Shown: positions 1 to 38,440 of the stretch, piece by piece
How the letters are laid out: every line of letters begins with the position of its first letter
How positions within the stretch are numbered: position 1 is the first letter of the stretch
DNA from: a virus
Lineage: Duplodnaviria > Heunggongvirae > Uroviricota > Caudoviricetes
Strand: one strand, 5' to 3'
Length of the DNA: 38,440 nucleotides
Virus record (IMG/VR): IMGVR_UViG_2663762939_000006
Position numbers and translations under genes: made by a program
Notes under the pieces: generated by a model
What the model saw: only the letters and a program-made list of their open reading frames with translations
Databases searched by the model: none
Told to the model about the DNA's origin: nothing

Positions 1-1149
1 TTAGATGCTTTTTAACGACGCGAACAGTGCCGCCCATTCGCTATCGGCGCGATAAAAGACCGGCGGCTTGCCGATGGGCGCATTAACGGTCACTTCCCCG
101 CCCCGGAATGCTTCACCCGTCCAGGCATGGACCCAGTTATCCTCCGGCAGATAGAGCGTCCAGTCGCTACGGCCTTCTTCATGCACCGGAGCGACCAGAA
201 TGTCGCGGCCTAACAGGTACTGATATTTCAGGGTGTAGGTCTGCGCGTCGTCTTCGTAATGCAGGAACAGCGGGCGCATGACCGGCAGACCGGACTTCGC
301 ATTCAGCGCGACGGCCTCTTTCAGATAAGGTTTCAGGGTGGTGAAGACGGTGGTCATACGGGCGAAATGGGCGATGGTTTCCGCGTCGCCGTCAAACTGC
401 CAGTTGTCGCCAGGACGGTTACCTTCGTGGGTGCGCATCATCGGCGTGAAGGCGCTGAAATCGCACCAGCGCAGCAGCAGCTCTTTGCTGCGCTTCATCT
501 CAAACAGGGTGGTGTAACCGCCAATGTCGCTGTGATGCAGGCCATGTCCGGTCATTGCCAGCGACAGCGCCGCCGGGACAACCGACGCCAGGCCATCGTC
601 GAGACTCCAGTCGACGTTCTGGTCGCCCGCCCACATCATGGTGGAGTATTTCTGGCTACCGGTAGAACCGGCGCGCATAAAGAAGAGGATCTCGCCGAGC
701 TTGCCCGTTTCTTCAAGGGCTTCGTAGTTACATTTCGCCCACAGCGCAGGCCAGGCGTTATGCATAATTTCCGCGCTGACGCCGTTATGCAGGTACGTGT
801 CGGTGGGCAGATACTCGCCGAAGTCAGCCATCCAGCCGCCGCAGCCAAGTTCAATCATGTTCTTTTTGATCACTTCCTTGAACCAGGCGTAGGCTTCTGG
901 ATTGGTGAGGTCGACAACGCCGCCATAGAACTCGCCAAACTCCACCAGATAGTCGCCGCCAGAGGCATCTTTTGCCAGATAACCGCGCTTTGCCGCCTCT
1001 TCGCAGAGATCTTTATCGCTGGCTACATACGGGTTGATATAGGCCAGGAACTGCACGCCCTCTTTGTTCCACTGCTTAATACGTGAGTCCAGTTGCGGAT
1101 AGTTTTCGCTGTTCCACTTCCAGTTGATGCGCCGCGCGATAAATGCACT
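1..1149 (-). pseudogene. yihQ: 3' portion of a GH31 glycoside hydrolase gene (YihQ/sulfoquinovosidase-like); upstream half missing, in-frame stop at 1150-1152
   Basis: ORF 1..1056 translation carries GH31-like motifs (GGWMADFGEYLP); frame stays open upstream to 1149 (..NWKWNSENYPQLD..) then stops; only ~380 codons present where ~680 are expected from memory. Confidence 0.55.
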
Positions 1150-1202
1150 CTATCTTGTGCGATAAATGGCATCCACGCGGCGTTTCATTATTTGAAAAAG
1201 AA

Positions 1203-1775
1203 TTACATTTCAGGTTGCGTTATGACAGTCCCAACAGGGTGGTAGCGGTAGATCGTTGACAGTCCAATATCATAGATAATTGCCAGCCGCTTTCTGTCAT
1301 ACCCTTTCTGGAGCAATCTTGCGATCTGCTCATGCTGCTCCTTCGTCAGTTTCGGGCGACGTCCTCCAACTCTCCCTTGTGCTCGCGCAGCAGCCAGTCC
1401 TGCCAGCGTGCGCTCAACTATCAGTTCACGCTCCATTTCTGCCAGTGCACCCATCATATGAAAAAAGAACCTTCCCATCGGAGTGCTGGTATCGATTGAA
1501 TCCGTCAGACTGCGAAAATTGACACCTTTTGCGCGTAGCTCTTCTGTGAGAGCAATGAGGTGTTTCATTCTTCTACCCAACCGATCCAGCTTCCAGACCA
1601 CCAATGTATCCCCTCTTTTAAGGCACTTTAAAGCGCGTTTCAGGCCTGGTCGTTCCGACTTGGTTCCGCTCATTTTGTCCTCAAAAATCTGTTCACATCC
1701 TGCGCACATTAATGCATTGCGTTGCAAATCTGTGTTTTGGTCATTTGTTGACACACGTATGTAGCCAATCAGCAT
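1203..1775 (-). CDS. gin: serine recombinase, DNA invertase of the Gin/Pin/Cin/Hin family
   Basis: Translation from ATG at 1773-1775 begins MLIGYIRVSTNDQNTDLQRNAL.. (catalytic Ser motif), closely matching Gin/Pin as recalled; SD AAGGGAG upstream; stop TAA at 1203-1205. Confidence 0.9.
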   Translation of the reverse strand: MLIGYIRVSTNDQNTDLQRNALMCAGCEQIFEDKMSGTKSERPGLKRALKCLKRGDTLVVWKLDRLGRRMKHLIALTEELRAKGVNFRSLTDSIDTSTPMGRFFFHMMGALAEMERELIVERTLAGLAAARAQGRVGGRRPKLTKEQHEQIARLLQKGYDRKRLAIIYDIGLSTIYRYHPVGTVITQPEM

Positions 1776-1829
1776 TAAAAATACTCCCTTTTGAGTGGTT
1801 AAAGTACTGAGATAATGTGGGGAGGATTT

Positions 1830-1855
1830 GAGAGATAAACGTTGGTTTGGGGGAA
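1830..1855 (+). other. candidate 26-bp invertase crossover site R3 (gix/hix-like), inverted relative to R1 and R2
   Basis: GAGAGATAAACG TT GGTTTGGGGGAA; shares half-site GGTTTGGGGGAA and TT core with the other two copies; lies ~55 bp upstream of gin as gixR does in Mu. Confidence 0.6.
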
Positions 1856-2308
1856 GGCTCTGCATTGCCTGTTGGTGTACCGGTTCCATGGCCCACCGCC
1901 ACACCGCCAGCAGGCTGGTTACAGTGCAACGGAGCTACGTTCACCAAAGAACAATATCCTGTTCTGGCCAGAGTCTACCCGACCCTCCGTCTTCCCGATT
2001 TGCGCGGTGAGTTTATCCGTGGATGGGACGGTGGTCGCAAGGTTGATACCGGGCGTACGGTACTTTCATTTCAGGAAGGGACTATCGTATCCGGTTTTGA
2101 TGATAATAATACCGGAGATATCAGTTCGCTCGGCTCTACACAATACGGATTTGGTGACGCTTTAACCTCTAATCAACTGGGGGTCATAAATGGCAAAAAG
2201 TGGATATTTGATGCATCCTCTAAAGGTGCACAAAGATATGACTGGTGGGCTTATGTATCAGCTCGCCCCCGCAATATCGCATTTAACTATATCGTGAGGG
2301 CGGCGTGA
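1847..2308 (+). CDS. alternative tail-fibre C-terminal cassette Sv3 (no ATG of its own; opens with the shared GEGSALPVGVPVPWPTATPP repeat)
   Basis: ORF starts at TTG inside the repeat; N-terminal ~65 aa identical or near-identical to an internal segment of the tail-fibre gene; ends ..RPRNIAFNYIVRAA like the other cassettes. Confidence 0.7.
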   Translation: MGEGSALPVGVPVPWPTATPPAGWLQCNGATFTKEQYPVLARVYPTLRLPDLRGEFIRGWDGGRKVDTGRTVLSFQEGTIVSGFDDNNTGDISSLGSTQYGFGDALTSNQLGVINGKKWIFDASSKGAQRYDWWAYVSARPRNIAFNYIVRAA

Positions 2309-2314
2309 TACCGT

Positions 2315-2929
2315 TCAACTGGCAAGTGCCAGTGGTGCTTCCGGCCAGCTGATTTCAGGTGCCGTGCTGATATCCAGTGCGTTCAGCTCGTCGATATAAT
2401 CCAGCACGGCGTTCAGTTTTGCCGTTTCTTCTGGTGTCAGACTGCGACCAGCACGCAGTTTGAGGTTGATAAGATCGACGGACGCCATCGCCTGTTTCAC
2501 CCGTTGCTGGCGTTGCTGTCTGGCAACCTCCAGTTCTGCGGTTCGCTGCCGTTCAGTATCGGTTACCCACGCCTCACCGTTCCAGGTATCCCATGGCGTG
2601 GCTGGCTGTTTTGTGGTGGTGTCCGCCGGGTAATCACCCGGTTGGGTAATCAGAACGGGGTTACCGTTCTCCGTGCTGTATACCGTCTCGCCGCGGTGAT
2701 CAGGCACATGCTCCCACCCGTTCAGCGTGGCAGTCCGGCAAACCACGTAACCCGAAATTGCCTCCGGCGGTGCATCGGCGCACGAATGTGCCGGAGTACC
2801 CACCCCAAGGGCGAGATACTCCACAGAGGATGAGGTGTATTCCCGGGTTTCCTCGTCATAGTGATATACAGTGATATCGCCCGCTACAGTGGCGATACCG
2901 TTTTCATCCAGAACTGCAGTGTTACTCAT
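2315..2929 (-). CDS. tail fibre assembly chaperone (Tfa / Mu U-like)
   Basis: ATG at 2927-2929 overlaps the Sv2 stop (TAATG); C-terminal region ..LTPEETAKLNAVLDYIDELNALDISTAPEISWPEAP is typical of the conserved Tfa chaperone domain. Confidence 0.75.
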   Translation of the reverse strand: MSNTAVLDENGIATVAGDITVYHYDEETREYTSSSVEYLALGVGTPAHSCADAPPEAISGYVVCRTATLNGWEHVPDHRGETVYSTENGNPVLITQPGDYPADTTTKQPATPWDTWNGEAWVTDTERQRTAELEVARQQRQQRVKQAMASVDLINLKLRAGRSLTPEETAKLNAVLDYIDELNALDISTAPEISWPEAPLALAS

Positions 2930-3441
2930 TAAACTGCCCTCACAATGTAATTAAGTGCAATGCTACGGGGTCTGACAGTGATACCCTTCGCATACCCGCT
3001 TCTGATAGAGGTCAGAATAGTAGCCTGCATACCATTGTCTGACATTGCTATGACAGGATCGCTGAATGTTGTCCCGTCCGGCATTTTAAAGCTGCCCTCA
3101 CGAAGGTCTGTAATGGAATCTTCATTGTTGAATCCCATGCCGACTATCCCCGAGGTTCCCGTAGTGTCCTGGTTATAATAATCCAGCATTGCTGTTCTTA
3201 ACAGCGTTGCCCCTTGTGCGGACAGCAACTTACGTCCTGTATCAACTTTGCGCCCGTCGTCCCATCCACGGATAAACTCACCGCGTAAATCGGGAAGACG
3301 GAGGGTCGGGTAGGCTCTGGCCAGAACAGGATATTGTTCTTTTGTAAAGGCGCGCCCGTCGCACTTTAACCAGCCTTCTGGCGGTGTGGCGGTGGGCCAT
3401 GGAACCGGTACACCAACAGGCAATGCAGAGCCTTCCCCCAA
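2929..3441 (-). CDS. alternative tail-fibre C-terminal cassette Sv2 (promoterless, same orientation as the expressed fibre)
   Basis: Begins at TTG within the shared repeat 9 bp after the tail-fibre stop; ends ..NYIVRAV; followed by tfa. Confidence 0.7.
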   Translation of the reverse strand: MGEGSALPVGVPVPWPTATPPEGWLKCDGRAFTKEQYPVLARAYPTLRLPDLRGEFIRGWDDGRKVDTGRKLLSAQGATLLRTAMLDYYNQDTTGTSGIVGMGFNNEDSITDLREGSFKMPDGTTFSDPVIAMSDNGMQATILTSIRSGYAKGITVRPRSIALNYIVRAV

Positions 3442-3458
3442 ACCAACGTTTAGGCCGC
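3433..3458 (-). other. candidate 26-bp invertase crossover site R2 (direct orientation relative to R1)
   Basis: On the minus strand GCGGCCTAAACG TT GGTTTGGGGGAA; ~75 bp around it is identical to R3 in inverted orientation. Confidence 0.55.
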
Positions 3459-4577
3459 CCTGACAATGTAGTTAAAGGCAATATTTCGTGGACGGGTTTC
3501 CCTCCCGCCAGTATTACCGATACTCCCTCGCGAATGAAGTGTTGGTGATGGGGTCAGACTCCCTCCTGTATTTGTGGCATCAAGTCCTCGTCCTTGTGTG
3601 TATGTTTTTTTGAAAATCGCAGCCAGTTCCCATTCATCTTTTGTGTCGTAACCATCATTGGCAACAACAATATGACGGTGTTTCTCAATCATTCCGCTCT
3701 GGCTGCTTAGCAGGGCACGCCCGGTGTCAATCTTTCGTCCGTCATCCCATCCACGGATAAACTCACCGCGCAAATCGGGAAGACGGAGGGTCGGGTAGAC
3801 TCTGGCCAGAACAGGATATTGTTCTTTGGTGAACGTAGCTCCGTTGCACTGTAACCAGCCTGCTGGCGGTGTGGCAGTGGGCCACGGAACAGGTACACCA
3901 ACGGGCAGCGCCGAGCCTTCCCCCAAACCAAGGTAATTGAGGACATCTTTTATACTGCCCTTAGCGATAATAGCGCGACCAATAGCTGTAAGGGTTGCCA
4001 GCGCTGCGCGGTCTGCTCCGGTAAAATAAGGCAACCGATCTGCTGCAGTGGCAAGTCCTGCCAGAGCAGTGAGCGTGGCATCTGCCGGTTGTTTTCCGTT
4101 TGCCAGATCGTATGCAGCCTTGACCGCTTTCGGTGTGGCGGCCAGTATTTCAGACGTGCTGTTGATGGCACTGCTCAGTTGTACGGTGCCTTTTGCCGTC
4201 AGCGAGGCAGCAGGCACTCCCGTTATCTGACTCCACGGGTGAGTGTGGCTGACGGGCGCCTTGCCGGCTGCAAGGTCGTATGCAGCCTTGACGGCTTTTG
4301 GTGTGGCGGCCAGCGTTTCAGAGGTGCTGTTGGTGGCACTGCTCAGTTGGGTGAACCCCTTAGCTGTCAGTGTCGCGTCCGGGTGGTTACGGGAACGTAC
4401 GTGTTCAGCCAGTGACTGTGCGGCTTCCTCCGTTTTTTTCTTCAGCCATTTCGTCCTGTTTGCCAGTTGCCGGGGGGCTCGATTTGATATCCCGTCTGCA
4501 CCACCCAGAACCGGATCTGATGTCTCCAGTTGATAGATATTTTCTTCCCACTTTTCTGTTTCATTCAGGTTTCCCAT
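3450..4577 (-). CDS. tail fibre protein (Mu S / P2 H-like) currently fused to cassette Sv1
   Basis: N-terminus ..NETEKWEENIYQLETSDPVLGG..RQLANRTKWL typical of Mu/P2/lambda side-fibre N-termini; ATG at 4575-4577 with SD GGGAG; stop TAA 3450-3452. Confidence 0.85.
   Translation of the reverse strand: MGNLNETEKWEENIYQLETSDPVLGGADGISNRAPRQLANRTKWLKKKTEEAAQSLAEHVRSRNHPDATLTAKGFTQLSSATNSTSETLAATPKAVKAAYDLAAGKAPVSHTHPWSQITGVPAASLTAKGTVQLSSAINSTSEILAATPKAVKAAYDLANGKQPADATLTALAGLATAADRLPYFTGADRAALATLTAIGRAIIAKGSIKDVLNYLGLGEGSALPVGVPVPWPTATPPAGWLQCNGATFTKEQYPVLARVYPTLRLPDLRGEFIRGWDDGRKIDTGRALLSSQSGMIEKHRHIVVANDGYDTKDEWELAAIFKKTYTQGRGLDATNTGGSLTPSPTLHSRGSIGNTGGRETRPRNIAFNYIVRAA
3918..3943 (-). other. 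candidate 26-bp invertase crossover site R1 inside the tail-fibre gene (constant/variable boundary)
   Basis: On the minus strand TCCTCAATTACC TT GGTTTGGGGGAA; about 17 of 26 positions match the Hin hixL site TTATCAAAAACCTTGGTTTTCAAGAA as recalled. Confidence 0.6.
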
Positions 4578-4579
4578 AA

Positions 4580-5158
4580 TCAACTGCTCCCGTGGTTATA
4601 ACTGCCATCATGGATGGCTGTATTGTTATAGCGAATGGCCACAGACTGATACTCCAGGCTGGCCAGATGGCAGCGGGCCGGTGCAAATGCAGCCAGCGTC
4701 TGACGCAGCATCGCGGCCTGATCGTTAGTAATGGGCTGTTTCAGAATAACGCGATAAACTGCCCAGGCGGCTGCATCTCCATGAACAAACAGTCCGTTAT
4801 AGCTGCGATTGCCGTCGTAACTGAGACGACCTGTGCCTTCAATCAGATCCACTTCACCAAAGCCAAAACGGCGGATAACTTCCCGGATTGACCACGGCGT
4901 CCCTTTATACCGGTGCAGTTCGATGGCTGCTTTTATAAGCATGCGGCGAACATCGTCCGATTCCGCCAGCTCCCAGCCATCGCCAGACAGTGAGAACTGC
5001 TCGCCCAGCCATGGCAGCGCGGAACTGTCGACGATATCGACGAGAAAGACCATCAGTACGCTCAGGTCGATGTTATCCAGCCGTCCTGCCAGTCTTCCCA
5101 GCGTCCTGAGACTGATATCACCCTCAAGCGGTGGCGGGAGTTGTAATGGCTCAGTCAT
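4580..5158 (-). CDS. tail protein (Mu gp48 / P2 gpI-like)
   Basis: Position between baseplate J and tail fibre; start ATG overlaps upstream stop (ATGACTGA); size and composition fit the family. Confidence 0.65.
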   Translation of the reverse strand: MTEPLQLPPPLEGDISLRTLGRLAGRLDNIDLSVLMVFLVDIVDSSALPWLGEQFSLSGDGWELAESDDVRRMLIKAAIELHRYKGTPWSIREVIRRFGFGEVDLIEGTGRLSYDGNRSYNGLFVHGDAAAWAVYRVILKQPITNDQAAMLRQTLAAFAPARCHLASLEYQSVAIRYNNTAIHDGSYNHGSS

Positions 5159-6254
5159 CAGACACTCCAGTCATGTTAAGAGTGATTGCCGTACAGTTTG
5201 CCCATTCGTTTTCTGCCACCACCCGCAGTGCCGGTGTCACCAGTTCAACCTGGTACACCCCGGAAACGGACAATGCACTGATAATCTGGCTGGGGACAAT
5301 ATCGCGCCCCAGCGTGGCGGCACGTGATGCCACCCAGTTCTGTATGGCGCTGTTAGCGGCATCTTTTACAGACCTGGCATCCTGATCACGATAGATCGTA
5401 ATCCTGGCTTCAATGGTGTAATCCACCTTCACTGGTGTTTTAGCCCGCACTGTATCAGTGAGTGGCCTGACTTTCTCATCAGAGCAGAAACTCTCTACCA
5501 GCGTGAGAACACCGCCGTCCGGCAGACCGGTACTGAGCAGCGGATACAGATCTACGGTCCCGGGAACCGGGGAAAGCACAGCAACATCGACAATGTTGGG
5601 ATGGGCCTGCATGGCATGAAAGCGGTATGCGCCACGGCTTCCGGCATTGGTGAATGACTCCGGGGCCAGCCTGATACGCTCCCGGAGCCTGTCATCGTCT
5701 TCCTGTTCTGAACCGCCGGAACTGGCCGTCAGATTGCTCACCAGCAGGTCGACGTTATCAATCTCATCGAGTAACTGACTGACCTGCGCAGGTTGCCAGC
5801 CGTTACCAGCGGTACCGGGTTCGGTACAGGTGGACGTGACATTGACCAGCAGCAATCCGGCCTTCAGTACCACATCTGTATCGGTGGCAAAAATAACGCT
5901 GTCGGAAGCGCTGACGCGGGTGCCTGCCGGGATCAGCACATCAATGGCCAGTGCCTCATCTACGGAGAACTGGAGCGTGGTGGTGGCAGGCTGCGCGGCA
6001 AGACGGTATACACCAACCAGTTCACCGAGGTAATCAATCATCGGCTCACGGGCAAAGGCGACCAGATTCTGCTTTGCTGCCTCCTGTACCGCAACCCTGA
6101 CCAGCATTTCGCGATAGGCCCACAGATCAATCAGCAGACGTTCTGCCTGTGCCGGGTACAGCGTTTTGCCGGTATCCGCTTCATACTTCGCAATCATTTC
6201 TGCCGTGATTTTGTCGGCATCGCGTTCAATAAAATCGGGTTCTGTCAGCGCCAT
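5151..6254 (-). CDS. baseplate J-like protein (Mu gp47)
   Basis: 367 aa, translationally coupled; position and size conserved in Mu/P2 baseplate modules. Confidence 0.7.
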   Translation of the reverse strand: MALTEPDFIERDADKITAEMIAKYEADTGKTLYPAQAERLLIDLWAYREMLVRVAVQEAAKQNLVAFAREPMIDYLGELVGVYRLAAQPATTTLQFSVDEALAIDVLIPAGTRVSASDSVIFATDTDVVLKAGLLLVNVTSTCTEPGTAGNGWQPAQVSQLLDEIDNVDLLVSNLTASSGGSEQEDDDRLRERIRLAPESFTNAGSRGAYRFHAMQAHPNIVDVAVLSPVPGTVDLYPLLSTGLPDGGVLTLVESFCSDEKVRPLTDTVRAKTPVKVDYTIEARITIYRDQDARSVKDAANSAIQNWVASRAATLGRDIVPSQIISALSVSGVYQVELVTPALRVVAENEWANCTAITLNMTGVSDD

Positions 6255-6592
6255 AGCAGCTCCTGAGTCCGGGTCTGTCCGTCTGAGCCTTTCCAGCTCA
6301 CCCGGAGCGTAAGATGTTCGCCGTCGACGGCGGGTTTAACTGACATAAGCTGGCAGCGGGGCTCCCAGCGCCGGATGGCATCGACGGATTCGCGCACCAC
6401 ATGCGGAATGGCCCGGTCTACAGGCCAGTCGATATAAAGATGCAGATTGCTGCCGAACTCCGGGCGATGCGGGTCGCTGCCGCGGGGAGTCCGCAGGATA
6501 ATTTGAATCGCCTGCCGGATATCATCCAGCCCCCGGACAATTTCGCCGGGAGCCTGCAGGGCTGGTTGCCAGAATACTGAGGTTGTTTTCAT
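6245..6592 (-). CDS. baseplate wedge protein, GPW/gp25 family (Mu gp46)
   Basis: 115 aa; ..PRGSDPHRPEFGSNLHLYIDWP.. typical of gp25/GPW fold proteins. Confidence 0.7.
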   Translation of the reverse strand: MKTTSVFWQPALQAPGEIVRGLDDIRQAIQIILRTPRGSDPHRPEFGSNLHLYIDWPVDRAIPHVVRESVDAIRRWEPRCQLMSVKPAVDGEHLTLRVSWKGSDGQTRTQELLWR

Positions 6593-6646
6593 GGGGGCAG
6601 TATTGCCCCCGTGCGGGAACGCTGATATTAAAGGCGTTTAAAAAGC

Positions 6647-7243
6647 TCAGTGGGAGTGGTGGCTGGAGTTTTCGCCATCAGACAACATACTGCCCGTGGC
6701 ATGGGCATTCCCTTTAATCTCGATATTGCCATGGATGGTCGCGGTAACACCTTCACCACCAGAACCCGCCATGCCTCCTTCGTAAATCAGTTTACCCCTG
6801 ACACGCAGATCTCCGGTAAGTTCGGTTTCCGGTGCGTCAATCGTGGCTTTCTGTGTTTTCAATACCACATCAGCACCACACTCAATGACAATATGCTCAA
6901 TGCCGCCCCGGATGATCAGAGTGTGCGTCTTCCGGTTGTAGCTGTACTCTGCACCATCAGCAAACCGGGTTCCCCGGATATTTTTGTCACTGAACGGTGG
7001 TTTATCGACGTCTGAATACACCGCGCCCAGAATAACACCATCCTCGCCGTTGGCATCGAGCAGCACCTCAACCTGCTCCCCCACGTCAGGGAGCCAGTAA
7101 TCTTTGTTATCCTGGGTATTGCGCTGCAGCACGTTAAGCCAGTTTGTGCGCAGGTTATCGCATTCAGGCAGACGAACGCGGGCCTGAACCCTGTCGGCAT
7201 CAACGGCACTGACCGTACCGACCTGACGAGTGACACCAGTCAT
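6647..7243 (-). CDS. baseplate assembly protein V / central spike (Mu gp45)
   Basis: 198 aa; gpV-like N-terminal OB region and Gly-rich C-terminus; position. Confidence 0.7.
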   Translation of the reverse strand: MTGVTRQVGTVSAVDADRVQARVRLPECDNLRTNWLNVLQRNTQDNKDYWLPDVGEQVEVLLDANGEDGVILGAVYSDVDKPPFSDKNIRGTRFADGAEYSYNRKTHTLIIRGGIEHIVIECGADVVLKTQKATIDAPETELTGDLRVRGKLIYEGGMAGSGGEGVTATIHGNIEIKGNAHATGSMLSDGENSSHHSH

Positions 7244-8394
7244 TTTTTCTTCTCCTTAATCACCGTCGATGTACTGCCATCCGGGTGATAAACCGTGAGT
7301 TTCTGAGTTTTTTGTTTTTTCCCTCTTGTGACTGGCCCCCGTGCCACTTCCAGCTCTGTGGTGTAGCCGCTGTTACGGTCAAACGCATGGCGGGCAGTGG
7401 TTATGAGCCATGGCCCGGATAACTGCCCAAAACCCACCAGTTCAATTTTGTTGCCTGCTGTCAGTTGAGGTGTTCCCGTCAGCGTCAGGGAGCCGTTCTG
7501 CTGGTATTCGTTATGTCTGGCCAGTGCTGAATCCGCTTTAATCCGGGCACTGTCCGGGTCGCTGACGCGGCTGTTAACTTTAAGTGAGTCAGCGCTGGTA
7601 ACCTTACCACCTTTGAGCTTTTTGTCGCTTTCACGGGTACCACCATCAGCTTCGTAGACGATCAGTTTTTTACTGCTGCTTTTCTGGTGTTTTACCTTTG
7701 CAGATTTATAGACCCGGTTGATGGTGTCACGCAGGGAAAAGCGGGCCACATCCTGCGGTTTTAACTGCCTGACCGGCTCCTGACTGCGCAGTGTGGCCAG
7801 ATGAGAAAAAATCAGCTGGTCACTGACCACTTTCACTGCATAACCATACTCGCTGGCCAGCCGGCGCAGAAAACCCACGTCGGTTTCAGCATACTGGGTC
7901 ACCCGGTCGATTCTGATGGACTCAATGCTGCCCACCAGTTTCAGCCGGTGCTTTCTGGCAATCCGCCCCGCAACAGCTGCCAGCGTGGTGTTCTCAAAAC
8001 CACGGCTGGATTTAGTCCGCAGAGCACTGTTAACCGAGGTGGCCACCCCACGGATAGCGACAACGGACGCGGGCGAACTCACTTCGATCTCGTCTATTGA
8101 GAATGTACCGCAGGACAGCAGTTTCTCGCCCTGATAACCCATTTTCAGCGTCAGCGTGTCACCCTTGCCCGGATACCACTTATCCAGCCAGCGGCCATCG
8201 GTGTCGTCCAGCTCCACCTCAATGGTATCGGACTCATTTTTGATGTTATCGCTCCAGGTCACACGGGTGACATAAGGCGCGATATCAGAGGTGATGTTTT
8301 TCTGCAGATACCACAGAGTGAATACCGGCGTCAGCACATCGCTGACGCCGGTTAACGCTGATGTGGCTTGCGCAGTACTGTTTATCTCAGCCAT
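7240..8394 (-). CDS. tail/baseplate hub protein (Mu gp44 / P2 gpD-like)
   Basis: 384 aa; position between DNA-circulation protein and spike; lysine-rich C-terminus. Confidence 0.65.
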   Translation of the reverse strand: MAEINSTAQATSALTGVSDVLTPVFTLWYLQKNITSDIAPYVTRVTWSDNIKNESDTIEVELDDTDGRWLDKWYPGKGDTLTLKMGYQGEKLLSCGTFSIDEIEVSSPASVVAIRGVATSVNSALRTKSSRGFENTTLAAVAGRIARKHRLKLVGSIESIRIDRVTQYAETDVGFLRRLASEYGYAVKVVSDQLIFSHLATLRSQEPVRQLKPQDVARFSLRDTINRVYKSAKVKHQKSSSKKLIVYEADGGTRESDKKLKGGKVTSADSLKVNSRVSDPDSARIKADSALARHNEYQQNGSLTLTGTPQLTAGNKIELVGFGQLSGPWLITTARHAFDRNSGYTTELEVARGPVTRGKKQKTQKLTVYHPDGSTSTVIKEKKK

Positions 8395-8594
8395 GGGGCA
8401 ATATCCTCTTCTGTACGGGCATCTTCAGCCTCAATCACCGGGATCAGTAACAACAACCCGGAGGGCAGCACCGGCGTGATGGCCACGTGCGGATTGGCTG
8501 CAATAATCCGGGGATAGCCCAGCGGGTCACCGTAGTACTGCCATGCCAGCGAATCCCAGCGCTCTCCGTCACGGGTAATATGTTCAAGAAACAT
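8382..8594 (-). CDS. tail protein X-like (LysM-like small tail protein)
   Basis: ..WDSLAWQYYGDPLGYPRIIAANPH..LPSGLLLLIP resembles the P2 gpX family; ATG at 8592-8594 overlaps the upstream stop (TGATG). Confidence 0.6.
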   Translation of the reverse strand: MFLEHITRDGERWDSLAWQYYGDPLGYPRIIAANPHVAITPVLPSGLLLLIPVIEAEDARTEEDIAPWLR

Positions 8595-9478
8595 CACACA
8601 CTCCTCGTCAGTATTCTGGCGGCCATTGCACTTAATCCCGGAGACATGCGGTTGAATGCTGTGCCGGCGGCGTTAAGCTGCCCGGAAACGGTATCCAGAG
8701 CACCTGCAATATTTCTTTTGTCCACACCACTCAGCGCAGACTGTGCCTGCTGTACATACGTGGCTGCTTCGCTGGCTGTTCTGGCCAGACTGATGGCATC
8801 GGGCATGGATTCAGAGAGTGCGTTAAACGCCGGAACACTTTTCCCCAGAGCCCCGGAGATATTACCCAGTCCGCTCATCAGCCCCGGCACACGGGTCAGT
8901 GCGACAACGGGGTTATCCTTCATTTTCTGTGTCACCCGAACGGCGCTGATAGTGGTCTGGAGTACAGACTGCGCCTGTTTCGCATAGTTGACGCCGTTGC
9001 GGATGAACTGCGCCACCCCTGAAGGCGAAGGAATGGCACCGGAGACCGCCCCGACACCCGGGAGCTTCGTGCGTATTGCCGGTGGTTGCAGAGGATTTTT
9101 CGGGTCACCGGTGTATTCCCGGAGAGACACGGTGGCACTGACAGCCAGCACGTTGCCGGTATTGTCAGTCTGCTCGCTGGTTGCAGTCACATCGGTAATC
9201 ACGAACCAGCCGCGATAGTCACCGTTGCCGAAGACCAGCGCCAGTGCCTGATGGGCTTTCATGGCTGTTCGCAGTCTCGCCAGCTCCACATCGGGTACAC
9301 AATAATGCTGATGGAAAACCAGAGTTATCTGGATTTCGTCCAGCCTGTCGCCGACGAACTGCAGGCCAGGCTTACCCCCGATGCGGGCATGCTCCGCATA
9401 ATCGACGCCGAACGTGGCCTCGAAGCCGTCCCAGTAGGTAATCAGCTCAAACTCAATATCACCCAGTACGGCAAACAT
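8594..9478 (-). CDS. DNA circulation protein (Mu N-like)
   Basis: 294 aa directly downstream of tape measure, overlapping stop/start; position as in Mu. Confidence 0.6.
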   Translation of the reverse strand: MFAVLGDIEFELITYWDGFEATFGVDYAEHARIGGKPGLQFVGDRLDEIQITLVFHQHYCVPDVELARLRTAMKAHQALALVFGNGDYRGWFVITDVTATSEQTDNTGNVLAVSATVSLREYTGDPKNPLQPPAIRTKLPGVGAVSGAIPSPSGVAQFIRNGVNYAKQAQSVLQTTISAVRVTQKMKDNPVVALTRVPGLMSGLGNISGALGKSVPAFNALSESMPDAISLARTASEAATYVQQAQSALSGVDKRNIAGALDTVSGQLNAAGTAFNRMSPGLSAMAARILTRSV

Positions 9479-12400
9479 CAGCGGTACTCCTTACGTTGTT
9501 TCTGAGCCAGCAGACGCTCCAGCATTTTTTCCAGCTCATGCAGACTCATATTCAGGGCACCAGTCAGTCCTGCAGGCGCTGTGGTTTCCCTGCCATTGAG
9601 GAAAAACTGAGGATTAAAGCTGACCTGGATACCACCAGACGTTCCACCGCCGGTTGCAGCTGCACCACGGCCTGAATATCCGGCAGCCATGATTTCAGGC
9701 GAGGGGATACGGGGAACATCCGGTGTCATCTCATTTGCCAGACGTTGCCCTGGTAAAATCGATGCCCGGGTGGAGAGCGGGATAGCGGGCATGGAAGACA
9801 AACTATTGATTACGGCTCCGATCGCATTTTTAGCAGACGACATAAACCCATTGATATCGGGCAACGGCATACTGAAGCGAACACCTGAAGTGTTATCCCG
9901 TATTTCTGGCCCCTGAATGCTCACGGGCATTCTGGGGAGCAGTTCACTGGCCATTCGCTGCCCGGCCAGAGCTGCAAGCGGAGTGGTCCGCTGCAGGCCA
10001 ATGGCGGCCCCCTGCGCGATATTGTCACCAAAGCCCATAAACACGCGGCTCGGCGAATGAATGCCCAGCTTTTCGCTGAACCAGCCACTGATGCTGTCGC
10101 CCATTCCGGTTACACTGGATTTGAGCGACTCCCATTTGTTTTTGATACCGTTAATCAGACCGTCGACAAGATGGCCACCGAAGTCGGTGAACTTTGCCGG
10201 CAGATCAACACCAAGATATTTCAGCGCAGCTGCAAAGGCTTTATAGAGCAGACCTGCCGGCGACCAGTTAATCAGCAGCTTACCAGTTCCCGCGATACCG
10301 CCGTTAAAGGCTTCCTGAATGTCAGCCCAGCACTGTTTAAACCAGCTACTGATGCTGTCACCCATTCCGGTTACACTGGATTTGAGCGACCCCCATTTGT
10401 TTTTGATACCGTTAATCAGACCGTCGATAAGATGGCCACCGAAGTCGGTGAACTTTGCCGGCAGAGCAACGCCGAAATATTTCAGCGCAGCCGCAAAGGC
10501 TTTATAGAGCAGGCCTGCCGGCGACCAGTTAATCAGCAACTTACCAATTCCCACAATGCCGCCGTTAAAGGCTTCCTGAATGTCAGCCCAGCGCTGTTTA
10601 AACCAGCTACTGATGCTGTCACCCATTCCGGTTACACTGGATTTGAGCGACCCCCATTTGCTTTTGATACCGTTAATCAGACCGTCGATAAGATGGCCAC
10701 CGAAGTCGGTGAACTTTGCCGGCAGAGCAACGCCGAAATATTTCAGCGCAGCCGCAAAGGCTTTATAGAGCAGGCCTGCCGGCGACCAGTTAATCAGCAA
10801 CTTACCAATTCCCACAATGCCGCCGTTAAAGGCTTCCTGAATGTCAGCCCAGCGCTGTTTAAACCAACCACTGACAGCCCCCCAGTTGCGGTAGATAAGG
10901 TAAGCTGCTGTCGCGACAGCGGTGATAACGAGACCGATGGGATTCATCATCAGCGCTCGCCCAATCCAGAGAACGGCACGTGCAGCGCTCATAAAACCGC
11001 GAACGAGGCTGCCCGCCAGAACTTTGCTGAGTTTCAGTCCTCCGCTGGTCAGTCGGCTGAATCCAGTGACAAGCCAGCGTAATTTGCCACCTTCTCCGAG
11101 TGCGGTAGTCAGTCGATGCCAGTTGGTCCGGAGTAAAACAGTAGTTTTCCAGACGTTCACAAAGGGGGAAATAAGGAGATTCAGCCCCAGTTTGAGACCA
11201 ACAGTCGCTATCTTAATCGCAAGGAGCGCACTGATGAGCTTAAAAGCCCCACTGACAAATTGCGGGTGAGTCGCTACCCAGTGTTTTGTCCCCTGAATGA
11301 GTGGGAGCAGTTCCTGAGTCAGAGAAATAAAAGATGGAGCTAATTGATCGCCCAGCGTAATTGCCAGATCGCGACTGCTGACCATAAGTGTTTTAGTGGC
11401 TTCAAGGGGAGATTTCAGCCGCTGATCATAAGCACTGGCAAGCAAATCGTTATCCGCAGCCCTGAGAGCACCGGCACGGATCTCTCGATATCTGTCCATG
11501 TTGGCCAGCATCGGGCGGATAAATGCCATGACCTGCATATCCGCGAACATATCGCCCAGACCAAAGTTTTTCGCCAGAGCCTGAAGTGCCTCATCTCTTG
11601 CCGTATCATTCTTTATTTTCATGGCTGATTTGAAGCCGGCCAGCGCTTCGGGGCTTTTGGCATTGAGGTAACGTTCTATAACACTCAACATCCCTTCAAT
11701 CGGAGAGATCCCCGCAGCTTTATAACTCGCAATAGATCCCTGCAAATCAATACCCAGATCAGCAAACTGTTTCTGAGTATCGCGGGCAAAAATTTTGGTA
11801 AGAAAGTTTTTAAAATTATTGGCTGCTTCGTCGGTGGAACCTGCACCGATTTTTGCTATCTGGAGACTGGCCCCGATTTCAGCAACAGCCTCTTTTCCAC
11901 TGGCAAGACCCGCCATCATTGGGGCCAGGGACTGCATCCACTTGACCTGATCCGGGATTTCAAATGACCCCTGGTCACCGGCATAAGCCATAATATTCTG
12001 AACGGCACCAAAATCTCTGGCCGCACCTTTCAGGGAGTTTTGCCAGACTGCGGCCACTTTTGCCCAGTCCTGAGCAGACGTGCGTGTTGCCGTTGCCGCG
12101 CGGGCAATATCCGGCATCAGAAAACCGATATCTGACACATTATCAATATTGTCGCTGATGAGTGAACCCACCGCCTCCTGCAGCTCATCCTGATACTGAT
12201 TGTATTTAAGCGCCCAGCCTTTTATCTGTCCGGCAAGTGCATCCCGCGTTTTATTGTCATATTTTGCGGTGATCGACATATCAATCATTTTGTCCTGAAA
12301 AGACATGGACTGCTGAACGGCAGGGGAAACCGTATGATAAACAGTCTGTGCCATGCCATACGCTTCAATCCCCTGACCATACAGCGCCATGCGGTTAGCT

Positions 12401-12690
12401 TTCAGCGCATCACTGGTAGCGGATGCCGCTGACAGACGGCGCTGCTGGCGCTCAATTTGCTCCATGGTGCGGCTTACCCGCAGCAGCTCGCTGTTGAGAT
12501 GCTGCATCCGGGAAGAACCCAGTTGACCATAACGTTCTGTTGCACGGGTTAAAGCGTTCTGACGTTCCTGCAGGCGGCGTGAGGTATCGCTCAGGGAATC
12601 AAGCGCACGGCGGGTACCGCTCATTGCAGAACGGAATGTGCTGCCAATCATCCCGCCGATAACAACGCCGACTGAAAACTGTCCCGACAT
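9478..12690 (-). CDS. tail tape measure protein
   Basis: 1070 aa, Ala/Gly-rich with predicted coiled-coil and TM-like segments; three internal ~87-aa tandem repeats; follows the chaperone pair. Confidence 0.85.
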   Translation of the reverse strand: MSGQFSVGVVIGGMIGSTFRSAMSGTRRALDSLSDTSRRLQERQNALTRATERYGQLGSSRMQHLNSELLRVSRTMEQIERQQRRLSAASATSDALKANRMALYGQGIEAYGMAQTVYHTVSPAVQQSMSFQDKMIDMSITAKYDNKTRDALAGQIKGWALKYNQYQDELQEAVGSLISDNIDNVSDIGFLMPDIARAATATRTSAQDWAKVAAVWQNSLKGAARDFGAVQNIMAYAGDQGSFEIPDQVKWMQSLAPMMAGLASGKEAVAEIGASLQIAKIGAGSTDEAANNFKNFLTKIFARDTQKQFADLGIDLQGSIASYKAAGISPIEGMLSVIERYLNAKSPEALAGFKSAMKIKNDTARDEALQALAKNFGLGDMFADMQVMAFIRPMLANMDRYREIRAGALRAADNDLLASAYDQRLKSPLEATKTLMVSSRDLAITLGDQLAPSFISLTQELLPLIQGTKHWVATHPQFVSGAFKLISALLAIKIATVGLKLGLNLLISPFVNVWKTTVLLRTNWHRLTTALGEGGKLRWLVTGFSRLTSGGLKLSKVLAGSLVRGFMSAARAVLWIGRALMMNPIGLVITAVATAAYLIYRNWGAVSGWFKQRWADIQEAFNGGIVGIGKLLINWSPAGLLYKAFAAALKYFGVALPAKFTDFGGHLIDGLINGIKSKWGSLKSSVTGMGDSISSWFKQRWADIQEAFNGGIVGIGKLLINWSPAGLLYKAFAAALKYFGVALPAKFTDFGGHLIDGLINGIKNKWGSLKSSVTGMGDSISSWFKQCWADIQEAFNGGIAGTGKLLINWSPAGLLYKAFAAALKYLGVDLPAKFTDFGGHLVDGLINGIKNKWESLKSSVTGMGDSISGWFSEKLGIHSPSRVFMGFGDNIAQGAAIGLQRTTPLAALAGQRMASELLPRMPVSIQGPEIRDNTSGVRFSMPLPDINGFMSSAKNAIGAVINSLSSMPAIPLSTRASILPGQRLANEMTPDVPRIPSPEIMAAGYSGRGAAATGGGTSGGIQVSFNPQFFLNGRETTAPAGLTGALNMSLHELEKMLERLLAQKQRKEYR
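10060..10865. repeat. three tandem ~261-bp in-frame repeats inside the tape measure gene
   Basis: Unit starts at ~10081, 10342 and 10603 (CCAGC[C/T]ACTGATGCTGTC.CCCATTCCGG..); copies 2 and 3 nearly identical, copy 1 slightly diverged; 261-bp period preserves frame. Confidence 0.85.
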
Positions 12691-12765
12691 AGTGGTTAAC
12701 CTCCGGGGAAGGTGAAAAGACGTGAGGGGATAACGCAGAACAGCCGCTACTGGCGGCTGTCTGTA

Positions 12766-12862
12766 CTATGATTTGTCGCCGTACTCGCTTTTGATTTGCT
12801 CTTCAGCCTGCTCCAGCCACATCTCCAGATCGTCAGTATCGAGGGCATCAATCTCCCCCGGC
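12766..12862 (-). other. frameshift extension of the tail assembly chaperone (GT/E'-like long product), in the +1 (= -2) frame
   Basis: Second ORF overlaps the 3' end of the chaperone ORF and extends 82 nt past its stop; G5 run GCC GGG GGA GAT TGA at 12848-12862 is a candidate slip site. Confidence 0.5.
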
Positions 12863-13183
12863 TGAAACCGGAACCATCTCGCCAGCAGCCCCTGCGCCTG
12901 CGTCAGCGCCCTGGTTGCTCTCACCCATCCCCGTGATGAGCTGAAATCGTTTCTGTAACTGCAGGTAATCAGCCAGATCCATATTGTCGAGATCTTCCGG
13001 GAGAAGACCAGTACTGCGGGCAATCAGCGGTTCGTCCCAGTCTGCCGGGTTTTTGCTGATTTTGCGCACCTGCTTCAGGTCTTTTACCGTCAGGCGTTTC
13101 AGTTCAACCAGCTCAATTCTGGTGCCTGCAGCAGTGGTGAAGGGATAAGACAATTTAAAAGTATCGGATGGGGTCTGTGACAT
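12848..13183 (-). CDS. tail assembly chaperone (G/E-like, short product)
   Basis: ATG at 13181-13183 with SD AGGAG; acidic C-terminal part; sits between tube and tape measure. Confidence 0.7.
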   Translation of the reverse strand: MSQTPSDTFKLSYPFTTAAGTRIELVELKRLTVKDLKQVRKISKNPADWDEPLIARSTGLLPEDLDNMDLADYLQLQKRFQLITGMGESNQGADAGAGAAGEMVPVSAGGD

Positions 13184-13280
13184 GATTGTGCTCCTGTGTA
13201 AGTTCAGGGCAGTATGTCGGGAGAAGCGCGTGACGGATATTAAAGGAGATTAAGAAGAAGGGGCCGGAGCCCCTGTGATG

Positions 13281-13562
13281 TCAGCAAGTGCGAAACCCCT
13301 TGCAGTTACGCAGGAAAGCGATGAGAAGCGTCTTTCCCTCAGATTTGCCGATGCCGGAGAACCAGTGGTCGGGAGGCTCCCATGCTTCAATCAAATCCGC
13401 CAGTTTGCGGGCCTTTGAACGTGTGCAGTCAATCGGGTCATTGGTTTTACGGGTATTAAAAAGGGTTTCCACCCCCGGAATATCAAGGAGGGTAAACCAC
13501 GTACCATTTGACATGCCCAGTGCCGCACATCGTCCTCCTTTATCCGTCAGTTCAACACTCAC
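13281..13562 (-). CDS. hypothetical small protein downstream of tail tube
   Basis: 93-aa ORF tightly packed after the tube gene, but an equally long antisense ORF exists; coding status uncertain. Confidence 0.3.
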   Translation of the reverse strand: MSVELTDKGGRCAALGMSNGTWFTLLDIPGVETLFNTRKTNDPIDCTRSKARKLADLIEAWEPPDHWFSGIGKSEGKTLLIAFLRNCKGFRTC

Positions 13563-13564
13563 CG

Positions 13565-14086
13565 TCAGCCCCCGATATTGATACGGTAGTCAGTCAGTTG
13601 ATCAACACCGCCGACCCGGAAGATGTTGGCCAGATAGTCCAGTTGCAGCAGCTCTTCACCATCCAGTACCTGTCTGATATACGTGCAGGTGAAGCTACTG
13701 GAGAACTCGGCGTTCTCGTGCTGTTTGAACGTCCCCAGCGGGTTCTTCTTGAACATAATCGTCAGGAAGGTGACCAGCGGGATTTCGTCAATCAGCCCCT
13801 GCGAGCTGTAGCGCTGGACGCTGGAACGACACTGCAGTGCCAGCGACCTGTACGGGTTCGCGGCAGACAGCATCGCATCGCGGTAAAAGCTGTTCCATTT
13901 GATTTCGCCTTCCAGCTTGTCAAAACCAGCCGGGAGTTCCACCTTACCCACCATCCCCAGCGCCTTGTGTTCCTGCATAATCATGGAGACATCGGGGAGT
14001 TTGACTTCCTCAGCCCGTCCCAGCAGGTTAGTACCATCCAGATAGATGTTGGCATTCGTGATGCGGTTTATCTCAATCTTTGACAT
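13565..14086 (-). CDS. tail tube protein (Mu M-like)
   Basis: 173 aa immediately downstream of sheath, overlapping stop/start; conserved sheath-tube order. Confidence 0.75.
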   Translation of the reverse strand: MSKIEINRITNANIYLDGTNLLGRAEEVKLPDVSMIMQEHKALGMVGKVELPAGFDKLEGEIKWNSFYRDAMLSAANPYRSLALQCRSSVQRYSSQGLIDEIPLVTFLTIMFKKNPLGTFKQHENAEFSSSFTCTYIRQVLDGEELLQLDYLANIFRVGGVDQLTDYRINIGG

Positions 14087-15513
14087 CAGTTGCCCCCTTT
14101 CAGGGTTAACAGGTATTCCGAGGTGATCTCAGTCTCAAACGTCAGTCGCTCCAGCGGCGGTGGTGGCGTATATTTGTAGCTCAGCAACAGGTGCCCGGCG
14201 GCCAGCTCCGTCTCCGGATTGCGGGCCGGATCAAACCAGCAACGGAAGCCCAGTACCGCACCATCACCAGTCATTTTGCGACCGTAGGCGTTGACCGACT
14301 CCGTCAGTGCATCAATCAGCGCCTGAGTAATCGGCATGTCGATGTACTGCTGGCTGAAATAACGAATGGACTCGTTGATCACATCACCGGTGCGGCGAAC
14401 GTTCTCAAAGTTACGCATATGGGTGACCGTTGGCCATGCTGCCGTCCGGTTACCCCACAGACGAAGGCCGCTGCCGTAACTGCTGAATACCGTGGTGATC
14501 CCCTGTTCGTTAAGCAGGTTCACCTCACTCTGCGGGTCATCAATCATCGCGGACAGCTGGCGCTCCACGCCGGTGATCCCCAGAATCTCCTGATTGGAGG
14601 ATGACCACCAGTAGCCCTTGTCCAGATCGACTCTGGCACGCAGACCTGCTGCACGCTGGCTGAGCGGCTCCAGACGCTCTGTGTTTGTCACCGGGTCATA
14701 TACCTTCACATGCGGATAGCACAGACGGACGCGGTCGGAGCTGGTATTGAAGTTGATGGTGCCTTCCGGGCCACGACCTGCCAGAGCCTGTGCAAAGGTG
14801 GTACCGACAGGCGCATCAATGTAGGTTATCGCGCCCAGCTTCTCTGCCATGGCGATAAGCTCAACTGCGACACTCTTCTGGGTGCAGAACACCGGCGCAA
14901 TCAGAATTTTGGCGAAATAGCCGTACAGGTTGAAGCTGTCGTTAAGCAGCTTCATGCCGGTTCGGTTTCCGGCGCTGTTCACCCCGCCGATGATGTCCGC
15001 CGCAGTCACCTTCGACGGGTCCGCGTACTCATAGCTCACCTTCACGCTGCCACCGGCCTCAATAGCCTTGCCCAGGTTCGTGAGCACACCCGCCTGCGCA
15101 TCAACACGGTAGTCCGTGTTCGCCGTGTGGGTGGTGCTGCCTTCACTGTTTTTCACCACCACATTAGCGACAACCGGATGCGCCAGTCTGGCCTGCCCTG
15201 TCGATTTGTCAAAGGTAACCACCTCATCCTCGATCGCCGTTTTATGTTTCGCCGGGTCGAGGACGTTAATGACCAGAACGGTGCCTGCACCATGGTCATA
15301 AATCGCATCCAGCGCCTGCGGAATGGTAAAGCCGGTGAACTGGCTGCCAAATGCCGCTGCGTCTTTCTCAGACAGGCACTGTACCAGCGTATTGACATCC
15401 CCCATCGGGGCGGTACCAATCAGGCCAATAACGGCAGATTTCACCGTTTTAACCGGGCGGGCTCCGTTTTCCACCTCAATGGTTTCGGGACCATGCAGAT
15501 AGTTAGCTGCCAT
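14086..15513 (-). CDS. contractile tail sheath protein (Mu L-like)
   Basis: 475 aa; size, position and sequence character typical of myovirus sheath. Confidence 0.8.
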   Translation of the reverse strand: MAANYLHGPETIEVENGARPVKTVKSAVIGLIGTAPMGDVNTLVQCLSEKDAAAFGSQFTGFTIPQALDAIYDHGAGTVLVINVLDPAKHKTAIEDEVVTFDKSTGQARLAHPVVANVVVKNSEGSTTHTANTDYRVDAQAGVLTNLGKAIEAGGSVKVSYEYADPSKVTAADIIGGVNSAGNRTGMKLLNDSFNLYGYFAKILIAPVFCTQKSVAVELIAMAEKLGAITYIDAPVGTTFAQALAGRGPEGTINFNTSSDRVRLCYPHVKVYDPVTNTERLEPLSQRAAGLRARVDLDKGYWWSSSNQEILGITGVERQLSAMIDDPQSEVNLLNEQGITTVFSSYGSGLRLWGNRTAAWPTVTHMRNFENVRRTGDVINESIRYFSQQYIDMPITQALIDALTESVNAYGRKMTGDGAVLGFRCWFDPARNPETELAAGHLLLSYKYTPPPPLERLTFETEITSEYLLTLKGGN

Positions 15514-15754
15514 GGGCGTCCTCCGTTTTCACTTCGCTGTCACTGCTGCTTCTGCGCTTTGGTGACTGCACAGCCGGTGTGACGGCGGGTTTAGTATCTT
15601 CTGGTTCCGGCGTCAGATGCTTCAGCGCCACCAGTACCTTCACGTAGTCATGCTCCTCCGGCAGGGAAACCGTCTTCCCCGGCCAGAGCAGGATTTCGGT
15701 TCCGTCCGACAGCGTGACGCCGCTGGCCGGGCCGGAATAGCGGTATTCTTTCAT
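15503..15754 (-). CDS. hypothetical virion/assembly protein (Mu gp38-like position)
   Basis: Small ORF coupled to neighbours (ATG at 15752-15754 overlapping upstream stop). Confidence 0.5.
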   Translation of the reverse strand: MKEYRYSGPASGVTLSDGTEILLWPGKTVSLPEEHDYVKVLVALKHLTPEPEDTKPAVTPAVQSPKRRSSSDSEVKTEDAHGS

Positions 15755-16218
15755 CACTCGCTTTCCTCATAGTTCACTTCGGTTAACAGCGGGCCGGACG
15801 GTAAATCGCTGTCTTCGATAAAGATGCTTTCAGTCGCGAAGTCGAGGGCGTATTGCCACAGCCCCCTGACTTCACCGATAAACACCTCGCGGGTCAGCCA
15901 GATACGGCAGCGGCACCCGGGCGGGGTGTGGCCACCGAGAATGCGGCGGACAGCATCCAGGACATTAATCGCCCCTTTTTTACCGTTGAGCTGGCGGAAG
16001 ACCACCGTGACGCAGAGCTGGATAGTCTGAGACTGGATCACCGCACCGGTATCATCCGGCCTGTCAAAGCGCGAACCGGCATAGCTCAGCAGCAACGCGC
16101 CAACCGGATGGTTCAGGCGATATTCAGCCGGTTTCTCCGGGAAGTACTCCACCTGCAGTTGCGGCAGCTTCTCGCGTAACCGGGCCAGCACCGCATCAAG
16201 GACGGGCAGAACGTTCAT
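15754..16218 (-). CDS. head-tail joining/tail completion-like protein (Mu gp37-like position)
   Basis: 154 aa, translationally coupled in the head-tail connector region. Confidence 0.5.
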   Translation of the reverse strand: MNVLPVLDAVLARLREKLPQLQVEYFPEKPAEYRLNHPVGALLLSYAGSRFDRPDDTGAVIQSQTIQLCVTVVFRQLNGKKGAINVLDAVRRILGGHTPPGCRCRIWLTREVFIGEVRGLWQYALDFATESIFIEDSDLPSGPLLTEVNYEESE

Positions 16219-16664
16219 CAGTATTTCTCCAGTAAACCGTCACGACCGCCGAAAGTGGCCGGGCGACTGCGTACACGAAACTCGCCAGGCTCAGGCACAT
16301 CTTTCTGAGTGGACGGCAGCCCCAGCGTGAGCCTGTTATCACGTAACTCCCTGAGTTGCCGCAGCGCTTCTTTGTGGTCATCCTTCACCGTATCCGGGAG
16401 GTCACCTTCCGGGCGGCGGGCGTAGAGCCGGTAACGGACCAGCGTGATGGCAATGTCCCGCAGAACAGTCGGTATCTCTGCCAGTGGCAGGATATAGCGT
16501 CCGCGCAGATGGGCATCAATCAGCTCGTCGGCATAGCGGATACAGCTGTCCACCACACGGGTATTCACTGTTGCAGGCGAGTCGAAGTCCATCTCTTCAC
16601 TGGTGAGTTCGATAAGCGTCCGCTCCGGCACCTGCGCAAGCAAATCCTCCAGGGTGCAGTACAT
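16218..16664 (-). CDS. head-tail connector-region protein (Mu gp36-like)
   Basis: ATG at 16662-16664 two nt after upstream stop; the longer 202-aa ORF would overlap the preceding gene by 160 nt. Confidence 0.5.
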   Translation of the reverse strand: MYCTLEDLLAQVPERTLIELTSEEMDFDSPATVNTRVVDSCIRYADELIDAHLRGRYILPLAEIPTVLRDIAITLVRYRLYARRPEGDLPDTVKDDHKEALRQLRELRDNRLTLGLPSTQKDVPEPGEFRVRSRPATFGGRDGLLEKY

Positions 16665-16665
16665 G

Positions 16666-17004
16666 TCACACCCCGCGCAGGATACGAATGACGTCGCCTT
16701 CACCCCCGGCTTCATCAAGTGCAATACCACAGGATTTACCGTCGCCGGACTGCGGCACGGCTCTGGCCTGAGCATCTGACTGAACAGCCACACCACGGCT
16801 GACAGCGGCCCCGGCCTCGACAGCAATAATGCCCAGAACGCTCACCGGCGTGCTGTCGCCGGTAACAGCATCCACTTCGGCAACCCCGAGCGCTGCGGCA
16901 CCGGCTTTACAGGGGGTATTATCTGCCCCGACAAAACGCTGCTGTGCCAGTGCTGCCCCTGCCGTTACGGTTGTGATCAGAATGACCTGCTGAGTGGTTC
17001 CCAT
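16666..17004 (-). CDS. small Ala/Gly/Val-rich virion protein (Mu gp35-like position)
   Basis: ATG at 17002-17004 with strong SD AAGGAG; directly after major head gene. Confidence 0.5.
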   Translation of the reverse strand: MGTTQQVILITTVTAGAALAQQRFVGADNTPCKAGAAALGVAEVDAVTGDSTPVSVLGIIAVEAGAAVSRGVAVQSDAQARAVPQSGDGKSCGIALDEAGGEGDVIRILRGV

Positions 17005-17013
17005 AACGCCTCC

Positions 17014-17967
17014 TTATTTACTGATACCGGTAATGAGATACCCGGCATCGCCACCAACCACGGCGACTTTGTAGATATCGGTATAACGGCAGTACTTCAC
17101 CTTGCCACCGGCTCCGTCGTATTTGTCGGCAACAGGCATCCCCTTACGACGCAGGGTGTAGCCGAAGGACGGCTCGTTCTCGTCCGCGCTGTCCGCCCCC
17201 GGCTGCGGTTTGCCGACATAGTGCAGCATCAGATTGTCTCCCCAGATATCCGCCGGCACGCTGTTCTTATCCATTGCCGCTTTCATGGACGGCAGGGAGA
17301 CTGGGGCACCGATGACGATCTCTTCGATCTGAAAGAGGTCCTGCAGGATTTCTGTGGTGATGCGCTTGCGTTCGTTGGCTCCGATGGCGGCCTGAATCGC
17401 CGGGTGGAACTTCAGCAGCGCCATCACGCCGGCCCCCATGGTCATCAGGTTAGGACGCAGCCCCGTGGCCGTACGGACCGCTTCCATACCGGCTTCAATC
17501 ACCCCGATGGGGTCCCCCTTACCACCGGCCCAGCGATCACTGGCTGTCAGTTTTTTGACGTGCCCGGTACGGTAGACCTTTTCATCCTGAGCCAGACGGG
17601 CAGCGATAAGTTCACGGCGCAGGTTCACGCCATTCGTGGCGCGACGGATGGCCTTGCTCTCTTCGTTAAACATGGACTCCGCCTGCTCGCGATAGTCCAC
17701 CGGCGCAGCCAGATCGTGTTCACCCAGCACCAGGTCCAGCGTGCCTGTTTTTTCACGGACCAGAACATTGCTGTCCGTCCCGACGGCACGCTCGGTGTCA
17801 TATTCCACAAAGGCGGTTTTCCCGAAGGTCGGTACACGCACGCCTTCCTTGTCCGTCAGCACGACGGGGAAAATACGTTCGCCGATGAATGCGGCATTTT
17901 TATAGCCACGGGCGATACTGGTCAGTACCGGATCAACGACACGTTTACCTTTTAAGTAATCAGACAT
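17014..17967 (-). CDS. major head subunit (Mu T-like)
   Basis: 317 aa; strong SD AAGGAG; follows protease/scaffold gene as in Mu. Confidence 0.8.
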   Translation of the reverse strand: MSDYLKGKRVVDPVLTSIARGYKNAAFIGERIFPVVLTDKEGVRVPTFGKTAFVEYDTERAVGTDSNVLVREKTGTLDLVLGEHDLAAPVDYREQAESMFNEESKAIRRATNGVNLRRELIAARLAQDEKVYRTGHVKKLTASDRWAGGKGDPIGVIEAGMEAVRTATGLRPNLMTMGAGVMALLKFHPAIQAAIGANERKRITTEILQDLFQIEEIVIGAPVSLPSMKAAMDKNSVPADIWGDNLMLHYVGKPQPGADSADENEPSFGYTLRRKGMPVADKYDGAGGKVKYCRYTDIYKVAVVGGDAGYLITGISK

Positions 17968-17981
17968 GCTCTCTCCTTAAA

Positions 17982-19097
17982 TTACAGGCAGCGTGCGACA
18001 GCAGCCTCATAGCTGATGCCTTCTTTTTTGGACAGGGCCACTGCTTTCTGATGCAGGGCCAGACGCTCAGGATCGGCTTCCGCAAACTCTGCCACATCCA
18101 CCTTCACCGTGTCGCCGACACGCTCTTTTGTGGCCTGTTCGGCGAAATTCATCACCGGCTCCCCGTCGGAGAGCAATGAACGAAAGGCGGTGGCCAGCGG
18201 TGTGCGGCTTTCCCCCTCAGCAAACTCCACCGGCTTGTCGCCACCGGCGACGGCATCCAGCAGGGCAACCACCACGGAGGAGGCGCGGGGAGCCAGACGG
18301 CCCTCTGCGACCAGTTTTTCTGCAAAGGCCACATTGTCCTTATGCAGTTGCTCCTGTCTGACCTGTGCATCACGCGCATCGCGATCAGCAGCCTGCTGCT
18401 TCAGGCGGCGGTTCTCCTCCTGAAGGGCTTCAATCTCTTCTTTTGTCATCGATGATTCCTCGTTACTTGCGGAAGACGGCCCCGGGCCTGTCTCACTGAA
18501 TTGTGCACCTGCTGCATCCTGCGACAGTGTGTCGCGGTACGCCTCTTCGCGCAGACTGTTGAGCTGCCATTCCGGCAGGACTTTTTCTGCCTCGTCCAGA
18601 CTGAAGCGGGCGATCAGAAAATCGCGCAGCTTTCCCCACAGGGAGGCATTCGTGATGGCCTGCCAGTCGGCGAACTCCACCACACCTTCTTCCTGCTCAC
18701 TGAAGGACACCTGTTTCAGCCCCTTGACGGAAGGTGGCTGTGCCCCGAGAAAGCCCACATGGCGAAGGTAGAGCACGCCGGGCTTCGGATTGGACGGTGA
18801 ATCCGGGAGGTAGAAAGAGGCGGACACTTTTTTGAATCGTCCGTCGGTGACCATCTCAGCAAACTGCGGGTCCAGCTGGGCAGGCTCTGCCATCAGATCG
18901 ACGCCGCTGAGCGACAGGGCTTTCACCCAGCCCCACGCCGGGTCTTCCGTTCTGGGATGACCAATCACGAGTGGTGCTTCATGGACGGACGGGTCATAGG
19001 CTTTCACGCAGGCGGCAAGATCGTCTGGCGTGAACGGCAGTTTTTTGCCGTGCATATCGGTATGAGTACCGGCTTTAAAAATGTGAATGGCTGACAT
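17982..19097 (-). CDS. head maturation protease/scaffold (Mu I-like)
   Basis: 371 aa; N-terminal protease-like region and acidic/coiled-coil scaffold-like C-terminal half. Confidence 0.75.
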   Translation of the reverse strand: MSAIHIFKAGTHTDMHGKKLPFTPDDLAACVKAYDPSVHEAPLVIGHPRTEDPAWGWVKALSLSGVDLMAEPAQLDPQFAEMVTDGRFKKVSASFYLPDSPSNPKPGVLYLRHVGFLGAQPPSVKGLKQVSFSEQEEGVVEFADWQAITNASLWGKLRDFLIARFSLDEAEKVLPEWQLNSLREEAYRDTLSQDAAGAQFSETGPGPSSASNEESSMTKEEIEALQEENRRLKQQAADRDARDAQVRQEQLHKDNVAFAEKLVAEGRLAPRASSVVVALLDAVAGGDKPVEFAEGESRTPLATAFRSLLSDGEPVMNFAEQATKERVGDTVKVDVAEFAEADPERLALHQKAVALSKKEGISYEAAVARCL

Positions 19098-19311
19098 TTT
19101 GCTGTCCCGCGTTATGTTGTCGGAGACAGTTTGTGAGAAATGCAGGCCCGGCGATTTTAATCTGCTTTAGAAAACATCAGGGGAGAAGGACAGGGAAAGC
19201 AATGCGGTGAACCGGAGGCGGTTATAAAACAGAGGCTGTAAAGCCTTTATAAAGGTAATACAGCCCCTCATTCGCTGGCAATGATAAATCACCCGCCTGA
19301 AGAGAGAAAAC

Positions 19312-19770
19312 TCAGCGACGGGCCGCTGATTCAAGATGGCGGACAATGGTATCGAGGATGGGGATTACCACTTCAGGCTGTAGTTCTCCATCCCCCGTCA
19401 CCGGCAGGAACGGGCGGGCCGGAAGTTCAACAGACTCATTACGCCCCGTTTTACCCCCGAACTGGTGAATGGCACCGTAAACAACGTTGGTCCCCACAAC
19501 AGCCTGCCGGTCGTCATGGTCGGTTGATACTGACCCCATCAGACGCCCGGTATCCTGCAGTGTCTGCCCGTCACGTTCTTCCGCTGCCAGCGAGGGGATC
19601 CACCCCGGACGCCCCTCATCAAGAAAGTTAAACTGTGTTTCCGCCAGCAGGGTTCCGGCGATTTTGCGCATCGCGGGCTCCAGGTCTGTGGCAGCAAGAT
19701 CCAGCGCACGGAGGCTCCGGCGCAGGGATTTATCGTTAATGGTGATACTGACCAGGTTATCGGAAGCCAT
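19312..19770 (-). CDS. virion morphogenesis protein (Mu G family)
   Basis: 152 aa with ..VVYGAIHQFGG.. motif typical of the Mu G family. Confidence 0.75.
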   Translation of the reverse strand: MASDNLVSITINDKSLRRSLRALDLAATDLEPAMRKIAGTLLAETQFNFLDEGRPGWIPSLAAEERDGQTLQDTGRLMGSVSTDHDDRQAVVGTNVVYGAIHQFGGKTGRNESVELPARPFLPVTGDGELQPEVVIPILDTIVRHLESAARR

Positions 19771-19772
19771 TG

Positions 19773-20594
19773 TTATCCTCTCAGTTCCTGTTGTGCCAGT
19801 GGCTGAAGCGTACCCTGATAGCGGGCCAGGTCGGGACGGTATGCTGCCCCCGGTGCATAAGACCAGCCGACGTCGGTGGTCACCTTCGTGGTGCCGGTAT
19901 TAAAGGTGGCCACGTTCCGCATTTCGCCGGTTTTCTCTGAGACCAGTTTCAGTTCCTGGCCCATGGCAGAGCCGGAGCTGATAACCTTCAGGCCACGGGC
20001 ACGTACATCCGCCGCACTCAGGGCAATCACACTACAGCGGCAGCGCCAGCCGTTCGGCGGGTAAAATGCCTGCCAGAACGGGTCATCCCAGCGCAGCACC
20101 AGACCATGCAGCGCCAGATGGCTCCTGCGGGTATGGCTGTCGTTGATGCCGGTATACATCCAGTACGGCCTGTCGTCGACGTTTTCCATCTGTTCCGCCC
20201 AACGACCGGCGCTGTAGAGTACGGACATATTGGTGCGAAAGATGGTATCGAGCCGCCACGGACTGCCCTGCTGAATGGTGACCGGCTTACCCGTTACCGG
20301 GTCAGTCGTGTCACGTGGTCCCCACCATCCCTTACGCTTCAGCACCGGCTCCAGCTCCTGCCGGAACCAGCGATCGGTTTTTCCTTCATCGACAGCCTGC
20401 TGCAGTGCCCCGCGAATATCTTCCAGGATATCCAGGCGGGTCACTTTAGCAACGGTAAAGGCGCGGGCATGGGCCTCCTGCCACATTTCTTCCCAGTCCC
20501 AGGTAATCTGATACCCTTTGGACTTCAGGTAACTGACTGCCCGCTTCGGGGGAAGCGTCATGCAGTACGCCAGTTCAGCCGTTGTCACGCTCAT
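19773..20594 (-). CDS. head morphogenesis protein (Mu F / SPP1 gp7 family)
   Basis: First ATG of the ORF at 20592-20594 (track start 20621 is TTG); family-typical size; overlaps portal 3' end by 20 nt. Confidence 0.7.
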   Translation of the reverse strand: MSVTTAELAYCMTLPPKRAVSYLKSKGYQITWDWEEMWQEAHARAFTVAKVTRLDILEDIRGALQQAVDEGKTDRWFRQELEPVLKRKGWWGPRDTTDPVTGKPVTIQQGSPWRLDTIFRTNMSVLYSAGRWAEQMENVDDRPYWMYTGINDSHTRRSHLALHGLVLRWDDPFWQAFYPPNGWRCRCSVIALSAADVRARGLKVISSGSAMGQELKLVSEKTGEMRNVATFNTGTTKVTTDVGWSYAPGAAYRPDLARYQGTLQPLAQQELRG

Positions 20595-22071
20595 GCAGAC
20601 GTCCCCAGATATTTGCCACAAAGAGAATACGGGCCAGCCGTTCCTGCAGATCGTCCGTGTTCATCTGAGGGTAGAGCTCCGCCAGTTCGCCCAGCAGCTC
20701 AGTCGGGTTAACCCCGTTTTCGACCCGCTTAAACAGAGGTGCCAGGACGGGTTCCAGCGTGCCATTTAACACACCTCCGTTCATCAGAATGTCCAGCGCG
20801 TCGTCAAGCTGCTGCTGAGCCTGAATATCGGCATCAATCGCCTCGGCAAATGACAGCGGCAGCATGTTATTCTGGCGTTCCGACGGTGGTGTCTCGTCAA
20901 TATCGCCGTCCTGCAGCTGGTACTCACGCTTAAAGTATTGCGGGGTCAGACGCAGACCCGCCCGGGTGAGTTTTTCGTCGCGGGTGGCGCGGGTGTCATC
21001 AATGGTCTCCTGTTCCCACATGGCCCAGACCGGACACGGCACATCGCCGAAGTTCAGGGTGACCACCGTTCTGATAACCTGATTCACTGCTGCCTGAATG
21101 ATGTCCGCATCCGCATCGCGGATATCAGCCGTTACCTCCAGCCCGGCCTGTGCAGAGGCCTTGTTACTGTTCGCTTCCGTGGTCTGATTCTGACCAAGTA
21201 ATGCAATGGAGATCTCACTGCGTGACAGTGTGATCAGCTCGCGGAATACCTCGCTGCTGTCCGCCTTACCATCCGCGGCTTTGAGTTCGATGCTGCTGTC
21301 ATCGGGGATGGCGGCCACCGCGTCCTCCACCATCTGCTCCATGGAGTCCAGCAGTTTTTCAATCTCTGCATCATTTGCACCCCTCGGGTGCTTACCGATC
21401 ACCCACGGGGAGCCAAACTTTTCGGCAAAGCGGAGCCAGAATTTCATCCCGCCTTTCTTGAAGGCGACCGGCCAGAAGCACATGGACAGGTCCGGGAAAC
21501 CGTAAGGATTGTCATACGAGGCATCCTGTGCCGGCACCACGAATTTTGACGGTGACAGCAGCTCACCCTCCACACCCGCATCACGCGCCCGGAAGCGCAG
21601 GCAGTTGTCCGTATCAAACTGAAACCACTCAGGCGGTTTGCCGACAATATCCGTCACTGCCCACGCCCTGACCGAACGGCCCCACATGATTTCACAGGGC
21701 TGATACCCGTAGAGCACGGCATCACTCATCTCACCGATGATGCGGGACAGATCCAGATCGTCGAGCATGTCGCGGATGAAACGGAAGACCCGGGCAGAAG
21801 CGTGACCGCGCTCCAGTCCACGCTCCAGTGATTTGAGCGCTGCTTTACGTCTGCGGATACAGCCCCCAACCAGCGGGTCGGTGCGCAGTTCGCGGTAGAT
21901 ACGGATATCCCGTCCCTGAGCCTTGAGAATGGGATCAGGATTGGGCAGATACATGCCCAGTCCGTAAAAGTCGATCGCGCGGCTGCGGGAGGCAATCTGC
22001 GCGGTCAGTGATTTCTGAGGCTCAGAAAAAGCAACAAATTCATCGGGTGAAACCCAGATACCCCTCGCCAT
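20575..22071 (-). CDS. portal protein (Mu gp29-like)
   Basis: 498 aa directly downstream of terminase large subunit, overlapping stop/start. Confidence 0.75.
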   Translation of the reverse strand: MARGIWVSPDEFVAFSEPQKSLTAQIASRSRAIDFYGLGMYLPNPDPILKAQGRDIRIYRELRTDPLVGGCIRRRKAALKSLERGLERGHASARVFRFIRDMLDDLDLSRIIGEMSDAVLYGYQPCEIMWGRSVRAWAVTDIVGKPPEWFQFDTDNCLRFRARDAGVEGELLSPSKFVVPAQDASYDNPYGFPDLSMCFWPVAFKKGGMKFWLRFAEKFGSPWVIGKHPRGANDAEIEKLLDSMEQMVEDAVAAIPDDSSIELKAADGKADSSEVFRELITLSRSEISIALLGQNQTTEANSNKASAQAGLEVTADIRDADADIIQAAVNQVIRTVVTLNFGDVPCPVWAMWEQETIDDTRATRDEKLTRAGLRLTPQYFKREYQLQDGDIDETPPSERQNNMLPLSFAEAIDADIQAQQQLDDALDILMNGGVLNGTLEPVLAPLFKRVENGVNPTELLGELAELYPQMNTDDLQERLARILFVANIWGRLHERDNG

Positions 22072-23594
22072 CAGAATCCCTCCAGCATACGGGCCGCCTG
22101 ACGACGACGGCGTGAGCTTGCCTTCACCGGCCCTTTGTTAATTTCACGGCTGGCGAAATACGCCAGCGCCAGTGCGATGGCTGAATCCCCGTGACGTTTA
22201 CCACCATCAGCCTTTGCTTTTGAGCGTTGCTCCGGCACGCGGGGGACACCGTTCACCACCTGAACGGCCCGCAGGTCATCCAGTGTGTCTTCATCCTTTG
22301 GTAAGTCCACCAGGTTACCGTCTTCCAGTGCAGCTTTGACCGGAGGCATATGCTCCCGGTACCAGCCTTCGGTTGGCATCACCTGCTGAACCCGGCCGGA
22401 GCCGTAGCGCTGCATGGCGTATTCAGCCAGATAGGCACCATTACCACGGGCATCAAACGCTGCACCCAGCAGACCGGGCAGGCCATCCATCAGATACCAG
22501 GTGATTTGCTCCTGCTGCCTGAACGGCACGTTACGTAACTCCAGTACGAATGGCACGCGTCGTATCAGGTTCTTCTCCTGCAACAACGGGTAGTCCACCG
22601 ACAAATCCCCGCTACGGCCAAAGTCACGCCCCAGAAAAGAGCGGGCACCAGCGGGGAGCGCCTCCAGTAATGGTTTCAGATGCTCATCAAGCCAGTCCTG
22701 CGTCTCGCGGAAGCGAACCTCATCAGACAGCAGTTCATAACCTTCCTTGCAGGTCAGACGCAATACCGGCGTATCAGCGGACATGCGGGACTCTATCAGG
22801 GCTCGGGACAGCCAGGCACCGCCACCGTTGGCCGGAATACAGTCAAGCTCTTCGGATGCACCGGCACCGTAGAATTTGTACACCGACGCCATCCAGGCCT
22901 GCTCGGATGCCTCCGACCATTCCTTCCCGGTGCGCAGACAAACGCGCCGGAACAGCCCCTCAGATACGGCTTCCCGGAAAGTAATGCGATGTACGCTGCC
23001 TCCCTGACGTCCGGCACGGATATCCCCGATAAGCGTATTGAACGGATTGTCGTCACCGTCATGGGTGGAGATAACGCGTACCTTTCCCCCCCAGATAAGC
23101 ATCGCCAGCGCCGCTTTCAGCAGTTCGTCCAGTTGCTCATGGAACGCCGCTTCGTCGATAACAATAATACCCTGACGGCCACGCAGGTTAGACGGGCGGC
23201 TGGAGAGCGCAACAATACGAAAGCCGGAGTCAGGAAATTTGATGGTGTAAGTCCTGATGTGTTTGTCGTCGTCGTCCTCTTCCCAGAATCCTTCTTCAAT
23301 TTCACTGGCCGCATAGTTGAATGCCCGTGCCCACATCGCACACGCCTGAATGTATTCGACGGTCATGTCCTGGTTATAAGCGATGTAATACACATTCATC
23401 CCGCCTGCTGGCGCAGAAGAGGCGGCGGTCAGTACGTTATCGGATGCCTCAGCCCATGTAATACCGGTACGACGGCTCTTTTCTATCACCTTAAGCGGAG
23501 AGGCATCTGCCACCCAGCGCTGCTGGTAGGGCAACAGAACGGGAGGGGCCTTATAACTCGCGGTGTCAGGAATGTGCGGCGGCAGCTCCGTCAT
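22071..23594 (-). CDS. terminase large subunit (Mu gp28-like)
   Basis: 507 aa; ATPase-like N-terminal and nuclease-like C-terminal regions; position. Confidence 0.75.
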   Translation of the reverse strand: MTELPPHIPDTASYKAPPVLLPYQQRWVADASPLKVIEKSRRTGITWAEASDNVLTAASSAPAGGMNVYYIAYNQDMTVEYIQACAMWARAFNYAASEIEEGFWEEDDDDKHIRTYTIKFPDSGFRIVALSSRPSNLRGRQGIIVIDEAAFHEQLDELLKAALAMLIWGGKVRVISTHDGDDNPFNTLIGDIRAGRQGGSVHRITFREAVSEGLFRRVCLRTGKEWSEASEQAWMASVYKFYGAGASEELDCIPANGGGAWLSRALIESRMSADTPVLRLTCKEGYELLSDEVRFRETQDWLDEHLKPLLEALPAGARSFLGRDFGRSGDLSVDYPLLQEKNLIRRVPFVLELRNVPFRQQEQITWYLMDGLPGLLGAAFDARGNGAYLAEYAMQRYGSGRVQQVMPTEGWYREHMPPVKAALEDGNLVDLPKDEDTLDDLRAVQVVNGVPRVPEQRSKAKADGGKRHGDSAIALALAYFASREINKGPVKASSRRRRQAARMLEGF

Positions 23595-24133
23595 GATACC
23601 ACCCCCAGAATTTCCCGGCGCAGTGCCTGTACGGCTTCCGCAGAGAGCCCGCCCTTACGGGCAATTTTCTCGGCGGCAGCGGCAGCACGTTCAACCCTCT
23701 CTCTGACTTCTGCCTGATAGCGCTTGAGGTTGACCGAGGCGCGGGTCAGTGTGGCGATATTTTTTGAAGCCGTTGCCAGCAGTTTTGCCCGGGCGAAGGG
23801 ATCGTCGTTTTCCCGCGACTCCTGCAGGCGCATCAGGATATCCGTCATTTCGGTCTGGACGAGGGTTATCAGCCCGGCTGAACGGTCATCAGGATCGTCT
23901 CCGGCCTCCCGGGCAAGCAGACGCGCTGCCTCGGTTGCCGCCCGCACCCGGGCCAGTTGCTGCTCCATTTTGTAGCCAAACCGCTGCAGGGAAGAGCGGG
24001 TGATGCTGTACCCCTTTTCCTTCAACAGACTTTCAAGCTCTGCATAGCCGGTGAAATTATTCTCCGTCAGTGCCCGCTCAAGCCAGCGACGGACCTCCTT
24101 CGGCAGAGAATCAATGCTGCTGCGACGTCCCAT
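23591..24133 (-). CDS. terminase small-subunit-like protein (Mu gp27-like)
   Basis: ATG at 24131-24133 (track start 24139 is GTG); N-terminal ..RRSSIDSLPKEVRRWL.. DNA-binding-like region. Confidence 0.6.
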   Translation of the reverse strand: MGRRSSIDSLPKEVRRWLERALTENNFTGYAELESLLKEKGYSITRSSLQRFGYKMEQQLARVRAATEAARLLAREAGDDPDDRSAGLITLVQTEMTDILMRLQESRENDDPFARAKLLATASKNIATLTRASVNLKRYQAEVRERVERAAAAAEKIARKGGLSAEAVQALRREILGVVS

Positions 24134-24135
24134 AA

Positions 24136-24447
24136 TCACTCACTCCAGTATTTTTCCGGGCGGGCAATACCGGGGCCGCATTCCACGGTGTATTCCACAA
24201 TATCCACACCAAGGCGACTCAGATCGGCAAACCAGTCACCGGAAGGCCTCTTCTCCAGTTCCACCATCTTGCGATCTGCCAGGTAATCAAGCTCACGGCG
24301 CAGCTCCAGTTGCGTGGTGTCCGGGTAGATGGCGCGGGACACTTCCAGCAGCAGCGTCTCGCTGGCGGTATAAGGGCGGGTTTTGTTCAGGGCAACCAGC
24401 AGACTCCAGCGCAGGGATTCGCGGCGTACCCGGGTAATATCGACCAT
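24136..24447 (-). CDS. hypothetical protein (Mu gp26-like position)
   Basis: 103 aa with SD GGAGG; between lysis cassette and terminase. Confidence 0.5.
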   Translation of the reverse strand: MVDITRVRRESLRWSLLVALNKTRPYTASETLLLEVSRAIYPDTTQLELRRELDYLADRKMVELEKRPSGDWFADLSRLGVDIVEYTVECGPGIARPEKYWSE

Positions 24448-24773
24448 TATTGACCTCCGGTATTGCGGTACTGCTGTACCACTTCCAGTTTGTTGTAGAG
24501 CGCGTCCAGTTTGGCCTCGATGACTGTCTGGCCACGGATATAATCCTCGCGACGGACATAATTCAGCGGTAAATCCGCTTTAAATCGCATAAATTCTTTT
24601 TCCAGTTCGCCCCAGTTGGAGGCGGACTGTTGCAGGGCCTGCTCAAGGGAGGCGAATCGTGCCGCCTGGCGTTCTTCTGTTTTACTGAACAACCATTTGG
24701 CGAGCCCTCCCACAAACCCCATGAAGGTGAGCAAAAAACTCACCACCGTCCAGAATTCAACCTGCAGTGTCAT
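24447..24773 (-). CDS. small membrane protein (lysis-associated, Mu gp25-like position)
   Basis: N-terminal TM helix (FWTVVSFLLTFMGFVGGLAKWLF); ATG overlaps Rz stop (ATGA). Confidence 0.5.
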   Translation of the reverse strand: MTLQVEFWTVVSFLLTFMGFVGGLAKWLFSKTEERQAARFASLEQALQQSASNWGELEKEFMRFKADLPLNYVRREDYIRGQTVIEAKLDALYNKLEVVQQYRNTGGQ

Positions 24774-25381
24774 TTCTGTAATCCTTCCCGTTCATCCAGT
24801 AGCGCGTTTATCTGGTTTCGCCAGCGACGACATTGCCCTGCGTTGTCGATGATGTTGGCAAGGACGTCAAGCTGGGAGACACCCGAATTGCGTAACCGGG
24901 CGTCAGCGGTTTCAGGTTGCCCGGTCGCTGCGCCAGTGCCGGTGCCAGCGGCGGCAACTGAGTCTGAATGACCGGTGTCGACGGATGCGTTGTCGTATCC
25001 GAGTGCGGCGTTGTACTGGCGCACGAAACCGCGAGTAAACACGCACTCAATGGGATGGCTCTTACCTTTTTCATCAATCCAGCGCTGTGTGACATCGTTA
25101 ATTTGCCCCTGTAGTTGTTTGTTCTGGTCCTCCAGTTGAGCAATCTGCTCAAGATAACCAGCTTCAGCCCGTTGCCCGGCGGCTACCTGCTCCTGATAAC
25201 GCTCAGACCATGCGCGCAACGCCGCCACCTCACGCCGGGCCTGTTCTGCCCGGTATCCGTCAAAATCCGCCTGCAGGCGGCTGAGCGCCGCCTGACCGTC
25301 AGCGGAGGCCCGGTCGTGGCCTGTGCTGTATCCCAGCCACCAGATCGCCAGCAGGAAGGTGTTCAGGAGAATGGCCAGCAT
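24770..25381 (-). CDS. i-spanin (Rz-like)
   Basis: ATG at 25379-25381 followed by N-terminal TM (LAILLNTFLLAIWWLGY) and coiled-coil-rich periplasmic part; contains an embedded lipoprotein ORF. Confidence 0.65.
   Translation of the reverse strand: MLAILLNTFLLAIWWLGYSTGHDRASADGQAALSRLQADFDGYRAEQARREVAALRAWSERYQEQVAAGQRAEAGYLEQIAQLEDQNKQLQGQINDVTQRWIDEKGKSHPIECVFTRGFVRQYNAALGYDNASVDTGHSDSVAAAGTGTGAATGQPETADARLRNSGVSQLDVLANIIDNAGQCRRWRNQINALLDEREGLQK
24808..25074 (-). CDS. o-spanin (Rz1-like) embedded in the +1 frame of the Rz-like gene
   Basis: Embedded ORF with MKKVRAIPLSACLLAVSC lipobox-like signal then a Pro-rich mature region; start inferred. Confidence 0.55.
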   Translation of the reverse strand: MKKVRAIPLSACLLAVSCASTTPHSDTTTHPSTPVIQTQLPPLAPALAQRPGNLKPLTPGYAIRVSPSLTSLPTSSTTQGNVVAGETR

Positions 25382-25409
25382 AATGACCCGCCACGGCAGC
25401 GACCGTAAC

Positions 25410-26147
25410 TTACGTACCCACACAGCTTGCCCCTCCCCATGAGAGATAACGCGGGGCCAGCGTGAACAGGATGCGCTGGGGATAATGACGGTTCTCCCGC
25501 CAGCTGGCAGTGCTGCGTCCGGCATTCACCGTGGCGACATGACCAAACCAGCGGGTGCTGTCCAGCCCTTTTTGTGATGCAAGCCGCCTGTCCCGCTGTA
25601 CCCAGCCCAGACCACCGTTATAGCCCGACAGTGTCATGGCCATACGCTCGCAGTCACTGGCGGCGCTGACGCGCTGCCACAGCCAGCGGTCATAGCTGAC
25701 CAGCGCCCGGATGGCCCATGCCGGATTAAATGGCTCACGGCTGTTAAGCCCCGGCATCAACTGACTTATCCAGTCGGCGGTGGCGGGCATGAACTGCGCC
25801 AGTCCCTGAGCGCCAACCGGCGAGATCGCATCAGGTCGCCAGCCGCTTTCCTGATGCAGTTGCGCAGCGAAATCAGCCACCGGCGCAGACAGTCCCCATT
25901 CAAGCCGGGCATTACGGATCACATCATCGCGATACTGCAGCGCTGCCTGCGGAGGCTGCGCTGCGCGGGCCTGACTGAAGAAGCCGCCACACCAGAGCAA
26001 CATTGCGACAAAGAATACCCGTGCCATATGAACCAGAAAGGTCCCGGCGCGGACTGACAGGCGTTCGGTTCTGATGAAGACCCTAAAGGCTTCGAAAGCC
26101 AGTTTCAGGGACATGCATACAATCCAGGTGATCTGCGGCCAGTTCAT
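25410..26147 (-). CDS. lytic transglycosylase-type endolysin (SLT domain), signal/SAR-anchored
   Basis: ..AQLHQESGWRPDAISPVGAQGLAQFMP.. SLT-like motif; hydrophobic N-terminus; ATG at 26145-26147 two nt after holin stop (alternative ATG 26027). Confidence 0.7.
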   Translation of the reverse strand: MNWPQITWIVCMSLKLAFEAFRVFIRTERLSVRAGTFLVHMARVFFVAMLLWCGGFFSQARAAQPPQAALQYRDDVIRNARLEWGLSAPVADFAAQLHQESGWRPDAISPVGAQGLAQFMPATADWISQLMPGLNSREPFNPAWAIRALVSYDRWLWQRVSAASDCERMAMTLSGYNGGLGWVQRDRRLASQKGLDSTRWFGHVATVNAGRSTASWRENRHYPQRILFTLAPRYLSWGGASCVGT

Positions 26148-26149
26148 GA

Positions 26150-26500
26150 TTAAAGCCCCATCGCAACAGCCAGACAGACCGCTGCAACAATCAGTGCACG
26201 GCGGATTAACGCAGCAGAAAACACCAGGTGAAGGCCGGTCTGTACCGGGAAACGCCCATCAGCCATCAGCCTGTCGTCATGTTTCAGGTACTGACCGGGA
26301 CGGGCTTTGGGGAAGAGCGAACGGTCAAGCCAGTAACCCAGCACTGCTGCCAGCGTGATGAGTGCCAGCTTGTAGATCACAACAGGCAACTGCTGTGGTG
26401 AGACCAGAGCGATGGTGCCCAGCAACAGCACTGAGGTCAGCAGCCAGCCGCTGAGGCGAGGTTTTTTAACAGGGGGAATGAATTTTTTCAGGTTTTTCAT
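26150..26500 (-). CDS. holin-like membrane protein
   Basis: ATG at 26498-26500 with SD AAGGAG; three predicted TM segments; first gene of the lysis cassette. Confidence 0.55.
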   Translation of the reverse strand: MKNLKKFIPPVKKPRLSGWLLTSVLLLGTIALVSPQQLPVVIYKLALITLAAVLGYWLDRSLFPKARPGQYLKHDDRLMADGRFPVQTGLHLVFSAALIRRALIVAAVCLAVAMGL

Positions 26501-26630
26501 GTGTGTCTCCTTGTCTGGTGGAGACAGCATCACAAATACAGGGCGCGAAGGATTTTAAAGCGCGTTAAGAGAGCCGGGGATACGGGATGTGCAGGATAAA
26601 CGATGAATTATTCACAGAGGAGAATACGAT

Positions 26631-27374
26631 ATGACGCAGACACTGAATCCGGTCATCACTGTCACCGTGTCCGGTCCTGTGGGCAGCGGTAAAAGTTACA
26701 TATTGGCGCGGATAGAGGAAGTGGTGAAACAGGAATTCGGGGGCAGCGTCATTGTCGATGCTGCAGACGTAGATGATGAGCGGCGTATGAGTGGCGATGA
26801 TCTGACGACCTGGCAGAAGCCACGGGGTGGCACAGTGATCAGGCTGGAGGAATACACGGGACAGGGCCTGTTGTCATACGGCGAGGAGCGTATCTGTCGG
26901 ACGAATGAGCTGCTGGATGTTATATGCCCCACGGGCCGGCAACCCTGGATACTGCCCGATGCACTGCATGCCACCATTGCGGCACTGATGACAGTTTACG
27001 ATCAGGAGCTGCTCATGAAGGAGCTACGTAAACTCACCGGTCAGCCAACAGAATGTTTTTCTGCCCCGAAGTACGGGAAACAGGAACACATCCCGGTGAA
27101 CACGCTCCCCGTTAACCAGCCTCCCCGGTTCTTCGACGAATACATTCTGACACCGGAAAATAAAGCTGAGCACGAAGAGATCAAAGCGGCGTTGTTCCGG
27201 GAAATCAGGAAGATTGCTGAAATGCAACTGGGGGGCGGGCTGGACAGAGTGATGGCGAGAGGAGAATGGGAGTCGCTGTTTGAAAGAGTTTCCCCGGAAT
27301 TACTTCCCCTCGCACTGGCTATCGGGATTATGCAGACAGCGGATAAACCTCACTTACGTTCATTAAACACGTAA
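26631..27374 (+). CDS. P-loop NTPase (Walker A GPVGSGKS at residues 15-22), possibly small kinase-like; function unknown
   Basis: ATG 26631 with SD GAGGAG; divergent from the late operon; N-terminal Walker A then VIVDAAD. Confidence 0.6.
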   Translation: MTQTLNPVITVTVSGPVGSGKSYILARIEEVVKQEFGGSVIVDAADVDDERRMSGDDLTTWQKPRGGTVIRLEEYTGQGLLSYGEERICRTNELLDVICPTGRQPWILPDALHATIAALMTVYDQELLMKELRKLTGQPTECFSAPKYGKQEHIPVNTLPVNQPPRFFDEYILTPENKAEHEEIKAALFREIRKIAEMQLGGGLDRVMARGEWESLFERVSPELLPLALAIGIMQTADKPHLRSLNT

Positions 27375-27754
27375 CGCATAATCCGGGATACGCATTCAGC
27401 GATGACTGCATTTTCACCGGTTTTTACTGCATCCAGAAGTGACTCTTTAAATGGTGCGGGCCGGGGCTGCAGAAGGGTCGGCGTGGCATTGAGCAGACGG
27501 AGCGTTTTTTCCGTGAGGACGACATCAGCCGCTCCCACAGCCAGCAACTGAGAGTAACGAATATAGCTGTTATCCCGAAGCCATATCAGCGTATCAATAA
27601 AATACCGGCACTTTTTCTGGTCGTGATCAACCTGGTCCGGGATATCGAAAAAACCAGAATAAATCAAAACCTGAGGTGCCGGATGCGTGTTCAGTAATCG
27701 GCAGAATATTTTGCCGGTGAGTGCATAAAAATCATCATTTAAGGAGTGCATCAT
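27350..27754 (-). CDS. hypothetical protein (134 aa)
   Basis: 134-codon open frame unlikely by chance; start ATG shares the palindromic TCATGA with the plus-strand gene; weak SD. Confidence 0.4.
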   Translation of the reverse strand: MMHSLNDDFYALTGKIFCRLLNTHPAPQVLIYSGFFDIPDQVDHDQKKCRYFIDTLIWLRDNSYIRYSQLLAVGAADVVLTEKTLRLLNATPTLLQPRPAPFKESLLDAVKTGENAVIAECVSRIMRYVFNERK

Positions 27755-27968
27755 GAATCCCCGATTAACGTTAACAGAACATCAGCGCCGTGCTGAAGCA
27801 GTGAACAATGTTCTGGAAGATATTATCCGGTTACATCGCGGAGAACTGAGTGTCTGTCGTGCCGCTTTTCATTTTCAGGGAATACAAAAGCAGTTTGATA
27901 CTTCTGTTTTTGCAGAAGGTATTACTTATGCCCTGGACCGGATAAGGTCAGAAAATCGCCCCGGATAA
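27753..27968 (+). CDS. hypothetical small protein (71 aa)
   Basis: ATG 27753 preceded by strong SD AAGGAG at 27741-27746. Confidence 0.6.
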   Translation: MNPRLTLTEHQRRAEAVNNVLEDIIRLHRGELSVCRAAFHFQGIQKQFDTSVFAEGITYALDRIRSENRPG

Positions 27969-28157
27969 TCCCTAAACCACATTAACAGAAATCCCACTAT
28001 CCCTGCCGCATCATGAAAGAACGACCAGCCCGGAACCCGAAATCCGGGCTGGCCATCGTCCCACAGGAATGCACTGTGAGCCGACCGAGGTTCAGTCAGT
28101 CTCGCGAGACCAGACTAGCCTGCCATATTTTTAGTAATTGTAAAAGGCTTACAGATT

Positions 28158-28922
28158 ATGAAAATGCAGACATTACCCATCGTTCCATGGATTGGTGGCA
28201 AACGCCGCCTTGCAAAACACATTCTGCCGCTGTTTCCGGCGCATGAATGTTATGTGGAGCCGTTTTGTGGGGCAGCAGCGCTCTATTTTCTTAAGACACC
28301 CGGCAAGATCGAAGTCATTAATGATATCAACGGTGAACTGGTGAATCTGTACCGGGTGGTAAAGCATCACCTGGAAGAATTTGTCCGCCAGTTCAAATGG
28401 GCGCTGGTCAGCCGTCAGATCTACAAATGGCTGCAGATCACCCCGGAAGAAACACTGACGGATATCCAGCGTGCGGCACGGTTCTACTACCTTCAGAAGC
28501 AGGCGTTTGGCGGCAAGGTGGCAGAGCACAGCTTCGGTACCTCCACCACATCCCCGCCACGCTTCAACCTGCTGCGTATTGAAGAAGAACTGTCAACAGC
28601 ACACCTGCGGCTTTCCAGAACAGTCATAGAACACATGGACTGGCAACAGTGCATTGAGCGTTATGATCGTCCGCACACACTGTTCTACTGCGACCCACCG
28701 TACCTGGGTACGGAAGGCTATGGTGTGGATTTTCCTGAAGGGAACTACTCGCGGCTGGCAGAGCTGGCCCGGTGCATCAGAGGAAAAATGATAATTTCGG
28801 TGAACGATATCCCACAGATGCGCGAGGTGTTCACTGGACTGAACATACAGACAGTGAACATCAACTACAGTCTGGCGGGGAAATCCACGCCGCGCCGTGA
28901 ACTGGTAATCTGCAACTTCTGA
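28158..28922 (+). CDS. DNA N6-adenine methyltransferase (Dam-like, D12 class)
   Basis: N-terminal ..KRRLAKHILPLFPAHECYVEPFCGAAALYF.. and catalytic DPPY motif (YCDPPYLGTEGYG). Confidence 0.85.
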   Translation: MKMQTLPIVPWIGGKRRLAKHILPLFPAHECYVEPFCGAAALYFLKTPGKIEVINDINGELVNLYRVVKHHLEEFVRQFKWALVSRQIYKWLQITPEETLTDIQRAARFYYLQKQAFGGKVAEHSFGTSTTSPPRFNLLRIEEELSTAHLRLSRTVIEHMDWQQCIERYDRPHTLFYCDPPYLGTEGYGVDFPEGNYSRLAELARCIRGKMIISVNDIPQMREVFTGLNIQTVNINYSLAGKSTPRRELVICNF

Positions 28923-28952
28923 AACAAAACCGGAAAGCACAATGCTTTCCGG
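28922..28952 (-). terminator. rho-independent terminator downstream of the repressor gene
   Basis: 9-bp GC-rich stem CCGGAAAGC/GCTTTCCGG with 5-nt loop, followed on the minus strand by TTTTGTTT. Confidence 0.6.
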
Positions 28953-29038
28953 TAAACCAAACAACTTCCACTATGTCACTGGCGATGTTTTCTGAAAGCA
29001 TCCAGATCAACCACCTGTCCTTTGTGTCCAGGTCAAAA

Positions 29039-29377
29039 TCAGCCTGCGAGTTTGCTTGGTTTGGGTTGAATGAAGACTTTGCCGACCTCAAGAATTGCCC
29101 TCCGTTGTTCGGGGCTCATTTCGTCGAATGCATCCATTAACTCTTTCTTTTCTTGTGACACATAAGGTGCAACAACAGGCTGACTCCGCACCCCAGTAAC
29201 TACATACAAAATATCTACACCGATTTCTGATAGTGCAGATAACTGCACTGCAGTAGGAGAAGTGCGATCTTTTTCCCAATCAATGAAAGTTCTCTTTGCC
29301 ACACCTATAGCATCAGCCAACCCTTGCTGTGTAAGAGATAGACGCTCTCTTTCTTCTTTAATACGTAACCCGATCAT
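29039..29377 (-). CDS. XRE-family HTH repressor (immunity repressor candidate); start ambiguous (29377, 29452/29455 or 29530)
   Basis: MIGLRIKEERERLSLTQQGLADAIGVAKRTFIDWEKDRTSP is a classic XRE helix-turn-helix; divergent from the Ner-like gene. Confidence 0.7.
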   Translation of the reverse strand: MIGLRIKEERERLSLTQQGLADAIGVAKRTFIDWEKDRTSPTAVQLSALSEIGVDILYVVTGVRSQPVVAPYVSQEKKELMDAFDEMSPEQRRAILEVGKVFIQPKPSKLAG

Positions 29378-29401
29378 GTGAGTTTTTCTGCACTCTTTAA
29401 G

Positions 29402-29430
29402 TTGACTGGTGAGGTAATCTGCACCATAAT
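29402..29430 (+). promoter_or_regulatory. sigma70-type early promoter (-35 TTGACT, 17-bp spacer, -10 CATAAT) with overlapping imperfect palindrome
   Basis: Near-consensus hexamers 48 bp upstream of the Ner-like ATG; TGGTGAG-N6-TGCACCA palindrome spans the spacer. Confidence 0.6.
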
Positions 29431-29477
29431 CTATCACACATAAGGCAAACATCATTGCATCAACAAAGGAGACAACG

Positions 29478-29666
29478 ATGACTGCAGAACAAGTCAAAGC
29501 TCTCTTCCGCCAGCGCGGGATCACTTTCACCCGCTGGGCAGAAGAAAACGGCTACAACCGCAATGAGGTATACCGCGTTCTCAATGGGCAGACCAAAGCC
29601 CGTTACGGTAAATCCCATGAAATCGCCGTGAAGTTGGGGCTGAAATCAACAGCTCAGGCAGCCTGA
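29478..29666 (+). CDS. ner: Ner/Nlp-like small DNA-binding regulator
   Basis: SD AAAGGAGA then ATG 29478; ..GYNRNEVYRVLNGQTKARYGKSHEIAVKLGL aligns with Mu Ner ..GYAPTTLANALERHWPKGEQIIANAL as recalled. Confidence 0.6.
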   Translation: MTAEQVKALFRQRGITFTRWAEENGYNRNEVYRVLNGQTKARYGKSHEIAVKLGLKSTAQAA

Positions 29667-29712
29667 AGATTTTGAGTCTTTGTAAAAGGTTATCACATAT
29701 CGCAAAAGAGGT

Positions 29713-30027
29713 ATGCAGATGAGTAAGACGAATGTTTCAAGCTCCGGCAGTCGCATCCTCCGGGTACTCAAAGCGCTGCGCGGTCATGCCCTGAACGGTA
29801 TTTCCAACGGTGAACTGGCGGCAGCACTGCACGAGTCACCGGCAAACATCAACCGGGCACTCAACACCCTCATTGAAGAAGGGTTGGCCCTGAAACTGGA
29901 AAACGGGCGTTTCGCGCCGGGCATCCAGTTACTGCAGATCGCTATGGCCCACAGTAACGAGATGGCACGTGCACAGGATCGCATTAACGAAATCAACCAA
30001 CGTGTCATTTCAGGTAGTCGTTTGTAA
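29713..30027 (+). CDS. small winged-helix DNA-binding protein (IclR/MarR-like HTH)
   Basis: ..ILRVLKALRGHALNGISNGELAAALHESPANINRALNTLIEEGLA.. wHTH pattern; SD AAGAGG. Confidence 0.5.
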   Translation: MQMSKTNVSSSGSRILRVLKALRGHALNGISNGELAAALHESPANINRALNTLIEEGLALKLENGRFAPGIQLLQIAMAHSNEMARAQDRINEINQRVISGSRL

Positions 30028-30037
30028 GGAGTAATAA

Positions 30038-30949
30038 ATGGGACGCACCAAATCACCGATTAACACTGAACTGAACGCCGAGGTACCGCTGTCGGATGAT
30101 CTCAATGTCAGTCTGAACGCCATGACACAGCATCGTATGGAGATCATGCAGCAGTTTGGCGATGGTCAGCCCTATGAGCGTGATCGCATAGTTCATGAGG
30201 CTCGGTTTTATATGGCACAGAGCGCTGAGGCCATGCTGGAAGCAGGTAAACGACTTATTATTCTCAAAGAAAATGAACCTCACGGGGACTTTGTTGGAAT
30301 TGTAGAAGAACAACTTGGTCTGCATGTGCGCGCAGCACAACGAATGATGAAAGCATCTTTGAAATACCTTTCACCAAAACTAGAGCCAAAAGCGACAACG
30401 TTGTCGCTTTTAGGTAAGGCAAAATTATTTGAACTTGTTGCTGAAGATGACGACGACCTTGCTGAACTGGCCGACGGTGGCACAGTTGCCGGACTGACGC
30501 TTGACGATGTTGATCGCATGTCAGTACGTGAATTGCGTCAGGCCCTGCGCGAAGCGCGCGAAACCAACGCAGCACAACAGCGCGTACTCGCCGACAAAAA
30601 TGAAAAAATAGACTCACTCTCCACCAGACTGGAGAAGAAATCCCGTATTCAGCCACCTGAGCCTGATGAAGAGGTGAAGAAACTGCGGGCAGAAGTGACC
30701 GCGTTAGCGGTTGAGGCGGAATCTGCCATCGCCGTTCGACTGTCCAGCGCTTTTGAGACGCTGTGCGCATATTGTGCTGAAAACATGATTGATACCCCCA
30801 GAGACTTCATGGCAGGCCTGGTCTGTCAACTGGAAAGCACAGCGCGTAGCCTGCGCTCCACATTTGACCTGCCGGACGAGCCAACAGGCAATGCAGCGCC
30901 TTCATGGCTGACTGAGCCGACGCCACAGATTAACGGGCTGGAGGCATAA
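30038..30949 (+). CDS. hypothetical early protein (303 aa, coiled-coil-rich)
   Basis: SD AAGGAG, ATG 30038; immediately upstream of transposase. Confidence 0.5.
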   Translation: MGRTKSPINTELNAEVPLSDDLNVSLNAMTQHRMEIMQQFGDGQPYERDRIVHEARFYMAQSAEAMLEAGKRLIILKENEPHGDFVGIVEEQLGLHVRAAQRMMKASLKYLSPKLEPKATTLSLLGKAKLFELVAEDDDDLAELADGGTVAGLTLDDVDRMSVRELRQALREARETNAAQQRVLADKNEKIDSLSTRLEKKSRIQPPEPDEEVKKLRAEVTALAVEAESAIAVRLSSAFETLCAYCAENMIDTPRDFMAGLVCQLESTARSLRSTFDLPDEPTGNAAPSWLTEPTPQINGLEA

Positions 30950-30952
30950 CCA

Positions 30953-32722
30953 ATGAATGCTGCCCTGACTGAACGACTGGTTTATGTCGCCCGCGCGGCA
31001 CGTGACGCGGGGCATGGTAAACGCGGTGCAATATACGACGCTGCCTGTGCTGAACTTGGCATGTCCCGCGCCACTCTGCTGCGCAGGCTGAAGGAGGTCT
31101 CTGTGACTGATAAACGCAAAAAACGCGCCGATGCCGGGCGCAGCGCCCTGACCCGCGACGAAGCCGCGCTGATATCTGCCACACTGCGTGAGGCCACCCG
31201 CAAGAACGGTAAGCGTCTCTATTCCATCGCAGATGCAGTGGAAACCCTGCGGGCTAACGGCTTTATCACCGCAGGCAGAACAGATGAAACCACCGGTGAG
31301 TTTTTCCCGTTGTCCGAAGATGCCATCAGCCGAGCCCTGCGTAACTATGGCCTGCACCCGGAACAACTGGATGCCCCTGCGCCGCATACCGAAGTGGCCA
31401 GTCTGCATCCCAATCATGTCTGGCAGATTGATGCCTCTCTCTGCACGCTTTACTACCTGAGCAATGGACACAAAGGGCTGCAGGTGATGGACAGCGCGAA
31501 GTTCTACAAGAACAAACCCGCTAACCTTGCCCGTATCGCCAGTGACCGCGTGTGGAGTTACGAGATTACCGACCATGCCAGCGGCTGGATTTACGTTGAG
31601 TATGTGACGGGTGCGGAATCCGGTGAGAACCTGTGTTCTGTGCTTATCAACGCCATGCAGGAGCGTGGCGGCGCAGACGTGCTGCACGGCGTGCCAAAAA
31701 TACTCTATCTCGACCCCGGCTCGGCAAACACCGCGGGTATGACGAAAAACATGTGCCACTCACTGGGCATTGACCTGATAGCGCACAAGCCGCATAACGC
31801 CCGCGCCACCGGACAGGTGGAAAAGGCGCGTGACATTATCGAACGCAAGCTGGAGCCGGGTCTGAAGTTCCGGCCGGTTCACAGTCTGGAAGAACTCAAC
31901 GCGCTGGCCGCGAAATGGCGCAGCCACTTTAACGCCACGGCTGTTCACAGCCGCCACGGTAAAACCCGCACGGATATCTGGCTGAAGATTACTGCTGAGC
32001 AGCTGAAAAAAGCGCCTTCCGTTGAGGTATGCCGTGAACTGGCTGTGGCGGCACCAGAACTCCGCAAAGTCACGCCAAAACTTCGTGTCTCGTTCCGGGG
32101 CACTGAATTTGACGTATCAACGGTACCGGGCGTACTGGTTGGTGAAAAACTGATGATTACCCGTAACCCGTGGCGCAGCGATGTGGCACAGGTGGTTCTG
32201 ACCGGTGAGGACGGCCACGAGACGTTCTTCCTGGTCGAAGAGGTCAGAAAGAACGAGTTTGGCTTTGCTGAAGGCGCGGCGGTATTTGGCGAAAGTTACA
32301 AAGCCCTGCCGGAAACCCCGGCGCAGATGGCGGCAAAAGAAACCGAAGCGCTGGTCACCGGTACAGACAACGCCGCAGATGCAGCTGCCGCACGCAAGGC
32401 GAAGGCGCTGCCGTTCGGCGGGCGGCTTGACCCGTATAAACATATCGACGACACCACACTTCCGGCCTATATGCCGAAGCGTGGTCAGGCCTCTGACGTA
32501 CGCGGGCCGCGCACTGAACAACGTCCCATGACTCATGTGGAGGCCGCGAAAGCCCTGCGCGATAAGTTCAGCGCCGACGGCCTTACCTGGACGCCGGAAC
32601 ATTACCGCCAGTTAACGGCACAGTACCCGGACGGCGTACCGGAAGCCGCACTGGATGAAGTCATGGCCACGCTGACCACACCGGCCCGCAGCAGTGTTAT
32701 CAGCATTGTTAACGGCAACTGA
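30953..32722 (+). CDS. DDE transposase (Mu A-like, integrase-core fold)
   Basis: 589 aa; ..HVWQIDAS.. and ..LYLDPGSANT.. acidic-residue blocks consistent with a DDE/rve core; followed by a B-like ATPase. Confidence 0.8.
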   Translation: MNAALTERLVYVARAARDAGHGKRGAIYDAACAELGMSRATLLRRLKEVSVTDKRKKRADAGRSALTRDEAALISATLREATRKNGKRLYSIADAVETLRANGFITAGRTDETTGEFFPLSEDAISRALRNYGLHPEQLDAPAPHTEVASLHPNHVWQIDASLCTLYYLSNGHKGLQVMDSAKFYKNKPANLARIASDRVWSYEITDHASGWIYVEYVTGAESGENLCSVLINAMQERGGADVLHGVPKILYLDPGSANTAGMTKNMCHSLGIDLIAHKPHNARATGQVEKARDIIERKLEPGLKFRPVHSLEELNALAAKWRSHFNATAVHSRHGKTRTDIWLKITAEQLKKAPSVEVCRELAVAAPELRKVTPKLRVSFRGTEFDVSTVPGVLVGEKLMITRNPWRSDVAQVVLTGEDGHETFFLVEEVRKNEFGFAEGAAVFGESYKALPETPAQMAAKETEALVTGTDNAADAAAARKAKALPFGGRLDPYKHIDDTTLPAYMPKRGQASDVRGPRTEQRPMTHVEAAKALRDKFSADGLTWTPEHYRQLTAQYPDGVPEAALDEVMATLTTPARSSVISIVNGN

Positions 32723-32732
32723 GGAGGGAAAC

Positions 32733-33899
32733 ATGCTGGTACTGAAGCAGCAACTGAAAGAGGCCCGTATTCCACAGGCGGTGGTGGCGAGAGCTGTCGA
32801 TGTTTCTGAGGCCACGCTGGCCCAGATTGTGAATCATAACGCGTGGCCCCGCACCAGCCCCGGAGAAGTGCGCCGGCGTCTTGCGTCCTGGCTGGAAAGT
32901 CAGGGGATTGATACAACGAAGAGTTTTGATGCTGTACAGGGCGCGGCCACGCCCCGTACAGCGGGTACCACAGATAAAACGAGCCTCAGTGAGGAAGAGA
33001 ATATGTTACTCAAAAAACAGGTGTTATTTCCAGCAACCAAAAAAGCGTTTGGTCTTTTCCGTGACCCGTTCGCCGACGAAGCCATTCAGGGTTCTGATGA
33101 TGTGTTCACCACCCCGGACATTCGCTACGTGCGTGAGGCGTTGTACCAGACAGCCCGTCATGGTGGGTTTATGGCCGTCATCGGTGAGTCCGGTGCGGGT
33201 AAATCCACGCTGCGCCGCGACCTGACTGAACGTATCAACCGCGAGAATGCGCCGGTAATTGTTATCGAGCCATACATCATCGCTATGGAAGACAACGATG
33301 TGAAAGGGAAAACCCTGAAGGCAGCAGCGATTGCCGAAGCCATTATCAGTACCATCGCACCACTGGAAAGCATCAGACGCAGTCAGGACGCCCGCTTTCG
33401 CCAGTTGCATCGCGTCCTGAAAGACAGCAGCCAGGCGGGGTTCAGCCACGTTCTGGTGATTGAGGAGGCCCACAGTCTGCCTATTCCGACACTGAAACAC
33501 CTCAAACGCTTTTTTGAGCTGGAGTCCGGTTTCAAAAAACTGCTGTCCATCGTGCTGATTGGCCAGCCGGAACTGGCGACAAAACTGTCTGAACGCAATA
33601 TGGAAGTCCGTGAAGTCGTTCAGCGCTGTGAGGTGGTCGAACTTCTGCCTCTGGACAATAACCTTGAAGAGTTTCTGACGTTCAAACTGCAACGGGCCGG
33701 TAAACAACTGACGGACATTATGGACGCCAGCGCAGTGGATGCCATACGTGCCCGCCTGAGCAATCCGGGAAGTCATCGTAAAAATATGGTCAGCCTGCTG
33801 TATCCGCTGGCCGTCAGTAACCTGGTAATAGCCGCCATGAATCTGGCCGCTGAAATCGGGGTTCCACAGGTCAACGCTGACGTTGTCAAAGGGGTTTAA
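32733..33899 (+). CDS. transposition ATPase (Mu B-like AAA+ with N-terminal HTH)
   Basis: ATG 32733 after SD GAGGAGGG; Walker A GESGAGKST; N-terminal DNA-binding-like segment. Confidence 0.75.
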   Translation: MLVLKQQLKEARIPQAVVARAVDVSEATLAQIVNHNAWPRTSPGEVRRRLASWLESQGIDTTKSFDAVQGAATPRTAGTTDKTSLSEEENMLLKKQVLFPATKKAFGLFRDPFADEAIQGSDDVFTTPDIRYVREALYQTARHGGFMAVIGESGAGKSTLRRDLTERINRENAPVIVIEPYIIAMEDNDVKGKTLKAAAIAEAIISTIAPLESIRRSQDARFRQLHRVLKDSSQAGFSHVLVIEEAHSLPIPTLKHLKRFFELESGFKKLLSIVLIGQPELATKLSERNMEVREVVQRCEVVELLPLDNNLEEFLTFKLQRAGKQLTDIMDASAVDAIRARLSNPGSHRKNMVSLLYPLAVSNLVIAAMNLAAEIGVPQVNADVVKGV

Positions 33900-33901
33900 T
33901 A

Positions 33902-34171
33902 ATGAAATCCACCACAGGTATCAACCAGCAAATCAGCAAAGTGCAGTCAGCCATTATGGCGCTTAAGGCGACGAACACGGATGTACAAAGCATCACCATC
34001 AGGGGTAACAAACCTGTCATCCGCGTTTCCCGGAGTGCGCATTGCATGCGCATGCTTGAGCAGGGAAAGGCCTGTTATCTGTATACCGGTCATGACCACA
34101 GGGGACATTTCCGTCAGGGCGTTTTCGAACTGCACGGCTGTCGCGTCGTGTGGCCGGAATCTTTGTGGTAA
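33902..34171 (+). CDS. hypothetical small protein (Cys/His-containing)
   Basis: ATG 33902 abutting B stop (TAATAATG). Confidence 0.45.
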   Translation: MKSTTGINQQISKVQSAIMALKATNTDVQSITIRGNKPVIRVSRSAHCMRMLEQGKACYLYTGHDHRGHFRQGVFELHGCRVVWPESLW

Positions 34172-34198
34172 TCAGCACAACAGGAGGAGTCATAAAAT

Positions 34199-34729
34199 AT
34201 GGCAAAAAGTACAAAAGGGGCAAAACGTATCAAAGCCGCAGCAGCACTCTGGGTGCCGGGGACACGCGAAGAGGTCATTGAGGGAATCAGACTGCTTGGT
34301 GACGCGCAACGTGAACTGGTCAGGGCTGAAACAGAAATGAATGACACCATTGGCGACATCACCGCACGTTATGCCCCGCTCACCGAGAGCCTGAAAAAAC
34401 GCATGGCCGAACTGCAGTCCGGTATTCAGACATGGTGTGAGGCACACCGTAATGAACTGACCGGCAACGGGAAGGTGAAGTTCGCTAACCTCACCACCGG
34501 CGAGGTGCAGTGGCGAAACCGTCCGCCATCAGTCAGTATCCGTGGGGCGGATAATGTTATTGAATTACTGAGACGTCTGGGGCTTGAGCGCTTTATCCGT
34601 GTAAAGGAGGAAATAAATAAAGACGCCATCCTGAATGAAAAGGACGCCGTGAAAAATATTCCCGGTATTACCATAAAAAGTGATATTGAGGATTTTTCAA
34701 TAATTCCTTTTGAGCAGAATGTGCAGTAA
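34199..34729 (+). CDS. gam: Gam-like host-nuclease inhibitor (DNA-end binding)
   Basis: SD AGGAGG; 176 aa; N-terminal Lys-rich ..RIKAAAALWVPGTREEV.. then coiled-coil, as in Mu Gam. Confidence 0.7.
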   Translation: MAKSTKGAKRIKAAAALWVPGTREEVIEGIRLLGDAQRELVRAETEMNDTIGDITARYAPLTESLKKRMAELQSGIQTWCEAHRNELTGNGKVKFANLTTGEVQWRNRPPSVSIRGADNVIELLRRLGLERFIRVKEEINKDAILNEKDAVKNIPGITIKSDIEDFSIIPFEQNVQ

Positions 34730-34825
34730 AAACAGCATATAAGCTATTTAAAACAGCCTTTTCTTTTTTATTCCGGCATCAGCGCCGTGGGCTTCTGCAC
34801 GCCGGAAACAGAGGAGAATTAAATC

Positions 34826-35020
34826 ATGATATTTAAATGTATTCAGTGCGAGAGGGATATAACAGCCCTGCGTTTTCACAGCGCCATCGCCGTGATGTCC
34901 GGTAAGTACCACGTACCTGCAGTACGCGTCACCCTGGTCTGTCCGTACTGCAGTCAGCATTTTTCGGCAGACGTGCCCGTCATGGAATTCTCCCGCCCTG
35001 ACAGGGAGGACTCGCAATGA
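34826..35020 (+). CDS. small zinc-ribbon protein (CxxC...CxxC)
   Basis: CIQC and CPYC pairs; SD GAGGAG. Confidence 0.5.
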   Translation: MIFKCIQCERDITALRFHSAIAVMSGKYHVPAVRVTLVCPYCSQHFSADVPVMEFSRPDREDSQ

Positions 35021-35289
35021 TTACCCCACAGGAAGCACGACAGCGCACCCGAACCCTTGTTGAACACTATGTCAACGAGTGTGAATGCCGCGACCTCACC
35101 GATGTGAAGCACGTCCTGACGGCGCTAATCAGCATGACCGCTCAGGCCATTGTGGCGACCAACGGAAAGGCGGCTGCCCTGCAGGTACTGGTGAACACAC
35201 TCACCCACACGGCAGAGCACGATGTGCCGTACCGGATGGAAACCACTGCAGAAGGCGGCCTGCACATCACCGTCGACCGGAAACACTGA
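35017..35289 (+). CDS. hypothetical protein (90 aa)
   Basis: ATG overlaps upstream stop (ATGA); SD GGGAGGA. Confidence 0.45.
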   Translation: MITPQEARQRTRTLVEHYVNECECRDLTDVKHVLTALISMTAQAIVATNGKAAALQVLVNTLTHTAEHDVPYRMETTAEGGLHITVDRKH

Positions 35290-35298
35290 GGGCGCGGC

Positions 35299-35604
35299 AT
35301 GACACGGAACACCGAACTCACCCGCACCGCCCTCTACCGTCTGGCCCTGCAGCGTTTCGGGCCGGACGCACAGGCCCTGAAACTGACAGAAGAGGCCGCT
35401 GAACTGGCGGCCAGTGCCGCCCGCAACCTGAACGGACAGGGCAGCGAAAGTGACCTCGCGGCAGAGCTGGCAGACGTGGAAATCATGACAGAGCAGCTGC
35501 GCCTTCAGGGAATGGACCGGCTGATTGACTTCCACAAACAGAAAAAACTGGAACGCCTTGCCGCACGGCTGGGCGTCATGTACACCGGAGATACTGAACA
35601 ATGA
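35299..35604 (+). CDS. MazG-like nucleotide pyrophosphohydrolase domain protein
   Basis: ..LTEEAAELAASAAR.. and ..AAELADVEIMTEQL.. resemble the EExxE / ExxD metal-binding helices of MazG-family proteins. Confidence 0.5.
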   Translation: MTRNTELTRTALYRLALQRFGPDAQALKLTEEAAELAASAARNLNGQGSESDLAAELADVEIMTEQLRLQGMDRLIDFHKQKKLERLAARLGVMYTGDTEQ

Positions 35605-36284
35605 CAGACCAGGATAAACACATTGAGAAACTGAAAAAGTTGCTGGCGCTGGCCGCATCCGGCAACCCTCACGAGGCCGCTCTGGCACTGCGCCGTGCCC
35701 GTAAACTGATGGATGTTCACGGCATCACACATTCCGACATCGCCATGAGTGATATTGATGAAACCATCAGTCACTACTGGCCGACAGGCAGCCTCCGTCC
35801 ACCGCGCTACATGCTGGGCCTGATGAACATCATCCGCGAGGCATTTGGTGTTAACTCCATCATTCACCCCGGCACATATCCGGGTGTGGGGTTCTACGGC
35901 AACCGGGAACGGGCTGCACTGGCTGCGTACACCTGGGAAGTGCTGGCCCGCCAGCTGAAAAAGGCGCGTCAGCAATATATCAGCGCACAGAACAAAAGAA
36001 TAAAAACTGCCACCCGTACCAGCCGTGGTGACCAGTTTGCTGAAGGCTGGGTGCTGGCCGTTATCAGTGAAATACAGTCCTTCGCCCTGACCGATGACGA
36101 ACGTGAACTGATGCAGCAGTGGCTGGAACATAAATACCCGCAGACGCAAACCACCAGGGCGCGTAAACCGGGAAGAAGCCGCAATGGCGACGCCTCGCGC
36201 TATGCGGGGTTTCTTGAAGGGCAGAACGTCAGACTGCACCGCCCGGTCAGTGGGCAGGAACAACAGAAACTGGAGGCCAGATGA
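35601..36284 (+). CDS. hypothetical protein with DUF2786-like N-terminus
   Basis: ..KHIEKLKKLLALAASGNPHEAALALRRARKLM.. ; translationally coupled. Confidence 0.45.
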   Translation: MTDQDKHIEKLKKLLALAASGNPHEAALALRRARKLMDVHGITHSDIAMSDIDETISHYWPTGSLRPPRYMLGLMNIIREAFGVNSIIHPGTYPGVGFYGNRERAALAAYTWEVLARQLKKARQQYISAQNKRIKTATRTSRGDQFAEGWVLAVISEIQSFALTDDERELMQQWLEHKYPQTQTTRARKPGRSRNGDASRYAGFLEGQNVRLHRPVSGQEQQKLEAR

Positions 36285-36511
36285 TTACGCTATCAGGTAA
36301 AAGCCGGAAATTAAAAGCCTGCCGAATATCTGCCAGATACCTTTTTGCCCGCGCCTTTTTTAAGAACGTCAGGCCGGGGATCACAATTGGTGTTATTGCC
36401 GGACGCGAACAGGTTGAAAAATACATGTCAGGTGCATGGTGGAATAACGACCCTGTCATTGCTGCCCGTAATATTCATATCAGTTGGGGGGATATTCAGA
36501 ATGACGGCTGA
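36281..36511 (+). CDS. hypothetical small protein (76 aa)
   Basis: ATG 36281 overlaps upstream stop; SD GGAGG. Confidence 0.4.
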   Translation: MITLSGKSRKLKACRISARYLFARAFFKNVRPGITIGVIAGREQVEKYMSGAWWNNDPVIAARNIHISWGDIQNDG

Positions 36512-36716
36512 ATCTGTTGTATGTGCCCTGTTCTGGTATTGTTTTGTCGGTTGGTGTACTGCTGAACTGCACCGCCGTTCAGGGTTTTATTCACGTTACA
36601 GTGGTGCTGGCTACTGGATTAGCTGGTCGGTGATGTTCCTGTGCTGGCCTGTGGCGCTTCCTTTATATGTCGATTATATCGGTGGCGCAGGTAAAAGGAG
36701 CAACGATGATGACTAA
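36501..36716 (+). CDS. small membrane protein (two predicted TM helices)
   Basis: ATG 36501 overlaps upstream stop; hydrophobic segments VVCALFWYCFVGW and WSVMFLCWPVALPLYV. Confidence 0.45.
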   Translation: MTAESVVCALFWYCFVGWCTAELHRRSGFYSRYSGAGYWISWSVMFLCWPVALPLYVDYIGGAGKRSNDDD

Positions 36717-37158
36717 ACAACGTCTTATCCAGCTCATTCATATTGCCCGTAATGAACTGGGTATGGATGAAGACACCTACCGCCAGATGTTACAGGGGCT
36801 GACCGGTAAAGCCTCAACCAAAGGAATGGATACCACACAACTAAACTGCGTGCTGGAATCCATGAAAAGGAAAGGCTTTCGCGTTAAGCCTGCCGGAAAA
36901 GCCAGCTCCGGTTTACCGCTGGATAACCATCCGCAGTCCAGGAAAATCCGTGCGCTATGGCTTGAAATGGCTGCTGCCGGCATTGTTCGTGACCGTTCAG
37001 AAAATGCATTAGCGCGGTGGATCAAGCGGGAAACGGGCATCAGCGCCCTGCGCTGGCTCAGTACTGAACAGGCAAGCAGTGTTATTGAGAAACTGAAGAA
37101 GTGGCAGCGCAGAGCTGCGGGAGTCAAACATGAGCGACCTGAATCAGTTTCGAAGTAA
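36706..37158 (+). CDS. gemA: GemA-like regulatory protein
   Basis: SD AAAAGGAG, ATG 36706; ..LIQLIHIARNELGMDEDTYRQMLQGLTGKAS.. resembles the Mu GemA family. Confidence 0.6.
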   Translation: MMTKQRLIQLIHIARNELGMDEDTYRQMLQGLTGKASTKGMDTTQLNCVLESMKRKGFRVKPAGKASSGLPLDNHPQSRKIRALWLEMAAAGIVRDRSENALARWIKRETGISALRWLSTEQASSVIEKLKKWQRRAAGVKHERPESVSK

Positions 37159-37528
37159 AGGGCCGGAACTCCTGGTGGAGCTGGCACAGCATACCTCTGA
37201 GACCGTTCGCGAGATTATTGATATTGAGCCCGCAATTGCCGACCAGATTGGTCAGGCCGTCGCGAACCGAATGATGCAGGTCTGGGGCGGGCAAAATGTT
37301 TATTTCCCGATGGGCATGGTATGGAAGGTCAGTCAGCGCGACCGGGAAATCTTCAGGGAGTTTAACGGACGCAACCACCACGAACTGGCCCGCAAGTTTG
37401 GTGTTTCGCTTCAGTGGGTCTACAGCGTGGTTAAGCGGGTCAGAAAAGAAGAACTGGATCGGATGCAGGGCAGGTTGTTTGATGAAGATCTGCCAGAGGA
37501 GACGAAAGACGTTAACAAATCCAGATAA
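37130..37528 (+). CDS. mor: Mor/C-family transcription activator
   Basis: 132 aa; C-terminal HTH ..NHHELARKFGVSLQWVYSVVKRVRKEE.. typical of the Mor/C family; last gene of the early operon as in Mu. Confidence 0.7.
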   Translation: MSDLNQFRSKGPELLVELAQHTSETVREIIDIEPAIADQIGQAVANRMMQVWGGQNVYFPMGMVWKVSQRDREIFREFNGRNHHELARKFGVSLQWVYSVVKRVRKEELDRMQGRLFDEDLPEETKDVNKSR

Positions 37529-37573
37529 TTCCTGCTTGTTAAAGTCCTTTCAAAAATCTCCTTATTGTATAAA

Positions 37574-37604
37574 AGCACGGTAGACCCCTTACCGTGCTTT
37601 TTTT
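37574..37604 (+). terminator. rho-independent terminator after the Mor-like gene
   Basis: 9-bp stem AGCACGGTA/TACCGTGCT, 7-nt loop, then TTTTTT. Confidence 0.8.
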
Positions 37605-37642
37605 ATGCTCTCTCTTTAGTATTCAGGATGCAGGGAGAAAAT

Positions 37643-38275
37643 ATGTTTGACGTTTCGTTGTTAAATCTGCCATGGGCAACACTGGTGACCCTGACCAGTG
37701 GCTATATTGGGTATTTTATTGCGAATGTGGGACTGAAGGATCACCACAAGCCCATTGAGGTGACTTTTTCTTCGCTGATTTTTGGCCTGACAGCAATGAT
37801 GGCTTACCAGGCTGTTATGTGGGCAGGTCTGAATGCCTGGCTGGCAACACCACCAGCACTTCTGTGTGCCGTTACATGCGGTGCGTGGTGGCGCAGGTAC
37901 GGTCGCAAATGGATGTACAGATTACTGTGGAATAATGATATTTCATGGTCTGACGATACCAGCTCAGCATGGCAGGCAATGTTTGATCAAACAGGCTTCA
38001 GCGTTACCGAGGTCAGAGTGATTCTTCGCGATGGTTCCGGTATGATGTCACGGCTGCCAGGGAACTTTGAAGAGTGGCCTAACGGTCCGTTTACCCTGGG
38101 GAATAAAGGCGATATGGTTCTTTACGTCACGCACAGCAGCCCTTCAGGCAGTAACGAATGGGAAGAGTATAAAGGCGTGGTTGATAAGTACTGGGGAGCT
38201 CTGGCAACCTATATTCCAGCAGATCAGATTGCCAGAGTGGAGATCAGGCGCGTTCGTGCAACGAACGATGAATGA
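37643..38275 (+). CDS. membrane protein of unknown function (3 predicted TM helices plus ~130-aa C-terminal domain)
   Basis: ATG 37643 with SD GGGAG (the track's upstream start lies inside the terminator); hydrophobic N-terminal third. Confidence 0.55.
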   Translation: MFDVSLLNLPWATLVTLTSGYIGYFIANVGLKDHHKPIEVTFSSLIFGLTAMMAYQAVMWAGLNAWLATPPALLCAVTCGAWWRRYGRKWMYRLLWNNDISWSDDTSSAWQAMFDQTGFSVTEVRVILRDGSGMMSRLPGNFEEWPNGPFTLGNKGDMVLYVTHSSPSGSNEWEEYKGVVDKYWGALATYIPADQIARVEIRRVRATNDE

Positions 38276-38278
38276 TGT

Positions 38279-38440
38279 TTATTTTTTCCCTGGGGCAGGG
38301 GCTGCCGGCATAGTGGTTTTATTGGCAGAGGAAGACGATTCTCCTTTTCTACCGGAATCGCGCTCGAACGTCACGATGTGCTTGCTTTTGGGCTTTTCTG
38401 AGTAATCCAGGCTATCATGCTTATTGTTTTGAGTAGTCAT
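38279..38440 (-). CDS. small Lys/Ser-rich hydrophilic ORF (53 aa in window; may extend past window end)
   Basis: ATG at the last three bases of the window, stop TAA 38279-38281; convergent with the membrane protein gene. Confidence 0.3.
   Translation of the reverse strand: MTTQNNKHDSLDYSEKPKSKHIVTFERDSGRKGESSSSANKTTMPAAPAPGKK

Follow-up and report, generated by a model that had tools for sequence, protein, structure and literature searches.

A modular cargo protein headed by a putative mini P-loop module in the holin-to-repressor slot of a BcepMu-like prophage of Escherichia coli

The window analysed here, a stretch of 38,440 nucleotides, carries a BcepMu-like (Bcepmuvirus) transposable prophage of E. 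coli that is 96% identical to the Bcepmuvirus phage PhiKM, an assignment borne out by Pfam matches to Mor, GemA, Gam, rve and AAA_22, by the RefSeq annotation and by a gene layout like that of BcepMu. The late lysis and structural operon runs leftward from the holin gene, and the early operon, which encodes Ner-like, transposase, MuB-like, Gam, GemA and Mor proteins, runs rightward from about position 29478. The slot between them holds a gene for a P-loop protein, two small PHROG-classified ORFs, a Dam methylase gene and the repressor gene (Table 1). A first reading of the locus, made from the sequence alone, had described the P-loop gene as a 247-codon frame with an N-terminal GPVGSGKS and a good Shine-Dalgarno sequence, lying outside both conserved operons on the strand opposite to the holin gene and 130 bp away from it. 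All of this can be read in the sequence: the frame opens with ATG at 26631 and closes with a stop codon at 27372-27374, and the 130-bp gap is obtained with the holin start given by RefSeq (26500). Citrobacter, Salmonella and Hafnia retain an alternative in-frame holin start, ATG at 26530 (GTG at 26533), with which the gap is about 100 bp.

Table 1. Features of the cargo slot and of the P-loop gene; coordinates are those of the window.
Feature	Coordinates	Strand	Remarks
Holin gene	26150..26533	-	First gene of the late lysis/structural operon; Pfam Holin_2-3, E 1.5e-41; PHROG 1528
Divergent control region	26534..26630	.	Between holin and P-loop genes
Shine-Dalgarno GAGGAG	26617..26622	+	8 nt 5' of the P-loop ATG; direct sequence reading
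P-loop ORF	26631..27374	+	247 aa plus stop; PHROG 3787 member; RefSeq WP_000194949.1 'hypothetical protein'
N-terminal 'mini P-loop' module	26631..26855	+	Residues 1-75; from exhaustive HMMER, alignments and AF2
Walker A GPVGSGKS	26673..26696	+	Residues 15-22
Glu50-Arg51 ('L..ER' motif)	26778..26783	+	E50 in 60/62 and R51 in 37/62 members
Walker-B-like strand VIRLEE	26835..26852	+	Residues 69-74, acidic end
Predicted helical module M1	26886..27035	+	Residues ~86-135, ...WILPDALHATIAALMTVYDQELLMKELRKL
Pro-rich low-complexity linker	27036..27155	+	AF2 pLDDT about 25
Predicted helical module M2	27156..27344	+	Residues ~176-238, ...LDRVMARGEWESLFERVSPELLPLALAIGIMQ
134-aa ORF	27350..27754	-	PHROG 2266, no function assigned; convergent, 25 bp overlap with the 3' end of the P-loop gene
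71-aa ORF	27753..27968	+	PHROG 4490, no function assigned; slot cargo
Dam-family N6-adenine DNA methyltransferase gene	28158..28922	+	Downstream of the P-loop gene
HTH (cI-like) repressor gene	29039..29530	-	Bounds the cargo slot; RefSeq start shorter (339-nt gene)

The divergent region contains two blocks that are kept in four genera, TTTTAAAG..TTAA (26553-26571) and GCAGGAT (26591-26597), the first of which reads on the minus strand as a -10-like TAAAAT. The combined two-block motif is unique within the window; no second copy was found at other late-operon starts, where GCAGGAT occurs at chance rate, and the lone intergenic GCAGGAT copy near the sheath gene has no alignable promoter. A sigma-70 promoter scan of the divergent region passed no candidate, which leaves the earlier suggestion of expression in the lysogen without support.

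That the P-loop ORF is not a chance frame follows from its full-length profile match, its substitution pattern, the in-frame position of its indel, its RefSeq annotation and its spread in E. coli. PHROG 3787, in which the profile search places the protein, is its sole full-length match (E 3.8e-164, 544.8 bits, residues 1-247 against profile positions 1-242). In comparison with phage PhiKM (96% nucleotide identity) the gene has a dN/dS of 0.215, with values of about 0.2 in the N-terminal and C-terminal parts alike, and the one indel, of 5 codons, keeps the frame; judged by these substitutions, the gene is under purifying selection. Of 5426 complete E. coli genomes, 633 contain a match to the 1.4-kb region with the gene, and in 473 of these the match extends over 80% or more of the region; the prophage is present in roughly a tenth of complete E. 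coli genomes, ST131 strains included. PHROG 3787 itself is a catalogue entry without function, structure or literature, and does not reflect that, outside the E. coli-type prophages, conservation is limited to its first 75 positions. A literature search covering the accessions, the PHROG, Mu-like ST131 prophages and small Walker-A phage proteins returned nothing on the P-loop protein.

Among related E. coli prophages the holin-to-repressor slot contains the full-length gene, a truncated gene of 141-158 aa with other slot neighbours, or neither, and BcepMu has no homologue. Prophages of Hafnia, Citrobacter and Salmonella carry the gene in the same slot, where the N-terminal module is only 31-58% identical and the C-termini differ. 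Homology to IAI39-type cargo stops at 27096, inside the gene. The Dam methyltransferase gene lies downstream on the same strand in four genera, directly so in S. diarizonae, and the 134-aa ORF is not a conserved partner, being absent beside the homologues in IAI39, Hafnia, Citrobacter and Salmonella. Examination of related prophages thus bears out the accessory status proposed in the sequence-only reading, and the variable slot content supports the view that the gene is dispensable cargo of a swappable slot.

An exhaustive HMMER search of 1.84 billion representatives gave 64 hits, and nearly all of those not of the E. coli type span residues 1-75 of the query alone; free-standing homologues match the first ~75 positions of PHROG 3787. 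Two long repeat proteins from this search, P0046 (Ig repeats) and P0068, were discarded as spurious repeat-driven hits. With strand positions taken from a low-confidence full-length AF2 model (pLDDT 43 on a shallow E. coli alignment, used for rough secondary structure only), the module is ordered as strand (residues 8-14), Walker A, helix (21-39), strand, short helix (45-54) bearing Glu50-Arg51, and a last hydrophobic strand closing at Glu74. G20, K21 and S/T22 of the Walker A motif occur in all of 62 diverse members and G15 in 60, and position 74, preceded by conserved hydrophobic residues, is acidic in every one of them (E in 59, D in 3). Across genera and phage types the module retains 30-58% identity with invariant motif residues. 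Many free-standing homologues terminate at or shortly past the acidic residue 74, and complete ORFs of 70-90 aa are found within long contigs of Acinetobacter, Yersinia and metagenomic phages; since such a complete protein exists in many unrelated phages, the module probably folds on its own. In some BcepMu-slot homologues the Walker A motif is degenerate (SGAESSGKN or SGAENAGKN) and the ER motif absent, so that nucleotide chemistry may be dispensable in that lineage.

AF2 modelled residues 1-80 with a pLDDT of 88.8 and a pTM of 0.75, and this model had no significant structural neighbours. DSSP assigns no strands to it, and helix 21-39 appears both here and in the full-length model. As in P-loop proteins generally, a beta-strand leads into a Walker A of the form GxxxxGK[S/T] and an alpha-helix follows it; what is missing is the three-layer alpha/beta fold around a central sheet of five or more mostly parallel strands. 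Sensor, arginine finger and base-recognition elements are also lacking, the 70 residues comprising nothing beyond Walker A and a putative Walker B.

Downstream of the module the protein is mosaic. M1 is exchangeable, being C-terminal in other family members and present also in proteins that have no P-loop module; the E. coli variants of 182 aa, which lack residues 52-124, do without it. M2 is missing from the common variants of 141-158 aa, and related modules occur elsewhere in the family in other order. Within the linker, PVNTL/PVNQP (nt 27093-27122) is duplicated in tandem without loss of frame. Neither PDB nor PHROGs offered a match to the C-terminal 167 residues, apart from PHROG 3787 itself. 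In the family alignment the C-terminal modules appear in differing orders and combinations, and on this evidence the N-module of enterobacterial BcepMu-like prophages heads proteins with shuffled, predicted helical C-terminal modules. The notion of one 247-aa P-loop protein therefore holds for the P-loop and fails for the single unit, which divides into a conserved module of ~75 aa and exchangeable C-terminal ones.

The truncated and internally deleted variants, the degenerate Walker A of some relatives and the homology breakpoint within the gene at a short duplication would all suit a decaying ORF, the remnant of a larger P-loop gene kept only by its position at a recombination junction. Such decay is highly improbable, as dN/dS is ~0.2 in both parts of the gene, the N-module keeps 30-58% identity and invariant motif residues across genera, the slot is conserved in four genera and AF2 predicts a confident fold.

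No family had been assignable by eye, and database comparison led to the same result: curated Pfam and NCBIfam models all stay below their cut-offs for the protein, PADLOC yielded nothing credible, and the profile searches revealed no housekeeping kinase with full catalytic motifs and core synteny. Sub-threshold Pfam and PDB hits to many P-loop families are restricted to the strand-Walker A-helix(-strand) stretch, and PDB profile searches with three different alignments matched the Walker A segment alone. The label of ABC transporter ATPase, attached by RefSeq to the 141-158-aa variants, was rejected: ABC_tran scores 16.4 bits (E 0.014; threshold 25 bits) over profile positions 7-52 only, where a domain of ~200 aa with Q-loop, LSGGQ, Walker B and H-loop is expected, NCBIfam ABC models reach 10-15 bits against cut-offs of 220-870, and LSGGQ is absent from the sequence. 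The label of KAP family NTPase, found at NCBI on some fragments, was rejected likewise (13.1-14.9 bits over profile positions 15-55 only, against a threshold of 20 bits over a domain of ~290 positions). For the labels 'uridine kinase' and 'thymidylate/uridylate kinase', which sit on homologues, only the first 25-35 residues align and no further domain follows, a nucleotide kinase being defined by P-loop, NMP-binding and LID regions over ~180-230 aa.

Some observations might nevertheless be taken to favour what these labels say, namely a kinase acting on nucleosides or nucleotides, or a true ATPase of the ABC or KAP type. Cytidylate kinase 1q3t leads the PDB profile hits (E 1e-4, query positions 4-30 only), a Vibrio phage member of the family is flanked by thymidylate synthase and DHFR genes, and 'EYG..VAS.DL..ER' looks superficially like 'EKYG..IS.GD.LR' of adenylate kinase. 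The hhalign comparison with adenylate kinase is however not significant (probability 1.6%, 33 columns), all hits fall short of the curated cut-offs and extend over only ~25-50 residues around Walker A, and the protein has no NMP-binding or LID domain, ABC signature, Q-loop or H-loop, its conserved unit measuring only 70-75 aa. Length and missing motifs effectively refute this reading, to which we allow the slightest of chances, and the labels are explained as automatic transfers from the Walker A match.

Lambdoid, P22-like, HK97-like and lytic phages carry free-standing forms of the module in their accessory hot spots. The module is found inside the nin region, or else past the lysis cassette and ahead of HNH/TerS with all on one strand; in Yersinia and metagenomic phages the gene stands directly behind the lysis cassette. 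Nucleotide-metabolism genes surround one member in a 130-kb phage that was isolated on Enterovibrio from seawater. An HNH or TerS gene is at most three ORFs away in about half of 25 viral contigs, some of which are near-duplicates, and the neighbour proteins across the 25 loci include PF01844 in 11, Terminase_2 in 9 and Terminase_4 in 3. An Acb2/Tad1-domain neighbour is present at one of these loci. Lar restriction-alleviation genes are close by in two loci of the family. A PG_binding_1 domain is fused to one family member. No partner gene proved to be conserved. The residence of the module in lytic-cycle operons elsewhere points to a role in phage development rather than to defence expressed from the prophage.

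These neighbourhoods could be read as those of an accessory factor for packaging or the timing of lysis, a small nucleotide-binding modulator of TerS, HNH, terminase or holin. The frequent proximity of HNH or TerS, the gene's place directly behind the lysis cassette of Yersinia and metagenomic phages, the PG_binding_1 fusion and the adjoining holin gene here and in Hafnia, Citrobacter and Salmonella agree with it. On the other hand, the gene is dispensable, since BcepMu does without it, as do many E. coli relatives that have the same holin and terminase; Mu-like phages transcribe it away from the late operon, and there are near-duplicates among the loci. In lambdoid genomes accessory genes of all kinds gather at the junction of lysis and terminase genes, so the association with HNH and TerS may be purely positional, and we regard a packaging or lysis factor as very unlikely.

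The sequence-only reading had named exclusion and defence among possible roles. A superinfection-exclusion or abortive-infection protein, expressed in the lysogen from its own promoter and using the P-loop to power or gate a block on other phages, would fit a swappable slot that adjoins the immunity region, outside both operons, a gene with a strand of its own and a good Shine-Dalgarno sequence, and a constant N-module with variable C-modules that resembles sensor/effector diversification. PADLOC-DB 2.0 returned only noise for the protein, mad8 at 14.5 and SngB at 11.5 bits, both confined to the P-loop region; ten alternative slot cargo proteins gave no credible hit, and the neighbours of the gene matched methyltransferase models only. 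With no promoter passing the scan, the module residing elsewhere in lytic-cycle operons and in the 130-kb seawater phage, no recognisable effector domain, and free-standing 70-aa forms too small for a sensor plus effector, a role in exclusion or defence lacks support and is in our view unlikely. Defence hot spots are known from P2 and P4 prophages (PMC9122126). The gene shares with those hot-spot genes and with 'polyvalent' phage proteins the swappable slot and the combination of a constant module with shuffled ones, but, unlike in the P2 and P4 hot spots, neither the protein nor its slot neighbours showed a known defence or anti-defence domain, bar the orphan Dam methyltransferase. Described polyvalent proteins are also far larger.

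Action against host defence is a related idea, in which an oligomer would sponge up an immune-signal nucleotide or ATP, or the C-modules would block host defence in the manner of a small polyvalent protein. Free-standing forms are small and scattered patchily over unrelated phages, temperate as well as lytic, where they invariably occupy accessory hot spots; the Lar genes, the single Acb2/Tad1-domain neighbour, the Dam-type methyltransferase on the same strand in four genera and the shuffled C-terminal modules point the same way. These associations are nevertheless few and positional, and the protein resembles no known sponge or anti-defence family: the Pfam model Acb2_Tad1_hairpin, sponge families having been searched in Pfam only, hit neither the protein nor any of the 62 members. 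Linear tri- or diphosphates are the ligands of Walker A loops, and we know of no sponge that uses such a loop, both of which count against a sponge. We therefore hold a counter-defence role to be quite unlikely.

The protein belongs neither to the kinases nor to the ABC ATPases, and it is no known defence effector. Its likeness to the P-loop NTPase superfamily lies in the GxxxxGK[ST] motif between a hydrophobic strand and a helix and in the acidic residue that ends a later, predicted hydrophobic strand, and is closest to the N-terminal strand-P-loop-helix-strand of nucleotide kinases and ABC ATPases. Designed minimal P-loop proteins, namely the prototypes 6c2u/6c2v and the de novo ATPase PL2x4_2 (9jix), are similar in size and share the beta-(P-loop)-alpha core; in the PDB profile searches 6c2u was hit with E 0.002 and 9jix with E 0.0014-0.03 and the longest alignment (50-66 residues). 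Designed P-loop polypeptides of 40-110 residues bind NTPs and nucleic acids (10.1101/2020.07.30.228619; PMC10119929; PMC7758060), and do so as oligomers (10.1101/2020.07.30.228619; PMC10119929). Those prototypes are laboratory constructs, whereas the natural phage family adds the ER motif, Pro64 and the terminal acidic residue.

We tentatively favour, as a possibility somewhat short of probable, that the gene encodes a modular cargo protein of a BcepMu-like prophage whose mini P-loop acts as a nucleotide or phosphate switch or adaptor for phage development. The module would bind Mg-nucleotide or another phosphate ligand, and would probably be oligomeric, because three strands are insufficient for the usual five-stranded core. 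It may serve as a small switch or adaptor with partner specificity set by the variable C-terminal modules, acting during phage development in host takeover or in phage-host conflict. A bolder version, which we think rather improbable, would make the N-module, as a ~70-residue unit of Walker A plus Walker B, the smallest natural autonomous P-loop protein, an oligomeric nucleotide binder and natural counterpart of the prototypes that were constructed as models for how NTPases began. Phages would use the module, alone or fused to exchangeable adaptor modules, as a device that sequesters or gates nucleotides against host immunity.

Database labels on this P-loop family are misleading, even though the prophage resides in about one in ten complete E. 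coli genomes. If the module neither binds nucleotides alone nor acts in phage-host conflict, the family would be one more conserved phage ORFan, and its 'ABC transporter ATPase' and 'KAP NTPase' annotations need correcting. If it acts in phage-host conflict, a widespread and very small building block would be added to the repertoire, and the shuffled C-terminal modules would be candidate target-specific adaptors. If the 70-residue module binds nucleotides alone, the lower size limit of natural P-loop proteins would have to be redrawn, and the module would offer an experimental route to questions on the origin of NTPases.

The window belongs to a BcepMu-type transposable prophage whose late and early arms diverge from a central slot, as in BcepMu. 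In the region searched, it matches the E. coli SK1144 chromosome at 100% identity, and it shares 96% identity with Escherichia phage PhiKM, classified as Bcepmuvirus. Leftward from the holin, the late arm has genes for an SLT endolysin, a spanin and a Mu gp27-like protein, then for terminase, portal and the other products of a Mu-type late operon; the early arm, on the right, has a Ner-like gene and genes for an rve transposase, an ExeA/MuB-like AAA_22 ATPase, Gam, GemA and a Mor-family activator. The protein at the MuB position is an ExeA/AAA_22-type ATPase and not a Mu B homologue, as is also BcepMu gp08, and its predicted GTG start overlaps the transposase gene. In the slot, the P-loop gene (+) is followed by a 134-aa ORF (-), a 71-aa ORF (+), a Dam methyltransferase (+) and an HTH repressor (-), in that order. 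Neither small ORF has an assigned function or lies next to the P-loop gene in other genera; the first converges with the P-loop gene, overlapping its 3' end by 25 bp, and the starts of the two abut divergently with zero intergenic space. In S. diarizonae, the P-loop gene is immediately followed by the Dam gene, both on one strand. The hairpin that separates the convergent genes for Dam and the repressor was scored as a minus-strand terminator-like site, and its position suggests that it could act in both directions.

Features of the P-loop gene, its protein and their surroundings in the window
Feature	Position	Strand	Remarks
Holin	26150-26533	-	Pfam Holin_2-3, E 1.5e-41; PHROG 1528
Holin in-frame starts	26533; 26530; 26500	-	GTG; ATG (MLSPP...); ATG (MKNLKKF, RefSeq)
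Region of holin starts, with mRNA hairpin	26490-26550	-	TGTCTCC-N9-GGAGACA; -14.2 kcal/mol, z -1.9
Slot	26534-29530		Cargo region
Block 1, TTTTAAAG..TTAA	26553-26571		-10-like TAAAAT on holin strand
TTAAGA	26566-26571		
Block 2, GCAGGAT	26591-26597		
Shine-Dalgarno GAGGAG	8 nt 5' of ATG	+	P-loop gene
P-loop gene	26631 (ATG) to stop 27372-27374	+	247 aa
Walker A GPVGSGKS	residues 15-22		
M1	residues ~86-135		
M2	residues ~176-238		
Tandem duplication	27093-27122	+	PVNTL/PVNQP
134-aa ORF	27350-27754	-	PHROG 2266
71-aa/134-aa ORF starts	27753/27754	+/-	71-aa ORF ends at 27968; PHROG 4490
Dam-family methyltransferase	28158-28922	+	TIGR00571, 117 bits
Hairpin	28929-28953		11-bp stem
ExeA/AAA_22 ATPase	32694-33899		RefSeq start ~32733 (1167 nt)

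The P-loop ORF is a real gene under selection. The sequence-only reading had located it correctly, with its length, Walker A motif and Shine-Dalgarno sequence, and the 130 bp that it gave to the divergent holin are right when the RefSeq holin start is used. The gene is carried in the RefSeq annotation (WP_000194949.1), its product matches PHROG 3787 over the full length (E 3.8e-164), and comparison with PhiKM yields a dN/dS of 0.215 and one in-frame 5-codon indel. A 1.4-kb region containing it has matches in 633 of 5426 complete E. coli genomes, covering at least 80% of its length in 473. Versions of E. coli type include proteins of 182 aa, with an internal deletion of residues 52-124, and C-terminally short ones of 141-158 aa; set beside the constraint on the gene, a decaying ORF is extremely improbable. 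The tandem duplication in the linker is absent from PhiKM, and because homology to the IAI39-type cargo, an alternative slot gene set, stops inside it at 27096, the repeat looks like a recombination junction.

Comparison with related prophages, one of the checks proposed for this gene, revealed that it is present in some and absent from others; it is dispensable cargo, not core. Four alternative fillings of the slot were found in E. coli prophages that share the holin and the early genes: the arrangement of the window; a 158-aa version of the P-loop gene (RefSeq 'ABC transporter ATPase') together with two unrelated genes on the minus strand; DUF2441 with genes of no assigned function; and Dam with one such gene, the last two without the P-loop gene. 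Across E. coli BcepMu-like prophages (loci L003, L020 and L021), the slot is a hot spot for cargo with at least four gene sets, the alternative cargo including ORFans of 175-328 aa, DUF2441 and Dam; in a Citrobacter relative (L052) it also holds a YecR-like lipoprotein. BcepMu differs in having the unrelated gp18-20 at this position, and tblastn found no homologue of the P-loop protein in its slot. The earlier observations were sound and their interpretation partly so: the variable slot content bears out an accessory gene, but not a link to known defence systems, since PADLOC gave no credible defence-model match among the slot proteins, the methyltransferase excepted, or among the alternative cargo.

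No sigma-70 promoter was detected by a promoter scan between the holin and the P-loop gene. A four-genus alignment of this divergent region of about 100 bp showed two conserved blocks, whose combined motif (TTTTAAAG..TTAA / GCAGGAT) occurs once in the window. On the holin strand, block 1 has a good -10 and no -35, as expected for a late promoter dependent on a Mor/C-type activator in Mu, and the prophage encodes a Mor homologue; by this analogy, block 1 is a candidate Mor-dependent late lysis promoter, of which GCAGGAT could be the activator site. Alternatively, GCAGGAT and TTAAGA, with a 19-bp spacer, could form a weak promoter of the P-loop gene. Of the three in-frame starts of the holin, the ATG at 26530 is kept, along with the N-terminal extension, in Citrobacter, Salmonella and Hafnia, which suggests a dual-start holin/antiholin pair; from this start, the gap to the P-loop gene is about 100 bp. 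An mRNA hairpin, weakly better than shuffles, hides the Shine-Dalgarno of the downstream start.

The view that no family could be assigned to the protein held up. Pfam, NCBIfam and PADLOC returned only sub-threshold matches (AAA_30, 17-20 bits; KAP, 13-15 bits; ABC_tran, 16 bits; mad8, 14.5 bits), all within residues ~3-50. PDB profile searches with three alignments matched dozens of unrelated P-loop proteins solely over the strand-Walker A-helix(-strand) segment, among them cytidylate kinase 1q3t (E 1e-4), ABC transporters, PilT, UreG and EF-Tu fragments, as well as the designed 'phosphate-loop protein' 6c2u and the de novo ATPase 9jix. Since the matches cover that segment only, the labels 'ABC transporter ATPase', 'KAP family NTPase', 'uridine kinase' and 'thymidylate/uridylate kinase' on relatives are transfers of Walker A similarity, and a true kinase or ABC ATPase, the function these labels imply, is extremely improbable. 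The protein is catalogued solely as PHROG 3787 and wrongly labelled in several databases; a literature search found no publication mentioning it.

Word-indexed searching recovered relatives of E. coli type only, whereas an exhaustive HMMER search of 1.84 billion representatives yielded 64 proteins, nearly all of those not of E. coli type aligning to residues 1-75 alone. This conserved module of ~70-75 aa has no characterised relative. Among 62 diverse members, G20, K21 and S/T22 are invariant, G15 and E50 are conserved in 60, I28, A31 and L32 in 58-60, Y36-G37 in 57-58, P64 in 56, S44 in 54 and R51 in 37; E74, which ends a hydrophobic stretch (hh-x-h-x-[E/D]), is kept in 59 and replaced by D in 3. 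About 70 residues thus hold a canonical Walker A together with a Walker-B-like strand and a further conserved acidic residue. Some slot homologues have a degenerate motif (GKN) and have lost the ER motif, so catalysis may not be universal. With a family alignment of this kind, AF2 modelled residues 1-80 confidently (pLDDT 88.8, pTM 0.75) with helices at 21-39 and 45-54 and no DSSP strands; strands at 8-14, 41-46 and 69-75 appeared in a low-confidence full-length model. The protein thus belongs to the P-loop superfamily by motif and not by fold. As a three-strand unit alone cannot make the usual five-stranded core, it is reasonable to infer that the module would complete its sheet by oligomerising. 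Designed minimal P-loop polypeptides, which bind NTPs and nucleic acids (10.1101/2020.07.30.228619; PMC10119929; PMC7758060), provide biochemical precedent for function at this size.

The protein is modular, and its C-terminal modules are shuffled. One group of homologues (200-360 aa) occupies the same slot, divergent from the holin, in BcepMu-like prophages of Citrobacter, Salmonella diarizonae, Hafnia and others; their N-terminal modules are 31-58% identical, and their C-terminal regions consist of short modules that are shuffled, duplicated or replaced. M1 recurs at the extreme C-terminus of other members and in two proteins without a P-loop module (P0057 and P0058), while modules related to M2 occur in a different order; the Pro-rich linker between them, which holds the duplication, is disordered in the AF2 model. 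The second group comprises free-standing proteins of 70-90 aa from Acinetobacter, Yersinia and many metagenomic phages, many of which stop at or just past the last conserved residue.

Every context examined for the free-standing module was phage. It lies at the end of a nin-like early region, beside HNH and just 5' of TerS, in Acinetobacter prophages; between the lysis cassette and HNH-TerS-TerL, directly following the former and on the same strand, in a Yersinia prophage and one metagenomic phage; in the nin region near NinB, a RecA-dependent nuclease and DUF1064 in P22-like contigs; and in the early region, with a Lar gene nearby, in a circular siphovirus genome. These sites are classical accessory positions in lambdoid, P22-like and HK97-like genomes, with transcription during the lytic cycle, so the module most likely has its function in phage development; this argues against a prophage-expressed defence role of the E. 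coli gene; lysogen-expressed exclusion or defence, suggested by its accessory position, is accordingly unlikely. The only hint of a nucleotide-metabolism connection is a free-standing 82-aa member in Vibrio phage 1.101.O (MG592473; L018 3983-4231; 130 kb, isolated from seawater on Enterovibrio), encoded between thymidylate synthase and DHFR and close to ribonucleotide reductase.

Three ORFs on each side were surveyed at 25 IMG/VR loci, with crude ORF calls and some near-duplicate loci; neighbours included 11 HNH (PF01844) proteins, TerS proteins (9 Terminase_2 and 3 Terminase_4), 6 holin or lysis proteins and 1 Acb2/Tad1-domain protein. A counter-defence sponge or inhibitor is distinctly unlikely, and a packaging or lysis accessory very unlikely. 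P0080 (L022 1919-2398), a 159-aa protein from a single 2.9-kb metagenomic contig, joins a PG_binding_1 peptidoglycan-binding domain to the module and may be a true lysis-related fusion, or else an artefact of assembly or annotation.

The reading that we tentatively prefer, at somewhat below an even chance, is that the module, probably as an oligomer, would bind a nucleotide or phosphate ligand and would serve as a switch or adaptor, its partners determined by the C-terminal modules, with a role in host takeover or conflict while the phage grows. Every statement on function is inferential; the gene itself is common, well conserved and structurally unusual, and its product takes the P-loop theme to an extreme, in miniaturised and modular form.

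What the first reader, a model, noticed from the sequence alone, without database searches (positions are those of the whole stretch)
27350..27968. Face-to-face gene pair sharing a palindromic TCATGA start
The 71-aa plus gene (ATG 27753, strong SD) and the 134-aa minus ORF (ATG 27752-27754) start on the same palindrome, so each SD lies inside the other's first codons. The 134-aa ORF also overlaps the P-loop gene 3' end by 25 nt (27350-27374). Such mutual occlusion suggests either an either/or expression switch or that only one of the two is real.
Basis: seen in the sequence. Interest (0 to 1): 0.5.

Follow-up and report, generated by a model that had tools for sequence, protein, structure and literature searches.

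The report
Conserved head-to-head phage gene pair
Two real, conserved phage accessory genes (a 134-aa winged-helix protein and a 71-aa three-helix protein) are read in opposite directions from one shared CATG with no DNA between them; this layout recurs in Mu-like and P2-like prophages, but what the pair does and whether it acts as an expression switch are untested.

Summary
The + gene starts at ATG 27753. The - ORF starts at the complement of 27752-27754, or at a second in-frame ATG at 27749-27751. Each ribosome-binding site lies in the other gene's first codons. [quoted passage not shown]

"Only one is real" is rejected. The 134-aa ORF belongs to a large phage family (phrog_2266; 198 clusters at E<=1e-3). 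Its predicted structure (pLDDT 92) is a winged helix plus two C-terminal helices. The 71-aa protein (phrog_4490) folds as a three-helix bundle (pLDDT 91).

The same junction, a shared CATG with a 63-90 aa partner, recurs in six sampled lineages. They include three Mu-like prophage types, many P2-like phages at the gpA-gpQ defence hotspot, and an insertion between tail genes. In the P2-like clade both genes are under purifying selection (pN/pS 0.15 and 0.32).

The partners fall into at least two sequence families with no detectable similarity. The winged-helix family is mostly acidic and matches no Pfam, NCBIfam or PADLOC model.

Best reading: a mobile two-gene accessory cassette whose two mRNAs must be complementary at their 5' ends, so expression is probably reciprocal. 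That step is inferred. No promoter or transcript was mapped, and the function is unknown.

The parts
27350..27754 (-). 134-aa winged-helix protein gene (phrog_2266 family). The alternative start ATG#2 would give 27350-27751.
27753..27968 (+). 71-aa partner gene (phrog_4490), predicted three-helix bundle
   Evidence: ORF. phrog_4490 E 1.6e-52. Serratia homologue 30% identical, E 6e-11, in the same position. AF2 pLDDT 91, three helices. Annotated as WP_001069609.1.
27751..27756 (.). TCATGA junction (CATG core 27752-27755) holding both start codons
   Evidence: The same CATG junction is seen in Serratia, L024 and L025, 44 P2-like loci and L021, and L073/L074.
27740..27746 (+). Shine-Dalgarno TAAGGAG of the 71-aa gene, lying in codons 3-5 of the 134-aa gene
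   Evidence: Equivalent GGAGG, AGGAG or GAGG elements sit at this position in the other lineages.
27759..27762 (-). Weak SD-like GGGG of the 134-aa gene, lying in codons 3-4 of the 71-aa gene
   Evidence: GGGA, GGTGA, AGGGA or GGGAGG elements are at a similar distance in the other lineages.
27350..27374 (.). 25-nt convergent 3' overlap between the 134-aa gene and the P-loop gene
   Evidence: The same tail-to-tail overlap is kept in Serratia (37 nt) and in L025 (4 nt).
26631..27374 (+). 247-aa P-loop protein gene (phrog_3787). It is a modular, variable neighbour, not part of the conserved pair.
   Evidence: phrog_3787 E 3.8e-164. N-terminal residues 1-74 are shared with the L025 258-aa protein. 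C-terminal residues 182-233 are shared with the Serratia 89-aa protein.
28025..28052 (-). Perfect 10-bp stem hairpin with a U-rich tail on the minus strand only. It is terminator-like and sits upstream of the pair in the sense of the winged-helix gene.
   Evidence: I19. The Serratia equivalent has a 14-bp stem plus T6 in the same orientation, directly beyond the partner gene's stop. In variant L011 it follows a second winged-helix paralogue.

Best explanation
The window is a BcepMu-like transposable prophage of E. coli. The two ORFs are both genuine genes and form a conserved, mobile two-gene accessory cassette. One gene encodes a ~125-150 aa, mostly acidic winged-helix protein (phrog_2266). 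The other encodes a 63-90 aa helical partner that has been found only next to the winged-helix gene. They are arranged head to head with no intergenic DNA, so both start codons sit on one CATG.

Shown here: both genes are real, and the junction is conserved across Mu-like and P2-like phages and a tail-gene insertion. Each gene's ribosome-binding site is encoded in the first 3-5 codons of the other. The flanking genes vary. The winged-helix gene usually stands alone against the orientation of its neighbours, while the small gene usually runs with them.

Inferred: because nothing lies between the starts, each promoter and 5' leader must lie inside or beyond the partner's coding sequence. The two mRNAs would then be complementary over both translation-initiation regions. 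Expression is therefore expected to be reciprocal, through transcriptional interference and antisense occlusion. The small gene would be switched on with the surrounding operon, and the winged-helix gene would be expressed autonomously.

The small protein most likely acts with or against the winged-helix protein, rather than the pair being a DNA-binding repressor/Cro pair. Which gene is on in the lysogen, and the cellular function, are not determined.
For: Identity of the element: 100% match to E. coli ABU 83972 and 95.7% to phage PhiKM (Bcepmuvirus). The pair is present in 499 of 5426 complete E. coli genomes.

Both genes are real:
- PHROG hits.
- 198 family clusters aligning from the N-terminus.
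- AF2 pLDDT 92 and 91.
- Serratia homologues at 53% and 30% identity in the same layout.
- P2-like clade pN/pS of 0.15 and 0.32, with third-position excess of variable sites ([75,54,135] and [44,34,60]).

The CATG junction is conserved in six lineages: E. coli, Serratia, the Salmonella-type L025, P2-like phages (ST147-VIM1phi7.1 gp04/05, Midge 045/046, FSL SP-004 gp39/40, and 44 IMG/VR loci), L021, and L073/74.

The partner families show no detectable similarity to each other (hhalign probability 0.09%; three different PHROGs).

Flanks vary: P-loop, 89-aa or 258-aa genes; RT, Fic, DinI, a 572-aa ORF that looks DUF262-like by eye (not scanned against Pfam), or gene A. The P2-like copies lie in the published gpA-gpQ hotspot (PMC9122126).

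Embedded signals:
- SDs in each other's codons.
- In the P2-like clade, synonymous diversity falls in winged-helix codons 1-8 (0.34 against 0.53 overall, P~0.03) and codons 41-48 (0.147; 0 of 20000 random sets as low). The second dip lies next to a sigma-70-like match on the partner's strand.
- GC falls to 0.43 over the junction.
- A terminator-like hairpin in the winged-helix sense lies just upstream of the pair in E. coli and Serratia.

Against a classic DNA-binding role: median pI of the family is 5.1 and 85% of members are below 6.
Against: No transcription start, promoter or translation evidence exists for either gene. The consensus promoter scans gave no more hits than shuffled sequence and found no element conserved across lineages.

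The synonymous-site dips come from one clade and could reflect recombination tracts or mRNA-structure constraints.

Five sampled family members lack a CATG partner (L020, L075, L076, P0086, and the second paralogue in L011), as do two later ones (L078, L079) judged from their gene tables only. The partner is therefore not obligatory.

In FSL SP-004 and about 15 other P2-like loci the next ORF downstream of the winged-helix gene is co-directional, so it is not always an antisense island.

In four Mu-like lineages the winged-helix gene is co-oriented with the lysis/late operon, which allows a different timing.

Confidence: 0.5

Rival explanations
1. Compaction without regulation. Both genes are real and are expressed together, for example as a protein pair that works as a complex. 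The shared CATG is only the end point of squeezing out intergenic DNA in a size-limited phage genome. The overlap has no switching role.
For: Phage genomes are compact, and P2-like hotspots are size-limited (PMC9122126). The partner is found only beside the winged-helix gene. No promoter or operator pattern is conserved across lineages. Both proteins give confident fold predictions.
Against: Divergent promoters normally need intergenic DNA. Here both leaders must cross the other gene's start, which makes neutrality unlikely. The exact junction is kept with partner families that show no detectable similarity. Synonymous variation is reduced at the 5' end of the winged-helix gene.
Confidence: 0.3
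2. Repressor/Cro-type genetic switch. The winged-helix protein is a DNA-binding autoregulator that binds at the junction and controls the small gene and flanking cargo. The small protein is its antagonist or a second regulator.
For: The fold is a winged helix, closest to Z-alpha, MarR, Rrf2 and IclR-type domains. The layout is divergent as in phage immunity regions. The cassette sits at the border of variable or defence cargo. A curator annotated the phage Midge homologue as 'putative transcriptional regulator'.
Against: The family is acidic: median pI 5.1, and only 1.6% of members are above pI 8. The conserved columns listed for the alignment include only one basic residue, the nearly invariant K83. 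There is no Pfam or NCBIfam HTH model hit. No repeated operator-like sequence was found beyond CATG itself. The small protein is a plain three-helix bundle with no informative structural neighbour.
Confidence: 0.12
3. Only the 71-aa + gene is real, and the 134-aa minus ORF is a chance or shadow ORF.
For: In a single sequence the pattern is not rare: 7 of 147 CATG sites in the window give long ORFs both ways. The minus ORF has only a weak SD. Phage PhiKM's depositors did not annotate it.
Against: phrog_2266 E 6e-44. 198 homologous clusters aligning end to end. pN/pS of 0.15 with third-position excess in the P2-like clade. AF2 pLDDT 92. The gene occurs without any partner in other phages.
Confidence: 0.02
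4. The winged-helix protein is the late-gene activator of the Mu-like phage (the analogue of Mu C), placed upstream of and co-oriented with the lysis operon.
For: In E. coli, Serratia, L025 and L078 the gene lies upstream of and in the same orientation as the holin-SLT cassette. Its size of about 140 aa resembles Mu C (my own knowledge of Mu).
Against: There is no match to the Mor/C family model, while the window carries its own Mor-family gene at 37130-37528 (PF08765, E 1e-43). The same family occurs in P2-like hotspots and inside tail operons in antisense orientation. The family is acidic.
Confidence: 0.04

Closest known systems
IS10/Tn10 RNA-IN / RNA-OUT (pIN/pOUT) and type I antisense pairs such as symE/SymR (from my own knowledge)
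   Same: Two oppositely directed transcripts whose 5' ends are complementary across an SD and start codon, so one blocks translation of the other. That geometry is forced here because there is no intergenic DNA.
   Different: In those systems one RNA is non-coding. Here both strands encode conserved proteins, and both initiation regions would be covered. No transcript has been mapped here.
Face-to-face promoter switches of P2 (Pe/Pc) and 186 (pR/pL), which act by transcriptional interference (from my own knowledge)
   Same: Divergent genes of a temperate phage whose promoters fire towards each other, giving reciprocal expression.
   Different: Those switches have an intergenic control region with operators, and DNA-binding repressors (C/Cox, CI/Apl). 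Here there is no intergenic DNA, no operator was found, and the larger protein is acidic with no HTH-family model hit. The prophage's own immunity region is elsewhere, at 29039-29666.
Excludon concept: divergent genes with long overlapping antisense 5' regions (from my own knowledge)
   Same: Oppositely oriented neighbouring genes whose expression is mutually exclusive through overlapping transcripts.
   Different: Excludons are defined from mapped long transcripts, and none is available here. This cassette is about 620 bp and mobile between phages.
Phage morons and hotspot cargo (lambda bor, HK97 gp15, P2 old/tin; the P2 gpA-gpQ hotspot, PMC9122126)
   Same: Small accessory units inserted between core phage genes, often against the local gene orientation, in variable regions. 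The P2-like copies lie in the published gpA-gpQ hotspot.
   Different: No defence, exclusion or virulence activity is known or predicted, and PADLOC gives no hit. The cassette persists while the adjacent cargo changes, so it may be a border or regulatory module rather than cargo.
Winged-helix domains (Z-alpha, MarR, Rrf2, IclR type)
   Different: Sequence identity is 6-18%. There is no family-model hit. The position of helix 2 is a variable loop in the model. The protein carries a net acidic charge and has two extra C-terminal helices.

Membership tests
phrog_2266 (phage protein family of unknown function) | Significant full-length match to the family profile | tested here: met
   E 6e-44, covering residues 2-133 against profile positions 1-142 of 144. 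Homologues from the other lineages hit the same family.
phrog_4490 (small partner protein, unknown function) | Significant full-length match to the family profile | tested here: met
   E 1.6e-52 over 71 of 71 positions. The Serratia partner gives E 1.6e-7.
Winged-helix DNA-binding transcription factors (MarR/Rrf2/IclR/PadR) | Winged-helix fold | tested here: met
Winged-helix DNA-binding transcription factors (MarR/Rrf2/IclR/PadR) | Match to a curated family model | tested here: not met
   No Pfam or NCBIfam hit for the window protein or for 61 family members. PDB sequence search gave nothing better than E 0.1 to a natural DNA-binding protein.
Winged-helix DNA-binding transcription factors (MarR/Rrf2/IclR/PadR) | Basic DNA-contacting surface, and a cognate operator near the regulated promoter | tested here: not met
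   Median pI 5.1, and 85% of members below 6. The conserved columns listed include only one basic residue, K83. No operator-like repeats were found at the junction. DNA binding itself was not tested.
Toxin-antitoxin systems (type II) | Co-directional bicistronic operon with a recognisable toxin or antitoxin domain | tested here: not met
   The genes are divergent. There are no TA domain hits in Pfam, NCBIfam or PADLOC. The larger gene occurs alone in other phages.
Known anti-phage defence systems (PADLOC-DB v2.0.0) | Match to a defence-protein model | tested here: not met
   No hit at E<=0.1 for the winged-helix or type-B partner proteins. There were only marginal hits: PtuB at 0.015 for a P2-type partner, and mad8 at 0.005 for the P-loop neighbour. 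The library dates from 2023.
Mor/C late transcription activators of Mu-like phages | Match to PF08765 (Mor family) | tested here: not met
   No hit for the 134-aa protein. A separate gene at 37130-37528 matches PF08765 at E 1e-43.
LexA-controlled anti-repressors (186 Tum type) | SOS box upstream, and an anti-repressor family match | tested here: not met
   The only CTGT-N8-ACAG in the window is at 16853. There is no consensus LexA box and no family hit.
T7 gp5.5 / gp5.7 (suggested in the phage Midge annotation) | Profile similarity to T7 gp5.5 or gp5.7 | tested here: not met
   hhalign of the family profile against T7 gp5.5 gave probability 0.1%, and against gp5.7 gave 0.8%. The templates were single sequences, so sensitivity was limited.
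5'-overlapping antisense transcription units (IS10 pIN/pOUT-like, excludon-like) | Mapped transcripts whose 5' ends overlap, and reciprocal expression | not testable with these tools
   Only the geometry is shown: no intergenic DNA, and SDs inside each other's codons. No TSS or expression data were available.
Invertible DNA segment (Gin/Cin type) | Flanking inverted repeats, and both orientations present in the population | tested here: not met
   The best inverted repeat flanking the gene is 20 nt at 75% complementarity. The locus is collinear at >=95% identity across 492 E. coli genomes.

The most novel reading that the evidence does not exclude
The cassette is a self-contained toggle of a kind not yet described. 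Two protein-coding mRNAs are transcribed through each other's start codons, so only one can be translated at a time. One encodes a non-DNA-binding winged-helix effector and the other its dedicated antagonist. Temperate phages of unrelated types would place this toggle at the edge of variable or defence regions to couple an accessory activity to the lysogenic or lytic state. The architecture would have been kept, or re-created, with unrelated partner proteins.
Probability: 0.15. Interest if true: 0.75.

Novelty: new variant of a known kind. Interest (0 to 1): 0.48.

Why it matters
Head-to-head gene overlaps are described as the least common orientation class in bacteria (my own knowledge; PMC3887535, only defines the classes and says most overlaps are unidirectional), and they are often dismissed as annotation errors. 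In this case both genes are demonstrably real. The exact start-on-start junction is kept across Mu-like and P2-like phages, and even with partner proteins that show no detectable similarity to one another. This suggests the geometry itself is selected.

If the predicted reciprocal expression is confirmed, the 620-bp unit would be a very compact natural toggle. It sits beside known anti-phage hotspots, it is present in about 9% of complete E. coli genomes (Mu-like version) and about 2% (P2-like version), and both of its proteins belong to families with no assigned function.

Tried and rejected
1. Searches for a known function gave nothing for either protein in Pfam, NCBIfam, PADLOC, PDB sequences, BFVD Foldseek (all E>0.04) or Rfam.

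3. The T7 gp5.5/5.7 similarity suggested in the phage Midge record was not reproduced.

4. No SOS boxes were found near the pair.

5. Consensus sigma-70 and terminator scans of the window region gave counts at the level of shuffled sequence. My own scan across nine lineages found no promoter at a conserved distance.

6. The invertible-segment idea has no supporting repeats or orientation variants.

7. Within-clade dN/dS for the E. coli copies was uninformative, with only 5 distinct sequences at >=95% identity. The P2-like clade was used instead.

9. Some library scans failed or found nothing: the afdb50 library was unavailable, the genome-contig scan found no relative, the A2 alignment was too divergent for a locus scan, and the L025 protein found nothing in viral contigs.

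10. Literature searches for the accession, or for divergent overlapping start codons in phages, found no description of this pair.

11. The Serratia homologue is named 'DUF2513 domain-containing' by UniRef, but no family member matched any such Pfam model at E<=0.01.
Full report
**What the window is.**
The 1.6 kb around the finding is 100% identical to the chromosome of E. coli ABU 83972 and other strains. It is 95.7% identical to Escherichia phage PhiKM, which is classified in Bcepmuvirus. The neighbourhood fits a Mu-like transposable prophage.
- A holin/SLT lysis cassette and structural genes run leftwards from ~26533.
- A repressor/Cro-like pair lies at 29039-29666.
- A rightward early operon carries a transposase, Gam, GemA and a Mor-family activator.

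The finding lies in the short central region between the late operon and the repressor. The gene order there is P-loop gene (+), 134-aa ORF (-), 71-aa ORF (+), Dam methylase (+).

**Checking the observation.**
- The 71-aa gene starts at ATG 27753, with TAAGGAG six nt upstream.
- The minus ORF starts at the complement of 27752-27754, so CATG (27752-27755, inside TCATGA) carries both start codons.
- The minus ORF overlaps the P-loop gene at 27350-27374.

Two details need adding.
- A second in-frame ATG follows directly (MMHSL...). The only SD-like element for the minus ORF, GGGG, lies 4 nt from ATG#1 and 7 nt from ATG#2. The true start may therefore be ATG#2, in which case the coding sequences abut with a 1-nt gap instead of overlapping.
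- In one sequence the pattern is not statistically remarkable. Seven of the 147 CATG sites in this window give ORFs of >=60 and >=100 codons in the two directions, mostly internal ATGs and shadow ORFs. The case rests on comparative evidence.

**Both genes are real.**
The evidence for the 134-aa ORF:
- It matches phrog_2266 over its full length (E 6e-44), and the 71-aa ORF matches phrog_4490 (E 1.6e-52).
- An exhaustive HMMER search with a four-sequence profile found 198 clusters at E<=1e-3. Almost all are proteins of 125-155 aa that align from residues 1-7 to the C-terminus.
- The alignment shows conserved motifs (N-I-x-x-F, F-P-x-P, W-L, G-Y-I, V-L-T-x-K-G-L). The N-termini coincide with the window protein's start. 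A much shorter, downstream-starting gene is therefore excluded.

The 71-aa protein has a narrower family. It is predicted with pLDDT 91 as a three-helix bundle, with no informative structural neighbours.

In a clade of P2-like phages with enough variation (38 and 35 distinct sequences), pN/pS is 0.15 for the winged-helix gene and 0.32 for its partner. Variable sites are concentrated at third codon positions. NCBI's pipeline annotates both genes. PhiKM's depositors missed the minus gene.

**The junction is conserved, which is the main new result.**
The same layout appears in six sampled lineages.
- Serratia BcepMu-like prophages have a 139-aa homologue (53% identity) and a 73-aa homologue (30% identity, E 6e-11). 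They meet at gaCATGATGacc, the same CATG-ATG arrangement. The 3' end of the larger gene again overlaps a convergent gene, by 37 nt.
- A third Mu-like type (L025; its partner protein is named Salmonella enterica by NCBI) has a ~33%-identical homologue meeting a 69-aa partner at tCATGg.
- P2-like phages carry a 143-aa homologue (~30% identity) and a 63-64 aa gene that meet at gCATGt. Examples are ST147-VIM1phi7.1 gp04/gp05, Midge 045/046, FSL SP-004 gp39/gp40 and 44 IMG/VR loci. The pair lies at the right genome end between gene A and cos/portal. That interval is the published gpA-gpQ anti-phage hotspot (PMC9122126).
- A metagenomic contig (L021) has the same junction with a 74-aa ORF.
- A pair inserted between tail genes (L073/74) has a 90-aa partner.

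The window-type pair is present in 499 of 5426 complete E. coli genomes. The P2-like pair is present in 94.

Seven other sampled family members show no partner: L020, L075, L076, P0086, a second paralogue in L011, L078 and L079. For the last two this rests on the called-gene tables only; their junction sequences were not read. The partner-bearing members are among those closest to the window protein.

The partners belong to three PHROGs (4490, 25421, 2454).
- The Mu-type and tail-insert partners share a recognisable motif (AE[GSA][IL][TV][YFW][AT]L).
- The P2-type partners show no detectable similarity to them (hhalign probability 0.09%).
- The cause is either extreme divergence or independent recruitment.

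**Context.**
The flanks change while the pair stays.
- Next to the winged-helix gene one finds a 247-aa P-loop protein, an 89-aa protein equal to its C-terminal part, or a 258-aa protein sharing only its N-terminal P-loop part.
- In P2-like phages the neighbour can be a reverse transcriptase with an HTH gene, Fic, DinI, a 572-aa ORF that looks DUF262-like by eye (not scanned), other ORFs, or gene A directly.
- In most contexts the winged-helix gene stands alone against the orientation of both neighbours, while the small gene runs with them.
- Exceptions exist, such as FSL SP-004, where Fic follows co-directionally.
- In four Mu-like lineages the winged-helix gene is co-oriented with the lysis operon.

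**How it probably works.**
Shown:
- There is no DNA between the starts.
- Each SD is encoded in the other gene's codons 2-5. The small gene's SD is strong in every lineage (TAAGGAG, GGAGG, AGGAG, GAGG). The winged-helix gene's SD is weaker (GGGG, GGGA, GGTGA, AGGGA).

Inferred:
- Each promoter and leader must lie within or beyond the partner's ORF.
- The two mRNAs would therefore be complementary across both initiation regions.
- Convergent transcription and antisense pairing should then make expression reciprocal.

Indirect support:
- In the P2-like clade, synonymous diversity falls in winged-helix codons 1-8 (0.34 against 0.53 overall, P about 0.03).
- It falls sharply at codons 41-48 (0.147; none of 20000 random codon sets was as low). 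This dip lies next to a sigma-70-like TAGTCA-16-TAAATT on the partner's strand, 95 nt upstream of the partner's ATG in three divergent loci.
- GC dips to 0.43 over the junction.
- A terminator-like hairpin oriented in the winged-helix sense lies just upstream of the pair in both E. coli (28025-28052) and Serratia, with unrelated sequences. It would insulate the winged-helix gene from incoming transcription.

None of this maps a transcript. Consensus scans were at background level. Which gene is on in the lysogen is unknown.

**What the proteins do.**
This is unknown. The winged-helix family is acidic: median pI is 5.1, 85% of members are below 6, and 1.6% are above 8. The window copy is atypical at 7.7. 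The conserved columns listed for the alignment include only one basic residue, K83, and no HTH family model matches. I therefore favour a protein-binding role over a classic repressor.

The partner occurs only beside the winged-helix gene, while that gene also occurs alone. This suggests the partner modulates or antagonises it. A toxin-antitoxin reading is unlikely for the same reason, and because no toxin or antitoxin domains were found. A late-activator role is unlikely because the prophage has its own Mor gene, and because the family occurs in P2-like hotspots and tail operons.

**Comparison with known systems, and novelty.**
The nearest analogues for the geometry (from my own knowledge) are IS10 RNA-IN/RNA-OUT, type I antisense pairs, the face-to-face promoter switches of P2 and 186, and excludons. 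The cassette differs from all of them in three ways. Both strands encode conserved proteins. There is no intergenic control region. The unit moves between unrelated phages.

As a genomic object it resembles a moron or hotspot border element. I found no description of this pair in the searched literature. I rate it a new variant of a known kind. Interest is moderate at 0.48: the architecture and its conservation are unusual and easy to test, but mechanism and function are still inferred.

Noticed in passing
L011 3157-3537 (+) (IMGVR_UViG_2737471845_000031, a variant of the same E. coli prophage): A second phrog_2266 winged-helix paralogue (126 aa, E 9.6e-36) is inserted between Dam and the hairpin. 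It has the same orientation as the first copy and no small partner. In this variant the hairpin sits right after it, like its terminator.
   Followed up: partly
window 28025-28052: Perfect 10-bp stem hairpin (CCAGCCCGGA...TCCGGGCTGG) with a U-rich tail on the minus strand only, although the flanking annotated genes (71-aa gene, Dam) are on the + strand. Serratia has an unrelated but stronger terminator at the same place and in the same orientation (L003 4737-4770).
   Followed up: partly
window 27402-27416 and 28159-28173: 15-nt inverted repeat with 14 of 15 positions complementary. The second arm covers the Dam start codon (ATG 28158). On a read-through + transcript the first arm could pair with the Dam initiation region. 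By my own rough estimate about 0.07 such pairs are expected in 1.8 kb. Conservation in relatives was not checked.
   Followed up: no
window 26631-27374: The P-loop protein is modular. Residues 1-74 (Walker A region) are 54% identical to the N-terminus of a 258-aa protein at the same position in L025. Residues 182-233 are 48% identical to a stand-alone 89-aa Serratia protein. Among isolated phages it occurs only in PhiKM.
   Followed up: partly
window 28013-28246 (+): A 77-aa ORF spans the hairpin and overlaps the Dam start. It has no PHROG or Pfam hit and is not annotated by NCBI, so it is probably not a gene. PhiKM's Dam is annotated 90 nt longer (855 nt) than the 765-nt ORF used here.
   Followed up: no
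window 37130-37528 (+), 36667-37158 (+), 34199-34729 (+): Mor-family transcription activator (PF08765, E 1e-43), GemA and Gam homologues lie in the rightward early operon. This confirms a Mu-type regulatory cascade, with early and late operons diverging from the central region.
   Followed up: yes
L078 577-1476 (+) and 1739-2182 (+): In another Mu-like prophage, a lone winged-helix family member sits directly upstream of the holin in the same orientation. It is preceded by an AbiJ-like abortive-infection protein (PF18863/PF14355). This is another link between the family and defence cargo.
   Followed up: no
L026 / L024 3056-4516 (-): In several P2-like loci the gene convergent with the winged-helix gene is a 316-aa reverse transcriptase (weak RVT_1 hit) followed by a small HTH gene. 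It may be a retron-like or DRT-like defence unit.
   Followed up: no

Follow-up and report, generated by a model that had tools for sequence, protein, structure and literature searches.

A described parallel to the locus reported here is the com-mom system of phage Mu, in which DNA modification is expressed from a late, activator-type promoter under Dam/OxyR-type control and translation of mom is blocked by an mRNA structure over its ribosome-binding site. The window that we analyzed (the whole 38,440-nt stretch of DNA) also carries a DNA modification gene in a Mu-like phage, and both a late activator-type promoter and an mRNA fold covering the ribosome-binding site are predicted for it. The two systems differ in several respects: Mom is unrelated to the prophage enzyme, which is a D12 methyltransferase (PF02086); the mom translation-inhibition stem is much smaller than the ~150-nt three-helix leader of the prophage; and there was no sign of Dam/OxyR-type promoter control, as the prophage promoter contains no GATC. 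The absence of mom from this phage, pointed out in the original prediction, was confirmed: the prophage annotation lists neither Mom nor Com, and a search for the Com zinc ribbon in the window was also empty. In related phages, a Com zinc-ribbon ORF (PF10122) is located between the leader and the methylase (E = 8e-17 at locus L087 and 7e-13 at locus L031).

Among characterized enzymes, E. coli Dam (EcoDam), T4 Dam, and DpnM share their Pfam family and motif order with the prophage methylase, in which the AdoMet-binding and DPPY motifs are intact. This group (PDB 2g1p and 2dpm) gave its best solved-structure matches (E = 7e-17 to 4e-14), but the similarity to the GATC-specific Dam group is only distant. 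The methylase of a prophage in EC958 (E. coli ST131) is identical at 251 of 254 residues (99%), and that BcepMu-type prophage is syntenic with the window, sharing the cargo ORFs, the promoter site, and the leader. This homolog is very probably M.EcoMIV (EC958_1101, prophage Phi2), an orphan PF02086 methylase that is transcribed significantly below dam and has no assigned motif (Forde et al. 2015, PMC4659465); EC958_1101 was equated with the EC958 gene at 1031787–1032551 on the basis of this description and not of a locus-tag table. That account of M.EcoMIV covers neither the leader nor the promoter family nor the divergence of the recognition hairpin. A Salmonella lysogen with a BcepMu-type prophage showed standard motifs only (PMC3868858). 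The phi1026b homolog (65% identical) was expressed more strongly than the structural genes in a lysogen culture, at 21,563 RPKM (PMC2920897), and expression of such methylases may therefore not be strictly lytic. The methylases of phiE125 (gp27), phi1026b (gp26/27), KS9 (gp25), and VP882 are 64–66% identical to the window protein, have the same invariant hairpin and upstream leader, and are also found in cargo positions, beside lysis or tail genes, but they belong to other phage types with Burkholderia and Vibrio hosts (some without Dam), and their promoters are unrelated. M.EcoGIX, considered as another counterpart, turned out to be an unrelated plasmid enzyme.

We found the methylase ORF to be intact, with an ATG start codon. 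The protein matched PF02086 (MethyltransfD12) at E = 5e-29 (102.2 bits; cut-off 22) over profile positions 1–248 of 253, just passed the cut-off of the TIGR00571 ‘dam’ subfamily model (117.3 bits; cut-off 114.85), and failed the equivalog Dam model NF008152 (68 bits; cut-off 441). Catalytic motif IV, DPPY, is located at residues 179–182 (D179–Y182), C-terminal to the recognition region, and is aligned with the DPPY of EcoDam and DpnM. AdoMet motif I (EPFCGAAALYF, residues 34–44) is aligned with EPFVGAGSVF of EcoDam, and VINDIN (residues 53–58), which contains the acidic residue after beta-2, with ILADIN; the AdoMet motifs do not vary within the subfamily. Both the complete D12-class adenine methyltransferase and the AdoMet-binding motifs on which the original prediction depended are thus present, and with its motifs intact the protein looks like an active enzyme. 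The gene itself is already known and the methylase alone is routine: RefSeq annotates ‘DNA adenine methylase’ WP_000783855.1 at the same coordinates, and this annotation is present in 527 of 5,426 complete E. coli genomes (~10%). The AlphaFold2 model predicted from an 18-sequence alignment (85–95% identical) was poor (mean pLDDT 55).

Specificity for GATC, which the designation ‘Dam-type’ would imply, is unproven on the basis of the alignment. Positions K9, L122, R124, and P134 of EcoDam, which we take from published EcoDam–DNA structures to be the GATC contacts, read P, K, A, and S in the methylase. The recognition hairpin, FGGKVAEHSFGTSTTSPPRF, is invariant across the subfamily and differs from that of EcoDam (YNGLCRYNLRGEFNVPFGRY), and the N-terminal lysine is replaced with proline. 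With this non-Dam recognition hairpin, the enzyme may methylate a site other than GATC. A register-shifted K120/P134 pair is conceivable in the methylase. In a leaderless lineage (loci L044 and L046), the methylase promoter contains four GATC sites, a weak hint for GATC specificity. Methylation of GATC would be mostly redundant in a host that is Dam+, which counts against our preferred explanation, given below. The lysogen methylomes (PMC4659465, PMC3868858) contained no extra motif, as would be seen if the enzyme were silent or if its site were GATC.

The window is a transposable prophage of the BcepMu type, and E. coli ABU 83972 carries an identical one; the closest phage record is PhiKM, classified as Bcepmuvirus. 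The prophage has the gene order of BcepMu, with an early operon (rve transposase, ExeA-like ATPase, Gam, GemA, and Mor) diverging from the lysis–head–tail operons. The methylase lies where the original prediction described it, between accessory genes and the repressor and near the repressor terminator (Table 1). Its left-hand side is occupied by small cargo ORFs and by the lysis cassette (holin 26150–26500, − strand), and the terminator-like hairpin directly follows its stop codon but has no U-run when read on the + strand. Three cargo ORFs (26631–27374, 27350–27754, and 27753–27968) had no significant Pfam or PADLOC assignment, so that there was no sign of a partner nuclease or defense system. 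The methylase occupies a variable cargo slot, which relatives fill differently or in which they lack the gene: BcepMu has other genes in the slot, E. coli A24 has no methylase ORF, and GON1437 and KP12 carry the methylase in a different arrangement. In addition, the leader-plus-methylase cassette is distributed across unrelated phage types, namely the siphoviruses phiE125 and KS9, the plasmid-prophage VP882, and P2-like genomes.

Upstream of the methylase, we found a predicted promoter with a composite pattern that recurs in front of the lysis, head, tail, and baseplate operons (four virion/lysis operons). This predicted promoter family, whose upstream element was defined by recurrence alone, comprises seven sites against 0.20 expected by chance, and each precedes an operon in the correct orientation; in one member (6640->6599), only 6 nt separate the −10 element from the ATG, which counts against the promoter interpretation. 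The methylase site is kept in EC958 and KP12, and transcription is predicted to start near 28021, immediately 5′ of leader helix P1. No sigma-70 consensus promoter was found on the + strand upstream of the methylase. Because its own predicted promoter belongs to the family of the late operons, the methylase looks like a late gene with its own small transcription unit. The Mor-family protein is a candidate activator of this family, presumably binding the recurrent element by analogy with Mu.

Table 1. Coordinates of the methylase, its leader, and associated elements in the window.
Feature	Position	Strand	Description or basis
D12-class (alpha-type) N6-adenine DNA methyltransferase, orphan, 254 aa	28158..28922	+	Profile search, alignment
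Predicted late-type promoter of the methylase	27973..28014	+	Upstream site TAAACCACATTAACAG, then 20 nt, then −10-like CATCAT; recurrence, putative function
Conserved structured 5′ leader of the methylase mRNA (~150 nt), ends at AUG	28009..28160	+	Covariance-model hit, 132.8 bits
Leader helix P1, 12 bp	28023..28054	+	GACCAGCCCGGA / TCCGGGCTGGCC; apical loop sequence conserved across clades
Leader helix P2, ‘anti-sequestor’ state	28062..28078	+	CACAG / CTGTG, 7-nt loop
Leader helix P3, long imperfect hairpin	28088..28121	+	AGGUU...AGCCU base, GUCU[CGCG]AGAC apex
Sequestor strand (P2 3′ strand + J2/3, the next four bases)	28074..28082	+	CUGUGAGCC; complementary to 28146–28154
Sequestor partner, 3′ part of Shine–Dalgarno region + spacer before AUG	28146..28154	+	GGCUUACAG
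Terminator-like hairpin with T-run, ends repressor transcript	28929..28953	−	7 nt past methylase stop
HTH_3 repressor gene, neighbor outside the methylase unit	29039..29530 (also given 29039–29497)	−	
Promoter-family members, overlapping back-to-back	26526..26597		26567->26526 to holin/lysis operon; 26556->26597 to cargo gene 26631
Mor-family transcription activator, sole Mor/C homolog in prophage	37130..37528	+	PF08765, E = 1e-43

The stretch adjoining the methylase ORF on its 5′ side is a conserved block, more conserved than the methylase coding sequence, that can be folded into three helices. This leader, which the original prediction did not mention, is the most informative feature of the locus. 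A covariance model of the leader was matched on the sense strand, adjoining the start codon, in 69 of the 80 homologous viral (IMG/VR) loci, and it also matched phiE125, VP882, KP12, and TJ1. The linkage of leader and methylase is exclusive; in a nucleotide-only scan, the methylase followed 44 of the 45 leader motif instances. All 12 pairs of P1 showed changes on both sides (89.5% of cells paired), P2 was paired in 97.8% of cells with AU/UA/GC exchange at column pair 68–86, and all four apex pairs of P3 covaried, with its base less well supported. Overall, 84.9% of cells were paired, compared with 68% in shuffled and ~35% in slid alignments, and 24 of 30 pairs showed double changes, although fitting of the P1–P3 alignment to the model and the relatedness of the sequences inflate the shuffle statistics. 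MAFFT and RNAalifold applied to 28 leaders gave only P1 and the P3 apex, and the structure was then built manually with a covariance model. A coding origin of the block (a 77-aa ORF at 28013–28246, or the N-terminal extension annotated in PhiKM) was rejected, as a 1-nt indel between close relatives indicates that the block is not coding and GON1437 has no ATG there. Rfam 15 gave no gathering-score match in the window, nothing meaningful at E ≤ 10 on 27985–28180, and no match in 20 related loci. Judged from the sequence comparisons, the leader is a well-supported structured RNA absent from Rfam. In 2017, Weinberg et al. reportedly described a candidate cis-regulatory RNA, ‘D12-methyl’, whose name refers to the D12-class methyltransferase genes that it precedes; this motif may be identical with the leader, related to it, or a different element.

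The leader is predicted to form either of two competing helices near the start of the methylase. The Shine–Dalgarno sequence AAGG is located at 28144–28147 and the AUG at 28158, and a 9-bp helix between 28074–28082 and 28146–28154 is computationally predicted to be an mRNA structure occluding the ribosome-binding site. P2 and this sequestor helix share 28074–28078 and are therefore mutually exclusive. Constrained folds of the two states were nearly isoenergetic (−50.1 kcal/mol with P2 and −50.8 kcal/mol with the sequestor), suggesting that the leader would behave as a translational switch. Although the alignment had not been fitted to the sequestor helix, seven of its nine pairs changed on both sides. 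Moreover, cognate sequestor duplexes were on average more stable than non-cognate ones (−12.55 vs −9.84 kcal/mol), the cognate duplex was the better one in 55 of 59 cases, and none of 5,000 permutations was as good. Pairing of the P3 3′ strand (AGCCU) with the Shine–Dalgarno sequence, seen by eye, was discarded, as the sequestor formed by the P2 3′ strand and J2/3 accounts better for the covariation. As modeled, the leader combines a covarying multi-helix structure fixed 5′ of an ORF with mutually exclusive helices. Tentatively, the ~150-nt leader might represent an uncatalogued class of bistable translational switches for D12 methyltransferases in beta- and gamma-proteobacterial phages, possibly a SAM/SAH-type riboswitch or a phage-protein target, that replaces Mu Com or sits upstream of it and controls an enzyme that may methylate a non-GATC site; we hold this broader proposal to be possible rather than probable.

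We consider it probable that the methylase modifies phage DNA as a mom-like enzyme, made late and under translational gating, and that it is not a regulator of the control region. The original prediction had placed it in the immunity/early control region, where methylation at 26.5–29.5 kb would couple repressor or early promoter activity to the methylation state (cf. Dam at Mu Pmom or IS10). The gene does adjoin the repressor gene and runs in the same direction as the early operon, and the 28–30 kb interval, with 10 GATC sites, is the top 2-kb bin, but the 12 sites in 26500–29500, the region proposed for an enrichment check, do not significantly exceed the ~8 expected at window density. The −35 and −10 elements of the early promoter (TTGACT-17-CATAAT, 29402–29430) contain no GATC, the nearest being at 29372 and 29519, and there is none in 27626–28306, which includes the methylase promoter and leader; the proposed tie between promoter activity and methylation state was not borne out. 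Host Dam already methylates GATC, and the EcoDam contact positions are not conserved in the methylase. Furthermore, the methylase is dispensable cargo that BcepMu lacks, as do some E. coli relatives with the same control region, and its own late-family promoter and variable slot separate it from the early control circuit to which it had been assigned. We therefore regard a control-region role as very unlikely. Methylation can also serve the DNA transactions of phages and transposons, as at P1 pac (Dam) and in IS10/Tn5, and a late-type promoter would fit an enzyme acting in methylation-dependent packaging or in transposition-end control and not in anti-restriction. Yet close prophage relatives and BcepMu are entirely without the gene, and the occurrence of the same leader-plus-methylase cassette in unrelated phage types makes a phage-specific mechanistic role unlikely, leaving this reading highly improbable.

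The conserved block could instead act at the DNA level, as an operator or promoter, or encode a cis-antisense small RNA on the − strand. On that strand, a promoter-like TTTTCA-16-TACAAT is found at 28164->28137, P1 is followed by UCGUUCUUUC and would, with this pyrimidine-rich tail, be the terminator, and the fold is stable too (z = −4.75), while a strand test by G–U versus A–C counts over P1–P3 (157 vs 173, effectively equal) was not discriminating. Two features assign the leader to the sense strand, its constant placement at the AUG and the sequestor helix: in every case, the start codon of the following ORF, be it methylase or com, marks the end of the element, and the long-range helix involves the Shine–Dalgarno region, with the sense-strand duplex having the greater stability in 47 of 59 cases. 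The helix sequences vary freely while pairing is kept, unlike protein-binding half-sites, and the antisense −35/−10 is poorly conserved in GON1437 and KP12, so that we judge a DNA-level or antisense element improbable. Another alternative is a lysogenic-conversion gene (‘moron’), with the prophage methylase marking the host chromosome and thereby shielding the lysogen from incoming restriction-modification or altering host expression. The cargo slot is flanked by further accessory ORFs, the phi1026b homolog is expressed above the structural genes in lysogen culture, and phiE125 lysogens of B. mallei reportedly contain m6A, which would favor this alternative. The low transcription of the EC958 homolog relative to dam and the lysogen methylome without an extra motif (PMC4659465) speak against it, as does a promoter family that heads lysis and virion operons. 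The leader sequestering the Shine–Dalgarno region, together with the Com gene in relatives, argues for tightly restricted expression, and we consider a lysogenic-conversion role unlikely, if less than far-fetched.

On the preferred explanation, the methylase would be cargo of the BcepMu-type prophage, standing outside the repressor/early circuit, and its own transcription unit would be driven by a phage-specific activator-type promoter, with the single Mor-family protein as the presumed activator. The transcript would begin with a ~140-nt leader comprising P1, P2, and P3. Pairing of the sequestor strand with the P2 5′ strand would leave the ribosome-binding region free, whereas its pairing with the partner before the AUG would hide this region; the switch may be set by ligand binding, by a protein, or by the folding pathway. 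The enzyme would be made only briefly during lytic growth, such that progeny phage DNA would be methylated before packaging and protected from restriction in the next host. Restriction protection of phage DNA, as suggested originally, is a reasonable purpose for the gene, and the regulatory logic of Mu com/mom would be executed here by an unrelated enzyme.

The methylase is one of the ‘silent’ prophage methylases that methylome surveys have left without a site or purpose, and a late promoter combined with a leader that sequesters the Shine–Dalgarno region would explain this silence. The seven-site promoter family provides a first map of the putative late regulon of enterobacterial BcepMu-type prophages, which are common in ExPEC lineages. 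As modeled, the leader has a clear two-state expression platform, and it is linked to Com in evolution. If it is indeed a bistable switch, RNA folding would set the methylase dosage in the lytic cycle, and if it is new, anti-restriction functions of phages would gain a class of regulatory RNA, with a testable parallel to the classic Mu com/mom paradigm.

The methylase ORF is complete, and its 254-aa product matched PF02086 (D12 class N6-adenine methyltransferase) from end to end (E = 5e-29). Motif I (EPFCGAAALYF), the acidic VINDIN, and DPPY (residues 179–182) aligned with their counterparts in EcoDam and DpnM, and the same ORF is labelled 'DNA adenine methylase' in RefSeq. The original prediction of a complete D12-class methylase with DPPY was thus borne out, with the AdoMet motifs present in the alignment. 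By itself, this finding is ordinary and had been annotated before; the gene occurs in 527 of 5,426 complete E. coli genomes. Methylase-like domains with about 30–35% identity to it also occur, three or four in tandem, in giant proteins of 1,000–1,600 aa (P0123, P0139, P0142, and P0150).

We consider GATC to be roughly an even bet as the specificity. The product scored only just above the TIGR00571 'dam' subfamily cut-off and far under the Dam equivalog model, and its nearest relatives with solved structures are all GATC enzymes, yet distant (DpnM, 7e-17; EcoDam, 4e-14). In the alignments with these relatives, the recognition hairpin is FGGKVAEHSFGTSTTSPPRF in the methylase versus YNGLCRYNLRGEFNVPFGRY in EcoDam, which is evidence at the sequence level for a hairpin that is not Dam-like. 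EcoDam K9, L122, R124, and P134, which we take to be the GATC-contacting positions in published structures, align with P, K, A, and S. All members of the subfamily have the variant hairpin unchanged (F117, G118, K120, F126, G127, T128, T130, T131, and P134), suggesting that one specificity is probably common to them. The sole hint favoring GATC, a weak one, comes from two loci of the methylase lineage without the RNA leader (L044 and L046), in which an AT-rich upstream region has two inverted repeats, TGATCGATTTAACCGATCA and TGATCAGTTAAATCGATCA, that together hold four GATC sites; the region could act as an operator or as a promoter sensitive to methylation. An AlphaFold model of the methylase from a shallow alignment was too poor in quality for use.

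In the window, rstB is interrupted by a transposable prophage of the BcepMu type; the closest phage record is Escherichia phage PhiKM, classified as Bcepmuvirus, and the 5 kb tested (26000–31000) matches E. coli ABU 83972 (NC_017631.1) at 100% identity. Next to the tail-fibre genes is a gene for a Gin-like recombinase, a hint that host range may be set by an invertible segment. The slot between holin and repressor differs in content among relatives: BcepMu has three unrelated genes and no methylase, in E. coli A24 (locus L003), the leader and 46 nt at the 5' end of the methylase ORF remain, with the rest replaced by an unrelated ORF on the minus strand, and an 81–86% version of the methylase is present in a different arrangement in GON1437 and in Klebsiella phage KP12. 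The holin–methylase interval holds three cargo ORFs with no function assigned by family match: one of 247 aa with the P-loop GPVGSGKS, one of 134 aa on the opposite strand, and one of 71 aa whose start overlaps the 134-aa ORF divergently. The cargo ORFs neighboring the methylase had no significant family or defence-system match.

The original prediction placed the methylase in the control region and proposed that promoter activity might be linked to methylation state. GATC enrichment in the 26500–29500 control region was not significant, and GATC was absent between 27626 and 28306 and from the early promoter hexamers. Nothing was found in support of such a link. The methylase is cargo in a variable slot, absent from BcepMu, and does not belong to the control circuit; the regulatory reading is not supported. 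Across the whole window, GATC occurred at 0.57 of expectation, and CTAG only twice. A GATC-free stretch of 5.9 kb spans most of the early operon: it begins where the DUF3102 gene ends, takes in the transposase, ExeA-like ATPase, and Gam, and reaches as far as the DUF2786 gene; 15.6 (Markov) to 21.8 (base composition) sites were expected there and 0 were observed. E. coli EC958 and PhiKM (6,149 bp) share this gap, and GON1437 has part of it; BcepMu, with 7.6 GATC per kb, lacks it.

Upstream of the methylase, TAAACCACATTAACAG is kept in five divergent copies whose surroundings differ. The composite pattern of TAAWNNNCNTTAANA, 20 nt, and NANNNT, with up to one mismatch allowed, has seven sites in the window versus a chance expectation of 0.20, and 0 of 100 shuffles reached seven. 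All are intergenic, each oriented towards an operon. Six of the seven are present in EC958, where the 37540 site was not found, and KP12 has the holin and methylase sites. Between the holin and gene 26631, two of the sites overlap and form a near-palindrome that serves both strands, and the 6599 site lies just 6 nt before the ATG, so that the baseplate mRNA would be almost leaderless. Mu activator sites sit just upstream of a weak −10; by analogy, we infer that the seven sites are late promoters, with the prophage's only protein of the Mor family as their presumed activator. The methylase transcript is predicted to start near 28021, 2 nt 5' of the first leader helix.

Coordinates of the features (window positions unless a locus is named)
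Feature	Position	Strand	Remark
rstB, 3' part	1 to about 939/940		
Gin-like recombinase gene	1014–1586	−	
Promoter-pattern site	6640→6599	−	baseplate
Promoter-pattern site	13252→13211	−	tail
Promoter-pattern site	19169→19128	−	head
Promoter-pattern site	26567→26526	−	holin/lysis
Promoter-pattern site	26556→26597	+	cargo gene 26631
Promoter-pattern site	27973→28014	+	methylase
Promoter-pattern site	37540→37581	+	right-end cargo gene 37643
Lysis, head, tail, baseplate genes	from 26533		leftward
Three cargo ORFs	26631–27968		
TAAACCACATTAACAG	27973–27988		
Leader	28009–28160	+	
P1	28023–28054	+	
P2	28062–28078	+	
P3	28088–28121	+	
Sequestor, 5' strand	28074–28082	+	CUGUGAGCC
Shine-Dalgarno region	28144–28147	+	AAGG
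Sequestor, 3' strand	28146–28154	+	GGCUUACAG
Methylase ORF	28158–28922	+	
Early operon	from 29478		rightward; Ner-like, IclR-type HTH, DUF3102, rve transposase, ExeA-like ATPase, Gam, GemA, Mor
GATC-free stretch	30513–36378		
Mor-family protein	37130–37528		
Right prophage end	~38440		
L003, leader and methylase remnant	5850–6046		E. coli A24
L044/L046, AT-rich upstream region	~1400–1500		
L122, orphan leader	7665–7807		
L087, Com-type ORF	1347–1541		
L031, Com-type ORF	1335–1571		
L092, Com-type ORF	1329–1484		

Between the ABU/EC958/PhiKM and GON1437/KP12 copies, conservation is higher in the 145 nt that precede the AUG than in the CDS, and a leader hairpin shows compensatory changes; a coding function for this block was excluded by a 1-nt indel. 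The phiE125 and VP882 genes have the same leader architecture upstream. A covariance model built from 28 diverse leader copies with a manual P1–P2–P3 structure placed a single copy on the sense strand, directly against the start codon, in 69 of 80 IMG/VR loci encoding a methylase of 61–100% identity, and also matched the phiE125, VP882, KP12, GON1437, and EC958 loci (25–142 bits). In a 68-sequence alignment, whose pairing figures are generous because related sequences were aligned by fitting to the model, 84.9% of cells were paired (68.1% when shuffled, about 35% with slid partners), 24 of 30 leader pairs had double changes, and the covariation score was 0.470 versus 0.177, with none of 500 shuffles scoring as well. 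Even so, support for the structure is convincing, given the control with slid partners and the variety of pair types found in P1, P2, and the P3 apex. A nucleotide-only scan of viral contigs with a 17-nt core returned 80 loci with 45 model-confirmed copies, 44 of them followed by a methylase; the other, with no sizeable ORF after it, looks like a deletion remnant. L122 holds an orphan leader comparable to the one in E. coli A24. Rfam 15 gave no family match to the leader in the window or in 20 related loci, and Weinberg et al. 2017 reportedly named a candidate motif 'D12-methyl'.

The 3' strand of P2 and the next four bases (CUGUGAGCC) are complementary to GGCUUACAG, which overlaps the Shine-Dalgarno region and ends 3 nt 5' of the AUG. 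This sequestor complementarity is retained with different sequences among clades (CUGCAAGUC/GACUUGCAG in locus L041, UGUAAACC/GGUUUACA in L057, CGUGAGCC/GGCUCACG in L065, GUGAGCC/GGCUCAC in VP882, and GUGAA..GGCC/GGCUUUCAC in phiE125). Cognate duplexes averaged −12.55 kcal/mol versus −9.84 kcal/mol for non-cognate ones and were superior in 55 of 59 cases (0 of 5,000 permutations equally good); the sense strand was the stabler in 47 of 59. In an alignment not fitted to this helix, seven of its nine pairs had double changes, and pairing at the central five was almost always kept. Since five bases are common to both, P2 and the sequestor are mutually exclusive, and constrained folds of the predicted transcript gave −50.1 and −50.8 kcal/mol, a difference of 0.7. 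With two such near-equal folds, the leader is probably built like a bistable translational switch, in which P2 would leave the ribosome site free and the sequestor would bury it. A metabolite, a phage protein, or co-transcriptional folding kinetics could tip the balance; conservation of the junctions and of the P1 apical loop hints at a specific partner.

In some relatives, leader and methylase are separated by a small ORF encoding a zinc ribbon of the Mu Com type (PF10122; E = 8e-17 in L087 and 7e-13 in L031). The leader in these loci ends at the com start codon and, from this position, would control com; Curvibacter phage TJ1 likewise has a leader–Com–methylase layout. This prophage has neither Com nor Mom, in agreement with the predicted absence of the Mu mom module. 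The methylase family would thus show, in two layers, the principle known from Mu com/mom, in which mRNA structure holds back an enzyme that modifies DNA; the enzyme is unrelated and the RNA device different, and the parallel is one of function.

The best-supported reading, to which we give somewhat better than even credence, is that the methylase is made briefly in lytic growth and would modify progeny DNA, in parallel with mom. This reading draws on the late-type promoter, the probable gating of the enzyme family by RNA, and published silence in lysogens. EC958 (ST131) has a syntenic prophage whose methylase is identical at 251 of 254 residues and fits M.EcoMIV (EC958_1101, prophage Phi2). 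Forde et al. 2015 described M.EcoMIV as an orphan methylase of PF02086 whose transcription in LB at mid-log phase was significantly lower than that of dam; no motif could be assigned to it, and no homologue exceeding 65% identity had been characterised (PMC4659465). Likewise, in a Salmonella strain that carries a prophage of the BcepMu type, only the usual methylation motifs were seen (PMC3868858). The main rival, a lysogen-expressed moron acting on the host chromosome, seems to us improbable. Among the remoter homologues with 64–66% identity (phiE125 gp27, phi1026b gp26/27, KS9 gp25, and the VP882 methylase), expression of the phi1026b gene was detectable in lysogen culture (PMC2920897). What the analysis adds lies upstream of the ORF, namely a putative late-type promoter and a well-supported structured leader without an Rfam entry, which is probably a switch.

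Follow-up and report, generated by a model that had tools for sequence, protein, structure and literature searches.

A putative immunity switch with a repressor operator in the early-promoter spacer of a B3/BcepMu-type transposable prophage of Escherichia coli

Introduction

In phage Mu, the repressor gene is read leftward and the rightward operon begins with a small regulator, which is followed by the transposase; the region contains three repressor sites, and Pe is overlapped by an operator. Mu Ner and lambda Cro have their binding sites between divergent promoters. The operators of phage P22 are dyads with a 4-bp central spacer. Auxiliary operators that lie in coding DNA or take part in looping include lac O2 in lacZ, gal OI in galE, lambda OL-OR and TP901-1 OD.

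Phage B3 encodes a repressor (ORF18) and a Ner-like protein (ORF17) that are homologous to the protein pair analyzed here. In the B3-like phage Fc02, a promoter termed pC2 that overlaps pE, a distal lysogenic promoter (pC1) and antisense olg genes were reported, and a thermosensitive repc mutant induces transcription of pE/ner (PMC9936078). The B3 genome paper aside, no description of the switch was found in the literature on the operators of BcepMu, B3, D3112 and the E. coli Bcepmuvirus phages.

The DNA analyzed here, called the window, is a 38,440-nt stretch of a Caudoviricetes genome (IMGVR_UViG_2663762939_000006). The gap between its divergent repressor and Ner-like genes (29378-29477) is, judged from the sequence and from relatives, likely the lysis/lysogeny switch of a B3/BcepMu-type transposable E. 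coli prophage, and we infer its functional steps below. The features of the region are listed in Table 1.

Table 1. Coordinates of genes, candidate promoters, candidate operators and other features of the switch region in the window.
Feature	Position	Strand	Description
Terminator-like hairpin	28929..28953	-	stem ACCGGAAAGCA/TGCTTTCCGGT, tail TTTGTTTCAG; 11-bp stem, minus-strand T-run
Immunity repressor gene	29039..29377	-	112 aa; ATG 29377; N-terminal XRE/HTH_3 domain
O3	29233..29248		GTGCAGATAACTGCAC (GTGCAG-ATAA-CTGCAC); perfect 6-4-6 palindrome; candidate auxiliary operator
O2	29378..29393	+	GTGAGTTTTTCTGCAC; candidate operator adjoining the repressor start codon
Pe	29402..29430	+	-35 TTGACT 29402-07; 17-nt spacer 29408-29424; -10 CATAAT 29425-30
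O1	29409..29424	+	GTGAGGTAATCTGCAC; candidate operator; occupies 16 of the 17 Pe spacer positions
Candidate repressor promoter (weak)	29428..29436	-	extended -10 TGnTAGATT; score 5.4; no usable -35
Leader motif	29450..29464	+	CATCATTGCATCAAC; 5' UTR of Ner-like gene; conserved
Shine-Dalgarno sequence of Ner-like gene	29467..29471	+	AGGAG; direct reading; conserved; 6 nt before ATG
Ner-like early regulator gene	29478..29666	+	62 aa; BcepMu gp16 family; first gene of early operon
GTGATA-16-CAAAAT (weak candidate promoter)	29696-29669	-	8/12 positions; score 7.3

Results

The divergent gene pair

An earlier note on this DNA had put about 100 bp between the repressor ATG and the Ner-like ATG, and direct reading gave exactly 100 bp (29378-29477), with CAT at 29375-29377 as the minus-strand ATG of the repressor and the Ner-like ATG at 29478. 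The corresponding gap is 85 bp in B3 and 106 bp in Fc02 (PMC9936078). The repressor contains a Pfam HTH_3 domain at residues 6-51 (E=1.6e-7) and matched B3 ORF18 with 37% identity over 95 aa (BLASTP, E=9e-23). Its C-terminus is a module of about 40 aa that is common to several immunity types and specific to the phage group. The best solved-structure match overall was 8tac_A, 'DBP48' (E=3.8e-5), and P22 C2 was the closest named phage repressor, with the N-terminal domain 1adr matching at E=1.8e-4 and the solved relatives 1adr, 2r1j and 3jxb at E of about 2e-4 to 4e-4. In having an HTH_3-like N-terminal domain, the protein resembles repressors of the lambda CI/P22 C2 type. Unlike P22 C2 and lambda CI, the 112-aa protein has no S24 peptidase, RecA-cleavable C-terminal domain, as no Peptidase_S24 match was found in the domain search. 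Its matches were to HTH_3/XRE families only, and the Mu c family, whose DNA-binding domain is related to MuA, was not encountered. The hairpin downstream of the repressor gene has a stem that is 100% complementary, is identical in PhiKM, and probably marks the 3' end of the repressor transcript.

The product of the rightward gene belongs to TIGR04111 (BcepMu_gp16; 97.4 bits against a cut-off of 34), matches phrog_925 and is 71% identical to B3 ORF17. The name Ner-like, used in the earlier note, is apt with respect to position and size only; the family is TIGR04111, and the score against Pfam HTH_35 (Ner, PF13693) was 17.9 bits, below the gathering score of 25. No PDB relative, Mu Ner included, was found by sequence. 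Genes for a wHTH regulator, a DUF3102 protein and a DDE transposase (Pfam HTH_IclR, DUF3102 and rve) follow in an order shared with B3 and PhiKM. In the window, ner is followed by the wHTH gene with B3 ORF16 and ORF15 missing from between them, and therefore the distal pC1 and the antisense olg genes of Fc02 have no obvious counterpart in it; the weak 8/12 match at 29696-29669 on the minus strand is the single candidate. The E. coli host, the operator sequence and the immunity specificity also differ from those of B3 and Fc02.

Start of the repressor gene

The earlier note had left room for a repressor start at 29452-29530 with a leaderless mRNA, which was not supported; the start is placed at 29377. 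If the repressor began upstream (ATG 29455/29452, TTG 29497, which is the 152-aa RefSeq call, or GTG 29530), its gene would run into the Ner-like gene and the greater part of the gap would be coding DNA. In the window, no stop interrupts the minus-strand frame up to 29530, PGAP annotates 459 nt (WP_224154089.1), and ATG 29377 is not preceded by a Shine-Dalgarno sequence, but the upstream candidates likewise lack one. In PhiKM, a stop shortly before the HTH-proximal ATG closes the homologous ORF, and Mixta L012, which has the same immunity type, has a stop 7 codons upstream of MIGL; the upstream starts and the RefSeq call were rejected because the frame is closed in these two loci. Moreover, the extension lacks protein-level conservation in Klebsiella L020, the HTH_3 domain begins at residue 6 of the 112-aa form, and the N-termini of five immunity types align with that of the 112-aa form within 3 residues. 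An upstream start is very improbable. A leaderless start at ATG 29377 itself was rejected on reading because no -10-like hexamer lies 7-12 nt upstream.

Promoters

The rightward TTGACT-17-CATAAT promoter that had been noted in the gap is present at that place and matches the consensus at 10 of 12 positions. It was the sole match of a promoter scan of 28800-30100 and had the top sigma-70 PWM score on either strand of the whole window (13.7 vs. 10.9 for the next best). Pe is predicted to be the only strong sigma-70 promoter in the window, and its transcription start is predicted near 29436-29438. Relative to the Ner-like ATG, the promoter occupies -76/-53 in each of six heteroimmune variants from E. 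coli, and its distance is the same in most of 80 loci from other genera.

A leftward sigma-70 promoter was sought over 29380-31200 with a promoter tool and the PWM, and nothing scored above 7.3 compared to 13.7 for Pe. The extended -10 candidate for the repressor overlaps the Pe -10 hexamer by 3 bp and is kept in four of the five types scanned, within DNA that is conserved anyway. In locus L004, TGTTAGATT is present in the sequence, yet falls outside the top-scoring minus-strand candidates. Seen from the repressor gene, O2 adjoins the 5' end and O1 lies beyond it, so the repressor transcript would have to start at or beyond O1, which makes negative autoregulation likely.

Candidate operators in the intergenic gap

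Two repeat features had been proposed in the gap, an imperfect palindrome and direct TCTGCAC repeats, and both are present, although neither exceeds chance when taken alone. The palindrome, TGGTGAG (29407-13)-N6-TGCACCA (29420-26), has the right axis, in that its center coincides with the dyad axis of O1 (29416/29417), but only its five outer pairs (TGGTG/CACCA) are perfectly complementary, and 679 of 1000 dinucleotide shuffles of the gap contained an inverted repeat at least as good. The heptamer TCTGCAC is found at 29387-29393 and 29418-29424, and its nine occurrences in the window do not constitute an enrichment over the 6.7 expected. The two heptamers belong to a longer, 16-nt direct repeat and form the ends of its copies, GTGAGTTTTTCTGCAC and GTGAGGTAATCTGCAC, which are identical at 13 of 16 positions and lie 31 bp apart. 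A repeat of this quality was equaled in 12 of 1000 shuffles (p about 0.012). As read from these letters, the candidate operator is a 16-bp GTGAG-N4-TCTGCAC unit, and one pair of sites accounts for both the direct repeats and the palindrome. O2 lies 31 bp, or about three helical turns, upstream of O1.

Exact matches to GTG-N7-CTGCAC numbered five in the window compared to 0.57 expected, and none of 100 shuffles reached five. Three of the four distinct sites fall inside 192 bp (post hoc p about 3e-4); inspection of the data preceded the definition of both the operator pattern and the clustering test. When one mismatch was allowed, 19 sites were found in the window compared to 14.5 expected, which is not an enrichment. 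One more exact match, GTGACATGTACTGCAC at 16654, could be due to chance, given the 0.57 expected.

The repeats and the palindrome could in principle be products of chance in A/T-rich intergenic DNA, with only the promoter being real, as the shuffles that matched or beat the palindrome (68%) and the unenriched heptamer and one-mismatch pattern would allow. The rarity of the 16-nt repeat (1.2% of shuffles) and the number and clustering of the exact matches argue against chance. So do the relatives, in dozens of which the same architecture is built from other sequences. Mixta and Klebsiella retain the type A sites, in which the arms are invariant and the centers vary, a pattern that holds across three diverged lineages; in O2 of L012 and L020, variation is confined to central positions. 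We regard chance as an extremely improbable source of these sites, and O1 and O2 are treated below as candidate repressor operators.

Within their own immunity type, O1 and O2 are poor palindromes (four and three of six arm pairs, respectively), compared to the perfect dyads of most relatives, and they share an asymmetric left arm, GTGAG, which is unexplained by a simple symmetric-dimer model. A weaker equivalent of O2 occurs at -29 to -34 from O1 in about 20 of 37 distinct operator types.

MerR-family operators are dyads between -35 and -10, and the placement of O1 resembles that of a MerR-type activator site, at which the bound protein would activate Pe. However, MerR promoters have over-long spacers of 19-20 bp, whereas Pe has an optimal 17-bp spacer between near-consensus hexamers, and the neighboring regulator is of the XRE/HTH_3 type rather than MerR. 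In Fc02, moreover, inactivating the homologously placed repressor turns pE on (PMC9936078). The probability that the spacer dyad serves activation is negligible, and repression at Pe is the reading retained here.

Comparison with related loci

The comparative set consisted of 86 related loci, of which 77 were usable. A perfect 6-N4-6 dyad was centered in the promoter spacer in 39 of the 77 compared to 0.9% of control positions, and a spacer dyad with at least five of six arm pairs was found in 54 compared to 10% of control positions. In B3, the promoter spacer contains a similar dyad (TTGACA-G-GTGCAATATTTGGCAC-CACTAT). Six E. coli immunity types have different dyads at the same place (GCTCATAATTATGAGC, ATCCCATTTTTGGGAT, GAGAACAATAGTTCTC, ATACACGTTTGTGTAT and others), and the heteroimmune variants carry their own dyads in exactly the register of O1. 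Arm identity was 10.7 of 12 in pairs of loci with similar HTH domains and 3.2 of 12 in unrelated pairs, and the correlation between HTH domain and dyad was reached by none of 300 permutations. It is the HTH domain of the repressor, and not the conserved Ner-like protein, with which the dyad sequence co-varies.

Escherichia phage PhiKM (Bcepmuvirus) and the heteroimmune E. coli prophage variants have flanks nearly identical to those of the window. These flanks include dam and the terminator as well as the leader and coding sequence of the Ner-like gene and the genes that follow it, and the architecture and site positions are also the same in PhiKM (-69, about -99 and one intragenic site), but the HTH domain of the PhiKM repressor, whose gene is unannotated in the PhiKM record, and its operators (GCTCAT-N4-ATGAGC) are wholly different. 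Divergence between the two sequences extends from the repressor gene as far as 29425, and they become identical at ATAATCT; the replaced cassette reaches from the repressor gene up to the Pe -10 hexamer. In several E. coli classes, the match sets in at query position 526/527, corresponding to 29425/29426 of the window. The -10 hexamer is where homology between the heteroimmune E. coli variants is lost.

These data bear on which protein recognizes the dyads. The Ner-like (gp16) protein is a small HTH protein encoded beside the sites and could act as a Cro-like autoregulator in place of the divergent XRE repressor, since Mu Ner and lambda Cro act at such a location. Yet gp16 is 60-90% identical across loci with wholly different dyads, the dyads follow the HTH domain of the repressor, and the homology break in E. 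coli groups O1 and O2 with the repressor while the gp16 gene and leader are on the conserved side. Sharing of sites in the manner of CI and Cro would need gp16 to recognize many different sequences. We consider binding of the dyads by gp16 highly unlikely and assign them to the repressor. The core reading of the earlier note, a compact immunity switch in which a repressor operator overlaps the early promoter, is upheld by this comparison, namely by the constant position of the promoter, the co-variation of the spacer dyad with the repressor HTH domain, and the homology break at the -10 hexamer.

A site within the repressor gene

The earlier note had raised the prospect of operator copies elsewhere in the prophage, and a third and better site, O3, was found outside the interval (29380-29480) that it had delimited for repressor binding. 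O3 occupies codons 44-49 of the repressor gene (VQLSAL, helix 4), 176 bp from O1 and 145 bp from O2. Together with the operators of relatives, it is a 6-N4-6 dyad with a mostly A/T 4-bp center, as in P22. O3 is identical in Mixta L012 and Klebsiella L020, in which the HTH-coding region is 10% and 23% divergent in nucleotide sequence, respectively. Pigmentiphaga L072 and the GAGAAC family have related sites at these codons, and in both cases the intragenic site matches the O1 found in the same locus. Sites with at most two mismatches numbered 20 in 15.8 kb beside O1 compared to 11 in 118.6 kb of control DNA, and the enrichment of auxiliary sites near O1 was about 14-fold overall.

O3 may nevertheless be a by-product of coding for a conserved helix plus chance, with O1 and O2 alone forming the functional switch. 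The site encodes the conserved peptide VQLSAL, and coding constraint accounts for part of its conservation; a silent-site test was weak (P about 0.07 for L020 and 0.25 for L012). O3-like sites are missing or poor in many types, and the distance between O1 and O3 varies from 174 to 261 bp across types, with no constant number of helical turns. Against a by-product, base frequencies predict about 0.01 occurrences per 300 bp of a site that agrees with O1 and O2 at 11 or more of the 13 positions they have in common, an independent site in non-homologous codons of PhiKM matches the PhiKM dyad at 11/12 positions, and the GAGAAC family has its own O3 at homologous codons that encode a different peptide, 175 bp from O1; the enrichment near O1 points the same way. 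We regard the by-product explanation as a real possibility, though not the favored one in our estimate.

It is tentatively suggested, at a similar level of confidence, that B3/BcepMu-type phages share an undescribed three-operator design, with a high-affinity O3 in the repressor coding sequence and looping between O1/O2 and O3. In such a design, O3 would often be located at the helix 4 codons, about 175 bp from the promoter-spacer operator, and the helix 4 coding sequence would have co-evolved with operator specificity (VQLSAL with GTGCAG...CTGCAC vs. G(E/D)VLFS with GAGAAC...GTTCTC). With repressor on both O1/O2 and O3, the 5' half of the repressor gene would be looped out.

Leader of the early operon

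The motif CATCATTGCATCAAC in the leader of the Ner-like gene is a candidate binding site of the gp16/Ner-like protein or a candidate RNA element. The form CATC(A/T)TTGCATCA(A/C) is retained in loci of Enterobacterales, Pseudomonas, Photorhabdus and Xanthomonadales. An Rfam scan of 28800-30200 at E<=1 detected no RNA family. A second copy of TATCACAT was observed at 29685-29712.

Discussion

The comparison of relatives gives good backing to a switch that, as read from its sequence, is of a common phage type. A repressor dimer on O1 would keep RNA polymerase from Pe and thereby hold the early and transposase operon silent in the lysogen. A second dimer would bind cooperatively to O2, which is about three helical turns from O1 and would lie on the same face of the DNA. 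Recognition in the style of P22 C2 and 434 is suggested because the half-sites flank four A/T-rich central base pairs. O3, which fits the symmetric consensus best, may help repression through looping or act as a roadblock in its own gene that limits repressor synthesis. The gp16/Ner-like protein presumably acts on the conserved leader and not on O1-O3.

As in P22 C2 and 434-like systems, adjacent operators overlap a divergent promoter pair, but the 31-bp operator spacing, the site inside the repressor gene and replication by transposition are different. The layout of the Mu c/Ner switch is shared by the window, and both are transposable phages. Unlike Mu, the window has an XRE-type repressor and not a winged helix of the Mu c/MuA-related kind, and short dyad operators in place of large composite ones. 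A Mu-like operator bent by IHF is unsupported because the IHF consensus WATCAANNNNTTR is absent from the switch; its one match in the window is at 9799. The presence of a high-quality operator copy a few hundred base pairs away in a coding region resembles the lac, gal, lambda and TP901-1 systems, although here the auxiliary site is in the repressor's own gene and looping is a proposal.

The mechanistic gain over the classical phage switches is small unless the intragenic operator O3 proves functional. If the three-operator design is true, looping would couple tight repression of the transposase operon to self-limited repressor synthesis. About 11% of the complete genomes of E. coli (623 of 5426), ST131 and ABU 83972 among them, carry a prophage of this family, and the operator and promoter map would allow the immunity type of each prophage to be read straight from its sequence. 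The map also corrects the annotation of the repressor, which is 152 aa in RefSeq and absent from the PhiKM record. The family appears to provide naturally orthogonal pairs of small repressors and 16-bp operators in one conserved promoter scaffold, which may find use as parts for synthetic circuits and in the prediction of superinfection immunity.

Prophage Context

This DNA comes from a Mu-like, transposable prophage of B3/BcepMu type. Over the 1.2 kb that surround the switch it was 100% identical to the chromosomes of numerous E. coli genomes, ABU 83972 and ST131 strains among them, and 623 of the 5426 complete E. coli genomes contained a relative. The nearest isolated phage was Escherichia phage PhiKM (genus Bcepmuvirus). 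The leftward repressor was 37% identical to ORF18 of phage B3 (E = 9e-23), which is annotated as P22 c2-like, and the rightward Ner-like protein was 71% identical to B3 ORF17. Genes for an IclR-like winged-helix protein, a DUF3102 protein and a DDE transposase follow the Ner-like gene in that order. In Fc02, a phage of the B3 family, the repressor gene occupies the homologous position, and a thermosensitive mutation in it activated pE transcription into ner (PMC9936078).

Features in and around the switch, with window coordinates
Feature	Position	Strand	Remarks
Match to GTG-N7-CTGCAC	16654-16669	-	GTGACATGTACTGCAC; structural-gene part of prophage
Dam-type methylase gene	28158-28922	+
Hairpin terminator	28929-28953		Serves leftward transcripts
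Repressor gene	29039-29377	-	112-aa XRE/HTH_3 protein
C-terminal module	29042-29170	-	Repressor residues ~70-112
Candidate operator O3	29233-29248		GTGCAGATAACTGCAC; within repressor gene
Candidate operator O2	29378-29393		GTGAGTTTTTCTGCAC; at repressor ATG
Pe, -35 hexamer	29402-29407	+	TTGACT
Candidate operator O1	29409-29424		GTGAGGTAATCTGCAC; in promoter spacer of Pe
Pe, -10 hexamer	29425-29430	+	CATAAT
Weak leftward promoter candidate	29436-29428	-	Extended -10 TGnTAGATT; overlaps Pe -10
TATCACAyATAnnGCAAA, first copy	29432-29448		At predicted Pe start
Leader motif	29450-29464		CATCATTGCATCAAC; 14-28 nt upstream of Ner-like ATG
Predicted early leader	29436-29520	+	Folded segment
Shine-Dalgarno AGGAGA	29467-29472	+	Predicted to pair with UCUCUU
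UCUCUU	29501-29506	+	Inside Ner-like gene
Ner-like gene	29478-29666	+	62 aa; BcepMu gp16 family; TIGR04111 97 bits vs. cut-off 34
Weak leftward promoter candidate	29696-29669	-	8/12 match; gap after Ner-like gene
TATCACAyATAnnGCAAA, second copy	29691-29707		TTATCACATAT; 46-bp gap between Ner-like and IclR-like genes

Predicted Early Promoter and Candidate Operators

All of the sequence strings quoted in an earlier note on this DNA were located by direct reading, and its estimate of about 100 bp between the repressor and Ner-like genes was borne out, with exactly 100 bp between the two ATGs. The near-consensus rightward early promoter that it described, Pe, has a 17-nt spacer and matches the consensus at 10/12 positions. 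Pe was the only promoter-scan match within 28800-30100 and, by position-weight scan of both strands, the top sigma-70 site of the whole 38-kb window (13.7 vs. 10.9 for the next site).

The palindrome TGGTGAG-N6-TGCACCA, previously proposed as the operator, is present and shares its dyad axis with O1, but its five complementary outer pairs are not beyond chance: when the gap was dinucleotide-shuffled, 68% of the shuffled sequences gave an equal or better palindrome. The direct TCTGCAC repeats are also present, but TCTGCAC alone was not enriched. Palindrome and repeats are parts of one 16-nt unit, of which O2 and O1 are two direct copies at a spacing of 31 bp (13/16 identical); a 16-nt direct repeat this good was found in only 1.2% of shuffles. 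A third copy, O3, is a perfect 6-4-6 palindrome within the repressor gene. The pattern GTG-N7-CTGCAC, which was set after the data had been seen, had five exact matches in the window vs. 0.57 expected, and three of its four distinct sites fell within 192 bp (p about 3e-4). Its sole other exact match is compatible with chance given the same expectation. O1 and O2 are poor palindromes in this immunity type (4/6 and 3/6 arm pairs) and O3 is perfectly symmetric. The asymmetric left arm GTGAG is common to O1 and O2 and is kept in three genera, a deviation left unaccounted for by a simple symmetric-dimer model.

Heteroimmune Variants and Co-variation

On the left, the window aligns almost identically with PhiKM until the repressor gene's 3' end. 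Across the part coding for the HTH and the leftmost two thirds of the gap the two are unrelated, and identity resumes exactly at ATAATCT, within the -10 hexamer. In further E. coli classes the match likewise began at 29425/29426. This break in homology implies an exchangeable immunity cassette of repressor gene, O2, -35 hexamer and O1; by the same alignments, the -10 hexamer, leader and Ner-like gene are the common part outside it. In each of six E. coli immunity types the promoter was at -76/-53 from the Ner-like ATG and a different dyad filled its spacer in the same register: GCTCATAATTATGAGC (PhiKM type), ATCCCATTTTTGGGAT, (T)GAGAACAATAGTTCTC(A), ATACACGTTTGTGTAT, ACACAC...GTGTGT and the window's own type. 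In a further E. coli variant, MS20655 (L009 1211-1931), the repressor and also the Ner-like gene are replaced by an unrelated 74-aa ORF; it retains a TTGACA-16-TACAAT promoter, identified by reading, with an ACACAC...GTGTGT dyad in the spacer.

When GTDB species genomes were scanned once with the Ner-like protein as query, 80 loci were obtained, spanning Enterobacterales to Pseudomonas, Pasteurellaceae, Xanthomonadales and Betaproteobacteria. Among 77 loci with a usable promoter prediction, a perfect 6-N4-6 dyad was centered in the spacer at 39 (0.9% at control positions), and at least 5/6 arm pairs were found at 54 (10% at control positions). Phage B3 itself conforms to this layout. The layout was conserved, and the dyad arms co-varied with the repressor HTH: dyads were alike at 10.7 of 12 arm positions in locus pairs with similar HTH domains vs. 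3.2 in dissimilar pairs, and none of 300 permutations matched the correlation with the repressor N-terminal domain. The Ner-like protein was conserved throughout. The sites therefore belong to the repressor and not to gp16. The window's immunity type was also found in Mixta mediterraneensis and a Klebsiella species, there with its HTH attached to another C-terminal domain; the offsets of O1, O2 and O3 were the same, the arms unchanged, and variation was confined to central positions.

Repressor Protein

The earlier note left open a repressor start at 29452-29530, and RefSeq WP_224154089.1 starts at TTG 29497 (152 aa, with a 20-nt overlap with the Ner-like gene). The comparative data favor the 112-aa form beginning at ATG 29377. 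In PhiKM a stop directly upstream of the HTH-proximal ATG closes the homologous ORF; in Mixta, a carrier of the same immunity type, the stop is seven codons upstream of the start; and in Klebsiella the upstream extension is not conserved as protein. The short form has its HTH domain from residue 6, and the N-termini of five immunity types align at this start. The repressor start is accordingly assigned to ATG 29377. The proposed leaderless repressor mRNA overlapping the ner leader falls with the upstream starts on which it depended. In the PhiKM GenBank record the 118-aa repressor gene (L001 3140-3496) is unannotated and a 41-aa ORF is called on the opposite strand.

Among solved relatives, the DNA-binding domain of P22 C2 was the closest named phage repressor to the N-terminal domain (E about 2e-4). 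A domain search detected no S24 peptidase domain in the repressor, making RecA-stimulated self-cleavage unlikely. The C-terminal module (consensus S.EKQ.LMDAFD.MSPEQRR..LEVG....QPKP.K.AG) was common to four immunity types with differing HTH domains, and in the Klebsiella locus L020 the HTH of the window type precedes an unrelated C-terminus; the repressor is thus modular. Dimerization, antirepressor targeting and protease targeting are possible roles of the tail.

Auxiliary Sites

About 20 of 37 distinct operator types had a weaker dyad copy 29-34 bp upstream of O1, mostly overlapping or abutting the repressor start codon, and about a dozen had additional copies inside the repressor gene, 174-261 bp upstream of O1. 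Within these loci, sites with at most two arm mismatches numbered 20 in the 15.8 kb beside O1 vs. 11 in 118.6 kb of DNA away from it. The intragenic site of PhiKM, GCTCATTCCAGTGAGC (11/12 match), lies at codons for LLTGMS; in the window type and a Pigmentiphaga relative O3 lies at the VQLSAL codons of helix 4, and the GAGAAC family, which is unrelated, carries an O3 of its own at homologous codons (G[E/D]VLFS), likewise 175 bp from O1. These observations argue that O3 is selected and more than a coding by-product. The case is incomplete, since a silent-site test (window, Mixta, Klebsiella) was weak, O1-O3 distances vary among types and many types have no O3.

Early Leader

The leader motif, consensus CATC(A/T)TTGCATCA(A/C), was kept in Enterobacterales, Pseudomonas, Photorhabdus and Xanthomonadales loci with variable adjacent bases, and may be a gp16 binding site or an RNA signal. 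TATCACAyATAnnGCAAA had only two copies in the window (0.10 expected), the second strongly conserved in enterics, Photorhabdus, Xenorhabdus and Dickeya. The predicted leader folds with an MFE of -19.4 kcal/mol (z = -2.6; as good in 1/200 shuffles), and the modeled Shine-Dalgarno pairing could damp translation.

Proposed Mechanism and Related Switches

By its layout the element would operate in the manner of classical phage switches with divergent repressor and early promoter. A repressor dimer bound at O1 would cover 16 of the 17 Pe spacer base pairs and keep RNA polymerase out, O2, three helical turns away, would supply a cooperative partner, and O3 may aid by looping or brake repressor synthesis. 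Because O2 lies at the repressor gene's 5' end, repressor mRNA must begin at or beyond O1, and negative autoregulation would be expected. Promoter-tool and position-weight scans gave no convincing leftward repressor promoter, the best candidates being weak, and no Shine-Dalgarno sequence was found ahead of ATG 29377. In Fc02 the lysogenic repressor transcript was reported from a distal promoter, antisense through ner (PMC9936078). The genes hosting that promoter in B3 are absent from the window.

The earlier identification of the switch is solid and correct, with its details refined. The switch clearly belongs to the B3/BcepMu regulatory module: it has a gp16-family protein, a repressor of ORF18 type, the short gap and the same downstream synteny. 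Strictly speaking, it is no Mu-type c/Ner switch; it differs in repressor family and in Pfam Ner membership, and a consensus search found no IHF site in the switch region. Lacking an S24 domain, the repressor is not a full lambda/P22 CI-type repressor. The 4-bp, mostly A/T dyad centers recall P22/434-type recognition. Searches of the accessible literature gave no description of the E. coli switch or its operators. The switch is of modest interest within a known class; the recurrent intragenic operator is the sole aspect that might repay experiments.

Follow-up and report, generated by a model that had tools for sequence, protein, structure and literature searches.

A horizontally mobile two-gene cassette, encoding a predicted membrane protein and a proline-rich microprotein, between mor and the end of a BcepMu-like prophage

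What is the role of a small membrane protein gene placed behind the last early gene of a transposable prophage, and does its product act alone? The window, as the whole 38,440-nt stretch of DNA analysed is called here, is a BcepMu-like transposable prophage of E. coli with X and Y as its terminal genes (Table 1). A sequence-only reading of the window had described X as a membrane protein set apart from the lytic operons, an arrangement it took as a frequent signature of superinfection exclusion or abortive infection. Y was noted there as a small hydrophilic reading frame, possibly part of a larger gene.

Table 1. Features of the mor-to-end region, in window coordinates
Feature	Coordinates	Strand	Description and basis
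mor	37130..37528	+	last early-operon gene; Pfam Mor match E = 1e-43
cassette-specific DNA	37489..38440	.	missing from otherwise syntenic prophages (blastn; annotated loci L005, L006)
intrinsic terminator	37571..37604	+	12-13 bp stem, 5-7 nt loop, T-run; scan, fold, covariation
candidate weak sigma-70 promoter, nested in terminator	37581..37609	+	8/12 consensus positions; putative
alternative -10 TAGTAT, no -35	37617..37622	+	sequence; putative
Shine-Dalgarno GGGAG of X	37633..37637	+	5 nt before ATG
gene X (WP_000460689.1, 210 aa)	37643..38275	+	predicted three-helix membrane protein with cytoplasmic Sm/SH3-like beta-barrel
gene Y (WP_001571575.1, 53 aa)	38279..38440 (start 38440)	-	hydrophilic; no predicted secondary structure

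Boundaries and distribution of the cassette

X and the convergent Y are the only genes between mor and the prophage end, which lies beyond the window, ~196 bp from the X/Y genes, and was defined by four Klebsiella insertion sites. Homology with relatives that lack the pair ends at 37488, within the 3' end of mor (37484-37488 when the mor-to-end regions are compared by blastn with loci L005, L002 and L003), and restarts with the terminal 40 bp common to the relatives, at window-equivalent positions 38597-38636, which constitute the prophage end (...TGATCA). The DNA specific to the cassette extends ~155 bp past the end of the window. The G+C content of X (0.499) and Y (0.469) differs modestly from that of the phage (0.549).

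A related gemA-mor prophage is present in ~640 complete E. coli genomes, and X and Y were found in only 132; X is missing from ~80% of the related E. coli prophages, BcepMu and PhiKM carry no X/Y cassette, and in ST131-type prophages the prophage end follows directly after mor. This pattern, together with the terminator, the G+C content and the copies in unrelated prophages, argues against X being a conserved core gene of the early operon, the outcome that the sequence-only reading had set against its own proposal. The distribution indicates that X and Y are cargo rather than core genes. Two features by which morons are recognized are seen here, presence or absence among syntenic relatives with sharp boundaries, and a base composition that deviates, modestly, from the surrounding phage. 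As signals that might allow expression from the repressed prophage, the cassette has a conserved upstream terminator, a promoter for Y with 10/12 consensus matches, and candidates for X with 8/12 only.

In Enterobacterales the gene order is invariably gemA-mor-X-Y, though the Mor proteins range from 32 to 100% identity. The alphaproteobacterial pairs are located within HK97-type head-tail operons, or adjoin a serine resolvase or Dam. Some distant copies adjoin Abi_alpha/PDC-S47, PDC-S67, DUF4145 or a Type IIG RM, the last with a nearby pair which, judged by eye, we take to be BrnT/BrnA-like. Plasmids yielded one full-length distant copy and otherwise fragments only; the cassette is essentially prophage-borne in the collections searched. 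X and Y thus travel as a stop-to-stop convergent pair across unrelated prophages of two proteobacterial classes. The segment from 37489 to 38440, with the ~155 bp beyond, is a self-contained, horizontally mobile two-gene accessory cassette (moron), flanked by mor on one side and by the transposase-binding prophage end on the other.

The products of X and Y

X begins with its own Shine-Dalgarno sequence, as the sequence-only reading had it, and ends with TGA at 38273-38275; the RefSeq annotation has identical coordinates. In the AlphaFold2 model (pLDDT 86), helices span residues 11-27, 37-60 and 65-97, and a beta-rich domain spans residues 119-205. Three hydrophobic peaks agree in number with the membrane segments claimed earlier and, with the positive-inside distribution, suggest an N-out/C-in topology. 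X is accordingly modelled as a three-helix inner-membrane protein, N-out/C-in, whose cytoplasmic part forms an Sm/SH3-like beta-barrel; the soluble domain, previously put at ~130 aa, comes to ~113 aa (residues 98-210). Members of the X family are of uniform length (~200-220 aa), and dN/dS is 0.08-0.19. Conservation is highest in the first membrane helix and the KDHHK loop, with a majority fraction of 0.89 in that helix versus 0.63 in the barrel.

The earlier statement that X belongs to no recognised family holds for the Pfam, NCBIfam and PADLOC models, none of which matched, and both X and Y are without a match at E <= 1 among the PADLOC-DB v2 defence models; X matches only PHROG 12870, a group without assigned function. 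A literature search on the RefSeq accessions and PHROG identifiers gave no match. X itself has no match at E <= 1 to Pfam DUF6338 (PF19865), but 20 of 35 X relatives match this profile weakly, at 22.5-25.9 bits over profile positions ~31-144 of 205, a partial coverage that stays under the gathering score of 26.5 bits required of the whole protein for membership. X is best described from these scores as a remote, sub-threshold relative of DUF6338, and not a formal member. DUF6338 proteins are integral membrane proteins of ~165-225 aa, and X, with 210 aa and three predicted membrane helices, fits that description.

In Foldseek the membrane part of X also matched holin models weakly (E 0.03-1), and class I holins such as lambda S and LydA share its three membrane helices and N-out/C-in topology. 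They are small proteins, encoded beside the endolysin among the lysis genes, and end in a short charged C terminus, unlike the folded cytoplasmic domain of ~110 aa predicted for X. A holin function was rejected on three grounds: the lysis genes (holin, 26150-26500; transglycosylase, 25410-26147) are ~11 kb away, most relatives do without X, and the folded domain is large.

Y converges on X as described in the sequence-only reading, with its stop codon (TTA on the plus strand, 38279-38281) 3 nt from that of X. It proved to be a complete and annotated gene rather than a part of a larger one. The protein has an N-terminal MTTQNNK, a motif LDYSE..PK and a C-terminal tail PAAPAPGKK. The polyproline-lysine C terminus (PPxPxKK) is conserved in the family; net charge is not, ranging from +4 to strongly negative, and some acidic versions lack the terminal lysines. 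No resemblance to Pfam families was found for Y, and a profile search of the protein database returned 21 Y-like proteins only, all unnamed. Gene finders often leave Y uncalled, as in the Klebsiella loci.

A Y-like reading frame adjoins X in ~27 lineages of Enterobacterales and Alphaproteobacteria, down to 37% X identity, and in a search seeded with Y the matches that were traced to contigs adjoined an X-like gene. The two genes overlap by up to 20 nt or are separated by up to 7 nt, apart from a single gap of 43 nt. The frame is open at the matching place and in the matching orientation throughout these ~27 lineages; dS exceeds 1, and dN/dS, at 0.05-0.25, is near the range of X. A sigma-70 promoter for Y, TTGAAA-N18-TAGAAT, is found past the end of the window, at window-equivalent 38513-38484; it recurs with 9-10/12 matches, always equally far from Y, in 11 of the 13 enteric loci that have usable upstream sequence, and the Shine-Dalgarno sequence of Y is conserved as well. 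Y-like proline-rich small proteins have moreover been detected by mass spectrometry in uninduced P. stutzeri, with 44-114 peptide-spectrum matches (PMC10433244). The shortness and low complexity of Y, and its frequent omission from annotations, might suggest a chance reading frame in non-functional filler at the prophage end; that reading is already contradicted by the conservation, selection and mass-spectrometry evidence, and is hardly credible. By these comparisons Y is a genuine gene under purifying selection.

The co-inheritance of Y over very large distances and its selection along the full length argue that the Y protein contributes to the function. The same facts bear on the proposal that X acts by itself as a classical superinfection-exclusion protein of the lysogen, which at the inner membrane would keep DNA from entering or block a receptor or transport complex, with Y as a regulator acting by convergent transcription or as a passenger. 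X is optional, predicted to be membrane-located, insulated by a terminator and placed at the prophage end, a weak conserved promoter may nest in that terminator, and the high conservation of the first helix would be expected if it contacted a conserved host membrane partner. X is also able to persist without Y, as in the apparently intact locus L047 and in three decaying endosymbiont prophages (L042, L062 and L063). Exclusion or abortive-infection membrane proteins and morons such as HK97 gp15 and lambda RexB with RexA resemble X in their presence/absence pattern, their position at a genome end or in a late operon, a G+C content lower than that of the phage, terminator insulation and membrane location; they share no homology with X or Y, and expression of X in the lysogen is putative. 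To our knowledge, the exclusion proteins HK97 gp15, T4 Imm and P22 SieA each work singly, with no Y-like partner, and moron or exclusion systems do not feature a pair of convergent genes of which one encodes a disordered proline-rich protein. With the whole-length selection on Y, and with X matching none of the Pfam, NCBIfam or PADLOC models, action of X alone appears improbable.

X may plausibly act in superinfection exclusion or abortive infection. The view of X as an accessory gene set apart is upheld by the terminator, the cargo status, the low G+C content and the defence-type neighbours, while the picture of a single protein gives way to one in which Y is a conserved partner. Because Y is conserved, selected and provided with its own promoter, the pair would be a two-component module instead of a single exclusion protein.

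The region between mor and X

The terminator that was said to close the early operon after mor is present. The hairpin AAAAGCACGGTA-GACCCCT-TACCGTGCTTTT at 37571-37601, with its T-run, scored as terminator-like (13 pairs), and the 117-nt leader folds with z = -3.8 versus shuffles. Across nine divergent loci both sides of the stem have changed in 8 of 12 pairs and 88% of cells remain paired, a level of covariation reached by none of 500 shuffles. This conserved terminator sets X apart from the early operon.

The promoter search proposed for X returned no candidate above 8/12 consensus matches. A weak sigma-70 promoter may be nested in the terminator, with TAGACC in the hairpin loop as a -35-like element (37581-37586), a 17-nt spacer and TATGCT as a -10-like element (37604-37609). 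The corresponding loop motif T(G/A)GA(T/C) and hexamer TAT(T/G)CT, at a spacing of 17-18 nt, are found in six of nine divergent loci despite differing stems. In the alphaproteobacterial loci, promoter scans gave matches no better than chance.

The chief competing explanation arises from phage Mu, where the Mor-activated promoter Pm overlies a similar terminator. X would then be a middle gene activated by Mor and would correspond to the Pm-gp18/19/20 arrangement of Mu, with the hairpin serving both as the early terminator and as part of a Mor-dependent promoter without a -35 element. X would be made during lytic growth only and would alter the membrane in lysis timing, exclusion or a similar process, and the constitutive, convergent Y would silence or neutralise X in the lysogen. 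The annotated Pm of Mu (9163-9233) contains a terminator predicted right after mor (9179-9200) and drives gp18, gp19 with four membrane segments, gp20 with one, and C. Pm lacks a -35 element, and its Mor dyad is centred at -43.5 (PMC4287176). The gp19 and gp20 products are non-essential middle-gene membrane proteins (PMC9239132). The layout in the window is alike: from the mor stop (37528) through the hairpin to the ATG of X, the gene lies directly 3' of mor with a terminator hairpin that would overlap the promoter region and a short distance to the first ATG, and the first products of the Mu middle operon are likewise small, non-essential membrane proteins to which no role is assigned. If TAGTAT is the -10 element, the hairpin centre (37586) would be ~43 nt upstream of the predicted start, at about -43 as in the Mor-dependent Pm. 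Every enteric X is directly 3' of mor, no promoter with at least 9/12 matches precedes X, and in L047 X follows a zinc-finger protein that by eye appears Ogr-like, of the late-activator type.

Against this stand the copies of the cassette in phages that are not Mu-like and have no detectable Mor, such as those in the alphaproteobacterial HK97-type operons or beside a resolvase, and the relatives with near-identical Mor proteins that have nothing downstream of mor. A comparison of the X upstream region with the late intergenic regions (GCACGGTA, CGGTA-N7-TACCG, CCTTTAATAT) gave no convincing common Mor-binding site at fixed spacing, and the covariation of the stems is what a terminator acting as RNA would show, not a fixed site bound by a protein. 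Unlike the Mu middle operon, the X/Y cassette has no C-type activator downstream, is optional, and includes a convergent partner, and no homology between Mu gp18-20 and X or Y was seen. Lytic, Mor-dependent expression of X is a serious contender, if still an unlikely one. By analogy with Pm, a terminator directly after mor does not in itself imply that X is expressed in the lysogen, and X may even be silent there, since it has no strong promoter and its position equals that of the Mor-dependent Pm.

Possible function of the pair

The explanation we favour, tentatively and short of calling it probable, is that X is a membrane effector held in check by the microprotein Y, in a toxin-antidote-like phage-conflict module. 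Its layout would resemble that of the Bacillus SpoIISA/SpoIISB pair, in which SpoIISB is 56 aa long. The SpoIISA toxin combines three membrane segments with a cytoplasmic domain, and SpoIISB is its natively disordered antitoxin (PMC3057836). SpoIISB wraps the cytoplasmic domain of SpoIISA, and the layout and proposed logic of X and Y are alike, with a three-segment membrane protein carrying a cytoplasmic domain beside a small, disordered, hydrophilic partner. The likeness is one of architecture only: X has no sequence relationship with SpoIISA (no Pfam match), the cytoplasmic domain of SpoIISA is GAF-like whereas that predicted for X is an Sm/SH3-like barrel, and the spoIIS genes are co-directional and chromosomal whereas X and Y are convergent and in a prophage.

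In such a module, Y would be produced constitutively in the lysogen, and its proline tail would bind the cytoplasmic barrel of X and restrain it. If Y were lost or titrated, or X made in a burst, X would be released and would act on the membrane, whether by forming a pore, by letting ions leak or by blocking a machine of the host membrane. The released X could then bring about abortive infection or exclusion, and so help the prophage against other phages. A convergent gene order is unusual among toxin-antitoxin pairs. The occurrence of X without Y in L047 and in the decaying prophages is awkward for an obligatory antidote.

A comparable pairing is found in P. stutzeri ATCC 14405, where small proline-rich proteins ending in PPPPKK are encoded directly 3' of a DUF6338 gene (PMC10433244). 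The DUF6338 protein and X are alike in being ~200 aa with an N-terminal membrane part and in having no assigned function, and the P. stutzeri microproteins share the motif VQG..TT..RPS.PP with the alphaproteobacterial versions of Y. The loci differ in that P. stutzeri has three co-directional partner genes and the present cassette a single convergent one. The P. stutzeri proteins were called species-specific (PMC10433244); contrary to that label, the comparison places them in a wider family.

The same locus lends some colour to a peptide-centred module, in which Y would be the active product, for example as a proline-rich peptide directed at ribosomes or at competitors, and X would export it through the membrane, help to process it or confer immunity to it. 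P. stutzeri contains Y-like proteins in abundance, DUF6338 has been noted in biosynthetic gene clusters, and an antimicrobial role of the proline-rich small proteins has been raised as possible (PMC10433244); the three small proteins are encoded in tandem there, and the polyproline C terminus of Y is conserved. By inspection, however, no signal peptide or leader-like segment was seen in Y, the cassette itself has no ATPase or other energising component, and X has three predicted membrane helices only. Given also the wide range of charge in Y and its lack of resemblance to any Pfam family, a peptide-centred module seems quite improbable.

Returning to the effector restrained by Y, a broader proposal is that X/Y and the pairs of DUF6338-like and PPxPKK proteins together constitute an unrecognised, widespread two-component system, in which the polyproline tail of a disordered microprotein gates the cytoplasmic SH3/Sm-like barrel of a three-helix membrane effector, and a new kind of abortive-infection or exclusion (toxin-antidote) system borne by several types of prophage. 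We regard this as speculative and rather unlikely as it stands. X and Y link proline-rich microproteins to the uncharacterised DUF6338 family, and they pose a regulatory question, namely whether the terminator after mor doubles as a promoter, as at Pm of Mu, and whether X is a lysogenic or a lytic product. The cassette is carried by ~2% of complete E. coli genomes, including the ST131 and ABU 83972 lineages, and further by Klebsiella, Salmonella, Proteus, Serratia, insect symbionts and rhizobia. If X and Y form a functional unit, they would define a new family of prophage cargo without homology to catalogued defence or toxin-antitoxin systems, and would provide a testable role for the proline-rich microproteins that are usually missed by gene finders and are seen by proteomics in Pseudomonas.

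A terminal cargo cassette in a Mu-like prophage

The window (38.4 kb) is an Escherichia coli prophage of the Mu-like transposable type, and its segment 37000-38440 is 100% identical to strains ABU 83972 and O25:NM 2014EL-1343-2. Burkholderia phage BcepMu has the same inverted late/early layout, with its Mor homologue gp01 nearest the left end, and PhiKM, a related isolate, is placed in Bcepmuvirus. The insertion targets of the prophage, a lambdoid tail gene (one genome), xylR and a P2-like tail region, are consistent with near-random transposition. Copies sit within other prophages as well as in xylR (loci L001, L007 and L075), and as many as three copies of the region occur in some E. coli genomes. 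The prophage end, ...TGATCA, was set by four different Klebsiella junctions and maps about 196 bp past 38440, so that X, the membrane protein gene after mor (WP_000460689.1), and Y, the microprotein gene converging on it (WP_001571575.1), are the terminal genes on the early side. On the late side, the minus-strand gene at 9478-12690 (1070 aa) probably encodes the tape measure; identical 17-mers 261 nt apart within it (10425-10441 and 10686-10702) suggest an internal tandem duplication.

Features of the prophage end and of related loci
Feature	Position	Strand	Remarks
Late genes	1-26533	minus	
Late-region hairpin/CCTTTAATATC stretch	6634	minus	candidate late promoter
Late-region hairpin/CCTTTAATATC stretch	13246	minus	candidate late promoter
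Late-region hairpin/CCTTTAATATC stretches	12691-12850; 19098-19320		candidate late promoters
Early operon	28158-37528	plus	DDE transposase, ExeA/MuB-like ATPase, Gam, GemA, Mor
mor stop	37528	plus	
Terminator hairpin	37571-37604	plus	12-13 bp stem and T-run; terminator scan
Candidate weak nested promoter, -35-like	37581-37586		TAGACC, in hairpin loop
Candidate weak nested promoter, -10-like	37604-37609		TATGCT
Candidate Pm-type -10	37617-37622		TAGTAT; would set hairpin centre at about -43
Shine-Dalgarno of X	37633-37637	plus	GGGAG
X	37643-38275	plus	210 aa
Y	38440-38279	minus	53 aa
Predicted Y promoter	38513-38484 (window-equivalent)		just past window edge
Third gene beside Y	L013 5802-6272	minus	
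Third gene beside Y	L065 4789-5313	minus	
P. stutzeri methylase/helicase region	CP036186.1:2646334-2652095		PMC10433244 supplement

X and Y are cargo, not core genes. The related gemA-mor region occurs in ~640 of 5426 complete E. coli genomes and X/Y in only 132; in the common ST131-type prophage, which adjoins ycaL, no more than about 160 bp separate mor from the prophage end. Similarity between the prophage types with and without X/Y ends at 37488, within the final 40 nt of mor, and returns only over the terminal 40 bp. The left boundary of the cassette falls within mor (37488-37528), and the last ~13 Mor codons differ between prophages with and without X/Y, so that the Mor C-terminus is swapped along with the cargo. 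Strain DEF10 has a divergent prophage in which another mor precedes X and Y, both 88% identical. KP12 has a different 109-aa gene in the same slot, and neither BcepMu nor PhiKM has X or Y. The G+C content of X (0.50) and Y (0.47) is lower than that of the phage (0.55).

The order in Enterobacterales is always gemA-mor-terminator-X-Y-end, with Mor identities of only 32-100%. In Alphaproteobacteria the pair lies between the head-tail connector genes of HK97-type prophages (L051, L074) or after portal and head genes (L052, L056), or adjoins a serine resolvase (L065, L068; truncated in L013) or Dam (L066). Some distant copies have defence-type neighbours, namely Abi_alpha/PDC-S47 and PDC-S67 in Afipia and DUF4145 in Devosia; the copy in Synechococcus phage Ssp-JY41 adjoins a Type IIG restriction-modification enzyme, at a locus that also holds a gene pair read by eye as BrnT/BrnA-like. 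Plasmid copies are rare. In all this X/Y behaves as an autonomous moron-type cassette.

A membrane protein and its convergent microprotein

X has no match among Pfam, NCBIfam or PADLOC models and matches PHROG 12870 (function unknown). Family members are uniformly ~205 aa long (72 matches from the clustered database; 522 representatives at 50% identity). Of the 35 relatives aligned, 20 gave weak partial matches to DUF6338, all under the gathering score, and none of the relatives has a solved structure. An AlphaFold2 model (pLDDT 86) has long helices at 11-27, 37-60 and 65-97 and a beta-rich domain at 119-205. By hydrophobicity and the positive-inside rule, the N-terminus lies outside and both the KDHHK loop and the RRYGRK segment lie inside, which makes the beta domain cytoplasmic. 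Conservation peaks in the first membrane helix (majority fraction 0.89 versus 0.63 in the barrel), which suggests that the membrane part is more than an anchor.

A hydrophilic ORF of ~40-66 aa converges on X in nearly every locus with enough downstream DNA, from a 20-nt overlap to a 7-nt gap (43 nt at one locus), and the pairing persists at X identities as low as 37%. On the enteric side its hosts include E. coli, Klebsiella, Salmonella, Citrobacter, Serratia and Symbiopectobacterium, and on the alphaproteobacterial side Bradyrhizobium, Afipia, Devosia, Rhizobiaceae and Ochrobactrum. Over pairs with dS from 0.4 to above 1.5, dN/dS (Nei-Gojobori) was 0.05-0.25 for Y and 0.08-0.19 for X. Common to the Y proteins are an M-T/S-x-K/Q-N start at the N-terminus, an aromatic..P-K-S/T motif and a polyproline-lysine tail at the C-terminus (e.g., PAAPAPGKK, PPLPLKKK, PPIRPKK, VPPPPKK, PPAPKKK and PPPSPKKK); Y matched no Pfam family or PDB sequence, and its single-sequence AlphaFold2 model has no secondary structure. 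A predicted sigma-70 promoter (TTGAAA-N18-TAGAAT, 9-10 of 12 matches) starts off 36-43 nt ahead of the Y ATG being kept, despite diverged flanks, in 11 of the 13 enteric loci with usable upstream sequence. Y is thus a real gene and the partner of X. The sequence-only reading is partly right, in that X is an insulated accessory membrane protein and a defence role (superinfection exclusion or abortive infection) is plausible, but it missed that the small ORF is a conserved second component.

Y is deleted in three insect-endosymbiont prophages, those of Symbiopectobacterium (L042), Candidatus Pantoea persica (L062) and Arsenophonus (L063), leaving a promoter remnant, and X is altered too: L062 and L063 have a small deletion in the RKYGRK segment, and X of L042 is lengthened to 231 aa. 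Y is also absent from the viral contig L047, where Mor is replaced and a 107-aa zinc-finger protein (2656-2979, plus strand) precedes the X homologue; if this protein is Ogr/Delta-like, as it reads by eye, X would follow a late-transcription activator in two unrelated phage types. X as a single-protein exclusion factor, a reading to be weighed between these Y-less loci and the otherwise persistent pairing, is a lesser alternative.

Just past the window edge (L001 13442-13520, window-equivalent 38441-38519), the Y promoter is flanked by the arms of an inverted repeat that is conserved at loci of E. coli, Klebsiella, Salmonella, Citrobacter and Serratia. CATCCTTC directly follows the -35 hexamer, and its complement GAAGGATG, about 45 nt downstream, is the Shine-Dalgarno region of Y. 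The repeat could form an anti-SD/SD stem in transcripts entering from beyond the prophage end, so that possibly only transcripts from the Y promoter are translated; alternatively, it could be an operator. In Bradyrhizobium and Afipia a third conserved gene of 156-174 aa, with no Pfam or PADLOC match, directly precedes Y on its strand, making Y the second gene of a two-gene unit convergent on X (L013, L065).

Transcription of X

The terminator, Shine-Dalgarno sequence, membrane protein gene and convergent ORF described from the sequence are all present, with 3 nt between the two stop codons. The leader of X has a folding z of -3.8. The hairpin after mor is not a chance match, given the compensatory substitutions in its stem across nine divergent loci: both sides changed in 8 of 12 pairs, and 88% of cells are paired. 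Of 500 shuffles, 0 did as well, and pairing falls to 36-60% in shifted registers. The scan detected no terminator between X and Y, nor downstream of Y within X, so the convergent transcripts should overlap, allowing mutual interference.

Two promoter readings are compatible with the sequence. The first is a weak sigma-70 promoter nested in the terminator (17-nt spacer, 8 of 12 matches); its loop motif and a TAT(T/G)CT hexamer keep the same spacing in 6 of 9 loci with differing stems. The second is a promoter like Pm of Mu. The dyad to which Mor binds has its centre at -43.5, in a promoter with a -10 element and without a -35 (PMC4287176), and in the Mu annotation the Mor-activated Pm (9163-9233) encloses the terminator after mor (9179-9200) and drives gp18, 4-TM gp19, 1-TM gp20 and C. 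The earlier inference of insulation agrees with the conserved terminator but missed this use of a post-mor terminator within a Mor-dependent promoter. The main rival is Mor-dependent production of X in the lytic phase, as for Mu gp19 and gp20, which are non-essential (PMC9239132); we consider this somewhat less likely than the module proposed below.

A common Mor-site motif was sought in the late intergenic regions and not found. Late-region intergenic stretches have a hairpin and T-rich run followed by an identical CCTTTAATATC element, similar to CCTCAATATCC of Mu Pm and to CTCTTTAGTATTC in front of X; these stretches are candidates for terminator-overlapping, activator-dependent late promoters.

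A possible toxin-antidote-like module

No described system matches the X/Y pair and no publication on the E. coli genes was found; the only related report found is a proteomics note. In Pseudomonas stutzeri ATCC 14405, three new proline-rich small proteins of <50 aa were sequenced, and their genes directly follow one of the DUF6338 family. Two of them are MVSSPGSGVQTNGANPPAPANVRPAMAPTAPPPPKK and MTKKIGGNPGSPVQGGVNKETTSQRPSAPPSAPPPPPKKGG; ordinary cultures yielded 44-114 peptide-spectrum matches for them, and the authors considered the small proteins species-specific and assigned no function (PMC10433244). The PPPPKK tail and a VQG..TT..RPS.PP motif are common to these proteins and alphaproteobacterial Y (e.g., ...REVQGNHIPTTNERPSTPPPSPKKK in L013). 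Taken with the X/Y data, the report indicates that DUF6338-like membrane proteins pair more widely with PPxPKK microproteins, and its proteomics shows that such microproteins are translated in uninduced cells. A DUF1156 methylase and an SNF2/PLD helicase lie ~14-20 kb upstream of the P. stutzeri locus; we take these to resemble DISARM-type defence genes, so this locus may also be within a defence island.

SH3/Sm-type small beta-barrels are classic polyproline binders. In our proposal X acts on the membrane as an effector, and Y, produced constitutively, would bind the cytoplasmic barrel of X via the proline tail and restrain X. The analysis establishes the cassette, its pairing, Y as a coding gene, the topology and fold class of X, the terminator and the Y promoter; binding between X and Y, an effect on the membrane and the biological role are inferred. 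The closest architectural precedent is SpoIISA/SpoIISB, in which a natively disordered antitoxin wraps the cytoplasmic domain of a toxin that also has three membrane segments (PMC3057836); there is no homology to X/Y, and the cytoplasmic domains differ in fold. A module for peptide export or immunity is a lesser alternative. X/Y is best rated among prophage morons or two-component membrane modules; tentatively, and at somewhat less than even chances, it would act as a toxin-antidote-like module aiding the prophage against other phages through abortive infection or exclusion.
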